From: Eledone cirrhosa | Taxonomy: Eukaryota | Length of the DNA: 64,000 bases | NCBI GenBank assembly: GCA_964016885.1 | Contig: OZ024744.1 | Location: 105,896,001 to 105,960,000, forward strand | Direction: 5' to 3' | Program-made: the position numbers and the translations under genes | Part shown: piece after piece, positions 1-64,000 of the stretch | How the letters are laid out: every line of letters begins with the position of its first letter | Numbering within the stretch: the stretch's first letter is position 1 | The notes under the pieces: generated by a model | Database searches by the model: none | The model's input: the letters and a program-made list of their open reading frames with translations, nothing else | What the model was told of the DNA's origin: nothing

Positions 1-3000
1 TTTGAGAGACAGTAGCCTCACACAGTGGTACCATCTCTTTCTAATGGTATGTTGTGTATTTGAGGGACAGTAGCCTTACACAGTGGTACCATCTCTTTCT
101 AATGGTATGTTGTATATTTGAGGGACAGTAGCCTCACACAGTGGTACCATCTCTTTCTAATGGCATGTTGTGTATTTGAGGGACAGTAGCCTCCCACAGT
201 GATACCATCTCTTTCTAATGGTATGTTGTGTATTTGAGGGACAGTAGCCTCACACAGTGGTACCATCTCTTTCTAATGGCATGTGTATTTGAGGGACAGT
301 AGCCTCACACAGTGGTACCATCTCTTTCTAATGGTATGTTGTATATTTGAGGGACAGTAGCCTCACACAGTGGTACCATCTCTTTCTAATGGTATGTTGT
401 GTATTTGAGGGACAGTAGCCTCCTCCACAGTGATACCATCTCTTTCTAATGGTATGTTGTGTATTTGAGGGACAGTAGCCTCACACAGTGATACCATCTC
501 TTTCTAATGGTATGTTGTGTATTTGAGGGACAGTAGCCTCACACAGTGATACCATCTCTTTCTAATGGTATGATGTGTATTTGAGGGACAGTAGCCTCAC
601 ACAGTGGTACCATCTCTTTCTAATGGTATGTTGTATATTTGAGGGACAGTAGCCTCACACAGTGGTACCATCTCTTTCTAATGGTATGTTGTGTATTTGA
701 GGGACAGTAGCCTCACACAGTGGTACCATCTCTTTCTAATGGTATGTTGTGTATTTGAGGGACAGTAGCCTCCCTCTCACAGTGGTACCATCTCTTTCTA
801 ATGGTATGTTGTATATTTGAGGGACAGTAGCCTCACACAGTGGTACCATCTCTTTCTAATGGTATGTTGTGTATTTGAGGGACAGTAGCCTCCCCCACAG
901 TGATACCATCTCTTTCTAATGGTATGTTGTATATTTGAGGGACAGTAGCCTCACACAGTGGTACCATCTCTTTCTAATGGTATGTTGTGTATTTGAGGGA
1001 CAGTAGCCTCACACAGTGGTACCATCTCTTTCTAATGGTATGTTGTGTATTTGAGGGACAGTAGCCTCCCCCACAGTGATACCATCTCTTTCTAATGGTA
1101 TGTTGTGTATTTGAGGGACAGTAGCCTCACACAGTGGTACCATCTCTTTCTAATGGTATGTTGTGTATTTGAGGGACAGTAGCCTCACACAGTGGTACCA
1201 TCTCTTTCTAATGGTATGTTGTGTATTTGAGGGACAGTAGCCTCCCCCACAGTGATACCATCTCTTTCTAATGGTATGTTGTATATTTGAGGGACAGTAG
1301 CCTCCCACAGTGGTACCATCTCTTTCTAATGGTATGTTGTGTATTTGAGGGACAGTAGCCTCCCTCTCACAGTGGTACCATCTCTTTCTAATGGTATGTT
1401 GTATATTTGAGGGACAGTAGCCTCACACAGTGGTACCATCTCTTTCTAATGGTATGTTGTGTATTTGAGGGACAGTAGCCTCCCCCACAGTGATACCATC
1501 TCTTTCTAATGGTATGTTGTGTATTTGAGGGACAGTAGCCTCCCCCACAGTGATACCATCTCTTTCTAATGGTATGTTGTGTATTTGAGGGACAGTAGCC
1601 TCCCTCTCACAGTGGTACCATCTCTTTCTAATGGTATGTTGTATATTTGAGGGACAGTAGCCTCACACAGTGGTACCATCTCTTTCTAATGGTATGTTGT
1701 GTATTTGAGGGACAGTAGCCTCCCCCACAGTGATACCATCTCTTTCTAATGGTATGTTGTGTATTTGAGGGACAGTAGCCTCCCCCACAGTGATACCATC
1801 TCTTTCTAATGGTATGTTGTGTATTTGAGGGACAGTAGCCTCCCTCTCACAGTGGTACCATCTCTTTCTAATGGTATGTTGTATATTTGAGGGACAGTAG
1901 CCTCACACAGTGGTACCATCTCTTTCTAATGGTATGTTGTGTATTTGAGGGACAGTAGCCTCCCCCACAGTGGTACCATCTCTTTCTAATGGTATGTTGT
2001 GTATTTGAGGGACAGTAGCCTCCCCCACAGTGATACCATCTCTTTCTAATGGTATGTTGTGTATTTGAGGGACAGTAGCCTCCCCCACAGTGATACCATC
2101 TCTTTCTAATGGTATGTTGTATATTTGAGGGACAGTAGCCTCCCACAGTGGTACCATCTCTTTCTAATGGTATGTTGTGTATTTGAGGGACAGTAGCCTC
2201 CCTCTCACAGTGGTACCATCTCTTTCTAATGGTATGTTGTATATTTGAGGGACAGTAGCCTCACACAGTGGTACCATCTCTTTCTAATGGTATGTTGTAT
2301 ATTTAAGGGACAGTAGCCTCACACAGTGGTACCATCTCTTTCTAATGGTATGTTGTGTATTTGAGGGACAGTAGCCTCCCACAGTGGTACCATCTCTTTC
2401 TAATGGTATGTTGTGTATTTGAGGGACAGTAGCCTCCCTCTCACAGTGGTACCATCTCTTTCTAATGGTATGTTGTATATTTGAGGGACAGTAGCCTCCC
2501 ACAGTGGTACCATCTCTTTCTAATGGTATGTTGTGTATTTGAGGGACAGTAGCCTCCCTCTCACAGTGGTACCATCTCTTTCTAATGGTATGTTGTATAT
2601 TTGAGGGACAGTAGCCTCACACAGTGGTACCATCTCTTTCTAATGGTATGTTGTGTATTTGAGGGACAGTAGCCTCCCCCACAGTGGTACCATCTCTTTC
2701 TAATGGTATGTTGTATATTTGAGGGACAGTAGCCTCACACAGTGGTACCATCTCTTTCTAATGGTATGTTGTGTATTTGAGGGACAGTAGCCTCACACAG
2801 TGGTACCATCTCTTTCTAATGGTATGTTGTGTATTTGAGGGACAGTAGCCTCCCACACAGTGGTACCATCTCTTTCTAATGGTATGTTGTGTATTTGAGG
2901 AACAGTAGCCTCACACAGTGGTACCATCTCTTTCTAATGGTATGTTGTATATTTGAGGGACAGTAGCCTCACACAGTGGTACCATCTCTTTCTAATGGTA

Positions 3001-6000
3001 TGTTGTGTATTTGAGGGACAGTAGCCTCCCCCACAGTGGTACCATCTCTTTCTAATGGTATGTTGTGTATTTGAGAGACAGTAGCCTCCCCCACAGTGAT
3101 ACCATCTCTTTCTAATGGTATGTTGTGTATTTGAGAGACAGTAACCTCACACAGTGGTACCATCTCTTTCTAATGGTATGTTGTATATTTGAGGGACAGT
3201 AGCCTCACACAGTGGTACCATCTCTTTCTAATGGTATGTTGTGTATTTGAGGGACAGTAGCCTCACACAGTGGTACCATCTCTTTCTAATGGTATGTTGT
3301 GTATTTGAGGGACAGTAGCCTTACACAGTGGTACCATCTCTTTCTAATGGTATGTTGTGTATTTGAGGGACAGTAGCCCCACACAGTGGTACCATCTCTT
3401 TCTAATGGTATGTTGTGTATTTGAGGGACAGTAGCCTCCCCCACAGTGATACCATCTCTTTCTAATGGTATGTTGTGTATTTGAGGGACAGTAGCCTCAC
3501 ACAGTGGTACCATCTCTTTCTAATGGTATGTTGTATATTTGAGGGACAGTAGCCTCACACAGTGGTACCATCTCTTTCTAATGGTATGTTGTGTATTTGA
3601 GGGACAGTAGCCTCCCTCTCACAGTGGTACCATCTCTTTCTAATGGTATGTTGTATATTTGAGAGACAGTAGCCTCCCACAGTGGTACCATCTCTTTCTA
3701 ATGGTATGTTGTGTATTTGAGGGACAGTAGCCTCACACAGTGGTACCATCTCTTTCTAATGGTATGTTGTGTATTTGAGGGACAGTAGCCTCCCCCACAC
3801 AGTGGTACCATCTCTTTCTAATGGTATGTTGTGTATTTGAGGGACAGTAGCCTCACACAGTGGTACCATCTCTTTCTAATGGTATGTTGTGTATTTGAGA
3901 GACAGTAGCCTCACACAGTGGTACCATCTCTTTCTAATGGTATGTTGTGTATTTGAGGAACAGTAGCCTCACACAGTGGTACCATCTCTTTCTAATGGTA
4001 TGTTGTGTATTTGAGGGACAGTAGCCCCCCACAGTGATACCATCTCTTTCTAATGGTATGTTGTGTATTTGAGGGACAGTAGCCTCCCCCACAGTGGTAC
4101 CATCTCTTTCTAATGGTATGTTGTATATTTGAGAGACAGTAGCCTCACACAGTGGTACCATCTCTTTCTAATGGTATGTTGTGTATTTGAGGGACAGTAG
4201 CCTCACACAGTGGTACCATCTCTTTCTAATGGTATGTTGTGTATTTGAGGAACAGTAGCCTCCCTCTCACAGTGGTACCATCTCTTTCTAATGGTATGTT
4301 GTGTATTTGAGAGACAGTAGCCTCACACAGTGGTACCATCTCTTTCTAATGGTATGTTGTGTATTTGAGGGACAGTAGCCTCACACAGTGGTACCATCTC
4401 TTTCTAATGGTATGTTGTATATTTGAGGGACAGTAGCCTCCCACAGTGGTACCATCTCTTTCTAATGGTATGTTGTGTATTTGAGGGACAGTAGCCTCAC
4501 ACAGTGGTACCATCTCTTTCTAATGGTATGTTGTGTATTTGAGGGACAGTAGCCTCACACAGTGGTACCATCTCTTTCTAATGGTATGTTGTGTATTTGA
4601 GGAACAGTAGCCTCACACAGTGGTACCATCTCTTTCTAATGGTATGTTGTGTATTTGAGGGACAGTAGCCTCACACAGTGGTACCATCTCTTTCTAATGG
4701 TATGTTGTGTATTTGAGGGACAGTAACCTCCCACAGTGGTACCATCTCTTTCTAATGGTATGTTGTGTATTTGAGGGACAGTAACCTCCCACAGTGGTAC
4801 CATCTCTTTCTAATGGTATGTTGTGTATTTGAGGGACAGTAGCCTCCCTCTCACAGTGGTACCATCTCTTTCTAATGGTATGTTGTATATTTGAGGGACA
4901 GTAGCCTCACACAGTGGTACCATCTCTTTCTAATGGTATGTTGTGTATTTGAGGGACAGTAGCCTCCCCCACAGTGGTACCATCTCTTTCTAATGGTATG
5001 TTGTATATTTGAGGGACAGTAGCCTCACACAGTGGTACCATCTCTTTCTAATGGTATGTTGTGTATTTGAGGGACAGTAGCCTCACACAGTGGTACCATC
5101 TCTTTCTAATGGTATGTTGTGTATTTGAGGGACAGTAGCCTCCCACACAGTGGTACCATCTCTTTCTAATGGTATGTTGTGTATTTGAGGAACAGTAGCC
5201 TCACACAGTGGTACCATCTCTTTCTAATGGTATGTTGTATATTTGAGGGACAGTAGCCTCACACAGTGGTACCATCTCTTTCTAATGGTATGTTGTGTAT
5301 TTGAGGGACAGTAGCCTCCCCCACAGTGGTACCATCTCTTTCTAATGGTATGTTGTGTATTTGAGAGACAGTAGCCTCCCCCACAGTGATACCATCTCTT
5401 TCTAATGGTATGTTGTGTATTTGAGAGACAGTAACCTCACACAGTGGTACCATCTCTTTCTAATGGTATGTTGTATATTTGAGGGACAGTAGCCTCACAC
5501 CATCTCTTTCTAATGGTATGTTGTGTATTTGAGGGACAGTAGCCTCACACAGTGGTACCATCTCTTTCTAATGGTATGTTGTGTATTTGAGGGACAGTAG
5601 CCTTACACAGTGGTACCATCTCTTTCTAATGGTATGTTGTGTATTTGAGGGACAGTAGCCCCACACAGTGGTACCATCTCTTTCTAATGGTATGTTGTGT
5701 ATTTGAGGGACAGTAGCCTCCCCCACAGTGATACCATCTCTTTCTAATGGTATGTTGTGTATTTGAGGGACAGTAGCCTCACACAGTGGTACCATCTCTT
5801 TCTAATGGTATGTTGTATATTTGAGGGACAGTAGCCTCACACAGTGGTACCATCTCTTTCTAATGGTATGTTGTGTATTTGAGGGACAGTAGCCTCCCTC
5901 TCACAGTGGTACCATCTCTTTCTAATGGTATGTTGTATATTTGAGAGACAGTAGCCTCCCACAGTGGTACCATCTCTTTCTAATGGTATGTTGTGTATTT

Positions 6001-9000
6001 GAGGGACAGTAGCCTCACACAGTGGTACCATCTCTTTCTAATGGTATGTTGTGTATTTGAGGGACAGTAGCCTCCCCCACACAGTGGTACCATCTCTTTC
6101 TAATGGTATGTTGTGTATTTGAGGGACAGTAGCCTCACACAGTGGTACCATCTCTTTCTAATGGTATGTTGTGTATTTGAGAGACAGTAGCCTCACACAG
6201 TGGTACCATCTCTTTCTAATGGTATGTTGTGTATTTGAGGAACAGTAGCCTCACACAGTGGTACCATCTCTTTCTAATGGTATGTTGTGTATTTGAGGGA
6301 CAGTAGCCCCCCACAGTGATACCATCTCTTTCTAATGGTATGTTGTGTATTTGAGGGACAGTAGCCTCCCCCACAGTGGTACCATCTCTTTCTAATGGTA
6401 TGTTGTATATTTGAGAGACAGTAGCCTCACACAGTGGTACCATCTCTTTCTAATGGTATGTTGTGTATTTGAGGGACAGTAGCCTCACACAGTGGTACCA
6501 TCTCTTTCTAATGGTATGTTGTGTATTTGAGGAACAGTAGCCTCCCTCTCACAGTGGTACCATCTCTTTCTAATGGTATGTTGTGTATTTGAGAGACAGT
6601 AGCCTCACACAGTGGTACCATCTCTTTCTAATGGTATGTTGTGTATTTGAGGGACAGTAGCCTCACACAGTGGTACCATCTCTTTCTAATGGTATGTTGT
6701 ATATTTGAGGGACAGTAGCCTCCCACAGTGGTACCATCTCTTTCTAATGGTATGTTGTGTATTTGAGGGACAGTAGCCTCACACAGTGGTACCATCTCTT
6801 TCTAATGGTATGTTGTGTATTTGAGGGACAGTAGCCTCACACAGTGGTACCATCTCTTTCTAATGGTATGTTGTGTATTTGAGGAACAGTAGCCTCACAC
6901 AGTGGTACCATCTCTTTCTAATGGTATGTTGTGTATTTGAGGGACAGTAGCCTCACACAGTGGTACCATCTCTTTCTAATGGTATGTTGTGTATTTGAGG
7001 GACAGTAACCTCCCACAGTGGTACCATCTCTTTCTAATGGTATGTTGTGTATTTGAGGGACAGTAACCTCCCACAGTGGTACCATCTCTTTCTAATGGTA
7101 TGTTGTGTATTTGAGAGACAGTAGCCTCACACAGTGATACCATCTCTTTCTAATGGTATGTTGTGTATTTGAGGGACAGTAGCCTCCCCCACAGTGGTTC
7201 CATCTCTTTCTAATGGTATGTTGTGTATTTGAGGGACAGTAGCCTCCCCCACAGTGGTACCATCTCTTTCTAATGGTATGTTGTGTATTTGAGGGACAGT
7301 AGCCTCACACAGTGGTACCATCTCTTTCTAATGGTATGTTGTATATTTGAGGGACAGTAGCCTTACACAGTGGTACCATCTCTTTCTAATGGTATGTTGT
7401 GTATTTGAGGGACAGTAGCCTTACACAGTGGTACCATCTCTTTCTAATGGTATGTTGTGTATTTGAGGGACAGTAGCCTCACACAGTGGTACCATCTCTT
7501 TCTAATGGTATGTTGTATATTTGAGGGACAGTAGCCTCACACAGTGGTACCATCTCTTTCTAATGGTATGTTGTGTATTTGAGGGACAGTAGCCTCACAC
7601 AGTGGTACCATCACTTTCTAATGGTATGTTGTATATTTGAGGGACAGTAGCCTTACACAGTGGTACCATCTCTTTCTAATGGTATGTTGTGTATTTGAGG
7701 GACAGTAGCCTCCCCCACAGTGGTACCATCTCTTTCTAATGGTATGTTGTGTATTTGAGGGACAGTAGCCTCACACAGTGGTACCATCTCTTTCTAATGG
7801 TATGTTGTATATTTGAGGGACAGTAGCCTCACACAGTGGTACCATCTCTTTCTAATGGTATGTTGTGTATTTGAGGGACAGTAGCCTTACACAGTGGTAC
7901 CATCTCTTTCTAATGGTATGTTGTATATTTGAGGGACAGTAGCCTCACACAGTGGTACCATCTCTTTCTAATGGTATGTTGTATATTTGAGGGACAGTAG
8001 CCTCCCTCACAGTGGTACCATCTCTTTCTAATGGTATGTTGTGTATTTGAGGGACAGTAGCCTCACACAGTGGTACCATCTCTTTCTAATGGTATGTTGT
8101 ATATTTGAGGGACAGTAGCCTCACACAGTGGTACCATCTCTTTCTAATGGTATGTTGTATATTTGAGGGACAGTAGCCTCACACAGTGGTACCATCTCTT
8201 TCTAATGGTATGTTGTATATTTGAGGGACAGTAGCCTCACACAGTGGTACCATCTCTTTCTAATGGTATGTTGTGTATTTGAGGGACAGTAGCCTCCCTC
8301 TCACAGTGGTACCATCTCTTTCTAATGGTATGTTGTATATTTGAGAGACAGTAGCCTCCCACAGTGGTACCATCTCTTTCTAATGGTATGTTGTGTATTT
8401 GAGGGACAGTAGCCTCCCTCACAGTGGTACCATCTCTTTCTAATGGTATGTTGTGTATTTGAGGGACAGTAGCCTCCCACAGTGGTACCATCTCTTTCTA
8501 ATGGTATGTTGTGTATTTGAGCGACAGTAGCCTCACACAGTGGTACCATCTCTTTCTAATGGTATGTTGTGTATTTGAGGGACAGTAGTCTCACACAGTG
8601 GTACCATCTCTTTCTAATGGTATGTTGTGTATTTGAGAGACAGTAGCCTCCCCCACAGTGGTACCATCTCTTTCTAATGGTATGTTGTGTATTTGAGAGA
8701 CAGTAGCCTCCCCCACAGTGGTACCATCTCTTTCTAATGGTATGTTGTGTATTTGAGGGACAGTAGCCTCCCCCACAGTGGTACCATCTCTTTCTAATGG
8801 TATGTTGTGTATTTGAGGGACAGTAGCCTCCCACAGTGGTACCATCTCTTTCTAATGGTATGTTGTGTATTTGAGGGACAGTAGCCTCCCACAGTGGTAC
8901 CATCTCTTTCTAATGGTATGTTGTGTATTTGAGGGACAGTAGCCTCACACAGTGGTACCATCTCTTTCTAATGGTATGTTGTGTATTTGAGGGACAGTAG

Positions 9001-12000
9001 CCTCCCACACAGTGGTACCATCTCTTTCTAATGGTATGTTGTGTATTTGAGGGACAGTAGCCACACACAGTGGTACCATCTCTTTCTAATGGTATGTTGT
9101 GTATTTGAGAGACAGTAGCCTCACACAGTGGTACCATCTCTTTCTGATGGTATGTTGTGTATTTGAGGGACAGTAGCCTCACACAGTGGTACCATCTCTT
9201 TCTAATGGTATGTTGTGTATTTGAGGGACAGTAGCCTCACACAGTGGTACCATCTCTTTCTAATGGTATGTTGTGTATTTGAGGGACAGTAGCCTCCCAC
9301 ACAGTGGTACCATCTCTTTCTAATGGTATGTTGTATATTTGAGAGACAGTAGCCTCACACAGTGGTACCATCTCTTTCTAATGGTATGTTGTGTATTTGA
9401 GGGACAGTAGCCTCACACAGTGGTACCATCTCTTTCTAATGGTATGTTGTGTATTTGAGGGACAGTAGCCTCCCACACAGTGGTACCATCTCTTTCTAAT
9501 GGTATGTTGTATATTTGAGGGACAGTAGCCTCACACACAGTGGTACCATCTCTTTCTAATGGTATGTTGTGTATTTGAGGGACAGTAGCCTCCCACACAG
9601 TGGTACCATCTCTTTCTAATGGTATGTTGTATATTTGAGGGACAGTAGCCTCACACACAGTGGTACCATCTCTTTCTAATGGTATGTTGTGTATTTGAGG
9701 GACAGTAGCCTCCCACACAGTGGTACCATCTCTTTCTAATGGTATGTTGTGTATTTGAGGGACAGTAGCCTCCCACAGTGGTACCATCTCTTTCTAATGG
9801 TATGTTGTGTATTTGAGGGACAGTAGCCTCCCCCACAGTGGTACCATCTCTTTCTAATGGTATGTTGTGTATTTGAGGGACAGTAGCCCCCCACAGTGAT
9901 ACCATCTCTTTCTAATGGTATGTTGTATATTTGAGGGACAGTAGCCTCCCACACAGTGGTACCATCTCTTTCTAATGGTATGTTGTGTATTTGAGGGACA
10001 GTAGCCTCTCACAGTGGTACCATCTCTTTCTAATGGTATGTTGTGTATTTGAGGGACAGTAGCCTCACACAGTGGTACCATCTCTTTCTAATGGCATGTT
10101 GTGTATTTGAGGGACAGTAGCCTCACACAGTGGTACCATCTCTTTCTAATGGTATGTTGTGTATTTGAGAGACAGTAGCCTACACAGTGGTACCATCTCT
10201 TTCTAATGGTATGTTGTGTATTTGAGAGACAGTAGCCTCACACAGTGGTACCATCTCTTTCTAATGGTATGTTGTGTATTTGAGGGACAGTAGCCTCCCA
10301 CAGTGGTACCATCTCTTTCTAATGGCATGTTGTGTATTTGAGGGACAGTAGCCTCACACAGTGGTACCATCTCTTTCTAATGGTATGTTGTGTATTTGAG
10401 GGACAGTAGCCTCACACAGTGGTACCATCTCTTTCTAATGGCATGTTGTGTATTTGAGGGACAGTAGCCTCCCCCACAGTGGTACCATCTCTTTCTAATG
10501 GTATGTTGTGTATTTGAGGGACAGTAGCCTCCCACAGTGGTACCATCTCTTTCTAATGGCATGTTGTGTATTTGAGGGACAGTAGCCTCACACAGTGGTA
10601 CCATCTCTTTCTAATGGTATGTTGTATATTTGAGGGACAGTAGCCTCACACAGTGGTACCATCTCTTTCTAATGGTATGTTGTGTATTTGAGAGACAGTA
10701 GCCTCACACAGTGGTACCATCTCTTTCTAATGGTATGTTGTGTATTTGAGAGACAGTAGCCTCCCACAGTGGTACCATCTCTTTCTAATGGTATGTTGTG
10801 TATTTGAGGGACAGTAGCCTCCCACAGTGGTACCATCTCTTTCTAATGGCATGTTGTGTATTTGAGGGACAGTAGCCTCCCACAGTGGTACCATCTCTTT
10901 CTAATGGTATGTTGTGTATTTGAGGGACAGTAGCCTCACACAGTGGTACCATCTCTTTCTAATGGTATGTTGTGTATTTGAGGGACAGTAGCCTCCCCCA
11001 CACAGTGGTACCATCTCTTTCTAATGGTATGTTGTGTATTTGAGAGACAGTAGCCTCACACAGTGGTACCATCTCTTTCTAATGGTATGTTGTGTATTTG
11101 AGGGACAGTAGCCTTACACAGTGGTACCATCTCTTTCTAATGGTATGTTGTATATTTGAGGGACAGTAGCCTCACACAGTGGTACCATCTCTTTCTAATG
11201 GCATGTTGTGTATTTGAGGGACAGTAGCCTCCCACAGTGATACCATCTCTTTCTAATGGTATGTTGTGTATTTGAGGGACAGTAGCCTCCCACAGTGGTA
11301 CCATCTCTTTCTAATGGCATGTGTATTTGAGGGACAGTAGCCTCACACAGTGGTACCATCTCTTTCTAATGGTATGTTGTATATTTGAGGGACAGTAGCC
11401 TCACACAGTGGTACCATCTCTTTCTAATGGTATGTTGTGTATTTGAGGGACAGTAGCCTCCTCCACAGTGATACCATCTCTTTCTAATGGTATGTTGTGT
11501 ATTTGAGGGACAGTAGCCTCACACAGTGATACCATCTCTTTCTAATGGTATGTTGTGTATTTGAGGGACAGTAGCCTCACACAGTGATACCATCTCTTTC
11601 TAATGGTATGTTGTGTATTTGAGGGACAGTAGCCTCACACAGTGGTACCATCTCTTTCTAATGGTATGTTGTATATTTGAGGGACAGTAGCCTCACACAG
11701 TGGTACCATCTCTTTCTAATGGTATGTTGTGTATTTGAGGGACAGTAGCCTCACACAGTGGTACCATCTCTTTCTAATGGTATGTTGTGTATTTGAGGGA
11801 CAGTAGCCTCCCACAGTGGTACCATCTCTTTCTAATGGTATGTTGTGTATTTGAGGGACAGTAGCCTCCCACAGTGGTACCATCTCTTTCTAATGGTATG
11901 TTGTGTATTTGAGGGACAGTAGCCTCACACAGTGGTACCATCTCTTTCTAATGGTATGTTGTGTATTTGAGGGACAGTAGCCTCCCACACAGTGGTACCA

Positions 12001-15000
12001 TCTCTTTCTAATGGTATGTTGTGTATTTGAGGGACAGTAGCCACACACAGTGGTACCATCTCTTTCTAATGGTATGTTGTGTATTTGAGAGACAGTAGCC
12101 TCACACAGTGGTACCATCTCTTTCTGATGGTATGTTGTGTATTTGAGGGACAGTAGCCTCACACAGTGGTACCATCTCTTTCTAATGGTATGTTGTGTAT
12201 TTGAGGGACAGTAGCCTCACACAGTGGTACCATCTCTTTCTAATGGTATGTTGTGTATTTGAGGGACAGTAGCCTCCCACACAGTGGTACCATCTCTTTC
12301 TAATGGTATGTTGTATATTTGAGAGACAGTAGCCTCACACAGTGGTACCATCTCTTTCTAATGGTATGTTGTGTATTTGAGGGACAGTAGCCTCCTCCAC
12401 AGTGGTACCATCTCTTTCTAATGGTATGTTGTGTATTTGAGGGACAGTAGCCTCACACACAGTGGTACCATCTCTTTCTAATGGTATGTTGTATATTTGA
12501 GGGACAGTAGCCTCACACAGTGGTACCATCTCTTTCTAATGGTATGTTGTGTATTTGAGGGACAGTAGCCTCCCACACAGTGGTACCATCTCTTTCTAAT
12601 GGTATGTTGTATATTTGAGGGACAGTAGCCTCACACACAGTGGTACCATCTCTTTCTAATGGTATGTTGTGTATTTGAGGGACAGTAGCCTCCCACACAG
12701 TGGTACCATCTCTTTCTAATGGTATGTTGTATATTTGAGGGACAGTAGCCTCACACACAGTGGTACCATCTCTTTCTAATGGTATGTTGTGTATTTGAGG
12801 GACAGTAGCCTCCCACACAGTGGTACCATCTCTTTCTAATGGTATGTTGTGTATTTGAGGGACAGTAGCCTCCCACAGTGGTACCATCTCTTTCTAATGG
12901 TATGTTGTGTATTTGAGGGACAGTAGCCTCCCCCACAGTGGTACCATCTCTTTCTAATGGTATGTTGTGTATTTGAGGGACAGTAGCCCCCCACAGTGAT
13001 ACCATCTCTTTCTAATGGTATGTTGTATATTTGAGGGACAGTAGCCTCCCACACAGTGGTACCATCTCTTTCTAATGGTATGTTGTGTATTTGAGGGACA
13101 GTAGCCTCTCACAGTGGTACCATCTCTTTCTAATGGTATGTTGTGTATTTGAGGGACAGTAGCCTCACACAGTGGTACCATCTCTTTCTAATGGCATGTT
13201 GTGTATTTGAGGGACAGTAGCCTCACACAGTGGTACCATCTCTTTCTAATGGTATGTTGTGTATTTGAGAGACAGTAGCCTACACAGTGGTACCATCTCT
13301 TTCTAATGGTATGTTGTGTATTTGAGAGACAGTAGCCTCACACAGTGGTACCATCTCTTTCTAATGGTATGTTGTGTATTTGAGGGACAGTAGCCTCCCA
13401 CAGTGGTACCATCTCTTTCTAATGGCATGTTGTGTATTTGAGGGACAGTAGCCTCACACAGTGGTACCATCTCTTTCTAATGGTATGTTGTGTATTTGAG
13501 GGACAGTAGCCTCACACAGTGGTACCATCTCTTTCTAATGGCATGTTGTGTATTTGAGGGACAGTAGCCTCCCCCACAGTGGTACCATCTCTTTCTAATG
13601 GTATGTTGTGTATTTGAGGGACAGTAGCCTCCCACAGTGGTACCATCTCTTTCTAATGGCATGTTGTGTATTTGAGGGACAGTAGCCTCACACAGTGGTA
13701 CCATCTCTTTCTAATGGTATGTTGTATATTTGAGGGACAGTAGCCTCACACAGTGGTACCATCTCTTTCTAATGGTATGTTGTGTATTTGAGAGACAGTA
13801 GCCTCACACAGTGGTACCATCTCTTTCTAATGGTATGTTGTGTATTTGAGAGACAGTAGCCTCCCACAGTGGTACCATCTCTTTCTAATGGTATGTTGTG
13901 TATTTGAGGGACAGTAGCCTCCCACAGTGGTACCATCTCTTTCTAATGGCATGTTGTGTATTTGAGGGACAGTAGCCTCCCACAGTGGTACCATCTCTTT
14001 CTAATGGTATGTTGTGTATTTGAGGGACAGTAGCCTCACACAGTGGTACCATCTCTTTCTAATGGTATGTTGTGTATTTGAGGGACAGTAGCCTCCCCCA
14101 CACAGTGGTTCCATCTCTTTCTAATGGTATGTTGTGTATTTGAGAGACAGTAGCCTCACACAGTGGTACCATCTCTTTCTAATGGTATGTTGTGTATTTG
14201 AGGGACAGTAGCCTTACACAGTGGTACCATCTCTTTCTAATGGTATGTTGTATATTTGAGGGACAGTAGCCTCACACAGTGGTACCATCTCTTTCTAATG
14301 GCATGTTGTGTATTTGAGGGACAGTAGCCTCCCACAGTGATACCATCTCTTTCTAATGGTATGTTGTGTATTTGAGGGACAGTAGCCTCCCACAGTGGTA
14401 CCATCTCTTTCTAATGGCATGTGTATTTGAGGGACAGTAGCCTCACACAGTGGTACCATCTCTTTCTAATGGTATGTTGTATATTTGAGGGACAGTAGCC
14501 TCACACAGTGGTACCATCTCTTTCTAATGGTATGTTGTGTATTTGAGGGACAGTAGCCTCCTCCACAGTGATACCATCTCTTTCTAATGGTATGTTGTGT
14601 ATTTGAGGGACAGTAGCCTCACACAGTGATACCATCTCTTTCTAATGGTATGTTGTGTATTTGAGGGACAGTAGCCTCACACAGTGATACCATCTCTTTC
14701 TAATGGTATGTTGTGTATTTGAGGGACAGTAGCCTCACACAGTGGTACCATCTCTTTCTAATGGTATGTTGTATATTTGAGGGACAGTAGCCTCACACAG
14801 TGGTACTATCTCTTTCTAATGGTATGTTGTGTATTTGAGGGACAGTAGCCTCACACAGTGGTACCATCTCTTTCTAATGGTATGTTGTGTATTTGAGGGA
14901 CAGTAGCCTCACACAGTGGTACCATCTCTTTCTAATGGTATGTTGTATATTTGAGGGACAGTAGCCTCACACAGTGGTACCATCTCTTTCTAATGGTATG

Positions 15001-17140
15001 TTGTGTATTTGAGGGACAGTAGCCTTACACAGTGGTACCATCTCTTTCTAATGGTATGTTGTATATTTGAGGGACAGTAGCCTCCCACAGTGGTACCATC
15101 TCTTTCTAATGGTATGTTGTGTATTTGAGGGACAGTAGCCTCACACAGTGGTATCATCTCTTTCTAATGGTATGTTGTATATTTGAGGGACAGTAGCCTC
15201 ACACAGTGGTACCATCTCTTTCTAATGGTATGTTGTGTATTTGAGGGACAGTAGCCTCACACAGTGGTACCATCTCTTTCTAATGGTATGTTGTGTATTT
15301 GAGGGACAGTAGCCTCACACAGTGGTACCATCTCTTTCTAATGGTATGTTGTGTATTTGAGGGACAGTAGCCTCACACAGTGGTACCATCTCTTTCTAAT
15401 GGTATGTTGTATATTTGAGGGACAGTAGCCTCACACAGTGGTACCATCTCTTTCTAATGGTATGTTGTGTATTTGAGGGACAGTAGCCTCACACAGTGGT
15501 ACCATCTCTTTCTAATGGTATGTTGTGTATTTGAGGGACAGTAGCCTCACACAGTGGTATCATCTCTTTCTAATGGTATGTTGTATATTTGAGGGACAGT
15601 AGCCTCACACAGTGGTACCATCTCTTTCTAATGGTATGTTGTGTATTTGAGGGACAGTAGCCTCACACAGTGGTACCATCTCTTTCTAATGGTATGTTGT
15701 GTATTTGAGGGACAGTAGCCTCACACAGTGGTACCATCTCTTTCTAATGGTATGTTGTGTATTTGAGGGACAGTAGCCTCACACAGTGGTACCATCTCTT
15801 TCTAATGGTATGTTGTATATTTGAGGGACAGTAGCCTCCCACAGTGGTACCATCTCTTTCTAATGGTATGTTGTGTATTTGAGGGACAGTAGCCTCCCTC
15901 TCACAGTGGTACCATCTCTTTCTAATGGTATGTTGTGTATTTGAGGGACAGTAGCCTCACACAGTGGTACCATCTCTTTCTAATGGTATGTTGTGTATTT
16001 GAGGGACAGTAGCCTCACACAGTGGTACCATCTCTTTCTAATGGTATGTTGTGTATTTGAGGGACAGTAGCCTCACACAGTGGTACCATCTCTTTCTAAT
16101 GGTATGTTGTATATTTGAGGGACAGTAGCCTCCCACAGTGGTACCATCTCTTTCTAATGGTATGTTGTGTATTTGAGGGACAGTAGCCTCACACAGTGGT
16201 ACCATCTCTTTCTAATGGTATGTTGTGTATTTGAGGGACAGTAGCCTCACACAGTGGTACCATCTCTTTCTAATGGTATGTTGTGTATTTGAGGGACAGT
16301 AGCCTCACACAGTGGTACCATCTCTTTCTAATGGTATGTTGTGTATTTGAGGGACAGTAGCCTCACACAGTGGTACCATCTCTTTCTAATGGCATGTTGT
16401 ATATTTGAGGGACAGTAGCCTCACACAGTGGTACCATCTCTTTCTAATGGTATGTTGTGTATTTGAGGGACAGTAGCCTCCCCCACAGTGGTACCATCTC
16501 TTTTTAATGGTATGTTGTATATTTGAGAGACAGTAGCCTCACACAGTGATACCATCTCTTTCTAATGGTATGTTGTGTATTTGAGGGACAGTAGCCTCCC
16601 TCACAGTGGTACCATCTCTTTCTAATGGTATGTTGTATATTTGAGGGACAGTAGCCTCACACAGTGGTACCATCTCTTTCTAATGGTATGTTGTGTATTT
16701 GAGAGACAGTAGCCTCACACAGTGGTACGATCTCTTTCTAATGGTATGTTGTATATTTGAGGGACAGTAGCCTCACACAGTGGTACCATCTCTTTCTAAT
16801 GGTATGTTGTGTATTTGAGAGACAGTAGTCTCACACAGTGGTATCATCTCTTTCTAATGGTATGTTGTGTATTTGAGGGACAGTAGCCTCATACAGTGGT
16901 ACCATTTCTTTCTAATGGTATGTTGTGTATTTGAGGGACAGTAGCCTCCCACAGTGGTACCATTTCTTTCTAATGGTATGTTGTATATTTGAGGGACAGT
17001 AGCCTTACACAGTGGTACCATCTCTTTCTAATGGTATGTTGTGTATTTGAGGGACAGTAGCCTCACACAGTGGTACCATCTCTTTCTAATGGTATGTTGT
17101 GTATTTGAGGGACAGTAGCCTTACACAGTGATACCATCTC
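1..17140. repeat. 58-bp tandem satellite (about 290 copies, runs off the window start), apparently intronic in TRAPPC11
   Basis: Unit TTTGAGGGACAGTAGCCTCACACAGTGGTACCATCTCTTTCTAATGGTATGTTGTGTA (58 bp; 60/62-bp variants from extra CC/CA/CT after TAGCCT). Ends abruptly near 17140, about 100 bp from the donor of exon 17246-17371. Confidence 0.99.
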
Positions 17141-17245
17141 AGGAAATTTAATTAAATGTGATGTGAATTATGTTCATATTGAAAGTTTGGGGTTTAGAAA
17201 CAGAGACAAAAAAATACATTTTAAAAAATATTTTATAATTCTTAC

Positions 17246-17371
17246 CTTTAATGAAGATATCTTGGTTGAAACATCAAATGGCATAATTGTATTTAAATTG
17301 AAAGTATCTTCTTTGTAACAAGTGCAATCAAACTTTTGTTGCCCAAATTCTATATTGACGGTGTATGAAAC
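17246..17371 (-). CDS. TRAPPC11: TRAPPC11 exon (last exon seen in the window): VSYTVNIEFGQQKFDCTCYKEDTFNLNTIMPFDVSTKISSLK
   Basis: tttag|GTT...AAG|gtaag, 126 nt, phase 0/0; aligns to human [42 protein letters not shown] (recalled from memory). Confidence 0.93.
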
Positions 17372-18356
17372 CTAAAATTGAAATAAAATATTCAAGGTTA
17401 TTAAAAAATATCTAAATAAAAGTTAAAAAAATGAACGAGAATGAAAACAAAATCTAACATTTATTTATTATTTTGTTTTCTAAATGTGAAGGTGGTGAAT
17501 TAGCGGAGTTGTTAGGGTGCTGCAGGAAATTCCATGACAGTATTTGTTTTAGCCCTCTGCACTTTGAGTTCAAATCTCACCAAGGTTGATGTGGCCTTTT
17601 ATCCTTTCAAGGTTGATAAATAAAGTACCAGTCCAGTACTGGAGTTGATTCTTCCTTTAAATCTATTTATCTATCTCTTTGGGTTCAGAAGTGAAGAGGG
17701 GATGGGCTCTGCCAGGTGTAAAATACACAAGACATACCATCTGTCAGTACACCACCCCTACATACCGTCACGAATTAAGGGTCCTTATTCTACTTAGTTA
17801 AATGAGCCTCAACAAATAGCAATCAAATCACTCTAGACAGGTGGGATGGTCATGACTGGAATGACTTTGGTGTTTACTTGAGGTTAAATAACAACAATTT
17901 TGCTTCTTTATTTTACCAAAGACCCCTTTTACTAGTATCTGGGCTCCTTAAAACATACTTAAGTCAATTAAGATAATAAAATCTTAATTAATTCATTAGG
18001 AAATTGGTAAAACTACCACCACAAACCTTCTACCATTCAAATACTGATGTGCACCACTCTCATCATCATTGCCACCACCACCTTAATGCTGAAATGAGGT
18101 TGTACTGGTGCTGTGACAAAAGCACCCAGTCCACACTGTAAAGTGGTAGTGCTGAAGTCCCGATTAAATGCTCCCACTACACTTTGTAAAGTGGTTGGTG
18201 TTAGGAAGGGCATCTAACTGTAGACACCAAGCCAAAAGAAAGTGTATGAACAAGACCTAGTCACCTGAGCAGTGTGACCTCAGCACCCGGACAACCTGTC
18301 TCACCCATGCAAGCATAGAAATAGATGTTAAATGGTGATGATGATATTTTACTTAC

Positions 18357-18416
18357 TTTGAAATAAATTGTCTTTAAACCAACTTCCATGCATTTCATGT
18401 AAATGTTTTGAGTAAT
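18357..18416 (-). CDS. TRAPPC11: TRAPPC11 exon: ITQNIYMKCMEVGLKTIYFK
   Basis: tttcag|ATT...AAA|gtaagt, 60 nt, phase 0/0; collinear with human [20 protein letters not shown]. Confidence 0.9.
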
Positions 18417-18539
18417 CTGAAATATGAAGTTGTAGAATGGTATAAAGACTTAGAGGATGAAAAACAGAGAAAACAACAACAAATAGCTGTCCCCTCCCCC
18501 TACCCCCAAATAACAAACAAACAAACAAACAAAACATAC

Positions 18540-18628
18540 TTCCTCTTCTACATCCAGTTTTCCAAGTTCAATTCCTGCTATTTTGGACACAATTTCTCTT
18601 TCATATTTAGGTTCAATGCAAAGATGTG
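18540..18628 (-). CDS. TRAPPC11: TRAPPC11 exon: (T)HLCIEPKYEREIVSKIAGIELGKLDVEEE
   Basis: tttcag|CA...GAA|gtatg, 89 nt, phase 1/0, open frame; collinear with human THVTLHG...LLTDIPVGDLHPGEQ. Confidence 0.88.
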
Positions 18629-19709
18629 CTGAAATAATAAGTTAGACAAGTTTATTTTACAGAAAGTAGCATTAGTTAGACTGAATGTTAAAGTATTATT
18701 GTCACTGCGATTATCATCGTCATCACCAACATCATCGTTGTCATCGTTATCTAATGCCTGCTTTCCTTGATAGCAAGTGTTGGATGAGTTGTCACAGACC
18801 AAGTCAGTACTGAATCACAGCCACTAATCACACTACACAGTACACCATGTATTTTATCACTACAGCAATACTAGGGAGGATGTCATATCTTTGACAGCTG
18901 AAGTGTCTTTCTTACCCTTTGATTGGCAGGTTTTCTAAAGCCGGATGTCCTTTCTATTACCAACCACTTTACAGAGTGTACAGGGTGCGTTTTATCATGT
19001 CACCAACACTAGGAAAATTGTTGTGCCTTTGATACAACTAAAAAGTCCTCTCAACTCTTTTTTTTAGCAAGATTTCAAATGCTGGGTTCCCTTCCTATCA
19101 CCAACCACATAACAGGGTGTACTGGGTACATTTTGTCTTGGCACCAGCACTAGAGAGGTTGTCATATCCTTGACACAACTTAAGAGACCTTTCAACTATT
19201 TAGGGGGCATATTTTCAAGAGTTAGATGGTCTTCCTATCACCAACCATTTTTTAGAGTGAATTTTATGGCATCAGCGCTTGGTTGGTTGTCAGTCATTAA
19301 ACCCCAAATGACCATAATAATAATATTTGATAAATACGAGTTGAAAAAATGGAGTAAAGTACCGTTGGAGAGAGAAAACAGAGGCCAGGGGTATCTGTGA
19401 GATATAGAGTTTGATTCCACAGTGGTGCCTCTGTCCACTGCTTTTTGTCTCCAGGGGTACTTTACCCCATTTTTTCCAACTATTATATATTCATAAACAA
19501 GACCGTTATTGCTCCAACCAGTCTATTCACCATTGATAACCATCCTCTCTTATTCCCAGTTCCTTTCTCAGTTCATTAGAACATGGATGTCTTATTTCTT
19601 TCCAATCTTCAAAGGTGCTCTGAACAAACAGCCTGTACATCTGCCACATATACAAGTCTCACCCTTACAAGCAGGGAAAAGCAAGCATAAAATGATGATG
19701 ATGATGATG

Positions 19710-19761
<52 letters not shown>

Positions 19762-19799
19762 CACAAACACAAGCAATAATTGAATGCCCTATATGTAAA

Positions 19800-19990
19800 T
19801 AATTGTTTCTACTTTTGGCACAAGGCCAGCAATTATCCCAGTGCATTACTGGTACTTTATTTTATCGACCCTGTAAGGATGAAAGGCAAAGTTAACCTCG
19901 GCGGGATTTGAACTCAGTCCGTAAAGGGACGTAACTGTGCTGCAAAGCATGGCGCCCGACCCTCTACCGATACTGCCAATCCACCGCCCT
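19800..19990 (-). mobile_element. tRNA-derived SINE family A (Nin/Deu-domain-like core)
   Basis: Consensus GGCGGTGGATTGGCAGTATCGGTAGAG..GAGTTCAAATCCCGCC (A/B boxes)..GCCTTTCATCCTTACGGGGTCGATAAAATAAAGTACCAG..AGTAGAAACAATT. Other copies (approx.): 17490-17645+, 21467-21645+, 25258-25445-, 32897-33090+, 35237-35346-, 35675-35856+, 36710-36825-, 43172-43272+, 50838-51022+, 51073-51165+, 56370-56555-, 56570-56752-. Confidence 0.9.
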
Positions 19991-20289
19991 ATATGTAAAT
20001 AATGCACTCGGAAAACAAAGCCAACAATAAACAAGACATCTAGTGGATAAAACCATTGAATTCCAAACTTGTGAAAAATAAATTAGGGCTAAGACATCCT
20101 CCATAATCCCTACCTCAGACATCATCCATATTTCCCAGCCCCTAGCCCACTTTAAATATTAGCATGGGAGAGACACTCTTTGAAGCTGCAGCCATCATAT
20201 TACACAGTTTCTGTATAAAAACAGACATTAAACAATCTATTATTACAATTGTGGTTATTTGGGTTGGGTACATTTTACTCGGCTTTTCC

Positions 20290-20650
20290 AGCACAATATC
20301 CCTCCACTCATCACATGCAACCTCTGCCTAGGTTTGTCTTGGCTTTCCTCTACTGCAGATTCCTTCCAGTGAGATTTCTGGGCATTTATTCACCCAACAA
20401 TCATCCTCCATACGCATCACATGTCCATACCAGTGCAGTCTTCTTTCCTACACACTACACATCATTCCTCTTATATGAAACTTTTCTCTCAGCCCCTCAA
20501 TGCTTTGTCTTTCATTAATATTAACATTGCACACCCATCAAAAGCATGCTTGCTTCATTTCTTTTCAGTCTTCACACGTCCTCTGCATTTACAACTCATG
20601 TTTCACTACCATGCAACATCGTACACAGGCGTCATACAGCCAGCCTTTCA
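20290..20650 (-). mobile_element. Degenerate RTE LINE 3' fragment
   Basis: Reverse strand encodes RLYDACVRCCMVVK.., LHWYGHVMRMEDD and RGKPRQT, homologous to 22494-22970. Confidence 0.8.
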
Positions 20651-21055
20651 TTCATAGGGAGGAACCTTTTGTTGTCAACGGAGGCTGTAATTCTTTGGAC
20701 TTGTTCCAGTCTGTTCTTATTTGAACTACTATACTCGTTGAGAGACCATCTACCCACTACCATCATCATTGTTTTAATGTCTGATTTCTATGGTAGCAAG
20801 AAATGGACTCCACTGCTAATTATAATACCTATGTAGCAGAAACTATCAACTGCTGATACTCCAACTACATATATATATATATATCATCATCATCATCACT
20901 GTTTTACATCGATTTTCCCCACTAGCATGGGTTAGACGAGTTGTCCTATTGTGGGTAATGCTAGTTCAGGTGACCATGTCTTGTTCATACAGAACTGATT
21001 TTGGATTGATTTCTACAGCTGGATGCGCTTCCTAATGCCAACCTCATTTACAGTG

Positions 21056-21099
<44 letters not shown>

Positions 21100-21261
21100 T
21101 CATCATCGTTTCACGACTATCTTCCACACTAGCATGGGTTAGGGTATATTTATTCAATTGAAGAAAGTTGGTTGATTGAAAATCTGCCGATTTTTCTTAA
21201 CAGATGTAAAGCACTCCGCAGTTTTTGTTCATCCGGAGTTTTATTATAATAATAAACAAGA

Positions 21262-21466
21262 AAGACCGTTTCATTTGTACATCCCTATTTATTTTGTTAT
21301 ACATATTTCAAAGATGTAAGGCAGCTGTATAACAACCCCCCTACGTGTTCTCATCAGAGAAAAATCTCTGATGAGAACATGCAAGGCAGTTGTTATACAG
21401 CTGCCTTACATCTTTGAAATACGTATAACAAAAAAATGAATAGGGATGTACAAATGAAACCATCTT
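21262..21466. repeat. Imperfect palindrome with inverted hammerhead-like cores
   Basis: Centre TTCTCATCAGAGA-AAAA-TCTCTGATGAGAA; right arm CTGATGA-long hairpin-GAAATACGTATA. Confidence 0.88.
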
Positions 21467-21650
21467 GGCAGTATCAGTAGAGGGTCGGACACCATGCTTT
21501 CAAGCATAGTTACATCCCTATGGTCTGAGTTCAAATCCCGCCTAGGTTAACTTTACTTTTCATGCTTACGGGGTCGATAAAATGAAGTACCAGTAATGTA
21601 CTGGGATAATTGCTGACCTTGTGCCAAAAAATAGAAACAATTATTATTAT

Positions 21651-21682
<32 letters not shown>

Positions 21683-22493
21683 TCATCATCATTTAACATC
21701 TGCTTTCCCTGCTAGCAAAGGTTAAATGGGTCTTCACTGAACGAGTCAGTATTGAAGCAGAGCTACTTACTTCCCAGTCAGGCCGGAGGTTCGGATCTTG
21801 CTTACTTACAGTGCCACATTCTACCACGTACATTTTATTGTGGCACCAACACTAGAGAGGTTGTCATGTCTTTGACACAAGTAAAGGATTCTCTCAACCG
21901 CCTGTTTGGCAAGCTTTCTATAGTTGGATGGCCTTCCTAACACCAACCACTTTATAAAGTGTACTGGCTGTGTTTATCATGTAGGTCACTAAATGCTAGG
22001 GAGGTTATCATGTCTTTGACACAACTGGAAAGTCCTCCTAATCCTTTGTTTGGCATGTTTTCTACAGCTGGATGTCCTTCTAATTAAGGAGAGAATACTG
22101 GAGAGGTGATGGAGGAGGTGCAGGTGTGCAATGACAGTGAGCATAGTTAATAGGGAGTGCTAGTAGAAAGTGGTATAGATATAAGCTCCCAAACTATAGT
22201 TCTGATATGAGCAGGGCACTGGCCTGTCCCTCCTCATAACAGTGTCATCCAGTTTCACACTGTAAACATGGTTGGTGTTAGGAAGGGCATCCAGCTGCAA
22301 TAATCCCAGCCAAATTACAGTTCCATCTGAGCAAGGTATGGCATGGCCAGCTGGCCAGACTTGTCAAACCCAGGCAAGCATGAAAAAATAGATGTTAAAT
22401 GGTGATGATGATGGTATATATATATATACACCATCATATATATACCATATATATATATATATACCATCATATATATACCATATATATATATAT

Positions 22494-22971
22494 GTGTACG
22501 AAAGGCCGGTTGTATGATGCCTGTGTGAGGAGCGTGATGCTGCATGGTAGTGAGACATGGGCAGCAACTGCATGGGATATGCGACGACTGGAGAGAAATG
22601 AGGCAAGCATGCTCCGTTGGATGTGCAGTGTAAATGTGCGTGGCATGAACGACCCAGCATGAATGTGTTGAGAGAGAAACTGTGTCTGAGAAGGATAGAA
22701 TGTAGTGTACGGGAGAGGAGACTGAGGTGGTATGGACATGTGATGCGCATGGAGGATGACCGATGGGTGAAGAAGTGCCAGGAATTGCCAGTTGAAGGAA
22801 GACGTGGTAGAGGTAGACCACAAAAAAAAAAAACATGGGCGGAGGTGGTGAGAACAGACCTCAGATCGCTGAAACTCACGGTGGAGATGACGAAGGACCG
22901 TGACGAGTGGAGAGATGCTGTGCTGAATAAGACCCGTCCCACCCTTGCAAGCAGGGAAAAGCGGACGTAAA

Positions 22972-23003
<32 letters not shown>
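22494..23003 (+). mobile_element. RTE-clade LINE 3' end with (GAT)n tail
   Basis: KGRLYDACVRSVMLHGSETW..ERNEASMLRWM..RRLRWYGHVMRM..GRRGRGRP.KTW..DRDEWR; one frameshift; stop followed by (GAT)n. Confidence 0.93.
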
Positions 23004-23038
23004 ATATATATTAGAACAATGAAAACAATGAAACCTAC

Positions 23039-23088
23039 TGGTTCGTTCTGAAGCTGTCTCGGAGACATCTTGAATTCCCACAGTTAAA
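23039..23088 (-). CDS. TRAPPC11: TRAPPC11 exon: (C)LTVGIQDVSETASERT
   Basis: tttcag|T...A|gtagg, 50 nt, phase 2/1 fits both neighbours; collinear with human LTAGLKPGQDANLTQK. Confidence 0.85.
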
Positions 23089-23222
23089 CTGAAACAAAGT
23101 GAGAAAGTAAAATATAAGTATATTGACATATACACTCTGTTATTATTGGTTAACAGTTCACAATTTATTGGGCTTCAACTAATATATATATATATATATA
23201 TATGTATGTATATGTATATATA

Positions 23223-23460
23223 TAAAATATGTAGTTTAGAAAGCCACAACAATGCAGATGGGAAATCTCGAGGTAAGAAGTGAGTGAGAAATAGGAGAAA
23301 AGTGAAAATGAAAATGAAAACAAAACAAAGGTAGTAGGGTTACCGTAGAGGAGATTTAGTCCCAATATTTCAGGCTCACGCCCATCTCCTATTTCTCACT
23401 CACTTCTTACCTCGAGATTTCCCATCTGCATTGTTGTGGCTTTCTAAACTACATATTTTA
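23223..23460. repeat. Inverted repeat, about 75-bp arms with a roughly 90-bp spacer
   Basis: AAAATATGTAGTTTAGAAAGCCACAACAATGCAGATGGGAAATCTCGAGGTAAGAAGTGAGTGAGAAATAGGAGA and its reverse complement ending near 23460. Confidence 0.9.
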
Positions 23461-23499
23461 CACATTTCACAATGCTTCAAGCAAACTTTAACACCCTCT

Positions 23500-24184
<685 letters not shown>

Positions 24185-24316
24185 AGATAAATCTACCAAG
24201 AGTTTACGGTAGTGTCCAATCCGTATGAAGAACTCAATGTATTCCGGATATCATGGAAAGAAGAGATGTAATGAAAAATCACTTTCGGTGAAAGATAAAC
24301 GGTATACAGAGTCAAG

Positions 24317-24896
<580 letters not shown>

Positions 24897-24901
24897 TATA
24901 T

Positions 24902-24969
<68 letters not shown>

Positions 24970-24976
<7 letters not shown>

Positions 24977-25090
24977 CTTCTACAAGACTAGAACTGTTTC
25001 ATTCATGAGAAATCATCAGGAAGCTCATCAGGCGCTTCCTGAGATGATTTCTCACGAATGAAACAGTTCTAGTCCTGTAGAAGCTTTTCT
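24970..25090. repeat. Short palindrome made of two inverted hammerhead-bearing units
   Basis: AAGCTTCTACAAGACTAGAACTGTTTCATTC...GAATGAAACAGTTCTAGTCCTGTAGAAGCTT; the plus-strand copy (25034-25084) has core CTGAGATGA (2-nt insertion). Confidence 0.9.
24975..25025 (-). ncRNA. Type I hammerhead ribozyme motif (Penelope/retrozyme-like)
   Basis: Minus strand AGCUUC-CUGAUGA-U.UUC(UCAU)GAA.U-GAA-ACAG(UUCUAGUC)UUGU-A-GAAGCU: stem I AGCUUC/GAAGCU, intact core, 3-bp stem II with U.U closure, stem III ACAG/UUGU, cleavage triplet GUA. Confidence 0.7.
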
Positions 25091-25190
25091 ATATTAAATT
25101 TTCATACTCTGCTTTGTATTGAGTACCTTACTTACTGTGGTTACCTCCAATTGAACCCAGGATAAACTTATATATATATGTATATATGTA

Positions 25191-25255
<65 letters not shown>

Positions 25256-25516
25256 ATAATTGTTTCTACTTTAGGCACAAGGCCAGCAATTACCCAGTGC
25301 ATTACTGGTACTTTATTTTATCGACCCCGGAAGGATGAAAGGCAAAGTGAACCTCGGCGGGATTTGAACTCAGATCATAAAGGGACGTATCTACGCTGGA
25401 AAGCATGGCGTCCGACCCTCTACCGATACTGCCCATCCACCGCCCTCTACTATATATATAGTAATAATAATAAATTTGTAGCGATTCTTTGCTTAAACTT
25501 TAATCTGTAATTTTAA

Positions 25517-25561
<45 letters not shown>

Positions 25562-26758
25562 ATGTGTGTGTATGTGTGTGTATGTGTGTGTGTGTATGTG
25601 TGTGTATATATATAGTTAGAAATAACAAAAAACAAACAGAAAACAAAAAAGGAGTGAGTTAAGCTTGTGGAGCTTGGTGGAGGTGAGGAAGGAGAAGAGA
25701 TCACGGTTGAGGTTATGGATGAAGAGGATGATGGAGTGGGTGAGGAGGGGGGTGACGGGTGGAGCGGAGGCGAAGGAGGGTTATATATAAGATGGTGGTG
25801 GTATGGCAGAGATCATTAGCGTCTCCAGTTATATATCTTTGCACTGTAAGTTCTAATCCTGCCAAGGTCAATTTCGTCGTTCATGGGTCAATAGATATTG
25901 GCTAAATTGTTAGAGTATCAGACGTAATGGTTTGTGATAGATGTTCTGATTCTCCACATTCATCATCATCATCATCATCATTTTACGTCCGCTTTTTCCC
26001 TGCTTGCAAGGGTGGGACGGGAACCGATGCTGGCTCAATTTCTACAGCTGGATGCCCTTCCTAACACCAACCTCATTTACAGTGTGGGCTGGGTGCTTTT
26101 TTGCCGTGGCACCTCCACGACCACTTTGCAGTGGAATGATAGGGACCGCAGTCCCTATCATCTCATTTCTACAGCTGAGTAAACTGGAGCAATGTGAAAT
26201 AAAATGTCTTGCTCAAGGAAACAACACATCACTCGGTCTGAGAATTGAACTCACAACCTTTCGATTGCAAGGCCAATGCTCTAACCACTAAGCCATGTGC
26301 CTCTCAGTTCAAATTCCATTGTCTGTCACAGGAAAAATAGTGATAAGATCTGACTGAGGGTGGGGGTAGCTTTAAGACCCCTAAATGACTTCTTGCGTGA
26401 TGTAACCTCATAGATTGCATGTGAGAGAGAGAGAGAGGGGGGGATGGAGGGAGGGAGAGAGAGAGAGAGACTTTAAAAAACATTAAAACAGTGCTATGTG
26501 AATAATCAAGAAGATATGAGAAAAACCGGCAGAGCAAGTTGAACATCACGAGTTGGAGGAACTTCTAGAAGAATGATCCAACTATCATCAATAACAGCAG
26601 TTAAATCATCATCAAATCTCACCCTACCCCCCAGAGACACAGTGGACAATGTGGCTGTAGAATCACATCTGAAATAAAAGATGGGGGGGGGGGGGGTCAT
26701 GGCTGGAAAATTTGAACCATAGATCAGAGAACAACAACAATATAATTGAATCACTCAC

Positions 26759-26884
26759 CATATATCAGATATGGAAGCATTTTCCTTGTTGGTGATATTG
26801 ATTTTCACTAAATAGAATTCATTGAGTAAACTTGGTGAATCATGGATGACTTTGATATCCAGTCTAGCGTGACGGGGAATAATC
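26759..26884 (-). CDS. TRAPPC11: TRAPPC11 exon: (K)IIPRHARLDIKVIHDSPSLLNEFYLVKINITNKENASISDI
   Basis: tttag|G...TG|gtgag, 126 nt, phase 2/2; matches human [41 protein letters not shown]. Confidence 0.95.
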
Positions 26885-26918
26885 CTAAAAAATGAAGACA
26901 AATATTTAGAAATAGCTG

Positions 26919-27527
26919 ATAACAGTTGGTAACAGACCATGGTATGGTATAACAGTTGGTAACAGACCATGGTATGGTATAACAGTTGGTAACAGACCCT
27001 GGCATGGTATAACAGTTGGTAACAGACCCTGGCATGGTATAACAGTTGGTAACAGACCCTGGCATGGTATAACAGTTGGTAACAGATCCCTGGTGTGGTA
27101 TAACAGTTGGTAACAGACCATGGTATGGTATAACAGTTGGTAACAGACCATGGTATGGTATAACAGTTGGTAACAGACCATGGTATGGTATAACAGTTGG
27201 TAGCATACCATGGTATAACAGTTGGTAACAGACCATGGTATAGTATAACAGTTGGTAACAGACCATGGTATGGTATAACAGTTGGTAACAGACCCTGGTA
27301 TGGTATAACAGTTGGTAACAGACCATGGTATGGTATAACAGTTGGTAACAGACCATGGTATGGTATAACAGTTGGTAACAGACCATGGTATGGTATAACA
27401 GTTGATACCAGACCATGGTATGGTATAACAGTTGATACCAGACCAAGGCATGGTATAACAGTTGATACCAGACCATGCCATGGTATAACAGTTGATACCA
27501 GATCATTACATGGTATAACAGTTGATA
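26919..27527. repeat. 30-bp minisatellite, about 20 copies
   Basis: Unit TAACAGTTGGTAACAGACCATGGTATGGTA; begins about 35 nt from the 26884 acceptor. Confidence 0.97.
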
Positions 27528-27742
27528 TTATTTGATATTAAAGTAACATAAAAATATCAAGCATACATCATACTTATTGTTTTTCACACAGAATGGCTCA
27601 AAGTATTCTTTATTAAACATTACAACTGGTATAATGATAAATTAGATAAATTCATTAGGTGGAATAATTAATGAATACACACACACATACAAGCTTGTTA
27701 TCAGGTAAAACATGTTAAATGATGATAATGATATATATATAT

Positions 27743-28120
27743 GGAGGCGTATGGCTTAGTGGTTAGAGCATTGGGCTTGCAATCGAAAGGTTGTGAGTTC
27801 AATTCTCAGACTGGGTGATGTGTTGTTTCCTTGAGCAAGACACTTTATTTCACATTGCTCCAGTTTACTCAGTTGTAGAGATGAGATGATAGGACTGGGG
27901 TCCCTATGATTCCACTGCAAAGTGGTTGTGGAGGTGCCATAGCAAAAAAAAGCACCCAGCCCACACTGTAAAGTGGATGTGTAGGTGCCACGGAAAAAAA
28001 GCACCCAGCAGTCACTGTAAATGAGGTTGGTGTTAGGAAAGGCATCCAGCTGTAGAAATCAAGCCAGGATCAGTTCCCGTCCCACCCTTGCAAGCAGGGA
28101 AAAGCGGACATAAAATGATG
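27743..28120 (+). mobile_element. tRNA-derived SINE family B (CORE-like domain, RTE-derived 3' tail)
   Basis: GGAGGCGTATGGCTTAGTGGTTAGAGC (A box)..GTGAGTTCAATTC (B box)..CCTTGAGCAAGACACTT..CCCACCCTTGCAAGCAGGGAAAAGCGGAC..AAAATGATG. Other copies: 25961-26303-, 36358-36694-, 42453-42803+ (5'-truncated); many 3' fragments (about 18100-18345, 20885-21060, 22250-22410, 46200-46470, 62190-62450). Confidence 0.9.
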
Positions 28121-28589
28121 TCTATATATATATATATTAGTAAAAGGAAAAGAAAATGCTGACAAATTTTTCCCAGTGAAAAATAGTTTAATTAGGAATA
28201 AGTATAAATTAGTAATAAGTATTCAGTTTTAGTTTAAGTTTTTACCGGTTGCGCATTTCTAATGCTTTTCAAAAATAATTTTGAGATAGAGCGTTCGTGA
28301 TGTTTGTTCTAATATATATATATATATATATGGCTTTGATAAGCATCAATAAATGCAGAAACAAGGCCTTGTCAGCTTTATCTCCCCCTGTTTGCTGAAA
28401 TTAAAGTAAGTGAGTCTGTCACTACTCTAAAACAATAGCACAAGGTCTTCAAAATGCTTTTAATTAAGCATAAAATGTATTGCAAAATACACTATATATA
28501 TATATATATATATATTTTCTTCTTTGTCAATACATGCTCTGTGATTTAAATAAGAGGACAGGAAATATACCAACTGGATTTACCTCTAA

Positions 28590-29971
28590 AATGTGGTTGT
28601 TTAGGTATCTAGACAAGAGCGCCCAGTCCACTCTGTAAAGTGGTTGTTTAGGTATCTAGACAAGAGCGCCCAGTCCACTCTGTAAAGTGGTTGTTTAGGT
28701 ATCTAGACAAGAGCGCCCAGTCCACTCTGTAAGTGGTTGTTTAGGTATCATGACAAAAAGCACCCAGTCCACTCTGTAAAGTGGTTGTTTAGGTATCATG
28801 ACAAAAGCGCCCAGTCCACTCTGTAAAGTGGTTGTTTAGGTGTCATGACAAAAAGCACCCAGTCCACTCTGTAAAGTGGTTGTTTAGGTGTCATGACAAA
28901 AAGCACCCAGTCCACTCTGTAAAGTGGTTGTTTAGGTGTCATGACAAAAAGCATCCAGTCCACTCTGTAAAGTGGTTGTTTAGGTATCATGACAAAAAGC
29001 ACCCAGTTCACTCTGTAAAGTGGTTGCTTAGGTGTCATGACAAAAAGCACCCAGTCCACTCTGTAAAGTGGTTGTTTAGGTGTCATGACAAAAAGCACCC
29101 AGTCCACTCTGTAAAGTGGTTGTTTAGGTGTCATGACAAAAAGCACCCAGTCCACACTGTAAATGTGGTTGTTTAGGTATCTAGACAAGAGCGCCCAGTC
29201 CACTCTGTAAAGTGGTTGTTTAGGTATCATGACAAAAGCGCCCAGTCCACTCTGTAAAGTGGTTGTTTAGGTGTCATGACAAAAAGCACCCAGTCCACTC
29301 TGTAAAGTGGTTGTTTAGGTATTATGACAAAAGCGCCCAGTCCACTCTGTAAAGTGGTTGTTTAGGTGTCATGACAAAAAGCACCCAGTCCACTCTGTAA
29401 AGTGGTTGTTTAGGTGTCATGACAAAAGCGCCCAGTCCACTCTGTAAAGTGGTTGTTTAGGTGTCATGACAAAAAGCACCCAGTCCACTCTGTAAAGTGG
29501 TTGTTTAGGTATTATGACAAAAGCGCCCAGTCCACTCTGTAAAGTGGTTGTTTAGGTGTCATGACAAAAAGCACCCAGTCCACTCTGTAAAGTGGTTGTT
29601 TAGGTGTCATGACAAAAAGCACCCAGTCCACTCTGTAAAGTGGTTGTTTAGGTGTCATGACAAAAAACACCCAGTCCACTCTGTAAAGTGGTTGTTTAGG
29701 TATCATGACAAGAGCGCCCAGTCCACTCTGTAAAGTGGTTGTTTAGGTATCATGACAAAAGCGCCCAGTCCACTCTGTAAAGTGGTTGTTTAGGTGTCAT
29801 GACAAAAAGCACCCAGTCCACTCTGTAAAGTGGTTGTTTAGGTATTATGACAAAAGCGCCCAGTCCACTCTGTAAAGTGGTGTTTAGGTGTCATGACAAA
29901 AAGCACCCAGTCCACTCTGTAAAGTGGTTGTTTAGGTGTCATGACAAAAGGCACCCAGTCCACTCTGTAAA
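28590..29971. repeat. 45-46-bp minisatellite derived from the SINE B body, about 30 copies
   Basis: Unit ATGACAAAAAGCACCCAGTCCACTCTGTAAAGTGGTTGTTTAGGTGTC; runs into a SINE B-like 3' tail (GCATCCAACTGCAGAAA..ATGATGATG). Confidence 0.95.
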
Positions 29972-30125
29972 GCATCCAACTGCAGAAAACAAGCCAAAAT
30001 CAGTTCCATGTATGCGAATCAAGGTCCTCTGACCTGATCTCTCACAAAGAGACAGCCTGCCCTACCCATGCTAGCGTGGAAGATAGACATTAAACAATGA
30101 TGATGACATATATAAGATATCTTAC

Positions 30126-30298
30126 TTTGTTACTGGAATAGCGGTGACTGACTTCCAGTCAATTGCCCTATCAGATTCTTTCTTGTGCCAAATAGTCTGT
30201 ACAGTAGACGATGGTGCAACAGCATCACCGCCAGCTCCAAGCCAATAAAGGAAAGCCAACCTTCCTTCAGTGCCAATTTGAAGAACTATGGTTGTAAT
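30126..30298 (-). CDS. TRAPPC11: TRAPPC11 exon: ITTIVLQIGTEGRLAFLYWLGAGGDAVAPSSTVQTIWHKKESDRAIDWKSVTAIPVT
   Basis: gatag|ATT...AA|gtaag, 173 nt, phase 0/2; carries the conserved L.W.G.GGDA motif (human VVLNWQGGGGDA). Confidence 0.95.
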
Positions 30299-30374
30299 CT
30301 ATCAATTAAAAAGAATAAAACACGTCTAAGGAAACATAAAATATTGGAAACAAGCAATTAATATTTAGATTAGA

Positions 30375-32645
30375 TTTAAAAGAAAAAGAGAAAAAGAAAA
30401 GATATAATAAAGGAAATAAGAGAAAAAGAAAAGATATAATAAAGGAAATAAGAGAAAAAGAAAAGATATAATAAAGGAAATAAGAGAAAAAGAAAAGATA
30501 TAATAAAGGAAATAAGAGAAAAAGAAAAGATATAATAAAGGAAATAAGAGAAAAAGAAAAGATATAATAAAGGAAATAAGAGAAAAAGAAAAGATATAAT
30601 AAAGGAAATAAGAGAAAAAGAAAAGATATAATAAAGGAAATAAGAGAAAAAGAAAAGATATAATAAAGGAAATAAGAGAAAAAGAAAAGATATAATAAAG
30701 GAAATAAGAGAAAAAGAAAAGATATAATAAAGGAAATAAGAGAAAAAGAAAAGATATAATAAAGGAAATAAGAGAAAAAGAAAAGATATAATAAAGGAAA
30801 TAAGAGAAAAAGAAAAGATATAATAAAGGAAATAAGAGAAAAAGAAAAGATATAATAAAGGAAATAAGAGAAAAAGAAAAGATATAATAAAGGAAATAAG
30901 AGAAAAAGAAAAGATATAATAAAGGAAATAAGAGAAAAAGAAAAGATATAATAAAGGAAATAAGAGAAAAAGAAAAGATATAATAAAGGAAATAAGAGAA
31001 AAAGAAAAGATATAATAAAGGAAATAAGAGAAAAAGAAAAGATATAATAAAGGAAATAAGAGAAAAAGAAAAGATATAATAAAGGAAATAAGAGAAAAAG
31101 AAAAGATATAATAAAGGAAATAAGAGAAAAAGAAAAGATATAATAAAGGAAATAAGAGAAAAAGAAAAGATATAATAAAGGAAATAAGAGAAAAAGAAAA
31201 GATATAATAAAGGAAATAAGAGAAAAAGAAAAGATATAATAAAGGAAATAAGAGAAAAAGAAAAGATATAATAAAGGAAATAAGAGAAAAAGAAAAGATA
31301 TAATAAAGGAAATAAGAGAAAAAGAAAAGATATAATAAAGGAAATAAGAGAAAAAGAAAAGATATAATAAAGGAAATAAGAGAAAAAGAAAAGATATAAT
31401 AAAGGAAATAAGAGAAAAAGAAAAGATATAATAAAGGAAATAAGAGAAAAAGAAAAGATATAATAAAGGAAATAAGAGAAAAAGAAAAGATATAATAAAG
31501 GAAATAAGAGAAAAAGAAAAGATATAATAAAGGAAATAAGAGAAAAAGAAAAGATATAATAAAGGAAATAAGAGAAAAAGAAAAGATATAATAAAGGAAA
31601 TAAGAGAAAAAGAAAAGATATAATAAAGGAAATAAGAGAAAAAGAAAAGATATAATAAAGGAAATAAGAGAAAAAGAAAAGATATAATAAAGGAAATAAG
31701 AGAAAAAGAAAAGATATAATAAAGGAAATAAGAGAAAAAGAAAAGATATAATAAAGGAAATAAGAGAAAAAGAAAAGATATAATAAAGGAAATAAGAGAA
31801 AAAGAAAAGATATAATAAAGGAAATAAGAGAAAAAGAAAAGATATAATAAAGGAAATAAGAGAAAAAGAAAAGATATAATAAAGGAAATAAGAGAAAAAG
31901 AAAAGATATAATAAAGGAAATAAGAGAAAAAGAAAAGATATAATAAAGGAAATAAGAGAAAAAGAAAAGATATAATAAAGGAAATAAGAGAAAAAGAAAA
32001 GATATAATAAAGGAAATAAGAGAAAAAGAAAAGATATAATAAAGGAAATAAGAGAAAAAGAAAAGATATAATAAAGGAAATAAGAGAAAAAGAAAAGATA
32101 TAATAAAGGAAATAAGAGAAAAAGAAAAGATATAATAAAGGAAATAAGAGAAAAAGAAAAGATATAATAAAGGAAATAAGAGAAAAAGAAAAGATATAAT
32201 AAAGGAAATAAGAGAAAAAGAAAAGATATAATAAAGGAAATAAGAGAAAAAGAAAAGATATAATAAAGGAAATAAGGGAAAAAGAAAAGATATAATAAAG
32301 GAAATAAGAGAAAAAGAAAAGATATAATAAAGGAAATAAGGGAAAAAGAAAAGATATAATAAAGGAAATAAGAGAAAAAGAAAAGATATAATAAAGGAAA
32401 TAAGAGAAAAAGAAAAGATATAATAAAGGAAATAAGAGAAAAAGAAAAGATATAATAAAGGAAATAAGAGAAAAAGAAAAGATATAATAAAGGAAATAAG
32501 AGAAAAAGAAAAGATATAATAAAGGAAATAAGGGAAAAAGAAAAGATATAATGAAGGAAATAAGAGAAAAAGAAAAGATATAATAAAGGAAATAAGAGAA
32601 AAAGAAAAGATGTAATAAAGGAAATAAGAGAAAAAGAAAAGATGT
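30375..32645. repeat. 32-bp purine-rich minisatellite, about 70 nearly identical copies, filling one intron
   Basis: Unit AAGAGAAAAAGAAAAGATATAATAAAGGAAAT. Confidence 0.99.
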
Positions 32646-32663
32646 TTTGAAGATGTTTCTTAC

Positions 32664-32822
32664 TTCTAATTGATTTCCAACATCTTCTTTCATAGGTAGA
32701 AATGAAAAGCGATAAACTCTAGTTTTGTTAGGAACCAAATACAAATCTCCATTTTCTCCTTCACATTCAGATGCAGCAGTTATTCCATGCCCATCATTTA
32801 CAACACAGTATTGATTGTATAT
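32664..32822 (-). CDS. TRAPPC11: TRAPPC11 exon: IYNQYCVVNDGHGITAASECEGENGDLYLVPNKTRVYRFSFLPMKEDVGNQLE
   Basis: tttcag|ATA...GAA|gtaag, 159 nt, phase 0/0; matches human EYNQFCVI...[26 protein letters not shown]. Confidence 0.95.
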
Positions 32823-33218
32823 CTGAAAAGATAATTAGTTATGTTGCAGTTAACGAACAAACAATATAATATTATTAATTAATTTAATTAAAAAGGGCGG
32901 TGGATAGGCAGAATCGGTAGAGCGTCAGACGCCATGCTTTGCAACATAGAGTTATGGCCCTTTACATTCTGAGTTCAAATCCCGCCGAGGTTAACTTTAC
33001 CTTTCATCTTTATGGGGTCGATAAAATAAAGAAGTACCAGTAACACACTAGGGTAATTGCTGGCCTTGTGCCATAAGTAGAAACAATTATTAATTTAATT
33101 TAAATTGTGTGTGTCAAAAAGGGAAAGAACAGATGAGGAAAATAGTGGACTCAACTCTGCTAATGACATCACAGGAACTGATACAGGGGAAGAGGAGACA
33201 TTCATTCTGTTGTAAATT

Positions 33219-33360
33219 ATCTTTCCAGGGGGGGCCAGTGGTGACACAATAAAATACACTCAGTTCCTACTGTAAAATGTTTGCTAATAATCTTTCCAGG
33301 GGGGGCCAGTGGTGACACAATAAAATACACTCAGTTCCTACTGTAAAATGTTTGCTAATA
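33219..33360. repeat. Exact tandem duplication, about 71 bp x2
   Basis: ATCTTTCCAGGGGGGGCCAGTGGTGACACAATAAAATACACTCAGTTCCTACTGTAAAATGTTTGCTAATA occurs twice. Confidence 0.92.
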
Positions 33361-33689
33361 AGAAAGGTATCCAGCTGTAAAAACCATGTAAAACTACTTC
33401 TCTAAACCTCAAACTACTCTCATAACATTCTCCATCTAGGTAACTAATCTTCACTCATTCCCACCACCCTCCACACTCCATCCCTTGTTCCAATCGATCC
33501 TAACAAACTATGTATAAACTGAACCAACAAGACCTCATTACTTTTCTGAAAAAAAAACATAGCAAATACTTGCTTTGATGAAACACTGTAGCTCTATGTT
33601 TTAAGAAAATGAATAAATCTTTTTTACTTCACCCACTTATTCATGTGATGATTGCAGGGAAGGGACACAGTCCTCAGGCATGCATGCAA

Positions 33690-33990
33690 GCCTAGGTCCT
33701 GTCAGAAACTACCGTCTTCAATTGATCCAGCCGGATTCCCAAGTAAGACCAGCCAAGCTCATGGATGTTATCCAACCAACATGGGTCTCTTGCCAGTTGG
33801 ATTTGCCTGTAAAATCTGGTGCCTCTCCAATATTTCAGATACACACTCTATTGAGTAACGTTACTCCAAAGACCCTTTCGAGAAACTCCATTTCATTTGT
33901 TTATGCGATCGTATTCTTTCAGTCATTATTCAAGATTCATGACCATAGGTAAGTGTTAGGTACAAACACTGAATTGAAGATAGCAAGTTT
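33690..33990 (-). mobile_element. Degenerate RTE (Rex3/Expander-like) RT C-terminal fragment
   Basis: Reverse translation contains LTLTYGHES*IMTERIRS, typical of RTE ORFs. Confidence 0.65.
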
Positions 33991-34619
33991 GGCTTCTACA
34001 TCTACCTCTCTTCTTTTGGGGGACACGAGAGCTCTGAAAGCCTCACACTCTGTGTGGAAGGGGAATGACTCTGAATAAATTAAGATTACATGGGGCATGG
34101 AGAAGCCATGGAGAAGGCAGTTTGTCTAAAAAGGGAGTGGGATTGAGTAAAATATAGATGGGGTAGATGTGGGCTCTGTAGGCTGATATGTAGGCAACAT
34201 GTCTAGGAGAGCAGTCATTCTGAATAAAAACTGATACAGGGTCCCAGTCCATGCTGTAAAGTTGTTGGTGATAGGAAGGGCATCCAGCCTGTAAAAACTT
34301 GCCAAAATATGAAAAGTACAATGCATAAGTCTCTCACCAATTGCAAATACAGGACTAACTCTCGTCATGTTAGTGGGATGGCTAACATAATACCTTTCTA
34401 ACCTGAATTAGAAAAAAGGGCACCTCTTCTACGAAGCTCTAATAGCTATAACATCTATCCAGCACCCAAAAAAACCTTTTAAGTAAACAACACACTATAT
34501 CTTTGCAGCCCACACCATAGATCCCCCAACCCTAAATTACTTCTTCCTATTTTGCATAAGTCCTTATCCCCCCTTATATAACTGGCAACCAAACCACCCA
34601 TTGTCTGTTGTCAGCCGGT

Positions 34620-35220
34620 GCAGTTGAAATTAACATTTCAGACGAATTCCACACAGCTCTGGATGGTAGTATTGAGTTCACCGAGGTGTCTTGCAAGGTG
34701 CACCACGTAGCATGAATATGAATTTGGGACAGGTGAAGCAGTTACTCAGGAGGAAGACTGCCAGGTGTGTGTCAATGAGGTTTAACTTCTCTGTCACACA
34801 TGAGAGGTCTGCATGCTTCGTCTTGAATAGCTTTTTAAAAGAATTGGTGAGCTGAGAATGCAGATGGCATCTTTGGGCAATACCTGAGCCTCAGACAAGA
34901 CGGGATGGACGCTGAGTATGGCATTGTGAAATTCCACCTCACCTAGCTTACGTTTATCACTTCAGACTTAAAAGGGTTGATCTTAAGTTCTGAGGAGCTT
35001 GAGAGCTGGGATGATTTGCCAAAAGTCCTCAACTATAGATTCAACTGAGCCACCCAGGGTCGCATCATCCAAGTATCAGATGTTGAAGGGCAACCAGCAC
35101 AAAGAGCAGTGAGCCGAGTGGCTCCCCATGCTGAAGACCCATAGCAGAAGAGATCTTGTTGTCAGCAGCCACCAATGTGCTGGCTTTTCTGTACAAGAGG
35201 TGAGCAACAGGAAATATCAA
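34620..35220 (-). mobile_element. Degenerate CRE-like (RLE-type) non-LTR RT fragment
   Basis: ISSAMGLQHGEPLGSLLF (QGDPLGPLLF), FNI*YLDDATLGG, INPFKSE, AVFLLSNCFTCPKFIFMLRGAPC. Confidence 0.75.
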
Positions 35221-37106
35221 GGGAATATATTATATAATTGTTTCTATTTTAGGCACAAGGCCAGCAATTACCCAGTAGGGATTTGAACTCAGATCATAAA
35301 GGATCATGGTGTCCGACTCTCTACCGATACTGCCAATCCACCGCCATCCAAGGGAATATATTATATAATGTTTTTAAAGCTTTTAAAAAATAGGTTGCAG
35401 TGATCTAATTCTTATATATTTTTAAATTAAAAAACAACCACAAACCCCAAACAAGTCCCACTTCATATATATATATGCCATATACAATAGGTACAGTAAT
35501 AAAAAATCTAACACAATTTTTACAGTTTTAGTGTTGCAAGGCTGTGATATTGGATTTAATGTATCTAAAACTGATATAACAGCCTGAAAATATAACACTT
35601 TTTTTATAGGCTATTAACCTGCAAACTAACCAATAGTGTAGATTATATCTTACAGTTATCTCACATTATTTATGTGGATTGGCAGTATCGGTAGAGGGTC
35701 GGACGCCATGCTTTCCAGCATAGTTACGTCCCTTTACGATCTGAGTTCAAATCCCGCCGAGGTTGACTTTGCCTTTCATCCTTACGGGGTCGATAAAATA
35801 AAGTACCAGTAATGCACTGGATAATTGCTGGCCTTGTGCCTAAAGTAGAAACAATTATTTATGGAACTTTCCTGCTGGGTATTTGCTCTATCTCACCTTT
35901 TCATGTTCTTTTTAGTGATTTCTGTAAGTTTTATGAGAGGATAACATGGATAATAATAGTTCTTTCATGCTCACCTACCTACTCTCATAGCCAGAACACC
36001 ATGTCACCTATATAACAAGAGCTACCTTTAGTCCTATTTGCATTAAATCCCCCCATCCTGTCTATGTCTCTCACCCTTCACAGTGGTTAACCATCTCATA
36101 CCTCCAACCATCACCCTCTCTATGCTATTAAACATCAGTCTTTCTCCTCAAGATCACTTCCCATTGACACCCATCACTTGTTCTCTCTCAAATACACCCA
36201 CCCCACACCAACAAATATGTAGCCACCAGATATATATACACACATCTGCAAATATATGTATACACAAACGTAGAAACCAATACATTTACAGACAACGGGC
36301 CAACTTGTCTAAACCGTGCTAGCGTGAAAAAATGGATGTTAAATGATGATGATATATTCATCATTTTTCATTTTACGTCCGCTTTTTCCCTGCTTGCAAG
36401 GGTGGGACGGGAACTGATTCTGGCTTGATTTCTACAGCTGGATGCCCTTCCTAACACCAACCTCATTTACAGTGAGTGCTGGGTGCTTTTTTCCCGTGGC
36501 ACCTCCACGACCACTTTGCAGTGGAATGATAGGGACCCCAGTCCCTATCATCTCATTTCTACAGCTGAGTAAACTGGAGCAATGTGAAATAAAGTGCCTT
36601 GCTCAAGGAAACAACACATCACCCGGTCTGAGAATTGAACTCACAACCTTTCGATTGCAAGGCCAATGCTCTAACCACTAAGCCATGTGCCTCCATATAT
36701 AGATATATAATTGTTTCTACTATTGGCACAAGGCCAGCAAATACCCAGTACATTACTGGTACTTTATTTTATCGACCCCGTAAGGATGAAAGGCAAAGTT
36801 AACCTCGGCGGGATTTGAACTCAGATATATATATATATATAATATATATATATATAATATATATTAGGAATAGACTACATAGCCAATCCTGGCAAAATAG
36901 ACAAACATGCTTTTAAAGCTTATTTTACCGGTAAACCCTAGAGGAACACAAATCTAGCCAAGAGTCCCGAAAGCTTATTTTATCACTAAATAATAAATAG
37001 TATTTTAGAACTAAGGTAGTGACTACAATCTTAACCGAGTCGTGACTTTCTGCTAAAATTCTAAATTTAAAAAATATCTTACTCCACTAAAGTTCCTAAG
37101 CCATGG

Positions 37107-40100
37107 AACTCAGTAGATGTGTGTATGTAACCCAGTAGATGTGTGTGTATATAACTCAGTAGATGTGTATGTGTGTAACTCAGTAGATGTGTGTGTATAT
37201 AACCCAGTAGATGTATGTGTGTAACTCAGTAGATGTGTGTGTATATAACCCAGTAGATGTATGTGTGTAACTCAGTAGATGTATGTGTGTAACTCAGTAG
37301 ATGTGTGTGTGTATGTAACCCAGTAGATGTGTGTGTGTATGTAACCCAGTAGATGTGTGTGTGTATGTAACCCAGTAGATGTGTGTGTGTATGTAACCAA
37401 GTAGATGTGTGTGTGTGTATGTAACCCAGTAGATGTGTGTGTGTATGTAACCCAGTAGATGTGTGTGTGTATGTAACCCAGTAGATGTGTGTGTGTATGT
37501 AACCCAGTAGATGTGTGTGTGTATGTAACCAAGTAGATGTGTGTGTGTATGTAACCCAGTAGATGTGTGTGTGTATGTAACCCAGTAGATGTGTGTGTGT
37601 AACTCAGTAGATGTGTGTATGTAACTCAGTAGATGTGTGTGTGTATGTAACCCAGTAGATGTGTGTGTGTATATAACCCAGTAGATGTGTGTGTATGTAA
37701 CCCAGTAGATGTGTGTGTGTATATAACCCAGTAGATGTATGTGTGTAACTCAGTAGATGTGTGTGTGTAACTCAGTAGATGTGTGTGTATGTAACCCAGT
37801 AGATGTGTGTGTATCTTATCTCAGTAGATGTGTGTGTATCTCAGTAGATGTGTGTGTATGTAACCCAGTAGATGTGTGTGTATGTAACCCAGTAGATGTG
37901 TGTGTATCTCAGTAGATGTGTGTGTATCTCAGTAGATGTGTGTGTATGTAACTCAGTAGATGTGTGTGTATGTAACTCAGTAGATGTGTGTGTATGTAAC
38001 TCAGTAGATGTGTGTGTATATAACCCAGTAGATGTGTGTGTGTAACTCAGTAGATGTGTGTGTATGTAACCCAGTAGATGTGTGTGTATCTTATCTCAGT
38101 AGATGTGTGTGTATCTCAGTAGATGTGTGTGTATGTAACTCAGTAGATGTGTGTGTATGTAACTCAGTAGATGTGTGTGTATATAACCCAGTAGATGTGT
38201 GTGTGTAACTCAGTAGATGTGTGTGTATGTAACTCAGTAGATGTGTGTATGTAACTCAGTAGATGTGTGTATATAACCCAGTAGATGTGTGTGTATGTAA
38301 CCCAGTAGATGTGTGTATGTAACTCAGTAGATGTGTGTGTATATAACCCAGTAGATGTATGTGTGTAACTCAGTAGATGTGTGTGTGTAACTCAGTAGAT
38401 GTGTGTGTATGTAACCCAGTAGATGTGTGTGTATCTCAGTAGATGTGTGTGTATCTCAGTAGATGTGTGTGTATGTAACTCAGTAGATGTGTGTGTATGT
38501 AACCCAGTAGATGTGTGTGTATCTCAGTAGATGTGTGTGTATCTCAGTAGATGTGTGTGTATGTAACTCAGTAGATGTGTGTGTATGTAACTCAGTAGAT
38601 GTGTGTGTATGTAACTCAGTAGATGTGTGTGTATATAACCCAGTAGATGTGTGTGTGTAACTCAGTAGATGTGTGTGTGTGTAACTCAGTAGATGTGTGT
38701 ATGTAACTCAGTAGATGTGTATATAACCCAGTAGATGTATGTGTATGTAACTCAGTAGATGTGTGTGTATGTAACTCAGTAGATGTGTGTGTATGTAACT
38801 CAGTAGATGTGTGTATGTAACTCAGTAGATGTGTATGTAACTCAGTAGATGTGTGTGTATGTAACCCAGTAGATGTGTGTGTATGTAACTCAGTAGATGT
38901 GTGTGTATGTAACTCAGTAGATGTGTGTGTATGTAACTCAGTAGATGTATGTATGTAACTCAGTAGATGTGTGTGTATGTAAGACAGTAGATGTATGTAA
39001 GACAGTAGATGTGTGTATGTAAGACAGTAGATGTGTGTATGTAAGACAGTAGATGTATGTATGTAACTCAGTAGATGTGTGTGTATGTAACTCAGTAGAT
39101 GTGTGTATGTAACTCAGTAGATGTGTGTGTGTAACTCAGTAGATGTGTGTGTATGTAACCCAGTAGATGTGTGTGTGTATATAACCCAGTAGATGTATGT
39201 GTGTAACTCAGTAGATGTGTGTGTATGTAACTCAGTAGATGTGTGTGTGTATATAACCCAGTAGATGTATGTATGTAACTCAGTAGATGTGTGTGTATGT
39301 AACGCAGTAGATGTGTATGTAACTCAGTAGATGTGTGTGTATGTAACTCAGTAGATGTGTGTGTATCTCAGTAGATGTGTGTGCATGTAACTCAGTAGAT
39401 GTGTGTGTAACTCAGTAGATGTGTGTGCATGTAACTCAGTAGATGTATGTGTGCATGTAACTCAGTAGATGTGTGTGTATGTAACTCAGTAGATGTGTGT
39501 GTATGTAACTCAGTAGATGTGCGTATATGTAACTCAGTAGATGTGTGTGTATCTCAGTAGATGTGTGTGTATGTAACTCAGTAGATGTGTGTGTATGTAA
39601 CCCAGTAGATGTGTGTGTATGTAACTCAGTAGATGTGTGTGCATGTAACTCAGTAGATGTGTGTGTATGTAACTCAGTAGATGTGTGTGTATCTCAGTAG
39701 ATGTGTGTGTATGTAACTCAGTAGATGTGTGTGTATGTAACTCAGATGTGTGTGTGTAACTCAGTAGATGTGTGTATGTAACTCAGTAGATGTATGTGTG
39801 TAACTCAGTAGATGTGTGTGTATGTAACCCAGTAGATGTGTGTGTATGTAACTCAGTAGATGTGTGTGCATGTAACCCAGTAGATGTGTGTGTATGTAAC
39901 CCAGTAGATGTGTGTGTGTGTATGTAACTCAGTAGATGTGTGTATGTAACTCAGTAGATGTGTGTGTATGTAACCCAGTAGATGTATGTGTGTAACTCAG
40001 TAGATGTGTGTATATAACCCAGTAGATGTGTGTGTGTAACTCAGTAGATGTGTGTGTATGTAACCCAGTAGATGTGTGTGTATATAACCCAGTAGATGTG

Positions 40101-42058
40101 TGTGTATGTAACTCAGTAGATGTGTGTATATAACTCAGTAGATGTGCGTATATGTAACTCAGTAGATGTGTGTGTATCTCAGTAGATGTGTGTGTATGTA
40201 ACTCAGTAGATGTGTGTGTATGTAACCCAGTAGATGTGTGTGTGTAACTCAGTAGATGTGTGTGTATATAACCCAGTAGATGTGCGTATATGTAACTCAG
40301 TAGATGTGCGTATATGTAACTCAGTAGATGTGTGTGTATCTCAGTAGATGTGTGTGTATGTAACCCAGTAGATGTGTGTGTGTATGTAACTCAGTAGATG
40401 TGTGTGTATGTAACTCAGTAGATGTGTGTATGTAACCCAGTAGATGTGTGTGTGTAACTCAGTAGATGTATGTGTGTAACTCAGTAGATGTGCGTATATG
40501 TAACTCAGTAGATGTGTGTATGTAACCCAGTAGATGTGTGTGTGTAACTCAGTAGATGTATGTGTGTAACACAGTAGATGTGCGTATATGTAACTCAGTA
40601 GATGTGTGTATGTAACTCAGTAGATGTGTGTGTGTATCTCAGTAGATGTGTGTGTATCTCAGTAGATGTATGTGTGTAACTCAGTAGATGTGTGTGTATG
40701 TAACTCAGTAGATGTGTGTGTATGTAACTCAGTAGATGTGTGTGTATGTAACTCAGTAGATGTGTATGTAACTCAGTAGATGTGTGTATGTAACTCAGTA
40801 GATGTGTGTGCATGTAACTCAGTAGATGTGTGTATGTAACTCAGTAGATGTGTGTATGTAACTCAGTAGATGTGTGTATGTAACTCAGTAGATGTGTATG
40901 TAACTCAGTAGATGTGTGTGTGTAACTCAGTAGATGTGTGTGTATGTAACTCAGTAGATGTGTGTGTATGTAACTCAGTAGATGTGTGTGTAACTCAGTA
41001 GATGTGTGTGTATATAACTCAGTAGATGTGTGTGTATATAACTCAGTAGACGTGTGGATATAACTCAGTAGATGTGTGTATGTAACTCAGTAGATGTGTG
41101 TGTATGTAACTCAGTAGATGTGTGTGTATGTAACTCAGTAGATGTGTGTGTATGTAACTCAGTAGATATGCATGTAACTCAGTAGATGTGTGTATGTAAC
41201 TCAGTAGATGTGTGTGTATGTAACTCAGTAGATGTGTGTATGTAACTCAGTAGATGTGTATGTAACTCAGTAGATGTGTGTATGTAACTCAGTAGATGTG
41301 TATGTAACTCAGTAAATGTGTGTTTATGTAACTCAGTAGATGTGTGTGTATGTAACTCAGTAGATATGCATGTAACTCAGTAGATGTGTGTATGTAACTC
41401 AGTAGATGTGTGTGTATGTAACTCAGTAGATGTGTGCATATGTTAACTCAGTAGATGTGTGTGTATGTAACTCAGTAGATGTGTGTGTATGTAACTCAGT
41501 AGATGTGTGTGTATGTAACTCAGTAGATGTGTGTGTATGTAACTCAGTAGATGTGTGTGTATGTAACTCAGTAGATGTGTGTGTATGTAACTCAGTAGAT
41601 GTGTGTGTATGTAACTCAGTAGATATGCATGTAACTCAGTAGATGTGTGTATGTAACTCAGTAGATGTGTGTGTATGTAACTCAGTAGATGTGTGTATGT
41701 AACTCAGTAGATGTGTATGTAACTCAGTAGATGTGTGTGTATGTAACTCAGTAGATATGCATGTAACTCAGTAGATGTGTGTATGTAACTCAGTAGATGT
41801 GTGTGTATGTAACTCAGTAGATATGCATGTAACTCAGTAGATGTGTGTATGTAACTCAGTAGATGTGTGTGTATGTAACTCAGTAGATGTGTGCATATGT
41901 TAACTCAGTAGATGTGTGTGTATGTAACTCAGTAGATGTGTGTATGTAACTCAGTAGATGTGTGTGTATGTAACTCAGTAGATGTGTGCATATGTTAACT
42001 CAGTAGATGTGTGTGTATGTAACTCAGTAGATGTGTGTGTGTAACTCAGTAGATGTGA
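37107..42058. repeat. About 5 kb variable-unit minisatellite (roughly 18-30 bp)
   Basis: Constant AAC(T/C)CAGTAGAT core separated by variable (GT)nATGT spacers. Confidence 0.98.
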
Positions 42059-42266
42059 GTCTAAGTAAAGTGTAACATTCGTTACAAATATATGAAACAC
42101 AAACAGAATTATAATAAGATGATTAAATAATTTTAACTTGTTTCTTAACAATTGAAGGTGGAAAAGACTGAATTGTCTCAACTCTGGCCACAACTCATGG
42201 TGTCTGACACTCTTACCGGCTACATATATATTGATAGATACATTTATTGGTATATACTCAGGCACA

Positions 42267-42293
<27 letters not shown>

Positions 42294-42297
<4 letters not shown>

Positions 42298-42905
42298 TGT
42301 TATACTTGGGGAGGGTCATATTGTTGTAATAATATTGCCAGAAATAATAACAGAACACACTCACTGTTTGGTTGGTTTTCACTTCTGTATCTTTTATATC
42401 TCCATAGTTAGTTAATTCATTCGCCAATCAATGTGTATCATTGACTGTCGGCAGCAAGACACTTTATTTCACATTGCTCCAGTTTACTCAGCTGCAGAAA
42501 TGAGATGATAGGACTGGGGTCCCTATCATTCCACTGCAAAGTGGTTGCGGAGGTGTCACGGCAAAAAAGCACCCAGCCCACACTGCAAAGTGGACGTGTA
42601 GGTGCCACGGAAAAAAAGCACCCAGCACTCACTGTAAATGAGGTTGGTGTTAGGAAGGGCATCCAGCTGTAGAAATCAAGCCAGAATCAGTTCCCGTATG
42701 AGCAAGCCAAGCTCAGTCAACTGGACACTACCCACAACAGGACAACCCGTCTAACTCATGCTAGTGTGGAAGAACGGACGTAAAACGGTGATGATGATGA
42801 TGATATAAAAGATACAGAAGCGAAAACCAACCAAACAGTGAGTGTGTTCTCTTATTAATTCTGGCAATATTACAACAATATGACCCTCCCCAAGTATAAC
42901 AATAT
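42294..42905. repeat. Inverted repeat (about 105-bp arms) with a SINE in the spacer
   Basis: TATTGTTATACTTGGGGAGGGTCATATTGTTG...CTTCTGTATCTTTTATATC (about 42294-42400) vs GATATAAAAGATACAGAAG...CCCCAAGTATAACAATA (about 42802-42905). Confidence 0.88.
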
Positions 42906-45199
42906 TTGTTTCGACACACGATTTCATATTAAAAACCTCGCAAAACTATAATACATACACACAAGTTTGTGTGTATATATGTTTGTGAATATATAAATAT
43001 ATACATATCTGAGTATATACAAATATATATGTGTATATATAACCTCCATTGTAAGGGAATAGTTGTATTTATAACAGATAAGTATCATCAATACAGCCTA
43101 AATGGACAGCAACAGTTTAGATAAAATTCATCTTGTCTATTAACCCTTTACATTATTCTATATATACTATACGCCGAGGTTGACTTTGCCTTTCATCCTT
43201 ACGGGGTCGATAAAATAAAGTACCAGTAATGCACTGGGTAATTGCTGGCCTTGTGCCTAAAGTAGAAACAATTATTCTATATATACTATTGTATTTTCAC
43301 GGTAAAAGCTTTACCTCACATAATATAGAATCTATGAGATTTCGATATTATTTCTTTTGAAAACAATACCTTAACATCAGTATAAGTGGCTGGTTATGGC
43401 CAGTTTGAACAAAAAGAGGTGAGAGAATTCTGGCCAGATATGGCCAGTTTAAATGCTAAAGGTTCAATGTTTCTCTGAGACCCTTTCTCTCTGTAAGCCT
43501 ACGTGTATGTCTATCTATGTACGTAAGCCCATCAATTGGTCACATCCTTTATGGCACTTTGCAGCCAAGTGATGGACGGTGGAACATAAGGCTGACATAG
43601 GTCAACCAGTACAAATATGACTGATTATTTTATACCTATAAAAGGGGTCCCTAAGGTAACTTACCTCTCCCCTTACTCATACTATTGTCTATATCATCAT
43701 CATTTTACGTCCGCTTTTCCCTGCTTGCAAGGGTAGGATGGATCCTATTCAACACAGCATCTCTCCACTTGTCCCAGTCCTTCGTCATCAACACATGAGT
43801 TTATTCTCAAAATATAATATAATGTATAGCTCCTTTATTGTAAGAGCTGATCCTTAATCCTGCATAAGCGGCTGTTATTTCTAGCACCGTGAATGTGGGA
43901 TAGCTAGTTTTGGCCTGCCTACCCACGTGTAGTCAGTCCTGCAAAATTTTTGATGTGAGATAGACTAATCTTACTGGATTCCTGTTGATATGCACAGATG
44001 ATTTGGATATTTCACTCTTTTATTTCTATTCCATTTCGATTCTCTTTATTTTTCAATTCACATTCCACCATTGCGAAACTTATTTGGGTTTCGAGGTTCA
44101 AATTCGTCTACAGAACAGGTTTGAATTTTGAAATTTAAATATGTCCAGGAATCATGGCAGTTGCCAATATAAGTTTGTCTTTATTGACTTGTATCGAGAC
44201 AGACAAATTGTATTCACTTTTATTAGTTTATTTCATTAATAGCTAACTTTGTCTGTTGCAATGTAAAGACATTTCGTGTTTATCATATACTTTAAATGTA
44301 TATCTATATATATATATATATGTTATTTTATTTTATTGTCTTTTATCTAATAATATTTTTACTTCTATTTTTTCATCTTTAATTTATGTATCCATCTTCA
44401 GTCGGATATCCCGATCGGTTGGGTTGGGGTGAGATGGATCAAGGATATTGAGACTAGAAATAGGTGGTGACATAACCACTATCTATCAGTCAATATATCA
44501 ATTTACCATGATCAATTAACCCTCTGAAACGATTGTAAAACAATGAACTAATTAAGAACCTATCTTAGACGTATGTTTTATTTTCTTTGTTCAATACACA
44601 CACACACACACACACACACGAGCACTAAACATTCCACACAATATTTATTTTAAAGTATTTATTTATATTTATCCAAACACCAACTTAATAATTTGACTAT
44701 TTTCAATCATTCTTTTTCTTTAGAAATATGTTTAAAAAAAAGAGTTAAAATGTTAATCGGGCTCCCATTTCAATTTAATTCTATAAGTTGTTACAATATT
44801 TGATTAGTTTTTGAATAAGAAACTAATTTATTATATTGTTTTTAAGCTTTTAAAATATAGTTCACAGTGACCCAATTATATATATTTTACACAAACCACT
44901 TGCTCTCTAACTCTCCCTCCCTCTGTCTCAAACACACCCGCACCAACAAATGTGTGACCACTGTTACTTCCTCCACTACTATATCTCTCATTACATTCCA
45001 CTCTACAGTCTCTTCCATTACACCCTCCAACCCCTCTCTCTCTCACACACCACTCACTTGGGTACTTCTGTTCACCCACTGGGTCAATATAGGGTAGTGA
45101 ATGCCTCTTTAGTCTTGCAACATCCAAAGCTATAACTATAGATAAAAAAACCCACTCTCTCAGACAGGCCCCAACACACATTCCATAACTCCTCTGGTA

Positions 45200-45410
45200 T
45201 GGCATTAAGGACTATAATGAACAAAAGTGACCTGATGAAAACCTACTTGTACCTTGAATTCCTCACTAAACTCACTTCCTGTCCCCACAAGCATTGTTTC
45301 CTTAAGGACCACCAGATGACCAATTGGGGTAATCTATCAAAGGCCTTCTCTAGATCAACAAAAGCCAGATATAGTGGCTTGCCCTTCACTAGGAACTTCT
45401 CCCTGGCACA
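45200..45410 (-). mobile_element. RTE RT fragment
   Basis: REKFLVKGKPLYLAFVDLEKAFDRLP on the reverse strand. Confidence 0.8.
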
Positions 45411-45915
45411 AAACGAAAACTACATCTCATCTAATTTGACTCTTTCCTTAATTAGTTGTGCTAGAACTCTTCATTACCAATTTCTAATGAAAGATGTTTG
45501 GAACATAACAAAGGTTCTTACATAGGATTATGATGGAGGGTTAAAATAATGAGTATTGTATCATAGAACCATGACTGGTTTTATGTGTTTTGCTATCAAA
45601 AGGGTTAAACTAGCAAAAAATATAAACAATAAGACAAGACTGCTGTCTTACTATATATTTCTCTCTCTGATCAGAAGATAGAAGAGGCTGATAAATATTA
45701 GAGATGTTGTGATGATATATCTAAGCTTGAGGGGCTTAGAGTAGAAAAAAAAAAGCTGATTGGTGAACGATAAAGATCAAGTTAGACCCCAGCAGGAAAA
45801 TTCTTCATTTATACCAGATCATTATAGTTGGAATGCCTTGATCATAGGACTGCTTCAGTGAGGCTGACCTAGGGCTGAACAACATGAAAGAAAACAATAA
45901 ACAAAATTAACTTAC

Positions 45916-45973
45916 TTGATTGCTCAGAAGAACTGATAGTCTTGCGAATCTTACAGGAAATGGACAGCTCACC
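45916..45973 (-). CDS. TRAPPC11: TRAPPC11 exon (first exon seen in the window): VSCPFPVRFARLSVLLSNQ
   Basis: gtcag|G...CAA|gtaagt, 58 nt, phase 2/0; matches human ADCPHPIRFSKLCVSFNNQ. No upstream exon found in 45974-64000. Confidence 0.92.
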
Positions 45974-46459
45974 CTGACAGTGGAATAAAATTATGTCATT
46001 TATAGAGTAAAGCTACTTAGAATATGAAATAATGAAGATTTAATTAAAATATAAAATATTATTTGAAACACTTGTTCAACATAGTGAGATGTATAGTTGG
46101 GAAAATTATAAAAATATTAAATTTTTTTTAAATAAAACAAGAATGATTTTGAGAAATGGTCATGTTTTGCTGCAATCACAGAATGTACAATAATAAATAA
46201 AGCACCCAGTCCACTCTGTAAGGTGGTTGTGTTAGGACCAAGATAAAAAGCACCCAGTCCACCCTGTAAGGTGGTTGTGTTGGGACCAAGATAAAAAGCA
46301 CCCAGTATACACAGTAACGTGGTGGTGTTAAGAAGAGCATCCAACTGTAGAAACCAAGCCAAAATACAGTTCTGTATGAGCAAGATGTGGTCATCTGACC
46401 TAACTTGTCTTATAACAATGATCCACCTAACCCATGCAAGCCTGGAAAATGGACGTTAA

Positions 46460-46490
46460 ATGATGATGATGGTGGTGGTGGTGGTGGTGG

Positions 46491-46521
<31 letters not shown>

Positions 46522-46612
46522 GGTGGTGATGGTGATGATGATGATGGTGATGATGGTGATGGTGATGATGGTGATGATAATGATGATGATGGTGGTGATG
46601 ATGATGGTGATG
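46460..46612. repeat. (GAT)/(GGT) trinucleotide repeat, expanded SINE/LINE tail
   Basis: Directly follows GGACGTTAAA, the retroposon 3' end. Confidence 0.93.
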
Positions 46613-46919
46613 AATTCCTTGATTTTATATTTCCAAATTCTCTAACACTGAAGAATTTGATTCCCCAAAAATGTCAGAAGAAAATGTTTCCAGAACTTTA
46701 ACATATAATACTTCTTCACTGGGAACATAACTTAATAACAGAAGGAACAATATTTTAATAAATGAATGTGTACAACGTCTGCCAAAGTAAAAAGTATCCA
46801 ACTTAATATTTTTCCTGTGGGAAGTAATGACATTAGGGAGACAAAAATATACAGAGTGGAGTCACATATATCAGTCACTGTCAGGTAACCAATGTGTGGA
46901 GATGTCACAGTTTCACTGT

Positions 46920-47180
46920 ACCTGATACTGCCATCAAGGATCCTGAGTTCTTGAATATTGTGATAACTGGAGATGTGACATGGTGTTGGGTACGACCTGG
47001 AAACTAAATCTCAGTCATCACAGTGCAAGTATTCAACATTGAGAGCCAAGAGGACATCATACAAACTGTGACAGTGGAGTTGAGAGTCACTCTGAAAGCA
47101 ATATTCCAGGTGTGCTTTCAACAGTAGCAGGATTGTCGAGATGTGTGAAGGCACAAGGGGACTATTTTGAAGGGAATTAG
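46920..47180 (+). mobile_element. Internally deleted mariner transposase remnant
   Basis: DPEFLNIVITGDVTW..YDLETKSQSSQ and C-terminal CVKAQGDYFEGN* motifs. Confidence 0.82.
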
Positions 47181-47539
47181 CAGCTGAACTCCAGCAAGTA
47201 CATCATTTATAGCCTACATTGAGTTCCATACTATGGCAAACATAAAAAACAAACAAAATAATATTACACCTAAGTACCTGTGCGATGACAACATGAGTGA
47301 TTGTTACATAATGGCTTTGATGTCTTTGAAATGTACATAACGGGATAATGTAATAAACTGAGGATGTATACGTGATACCGTCTTTCTTCTTTCTTATAAT
47401 GTTGACACTCTGTCCGACACCATATAGGTAATATCTTATCATACCCACATTGTGGAGTGCTTATTTCTGATTACACCACATTTGGTCAACTGCTTTTGTT
47501 TTGCAAGTATATGTCTGTCTCCTAGCAATACTGGCTGTG

Positions 47540-48700
47540 GTGTATTTTTATGCATTCTACCATGTCTGGTTAGTCCACCAACTGACTTGCAAATTAAGCC
47601 ACACTCACTGCAAATGTGGAGGGCCTGGAGGTAGAACCATCTCACAAATGGCTCAATTTCTCCCCAGCTCATGTGACTTTAGATGGTTCACAAATCCAGC
47701 TCTTGATAGAATTGACAACATACAGAGCACTTCAATTCCTGCTGGAATTTTGCAGTACTGCACTTGGGTCCTGCTTATGGATTGAATGCTTCAAAGCACT
47801 CCCCTTTCCCCAAAGACATCACATCCATATTTGATGATCTTTCTCCAAGATGTACGGTCTTGAACCATTTTCTCCCAATTCCCCATATCAATCTTCAGCG
47901 CTTTAAGATTGTCTTTTATGACGTCCTTAAACCGCTTCTTTGGTTTATGTTGTGGCCTTTTTCCTCTGGTCAGCTTGTCATAAAATATCTGTTTAGGCAG
48001 CCTTCTACCTTCCATCCTGACCACATGACCAGCCCAACACACCTGAAGCATAATAATCCTCCTCTCAAAACTGGTGCTACCCACTTTCTCAAGTACTGCA
48101 GCATTAGGTGTGTAAGAGGACCACTTGGTGTTCAGGATGTATCATATACAATGCTGATGAAACCTTTCCAACTGCCTGATATGATGCCTGTAAGTTGTCC
48201 ACATTTCACATCCATATAGCAGGGCTGTAAGAACACAGGCCTCATACACAGAGAGCTTTGTGTTTCTTGTCATCCCTCTATCTGACCAGACGCCTTTTTC
48301 AATCAACCCGAATGCAAGACTCAATATTTTGCAGTTCTGAGATCTATTTCAACATCGAGAGTACCATCTCTACTAAGTGTACTTCTGAGATACACAAAGC
48401 TGTCCACCACCTCAAGAGTTTTTCTTTTCTCAAAAATGTCTCCCTCCACATACATTTCCTAACCTTAGACATTTTTATACAAATATTTAGCCCAAACATA
48501 GTTCATGCATTGGAGAAGGTGTCCAATATAAACTGCATGTCCTCTACAGTGTGAGCCACAAAATCTGCATCATCAGCATACAGGAACTCCCAAACAAGAG
48601 TGTCAAATATTGTGGACTTAGATTAAAGACTTTACCAGAAGTTCTAATTCACATGTAAACACTGATTCTTAAGTCTTGTAAGCCATATGTCAGCAGTATG
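47540..48700 (-). mobile_element. RTE/BovB-like LINE, 5'-truncated and degenerate
   Basis: RTSGKVFNL, EFLYADDADFVAH, TKLSVYEACVLTALLYGCEMW, WAGHVVRMEGRRLPKQIFY, and C-terminal C2H2 finger CSECGLICKSVGGLTRHGRMH. Confidence 0.92.
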
Positions 48701-48779
48701 GCACAGTAGATGGAGAACAGGGTGGTGCATGTATGTCACCCTGCTTGCACTGAAATTAACTCATGGAATTTATTTAATA

Positions 48780-50565
48780 TTCCAACAAATACAAGTTTTC
48801 CCTAATATGACCCACAGTGCACTACAATTAACAGTATTAAAGCCTTTAGTAAGGTCCACAATTAATTTGTACAGTGGCACTCGAGCTCAACACACCACGA
48901 ATTCCTAAAACACTCCAGATGTGGTCGTCCTTTTCCATATGGGCATTGAAATCTACAAGAAGTAAGATCTTGTCCGAATGTGGAATCTATTATATACCCT
49001 CAGAAATCTTGGTAACAAGCCATGATTGATTCCTGGCTACTATCCAGGGTAGGGGCATACACTGAAATGATAGTCATGAAATGTCCCATTGAAAGAGGAA
49101 CTCATAGATTCATAATTTGAAATCAAACAAACAAACCTCATGAAGTAAGCTGCCAGAAAATATTCAACTTATATGAATTTGTTAATTACCTAACACAGAG
49201 AAACACAGAAAAAAGATGGGTAATTGCAGTTAACGAAATAATGACAAATTCACAAGTCATGTTCCAATAAAAAATAGCAAATATTACAATTGAAGAACCA
49301 GAAAAATTGGACGAAGAACAAGAACTGAAAAAACAAGACACTGTGAGAGGGAAAAAAATACGATTTTATAAAAAGAATCATGAAAAAATGTAACTCAACC
49401 GGCATGGGAGACATACTAGACTTCATCAAAACAACAAACAAAACTAAATACAAAGACACATGGGTAAACATATATAGATCAACACCGAACCTTTTGACCA
49501 TTATACAAAGGGCAGCAATAGAAACACACTAAAGTCACTCCTATTTGGAAACAAATAACAGAAAAGAAAGAATAATACCTTTTAAATGCAAACAACCAAT
49601 TCTGGGATATACAGACATTAATCTTCAAAGAATGGTTGACATTGCAAAACAGAAATTTTCCAAGCAAGCGTTCGAAATATGTCACAAGATAAATCCTAAT
49701 GTAAACAGATTACATATAATTGTTTCTACTTTTAGCACAAGGCCAGCAATTACTCAAGGGCATTACTGGTACTTTATTTTATCGATCCCAGGTGTAAATA
49801 ATTCCAGGGAAAGTTATATATTACCTTTGATAGGAAATGGTCTTATGACTTGTGGAAGAATGCACTGCCAAGCATCAGTTAACTTTACATCAAGCAACTA
49901 CATTGATTAAAACATTAATAGACACAGACGAAATGTGGTTTACAATAAACAACATAAAAGCAAAATACATTTAGTAAGGGGTCCCTGTATACAAATCAAA
50001 CCTCAATCAGAAAGAATACTAAAGAGAACTCCATGGCTGAGTACCAGGAACACAGAGCCATGGAATACAATCATCCACGGAAAAGAAGCAATGTTCAACA
50101 GAGTCTATTATTACAAGACATACAAACCAATACCAAAACTAAAACAATGAGGCATGGTTGAATTCAACACCTTAATGTGGTTAACTATTTGGAAAGATTA
50201 CCTCAACAAGTTTGTTAGCGAGGAATACGTTCAAATATAGATGGACAACGACATACCAAAAAAGGCTAAACAATTTCTGTACTTGATCAACAACCTTGCA
50301 TCACCGGGGAAAAAAAAAAAAAAGAAAAACACAACCCAAGTAAGAAAAGAATTAGAATTTGATTTATAAAAAGAAACACAGGTTTAAATGTGAATTTGAT
50401 CCAAATCAATCTGCATATATCACGGACGAGATTTTGGTCTGTAATTTCTTAGACACACTAAACACACCACACAATTCACCCCAACCAGAAAACATTAATG
50501 AAGAATGGAGCCCCATTACAATGAACTTTATTGACTGTTACATACTAAATGTTATATCACTTTCT
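48780..50565 (+). pseudogene. Endogenous parvoviral element: decayed NS1 (HUH endonuclease + SF3 helicase), Hamaparvovirinae/hepanhamaparvovirus-like
   Basis: Manual translation across stops and frameshifts: FVQWHSSSTHHEFLKHSRCGRPFPYGH*NLQ...PHEVSCQKIFNLYEFVNYL...KINPNVNRLHI[SINE]PGVNNSRESYI (degenerate Walker A)...CGRMHCQASVNFTSSNYID/TLIDTDEMWF (Walker B)...QIKPQSERILKRTPWLSTRNTEPWN (B' and motif C)...EAMFNRVYYYKTYKPIPKLKQ*GMVEFNTLMWLTIW. A-rich strand. Boundaries approximate; subfamily assignment from memory. Confidence 0.85.
49717..49787 (-). mobile_element. 3' fragment of SINE family A inserted in the NS1 endogenous viral element
   Basis: AATTGTTTCTACTTTTAGCACAAGGCCAGCAATTAC..CATTACTGGTACTTTATTTTATCGA equals the reverse-complemented SINE A tail. 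Confidence 0.9.
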
Positions 50566-51234
50566 TAAATTTAACTCTGCGAGAGAGACATTGTAATCTT
50601 TTTCAGAAGAATATTTACATAAGAGTGTGGTGAAGATTGCAATGATTCATTAATTACATAAAATGACTTTTCTAACTGGACGTATGCTATACAAGATGGC
50701 AAGCTAGCGTGGAAAAATGGACGTAAAATGGTGATGATGATGATGGTATCATCTCCATATTTGATCTAATACATTTTAAAATAAAGTACTGACACTATTA
50801 TATTGTTTTTGTTCTTTTTTATTGCATGAGGACAATGTATTGGCAGTATCGGTAGAGGGTCAGACGCCATGCTTTGCAGCAAAGAGTTACGGCCCTTTAT
50901 GGTCTGAGTTCAAATCCCGCCGAGGTTAACTTTGCCTTTCATCCCTACGAGGTCGATAAAATAAAGTACCAGTAATACACTGGTATAATTGCTGGCCTTG
51001 TGCCAAAAGTAGAAACAATTATTTTGCCACTGGTCACTATTCACTAATGATGATGTCATAACTTTCATTTAATTTTACCTTTCATCCTTACGGGGGTCGA
51101 TAAAATAAAGTACCAGTAAAGCACTGGGATAATTGCTGGCCTTGTGCCAAAAGTAGAAACAATTATTACTATATGTATATCTATCTATATATATCGAGCC
51201 CTCTTTGGATTTTAGTCTTCAAATTTATTATTAT

Positions 51235-51303
<69 letters not shown>

Positions 51304-51779
51304 CACATATATATATATAAATAGAAGACACCAGCAAACAGTGCCAGTGCAATACAATTTATTTTTCAGATACCACTGCCAAGTAACTGGTAAGTAATTA
51401 AAAATTACATTTTGAGCCATGGTAATGGTGAAAATTAGAGAAGGCACCATTTGTGCCAATCAATATTTTTTTCCAAGCCTGTTCTATTTTATTCAAAAAT
51501 ATTGAAAAAAATTCTAAAAACTGCCATCATCTCTTATTAACAGAGACAGTGGCTGCCTGTTTTTCTCTTGTCTTTGTATTGTGTGCCTGCCCCTGTTTTG
51601 GAACTCATACTCTAAAGTTTTAGCCACATTTTTTAATCATTATCATCATCATCACAATTTAACATGGGTTAGACTGGTTGTCCTGTTTGAGGCAAGTTGG
51701 GTCCGGTGACCATGTATTGCTCACACAGAACTGTTTCTGGTTTTGGTTTCTACAGCTGGATGCCCTTCTAATGCCAACC

Positions 51780-52370
51780 ACATTTACAGTGTGGGCTGGG
51801 TGCTTTTTGTTGTGACACCTACACAACCACATTAGTGTGAACTGGGTGCTTTTTGTTGTGGCACCTACACAACCACATTACAGTGTGAACTGGGTGCTTT
51901 TTGTTGTGACACCTACACAACCACATTAGTGACGGCTGGGTGCTTTTTGTTGTGACACCTACACGACCACATTAGTGTGAACTGGGTGGTTTTTGTTGTG
52001 ACACCTACATGACCACTTTACAGTGTGGGCTGGGTGCTTTTTGTTGTGACACCTACACGACCACATTAGTGTGAACTGGGTGGTTTTTGTTGTGACACCT
52101 ACACGACCACTTTACAGTGTGGGCTGGGTGGTTTTTGTTGTGACACCTACACAACCACATTACAGTGTGAACTGGGTGGTTTTTGTTGTGACACCTACAC
52201 GACCACTTTACAGTGTGGGCGGGGTGGTTTTTGTTGTGACACCTACACAACCACATTACAGTGTGAACTGGGTGCTTTTTGTTGTGACACCTACACGACC
52301 ACTTTACAGTGTGAACTGGGTGGTTTTTGTTGTGACACCTACACGACCACTTTACAGTGTGGGCTGGGTA
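51780..52370. repeat. About 47-bp minisatellite from the SINE B body, reverse orientation
   Basis: Unit ACAGTGTG(GG/AA)CTGGGTG(C/G)TTTTTGTTGTGACACCTACAC(A/G)ACCAC(A/T)TT. Confidence 0.92.
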
Positions 52371-53208
52371 GTTAGATCAGATGAGTTGATAACACAACTG
52401 TATAAGGCAAACAGATATTCAAAGCTCGAATGTGATTTTATTATCCACAGCAAGATTGGCAAAAAAAGTTTCATCCAATTCTTAAATTTCCAGTCGTACG
52501 TAGTAGTCTTATAACATCTCATAACATGAATGAATAATTAATCAATGTATTGAACCTTGATTATTTATTCATTCATTATATATAACATCCCTTCTTTCTC
52601 TCCTGACTCACCTATCCTCTCCTTCAGTCTTCCTCTATTTATACTGCCTCTGTTGTTGAAGTCTTGACTGTGTAAGTAACAAGGCTCACTACATAGACAT
52701 ATTAAATGAATGCTTAAACTCTACTTTGGTATTGAATAATTTTTCAATGAGACAACTCATCTAACCCATGCTAGCGTGGAAAAATGAATGTTAAATGATG
52801 ATGAAGATGATGATGATGACAAACACACAAATTATATCATCCAAGATTTTTTTAAATGTTGGCATTGCTGCAGCCACCGCCACTGCTTTCTCTCTCTCTC
52901 CACCCCTCACACATTCTCTTACCACCCCCTTTCAATTAAACACTAATTACAGCATGGGATTAAAAAGAAAATGTTCTGTATTACTGCAACCACCAGAGCA
53001 CTCTCTCTTTGTTTCATACACACACACACTCATACACCCCCCCCCCCTTTCCAGTGTGACCAATGTTTTACACAAAATGTACAACAGCTTTAATATAATA
53101 CATAATAATAATTATAATTATTTCAAACTTTAACAGAAATAAAACATAACCTCAACAACAACAATAATAATAATAATAATAATTTCAAACTCTGGAAAAA
53201 ATAAAACA

Positions 53209-53245
<37 letters not shown>

Positions 53246-53595
53246 TAATAATAATAATAATTAACAAAAATAACAATAATGTCAAACTAATAAAGCATAG
53301 TAACAGTAATTTATTAAAAGTGCTAATAATAGATAATGTGTGGTGTAAAAAGTTGGTCACACTGTGGAAAGGAGATGATAAAAGTGTGTGTGCAATAAAA
53401 AGAGAATAATGGTGATGGTTGCAGCAACAGCAGCTGAAATTCTTTATTTTTCAACCCGAGTTCTGTATTGAAAGTGGATGATATAGAATTGGAGAATTTG
53501 CCTGCTACATCTTACTAGATGTCACTTGTTGGGAACATCAGAGTTCACAGAATTGGATAGATTAGATAGATAAATATATAATATAATATAATATA

Positions 53596-53886
53596 CAGTG
53601 GAAGCTCGGTTCATGAACAAATTGGTTCGCAAACAATTTTTCTGAACATAAAACGTCTTGGTTCACGAACAGTGTCTTCAGTAACAAACACACAAGTCGG
53701 CAACAACGGTTGGCAACAAGCTTGGAGTATTGGCATAAAAGCATCACTTGGTATTTAGTTTATTACTATGGTGATATCTATCTTCTCTCCCACACATTCT
53801 TTCTCTCACTGTATCTCTTTCTCAACATTTCGTATGGGAAAAATAGTTTTCAAGAAGAATTAAGTTCGTAAACCGAGGTTCCACTG
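53596..53886. mobile_element. Tigger/pogo-type MITE
   Basis: TA|CAGTGGAAGCTCGGTTCATGAAC ... GTTCGTAAACCGAGGTTCCACTG|TA: imperfect terminal inverted repeats with TA target duplication. Confidence 0.85.
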
Positions 53887-53919
53887 TATTTTATATATAT
53901 ATATTATAATATTATAACA

Positions 53920-55490
53920 TGGGCCTTGACTGCAGAAACTGAGAAGGCTAGAAAGAATTGAAGTGAGTATGCTGTGATGGATGTGTAATGTGCATGAAAG
54001 ACAGCATAGTTGAGCTGAGAGAAAAAGTTAACATAAGATAATTAAATTTAGTGCACAAGAAGGAAGACTGCTATTATGGATATTTGTTTTGTATGGAAGA
54101 TGGCAACTATATAAAGAAATAGAGAAATGTCAGTGGTTGGGACCCATAGAAGACGTAAAACACATGAAAACATGGGATGGAGTAATGAAGACTGACCTTA
54201 AGAGTAGTGATGACAATGTAGGAGAGGGTTGGGAGTGGAGGAATGGTAGGTTAGGGTAGTGGTGGTGGTGGAAGAATGGTAGGTTAGGGTAGTGATGGTA
54301 GTAGAGGAATGGTAGGTTAGGGTAGTGGTGGTAGTAGAGGAATGGTAGGTTAGGGTAGTGGTGGTAGTGGAGGAATGGTAGGTTAGGGTAGTGATGGTAG
54401 TGGAGGAATGGTAGGTTAGGGTAGTGGTGGTAGTGGAGGAATGGTAGGTTAGGGTAGTGGTGGTAGTGTATGAGAGAGTGTGTACAGTGGTAAGGATGAA
54501 TGACAGGAAGAGTGAGAGTTTCAAGTAAAGGTTAGAATACAACAGGTATTAAGCCCCCCCCCCCCCCACACACACACACACTATTATCTGTAGTTGTGAT
54601 GGGTGTACTGACCCAAAGTTTAAGGAAGGTTTTACCAATGGATTTGCTGTATTCAGATGACCTGGTATTAATAGCAGACAGCATGGATGGATTGAAGGAG
54701 AAGATGAATATTAAGAAGATGAAGCGGACGTAAAATGATGATGATGATGATGATGATGATGAAGGTGATTGCAAATGGAGATTTAGTGAGATGGAAGGAA
54801 CACAAATATGTCCACTTGCAGTGTGCAGGGTATTGGAGTGAACTCTATTAAATGTACAATATACACTGGGTGGGTACATTGAAAATATGGCAGGATTATT
54901 AAATACTGTGACAGCTACATTTAAAGTTAAAGTGTGTATAGAGGGAGCTATAGACAGGATGTTGAGCTGGATATTAGGAATGGTGTGAAAACATTTTGTT
55001 ACTTTGGAGATGTTGAATGGAGAGGGTGGATCAGACTTTGTGACAATAAATAGGGTGAGATGTACATGGAAAATTTTGAGGGAACCGAGTGGTGTGCTGA
55101 TGGGGAGATAAGTATCCCTGCAACTTAATGGGAAATATGAATGGTGCATGTGTGAGAAGTGCCATGATTGATGGGAGAGATGAGTGATAGGTGTGGAGCA
55201 ACAGAGAAGGCTGATTAAAACAGAAATGAGAATGGTTTAGTGGTTGAGAGGAAGACAAACCATGAATTGCAGAAGATGGGAACCAATGATGAATGTGGTG
55301 AAGAGAAATAGAATGAGATGGTTGGGTCATGTGTTGAGGAAAGATGGAAGTGAATGGGCGAGAGGAATGATGGGAATGAATGTGGAAGGAAGTATAGGAA
55401 TTGGCAGACTAAGAAAGACTTGGCTAAAAGTGGTGTTAGAGGAAATGAAAGCCAGAGGGTTGGTGAGGGGTGATACAAATGATGGAGATG
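53920..55490 (+). mobile_element. Cluster of degenerate RTE LINE fragments
   Basis: LRRLERIEVSML (about 53940), DLLYSDDLVLIA (about 54640), RNRMRWLGHVLRK..GRLRKTW (about 55300-55420). Confidence 0.75.
54238..54466. repeat. 33-bp G-rich minisatellite, about 7 copies, one TTAGGG per unit
   Basis: Unit GAATGGTAGGTTAGGGTAGTGGTGGTAGTGGAG. Confidence 0.93.
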
Positions 55491-57349
55491 TTTGTTGTTG
55501 TAATATAACATGATGGAAGTTAGTGCTTTCATATTCAAGGCACAGACTGGATTTTAGTAAAAAGGTTTACACAAGATGGGACATTTTTTTTCTCCTTTAA
55601 AAGGCATCAAATTCCGCAAAAAGAAAAGTTCATCAAGTGAACAACTAATTAATCAGTGTACATTGAAAACGCTAAATGCCACCATAAGAAAAGTAATAAT
55701 TCCCGAGATATAAATGAAAATACACAAGCAACCTAAAAAAAATTGTATGAAGAACTTGAATGCAAATAATGCAAAAGCAGGCACCATCAAATAGTTTAAA
55801 CAACAATCAATTTGATAAGGAAAAAAACTCCCAAACAAGAGGAATTCTATGAGGATGTGAGGATAAAATATGTCAGTGGTCTAAATATATTAGTGCATTA
55901 TTAGTTTTAAAAAATATAACACCAAATTTGAAGTAAAGGGAGTTAAATGTGAATATTGATCCTAGAATATATATTTTAGGTCATCAATAAGGGAAAGGTC
56001 AAAAGTTGTAGATCAATTGTACTTACTGCTTTATCCTGAGTGAGAACAAAAAGATAGAATAATTTCATTATTGGTTTTTATAGCTGAATTTAGGCCAGAA
56101 ATGTAATTGTAGTTTTGCCTTCAACAAAGCTGGGTTTAATTCAATTTTAGTTTTGTCTTTAACAAAGCTGGGTTCAATTCAATTTGAAGTGATTCCCAGT
56201 TACTTCATTACTTTTTATCCATTAAAAAAAAATCATGATTTTAGAAATTTTATAATTTTTCAAATCATGAGCAGTTTGGAGATCATTAGACGCATATGTG
56301 TATGGTAGAGCAATGGGAAGCAGTTAAACGATAAAATTGTTTCTAATTTTGCTTTGAAATAATAATAATAATTGTTTCTACTTTTGGCACAAGGCCAGCT
56401 ATTACCCCAGTGTATTACTGGTACTTTATTTTATTGACCCCATAAGGATGAAAGGCAAAGTTAACCTCGGCGGGATTTGAACTCAGAATGGCAAGGGCTA
56501 TAACTCAATATGTCAAAGCATGGTGTCCGACCCTCTACCGATACTGCCAATTCACCAATAATAATAATAATTGTTTCTACTTTTGGCACAAGGCCAGTAA
56601 TTACCCAGTGCATTACTGGTACTTTATTTTATCGACCCCCGTAAGGATGAAAGGCAAAGTTAACGTCAGCGGGATTAGAACTCAGAATGTAAAGGGTCAT
56701 AACTCTATGCTGCAAAGCATGGTGTCTGACGCTCTACCGATACTGCCAATCAGGAATCAGGCCATTTCAAAGAGGTACACATATTTGACTGACTAAACTG
56801 GTTTTTATATTTATTCACCTAAATAATAGGAAAAACAAAGTTAACTTTAACAGAATTAGAACTTAGAAAAGAAACTAGAAAACATTAATTTAGTCCATCC
56901 AGCTTTGTAACATTTGCACTAATTATTACAGTTGTTAATTACTACAATTGTTAATTACTGCAGTTGTTAATTACTGCAGTGTTAATTTAATATATATCTA
57001 AGGCAATAACAATTTCAGATTGAACTAGTTTTGGTAACATCATAAGAGATAAATGAACAAACATAAAGGTAACAACAGCACAATATTATTTGATGTTTGC
57101 AATATAACTTCTTTCATGTATTTATGTGCACTTCTGTATCTGCAGCTCAACTAAAATACATTCGTTAGCTGTGCACATTATGTTATATCCACCTCAGACT
57201 TGAGCTGGATATTGATTGCTATAATTAGAGAAATATAGGTGACTATAAACAGATGGAAACAACTAGAAAACATCTTTACAAAACGAAAGAGACTGAAAAT
57301 AGTCTCCATGTTAAACCTAATACAGCAGCACAAATTTAAGGGTCATACT

Positions 57350-59699
57350 TGCACACACACACACACAGATGTACAAGCACATGCATACTGATATACAAAC
57401 ACACAGATATTCAAGCACACACATACTGATATACAAGCACACACATACTGATATACAAGCACACACATACTGATATACAAGCACACACACATACTGATAT
57501 ACAAGCACACACACATACTGATATACAAACACACACATACTGATATACAAACATACACATACTGATATACAAACACACACATACTGATATACAAACACAC
57601 ACACACTGATATACAAACACACACATACTGATATACAAACACACGCATACTGATATACACACACACGCATACTGATATACAAACATACACACACTGATAT
57701 ACAAACACACACATACTGATATACAAACACACACATACTGATATACACACACACATACTGATATACAAACACACACATACTGATATACACAAACACACAT
57801 ACTGATATACAAACACACACATACTGATATACAAACACACACACATACTGATATACAAACACACACATACTGATATACAAGCACACTCATACCGATATAC
57901 AAACACACACATACCGATATACAAACACACACATACTGATATACACAAACACACATACTGATATACAAACACACACATACTGATATACAAACACACACAC
58001 ATACTGATATACAAACACACACATACTGATATACAAGCACACTCATATCGATATACAAACACACACATACTGATATACACAAACACACATACTGATATAC
58101 AAACACACACATACTGATATACAAACACACACATACTGATATACAAACACACACATACTGATATACAAACACACACATACTGATATACACACACACATAT
58201 ACTGATATACAAACACACACATACTGATATACAAACACACACATACTGATATACACACACACACATGCTGATATATACACACACACACTGATATACAAAC
58301 ACACACATACTGATATACAAACACACATACTGATATACAAACACACACATACTGATATACAAACACACACATACTGATATACACACACACATACTGATAT
58401 ACACACACACATATACTGATATACAAACACACATACTGATATACAAACACACACATACTGATATACACACACACACATGCTGATATATACACACACACAC
58501 TGATATACAAACACACACATACTGATATACAAACACACACATACTGATATACAAACACACACATACTGATATACAAACACACACATACTGATATACACAC
58601 ACACACATACTGATATACACACACACACATACTGATATACAAACACACATATACTGATATACACACACACACATACTGATATACAAACACACACATACTG
58701 ATATACAAACACACATACTGATATACAAACACACACATACTGATATACAAACACACACATACTGATATACAAACACACACATACTGATATACAAACACAC
58801 ACATACTGATATACACACACACACATACTGATATACAAACACACACATACTGATATACACACACACACATACTGATATACAAACACACATACTGATATAC
58901 AAACACACACATACTGATATACAAACACACACATACTGATATACAAACACACACATACTGATATACACACACACACATACTGATATACAAACACACACAT
59001 ACTGATATACAAACACACACATACTGATATACAAACACACACATACTGATATACAAACACACACATACTGATATACAAACACACACATACTGATAAACAC
59101 ACACACACATACTGATATACAAACACACACATACTGATATACAAACACACACATACTGATATACAAACACACACATACTGATATACACACACACACACAT
59201 ACTGATATACAAACACACATATACTGATATACAAACATGCATACTGATATACACACACACACACTGATATACACACACACACATACTGATATACACACAC
59301 ACACACACACATACTGATATACAAACACACACATACTGATATACAAACACACACACACACTGATATACAAACACACACATACTGATATACAAACACACAT
59401 ATACTGATATACAAACACGCATACTGATAGACAAGCACACACATACTGATATACAAACACACACACAGATATACAAGCACACATATACTGATATAAGCAC
59501 ACACACATACTTATATACAAGCACACACACATACTTATATACAAGCACACACATACTGATATACAAACACACACATACTGATATACAAACACACACATAC
59601 TTATATACAAGCACACACATATATACATACATGGATATATGAGCACACATATAGATACATGGATATCTACACACAGAAATACACACACAGATATATGAG

Positions 59700-59731
<32 letters not shown>

Positions 59732-60290
59732 CATACATGGATATATGTGCACACACACACAGATATACATACATGGAAATATGAGCACACACATATACGG
59801 ATATACAAGCGTGCACACACACTCATATATATACACAAGCATAACCACACACACACACACACAGATATACATACATGGAAATATGAGCACACACATATAC
59901 GGATATACAAGCGTGCACACACACTCATATATATACACAAGCATAACCACACACACACACACACACAGATATACATACATGGAAATATGAGCACACACAT
60001 ATACGGATATACAAGCGTGTACACACACTCATATATATACACAAGCATAACCACACACACACACACACAGATATACATACATGGAAATATGAGCACACAC
60101 ATATACGGATATACAAGCGTGCACACACACACATATATATATACACAAGCATAACCACACACACACAGATATACATACATGGAAATATGAGCACACACAT
60201 ATACGGATATACAAGCGTGCACACACACGTATATATATACACAAGCATAACCCCACACACAGATATACAAGCACGACCACACACACACAC
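57350..60290. repeat. CA-rich minisatellite (about 20-28-bp unit ACTGATATACAAACACACACAT) grading into about 100-106-bp units at 59750-60260
   Basis: Direct reading; source of the 995/697/661-aa V/C/Y ORF artefacts. Confidence 0.97.
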
Positions 60291-60475
60291 TAGCCCGACC
60301 ACTCTCTTCTATAATCATAAATATACACATCCATATTAGTCAAACTTGTGCACACAAACAAATCTTTGCATTCACTCGTTATATATATAAGGGTGGATTC
60401 CTGGTGGGGATCGGGAAATGACCACAGTTAAAAAAGTACTCAATACATAGATAGAGTACAGACATCTTTGTTTTA

Positions 60476-60570
60476 TATAGAAATGATTTCTACAGGACTA
60501 GAACTGTTTTATTACAGATGATTTCATATGAATGAAACAGTTCTACTCCTGTAGAAGCTATTTCTATATA
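60476..60570. repeat. Decayed, centrally deleted copy of the 24970-25090 hammerhead palindrome family
   Basis: TTCTACAGGACTAGAACTGTTT...CAGATGATTTCATATGAATGAAACAGTTCTACTCCTGTAGAAG; core mutated to CAGATGA. Confidence 0.8.
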
Positions 60571-61149
60571 TATATTTGGGGATGGTCATTTTACCAATAA
60601 AAACACAAACACTCTTCGATTATATATATATATATATATATATATATAATGTATAACAGCCACAACCATACAATGTGACCAGACCCATCTCTGTATCCCA
60701 CCCTTCCATTAGCACCACCCAGCAGCTATCCTCACCACCACAGATCACCCCCATCCAATATCATACTTACCCCCCTGATATACAGTATCACACCCAAGTA
60801 GTTATGCTCTCTACTTTCAGACACCTCTTCCCTCTACTCATCACACTCACCGTACACCCATAATTTCATACCTATCTCCCTTCTACTCTGAACCCTTTCC
60901 CCCACCCCAAAGAGCAGAGAGGGCTTTTCTGTTGGGATTATGGTACCATGAAAATGCTTCCTCGTATACCCTGTAAGGTGATTGGGGATAGGAAAGGCAC
61001 TCCACTGTAGGAACCATATTTAAAAGGGTTGAGCGGAACCCTTATTTTGTGTCAATGGCACAACTTCTCTCATGTTGGGGATAGAAAGGGCATCCAGTCA
61101 TGAATGGCTTACCAAACAAAGGGTTGGGAGGAATCTTGTGTCAAGAACA

Positions 61150-62190
61150 CGACGGCCTCCCTTAGTGGGAGTTGGAGGTTTAGTAATGGAGAAATTACTA
61201 AGGGATAAACAGTGGAGGGAATGTACAGGGGTAGAGAGAGTAACTACTGTTTGCCAAGATGTTTCAATGTTGACGGAGGTGGTGTATATGTGAGAGACAA
61301 GTCGATGTGTGAAAGATGATAAGTGAATGTATCCCAGTTTGAATTATGAAGATCTATGTTATCAATTGGCTGACTTAGAGACAGGTTATTGGGATTATCT
61401 TGAGTTGAGGTGGAAATATTTGGTTTCAAAGTGTAAACCTATCAACACAAGTGGTGGTTGAAGTTACTCATCATTATTCTGTTACCAGGGCGGTGGATTG
61501 GCAGTATCGGTAGAGAGTCAGATGCCATGCTTTGACGTATAGGGTTACGGCCCTTGCCATTCTGAGTTCAAATCTCGCCGAGGTCAACTTTGCCTTTCGG
61601 GGTCGATAAAATAAAGTAGCAGTAATGCACTGGGGTAATTGCTGGCCTTGTGCCAAAAGTAGAAATAATTATTCTGTTACCAGAATGGCACAGCTGGATA
61701 AAACACTTAATACTGTTGAAGTATTCTTTGAAGCACATTAGAGGTATTTGTGGTGGTCTATAGAGCTCAACTACTGTCAAATCATTGACTTTGTTGTGCA
61801 GGAAACTGATTCACAGTAGCCATTGAAGAATATGTCATTTGCGTCTGTTGTAAAAGAATGGTGCAGGAAAATGTCAGTTTCTCCTACTGACAAATTGTGT
61901 CCATGGTTGTAACATTTCTTTACCTCAATTCAGCTGCCATGTGGGAGGTTTTGAGGTGGGTCTCGGTTAAGATGAAGAAAGGGATGTGATGAGAATGGTC
62001 GGCAACTCAATCCTCAATGAATTCAACCTTCCATTTTTGTGCATTGATGAAAGTCTTGACCAGCACAACTACAGCTGAAGATGATTTTACTGTGGGTTTG
62101 GTGTTGGTTTCGAGTCCCATTTCTATTAGTATGTCGAGTCTGTGGAAGGTAAGCGAAAGGGCAATCTCGCTGCAGACTATCGCGTTGGTA
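61150..62190 (-). mobile_element. Degenerate APE-type endonuclease of a non-LTR element, split by the SINE at 61489
   Basis: VVELYRPPQ, then (after removing SINE and one TSD) HSGNRIMMSNFNHHL (degenerate GDFN), and TFTYHLSHIDLSL. Confidence 0.6.
61489..61667 (+). mobile_element. SINE family A, full length, with a 16-bp target-site duplication
   Basis: ATTATTCTGTTACCAG at 61473-61488 and again at 61668-61683. Confidence 0.92.
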
Positions 62191-63460
62191 ATCATCATCA
62201 TCATCATCAACGTTTAACGTCCGTGTTCCACGCTTGCATGGGTTTGGACGGGGGTTTTCCCACTTGAGGCAAGAGTGATTGTCTTGCTCGCATAGGACTG
62301 TCTGGCAGGTTTTCTACAGTTGGATGCCCTTCCTAACACCAACCACATTTACAGTGTGGGGCTGGGAGGTTTTTACCGTGTTTCCTACACGGCCACATTA
62401 CAGCGTGGACTGTGTGTTTTTTTGTCGTGACACCTACACGATCTCATTTGTTTCGGCCTGGATGGTGTGGCACCAACATAACTTTACATAGAAGGGGGCG
62501 GTGTGGATGGGGTGGTAATACCAGCTGATTTCAAGATTTACACACGTGAGTGTTTAAAGTTTTAGTATTTGGTAGTGGTGATGTTGTAGTGTGTGTGTGC
62601 ATTGATGTAAGCTAGTGTTGTATGTATGAACTGTATATCTGCCCAGGTAGATGTGTGAAGTTGTAGTCACTTTGTATGGTAGTGTCTCACGTAGTGAAAA
62701 GCAGCATATTTTGGAGTTTCGCTTGTAGCTGTTGATACTACATAGTTGATACTACATAGTTGATACTACATAGTTGATACTACATAGATTTCAATTTGTG
62801 AATGTTTGGCAAATTTTTTATGGAGCTATGAAATATAGGTTTGGATTAAGATAGAGATGGTGAGAAAGAAGAAGTAAATTTATCAGTAATTAGGGTAGGA
62901 GTAGTAGTGGTAGTAGTAGAAACAAAAGGAGGTGATGACAATGATGATGGTTGGTTTCTTGAGGTATTCTGAGAATGTAGGGAATAGTTGGAATGTGGAG
63001 AAGGTCTCTTGTAGGTCTTCTATTGTGCTAATATTGAGGAGTGGCTGTGGCTCTCCATCTTGTTCTTGTAGTTGTTGTTGTTGTGGCTGTTGTTGCTGCT
63101 GCAGTTGTTTCTGTGACTGTGGTTGCTGCTGCTGTTGTTGTTGTTGTTGTTTCTGTTGCTCCTGACAACCTCGGACAGAGATATGAACTCTCCTCTCTAA
63201 ATATGTATGTAAAAACTAATAATTTTTCTTCCCCATTTTATTATTATTCGAATAAATATGCAACTTAACTGCACTTTGCACATCTGCCATTGAAAAAGCA
63301 TATAATGCTGAAACCGGTATCCCTATTAAATGGGGAAATACCCACTTTATAAATAAATGTTTTGATATTATCCTGAAAAAATCCCTCCAGCATTTTCTAC
63401 TGAATTTTTTTTCCTTTTTACCATTTGTTTATATCAACTCATGTGTTACTTTTCTACATC

Positions 63461-63517
<57 letters not shown>

Positions 63518-63550
63518 TATATATATATGTATGTGGGTAAAAAATGATGC

Positions 63551-64000
63551 TATAAACTTTTCTGGGTAGGAAATGAAAATGGGCTGGGTGGAGTAGGAAT
63601 TATGTTAGCAGAAAAATGGGGAGATAAGGTAATCGACGTAAATAGAGTGAACGACAAAATAATCAAAATAAGACTTGTCCTAAATAGAACTACTGTGACA
63701 ATAATATCCACTTACACACCCCAATCTGGACTGCCTGGTGTTATAAAAGACAGATTCTATGAGTCGCTAATGCTCACTACCTCCCAAATAACCGACAGTG
63801 ACTACATAATTATTGCTGGCCACCTAAATGCTCACGTTGGACAACATTGTGACGGCTATGACGGAATCAATGGAGGCTATGGATTTGGTACTAGAAATGA
63901 GGAAGGCTTCAGAATTCTGGAATTCTGCGACGCAAATAACCTAACTATCTGCAACACAAACTTCAAAAAACGGGACAATCATTTGATCACTTATAGATCA
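63551..64000 (+). mobile_element. RTE LINE APE endonuclease domain; frame open to the window end
   Basis: YKLFWVGNENGLGGVGIMLAEKW..DKIIKIRL..ISTYTPQSG..IIAGHLNAHVG..GGYGFGTRNEEGFRILEFCDANNLTICNTNFKKRDNHLITYRS; 150 codons with no stop. Confidence 0.93.

Follow-up and report, generated by a model that had tools for sequence, protein, structure and literature searches.

A decayed parvoviral NS1 fragment in a likely octopod genome and a likely unclassified cephalopod parvovirus lineage with reversed gene order

Described parvoviruses and the new locus

Parvoviruses typically package linear ssDNA of 4-6 kb in T=1 virions, with terminal hairpins on either side of the coding region and a jelly-roll capsid protein that often has an N-terminal PLA2. 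All parvoviruses are stated to carry NS on the left and the capsid gene on the right (PMC11357303), and assignment to Parvoviridae, for which a six-subfamily scheme exists, rests on the SF3 helicase (PMC13426907); these and all other papers below are cited for the accessible parts of their text. Hepanhamaparvoviruses have genomes of about 6.3 kb with 220-nt ITRs, the capsid gene on the right, and no PLA2 (PMC11357303). Judging from the 2025 subfamily names, Decapod hepanhamaparvovirus 1 would fall within Hepanvirinae. In the Swazi bat megaparvovirus-like lineage, whose host was assigned via endogenous copies, a PLA2 frame lies upstream of NS1 on the same strand (PMC13426907).

Parvovirus-like fragments from cephalopods have been in print since 2016 (PMC5013282). 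That report includes transcripts (Sepia officinalis FO193416, Euprymna scolopes DW277466, and GBHH01003248) that are said to branch outside all known genera, as well as endogenous parvoviral NS1 sequences from an octopus, Octopus bimaculoides (KOF81493 and KOF62817). By eye, the transcripts share the helicase and C-terminal blocks of the lineage described here (lineage A), while KOF81493 resembles a second lineage (lineage B). The transcripts are short EST/TSA fragments for which contamination is possible, whereas the sequences described here are chromosomal and multi-copy, with capsid and gene order visible; for the O. bimaculoides elements, the accessible text of PMC5013282 reports neither capsid nor gene order. 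We found no other paper on cephalopod EVEs and no report of a capsid-first parvovirus, including in the accessible text of PMC9896142, PMC6950620, and PMC11822035; subscription journals, ICTV proposals, and most supplements could hold either.

Here, we describe an NS1 fossil in a stretch of 64,000 nucleotides (the window; C28:105896001-105960000) and the lineage to which it leads. By itself, the window fossil is an ordinary decayed NS1 fragment. The lineage carries the SF3 helicase that defines Parvoviridae, while the window's own broken, single-frame reading matches no parvoviral Pfam family. The lineage departs from the NS-left, capsid-right layout, and its capsid with N-terminal PLA2 is found in copies outside the window only, with a jelly-roll predicted by a low-confidence model. 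The best solved-structure matches are to Parvovirinae, both for NS1 (AAV2 Rep68, B19V NS1) and for PLA2. Parvovirinae and the lineage are both monosense and share the PLA2 plus a glycine-rich stretch at the capsid N-terminus, but identity is 15-23%, and the lineage has an invertebrate host and a capsid gene upstream of NS1. With the hepanhamaparvovirus, it shares the HUH plus SF3 architecture of the family and a marine invertebrate host, but differs in helicase sequence, PLA2, genome size, gene order, and the host itself. In the Swazi bat lineage, the true capsid lies downstream and lacks PLA2, whereas here the upstream frame looks like the whole capsid.

The NS1 fossil and its surroundings

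NS1 homology spans window positions 49121-~50460 on the plus strand (Table 1). A first-pass annotation of the window had proposed an A-rich NS1 tract of about 1.8 kb; the A-richness holds (AT skew up to 0.46), but the full length does not, as the 5' 340 bases are not viral. As a reference relative, we used P0003, the longest Logan protein retrieved, which matches the 64-kb window at E=8.5e-65 (tblastn). In a frameshift-aware alignment, P0003 amino acids 117-509 share 185 of 379 residues (49%) with 49121-50351, across four stops, five frameshifts, and one SINE insert; the stop count depends on the reference, since alignment with a second relative, P0008, counts only the last two. Thus, the proposal of an endogenous parvoviral NS1 fossil is well supported, and EFVNYL, Walker A, GRMHCQASVNFT, Walker B, B'/C, and FNR all lie where they had been placed. 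The H-x-H motif of P0003 (amino acids 91-93) lies upstream of the part kept in the window, where it is deleted. The window's own reading has no homologue at E<=0.01 in the protein database (0 of 168 candidates), nor a Pfam family as noted above, so the identification runs through relatives: the Parvo_NS1 profile, proposed as a check, does not match the window's own frames but does match a sister copy on C2, in a 193-codon open frame (E=5.8e-13; 48.9 bits against a cut-off of 20). Beyond the aligned gene, a 3' tail also resembles the C2 copy, with a score of 162.5 against a mean of 69.9 and a maximum of 100.5 for 200 shuffles. The window contains no terminal hairpin and no capsid remnant, and a search beyond the LINE that adjoins the fossil found neither the NS1 N-terminus nor a capsid.

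Table 1. Features in and around the NS1 fossil (window coordinates)
Feature	Position	Strand	Remarks
Decayed LINE	47512..49120	-	Truncated at its own 5' end at 49120; adjoins viral DNA
"HUH" motif of the first-pass annotation	48938..48955	+	Chance antisense reading of LINE endonuclease
Decayed NS1 gene	49121..50351	+	From just 5' of the catalytic-tyrosine motif through the C-terminal region
NS1 stops	49268, 49573, 50148, 50238	+	P0003 alignment
NS1 frameshifts	near 49350, 49530, 49660, 49910, 49980	+	P0003 alignment
EFVNYL	49175-49192	+	Aligns with the Tyr-containing nuclease-domain motif of relatives
SINE piece	49716..49789	-	Host high-copy repeat, directly before Walker A
SF3 helicase motifs A (degenerate), B (shifted frame), B', C, arginine finger	49791..50102	+	
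Degenerate Walker A	starts 49791	+	
GRMHCQASVNFT	49854	+	Motif quoted in the first-pass annotation, present at this position
Walker B TLIDTDEMWF	49912	+	Different frame
B'/C motifs	about 49992-50051	+	
Arginine finger FNR	50094-50102	+	
3' tail of viral stretch	50352..50560	+	Like C2 sister copy: clear to ~50470, patchy further on
Host SINE copies	50839..51171	+	Right flank of fossil

The viral sequence begins where a truncated LINE, which we take to belong to the RTE clade, ends. In our DNA search of the genome itself (3.0 Gb), 13 of 14 LINE copies run on past 49120 with shared LINE sequence, and 20 of 43 matches stop at 47512-47517, which marks the 3' limit. Copies of the LINE match Exo_endo_phos and RVT_1 over cut-off on the opposite strand. 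They are about 85% identical to the window LINE and equally alike among themselves. The LINE family is old and, judging by their similar decay, LINE and fossil are probably of similar age. About 1.3 kb of the LINE is missing between 48895 and 48903, and the remaining stretch, 48903-49120, belongs to a host repeat of high copy number (38 of 41 matches, 80-89% identity, with 40 of 1,025 candidates scored). The minus strand of this piece is LINE endonuclease (one copy matches PF03372, E=2.7e-9), and the supposed HUH motif YGH*NL is this endonuclease read antisense, and not viral. The N-termini of two relatives, aligned to 48501-49125, scored 26 and 38 against 28-34 and 24-32 for their shuffles (eight each); the second slightly exceeds its own shuffles, where a true NS1 match scores 678-753. 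Each of the five relatives extending to the 5' end begins at 49112-49124, and the frameshift-aware alignment begins at 49121, one base beyond the LINE. There is no target-site duplication around the LINE, nor around LINE plus virus. Directly left of the LINE 3' end, 47211-47495 is another dispersed repeat (75-85% to its copies). The repeat inserted before Walker A, presumably a SINE as had been proposed, is likewise confirmed as host sequence, with 60 of 62 matches in the genome DNA search at 82-97% identity to copies.

The fossil had been assigned to an intron of TRAPPC11, and matches to Pfam families outside the window agree. Foie-gras_1 exons lie on the minus strand in model order at C28:106.017, 106.011, and 106.006 Mb (E=5.6e-8, 5.3e-6, and 0.006), and a Gryzun exon lies on the other side at C28 105.877 Mb (E=0.0023, under cut-off); in this exon test, four of nine candidate frames matched these families. 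With exons on both sides of the window, the fossil (105.945 Mb) sits inside a TRAPPC11-like gene and runs antisense to it. Gryzun and Gryzun-like, searched against the genome, gave no matches, and no candidate exon inside the window was confirmed by search; 30125..30298 on the minus strand is a candidate TRAPPC11-like exon. Elsewhere in the window, positions 1-17100 form a long tandem array (a weak-match ladder), with higher-order repeats and a period that appears to be near 58 nt, and short-unit tandem arrays at 26758-27537, 28698-29999, and 51700-52511 create long pseudo-frames.

The proposed octopod host is likely, as the genome contains haemocyanin genes of the molluscan type, made up of seven consecutive units (C1:173.7-173.9 Mb; C26:21.9-22.0 Mb, an inverted pair; C27:61-67 kb). 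We take seven units to fit an octopod, with the understanding that Nautilus likewise has seven. Joining of the segment to host DNA, which had been named as a point to check, is borne out by short-read contigs that cross LINE-NS1-SINE (49026-49739) and SINE-NS1-flank (49762-50732) with no differences, thereby spanning both internal junctions and the right flank. These contigs have a depth of 3.8-5.6 and were found in both contig runs of one sample, which may be the assembled individual; RAD-seq runs from other samples have no coverage here. Joints with host DNA at single-copy depth, decay, and host repeats within the sequence are thus all present, as in endogenous elements. Over 49178-50700, summed contig depth is about 5-17 per bin, about double the 4-6 of the contigs that match exactly; this may reflect two alleles, both carrying the fossil.

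Lineages A and B and the order of their genes

The C2 copy matches the helicase region of the window at 73% over 411 nt and, besides repeats, is the one second place found by the DNA search. The C2 frame retrieves Logan proteins at 55-61% identity, and P0003 in turn matches the genome at 77 or more places, with 84 of 97 candidates scored. In 41 fetched stretches plus the window, with loci merged at 100 kb, we count at least 17 loci of the window's own lineage A and at least 14 of lineage B; these are minimum counts, as the stretches cover all but a few of the P0003 matches. The helicase tree (157 rows, 178 columns) combines the 126 of 162 proteins that passed a length filter, 30 genomic pieces, and the window masked at its breaks; it is effectively unrooted, and the sequences in it exclude ICTV-classified references. 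Lineage A has a support of 1.0 (stem 0.73), and the window groups with the C2 and C3 copies at 0.96. Lineage B falls far from lineage A in the tree and is not its sister, and NS1 identity between the two is 19-20%.

Window and C2 copies differ at 28 of 146 first, 23 of 147 second, and 60 of 142 third codon positions. This third-position bias indicates that they derive from different viruses, and it rules out that the C2 copy is a duplicate of the window insertion. Lineage A copies overall are 58-83% alike in coding DNA. All four lineage A proteins scanned contain H-x-H, and the structural model of P0003 (pLDDT 88) matches AAV2 Rep68 over both domains (E=4.4e-18); as modelled, the NS1 of the lineage has the HUH nuclease plus SF3 helicase architecture. 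None of the 10 lineage A clusters has a name, and scans of viral contigs and metagenome contigs found no relatives. Among 20 more distant proteins, the named ones are a Mactra antiquata hypothetical protein, a protein of "Turdus hortulorum parvoviridae sp.," and one "hypothetical protein." The Mactra protein (P0036, KAL4217968.1) is encoded on a 27-Mb clam contig and likely belongs to a parvoviral element endogenous to this bivalve.

In better-kept copies, a frame of 500-620 codons precedes NS1 on the same strand. It starts with a parvoviral PLA2, for which PF08398 is over cut-off in four of six frames tested (39.7 and 34.0 bits in two lineage A capsids; cut-off 23.9), and this PLA2 matches solved structures of Parvovirinae at E=0.003-0.09. 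The part behind the PLA2 scores 0.92 to parvovirus VP1_2 (Atlas), and all 49 listed Foldseek rows for the capsid model are parvovirus structures, from a poor model (pLDDT 38, TM 0.15-0.24). The capsids of the two lineages are homologous, at 23-27% over about 250 aa (L054-L055 vs L066 and L060). Since their helicases are not sisters, the homologous capsids and common gene order may reflect either old shared ancestry or module exchange.

In each lineage, 12 places show the order capsid-then-NS1 (two duplicate rows dropped for A and one for B). Five of the 12 lineage A places preserve the end of the capsid as well as the start of NS1, with gaps of 50, 65, 75, about 200-340, and 938 nt; in lineage B, 11 of 12 have a gap of 49-54 nt. 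The order NS1-then-capsid occurs at four places, all of which lack the start of the capsid. In no copy does the end of NS1 lead into the start of a capsid from the same lineage, and no true capsid was found downstream of NS1. The loci were picked by NS1 matches with both flanks, so either order could have shown. One read contig of 1,978 nt crosses the capsid-NS1 junction and was found in both contig runs. As no free virus was found, the order rests on one host genome; we infer that it is the virus's own and that these copies likely represent an unclassified cephalopod parvovirus lineage with reversed gene order.

The gene pair is flanked by palindromes (z -6.9 to -25.8), on one side before the capsid and on the other beyond NS1. 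Lineage B copies have head-to-head and tail-to-tail duplications centred on these outer palindromes, as would be expected of rolling-hairpin intermediates, and a GGGA repeat common to both ends. Integration itself produces palindromes. Two palindromes (z -25 and -9.4) fall within coding sequence, and one lineage A copy has a left end whose folding does not exceed that of shuffled sequence (z -1.0), which makes the terminus evidence weaker for lineage A. One lineage A copy has about 4.3 kb between its ends. TATA-like words precede the capsid start in six of six copies and lie near the capsid end at five of seven lineage A junctions, while zero of seven lineage B junctions have them upstream of the stop; in DNA this AT-rich, these words as promoters are a lead only.

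Several copies show further rearrangement. Three lineage B loci (L067 on C998, L068 at C10:49.49 Mb, and L069 at C14:8.50 Mb) are 98-100% identical over 1.5-3.4 kb and carry head-to-head and tail-to-tail inverted duplications; their near-identity points to a recent wave of lineage B integration. L094 (C23:3.303-3.307 Mb) is a chimeric insertion in which a piece of lineage A capsid lies between two stretches of lineage B NS1, all on one strand. Frames at L052:2-1095 and L056:5988-6668 beside parvoviral copies are helicase-like and, we presume, resemble Helitron proteins. Four clusters mix both lineages with transposon fragments, with all viral matches on a single strand: C12:8.98-9.09 Mb (L054-L056, L081, L095; 20 of 20), C2:345.36-345.40 Mb (L059-L062; 16 of 16), C25:7.43-7.46 Mb (L063-L065; 17 of 17), and C841 (L076-L078; 15 of 15). 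In their arrangement, these clusters look like piRNA clusters.

Origin, alternatives, and implications

Altogether, we consider it quite likely that the fossil is a broken two-thirds of an NS1 gene, antisense in a TRAPPC11-like intron, that stems from germline infection by an unclassified, capsid-first cephalopod parvovirus and is inert; taken separately, its inertness today is likely. The infecting virus would have been linear, running hairpin - capsid - NS1 - hairpin and replicating by rolling hairpin, with a left promoter serving the capsid and a second promoter, in the 3' end of the capsid gene, serving NS1. As the favoured of three routes, the fossil may have entered together with the LINE by a template jump: the LINE enzyme, copying from 47512 upward during target-primed reverse transcription, would have jumped at 49120 to a viral minus-strand template, which would give exactly the observed orientation. 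More tentatively, a later deletion may have fused two separate insertions, which fits the LINE's own large internal deletion and the lack of a target-site duplication. Capture at a DNA break is an unlikely route. The SINE and the mutations would have arrived after integration.

The capsid-first order could also be a product of integration, if circles or head-to-tail concatemers of an NS-left, capsid-right genome had been inserted. Circular parvoviral DNA has been described in shrimp (PMC8507497), and rearranged multimers do occur in this genome (L067, L068, L069). However, two hairpin ends plus a promoter would not fit into the space between capsid and NS1, which measures 49-54 nt at 11 lineage B places and 50-75 nt at three of lineage A; the palindromes lie outside the capsid-NS1 pair, and the complementary junction was never seen within a lineage. 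We therefore regard this origin as very unlikely. A further alternative is an element of viral origin that multiplies inside the genome by means of its HUH-helicase protein, without separate infections. The many loci, the near-identical trio of lineage B, and some long open frames would suit such an element, but the divergence of lineage A copies, their third-position bias, the capsid genes carried along, and the predominance of fragments with unrelated ends make it very unlikely.

As for the source of the virus, the first-pass annotation had likened the helicase blocks to those of shrimp HPV and proposed a hepanhamaparvovirus fossil that records a jump from crustaceans. Fossil and HPV alike have an SF3 helicase from a parvovirus of marine invertebrates. 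By eye, though, the blocks it quoted are absent from all seven SF3 sequences of hepandensoviruses in the PMC5013282 supplement and present in the Sepia and Euprymna transcripts. The lineage has a PLA2, about 4.3 kb between the ends, and the capsid first, versus no PLA2, about 6.3 kb, and the capsid on the right in HPV. No named HPV protein appears among the 5 and 15 matches of our protein searches. We reject a hepanhamaparvovirus identity as extremely unlikely, and since the 2016 report already includes endogenous O. bimaculoides sequences, no crustacean-to-cephalopod jump is indicated. It is also highly unlikely that the window insertion was kept as antiviral memory, whereby NS1 antisense in the host pre-mRNA would give rise to small RNAs. 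The fossil is antisense to its host gene, and other copies sit in one-strand clusters of mixed lineages, like piRNA clusters; the window copy, however, is solitary, old, and strongly decayed.

The preferred reading, of a capsid-first cephalopod parvovirus, would extend beyond the window to an undescribed and probably subfamily-level group of coleoid parvoviruses, linear and monosense, with a PLA2 capsid before NS1 and dozens of germline entries spread over a long time, some of whose clusters may represent piRNA-type memory; we hold this wider picture to be evenly balanced. If true, two deeply separate NS1 lineages share a capsid-first layout and homologous capsids. Through the fossil, an orphan lineage gains a host, a capsid, and a genome map; the host is fixed because germline copies cannot be dietary contamination. 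This map turns the NS-left, capsid-right rule around, and with it the basis of the usual early/late promoter logic of parvoviruses; it raises the question of when NS1 is expressed in a capsid-first parvovirus. Two further questions are whether cephalopods, wild or farmed, carry a live virus today and whether molluscan piRNA-like clusters hold viral sequence as those of mosquitoes do. Given orthologues, the differently decayed copies could calibrate the long-term evolution of parvoviruses.
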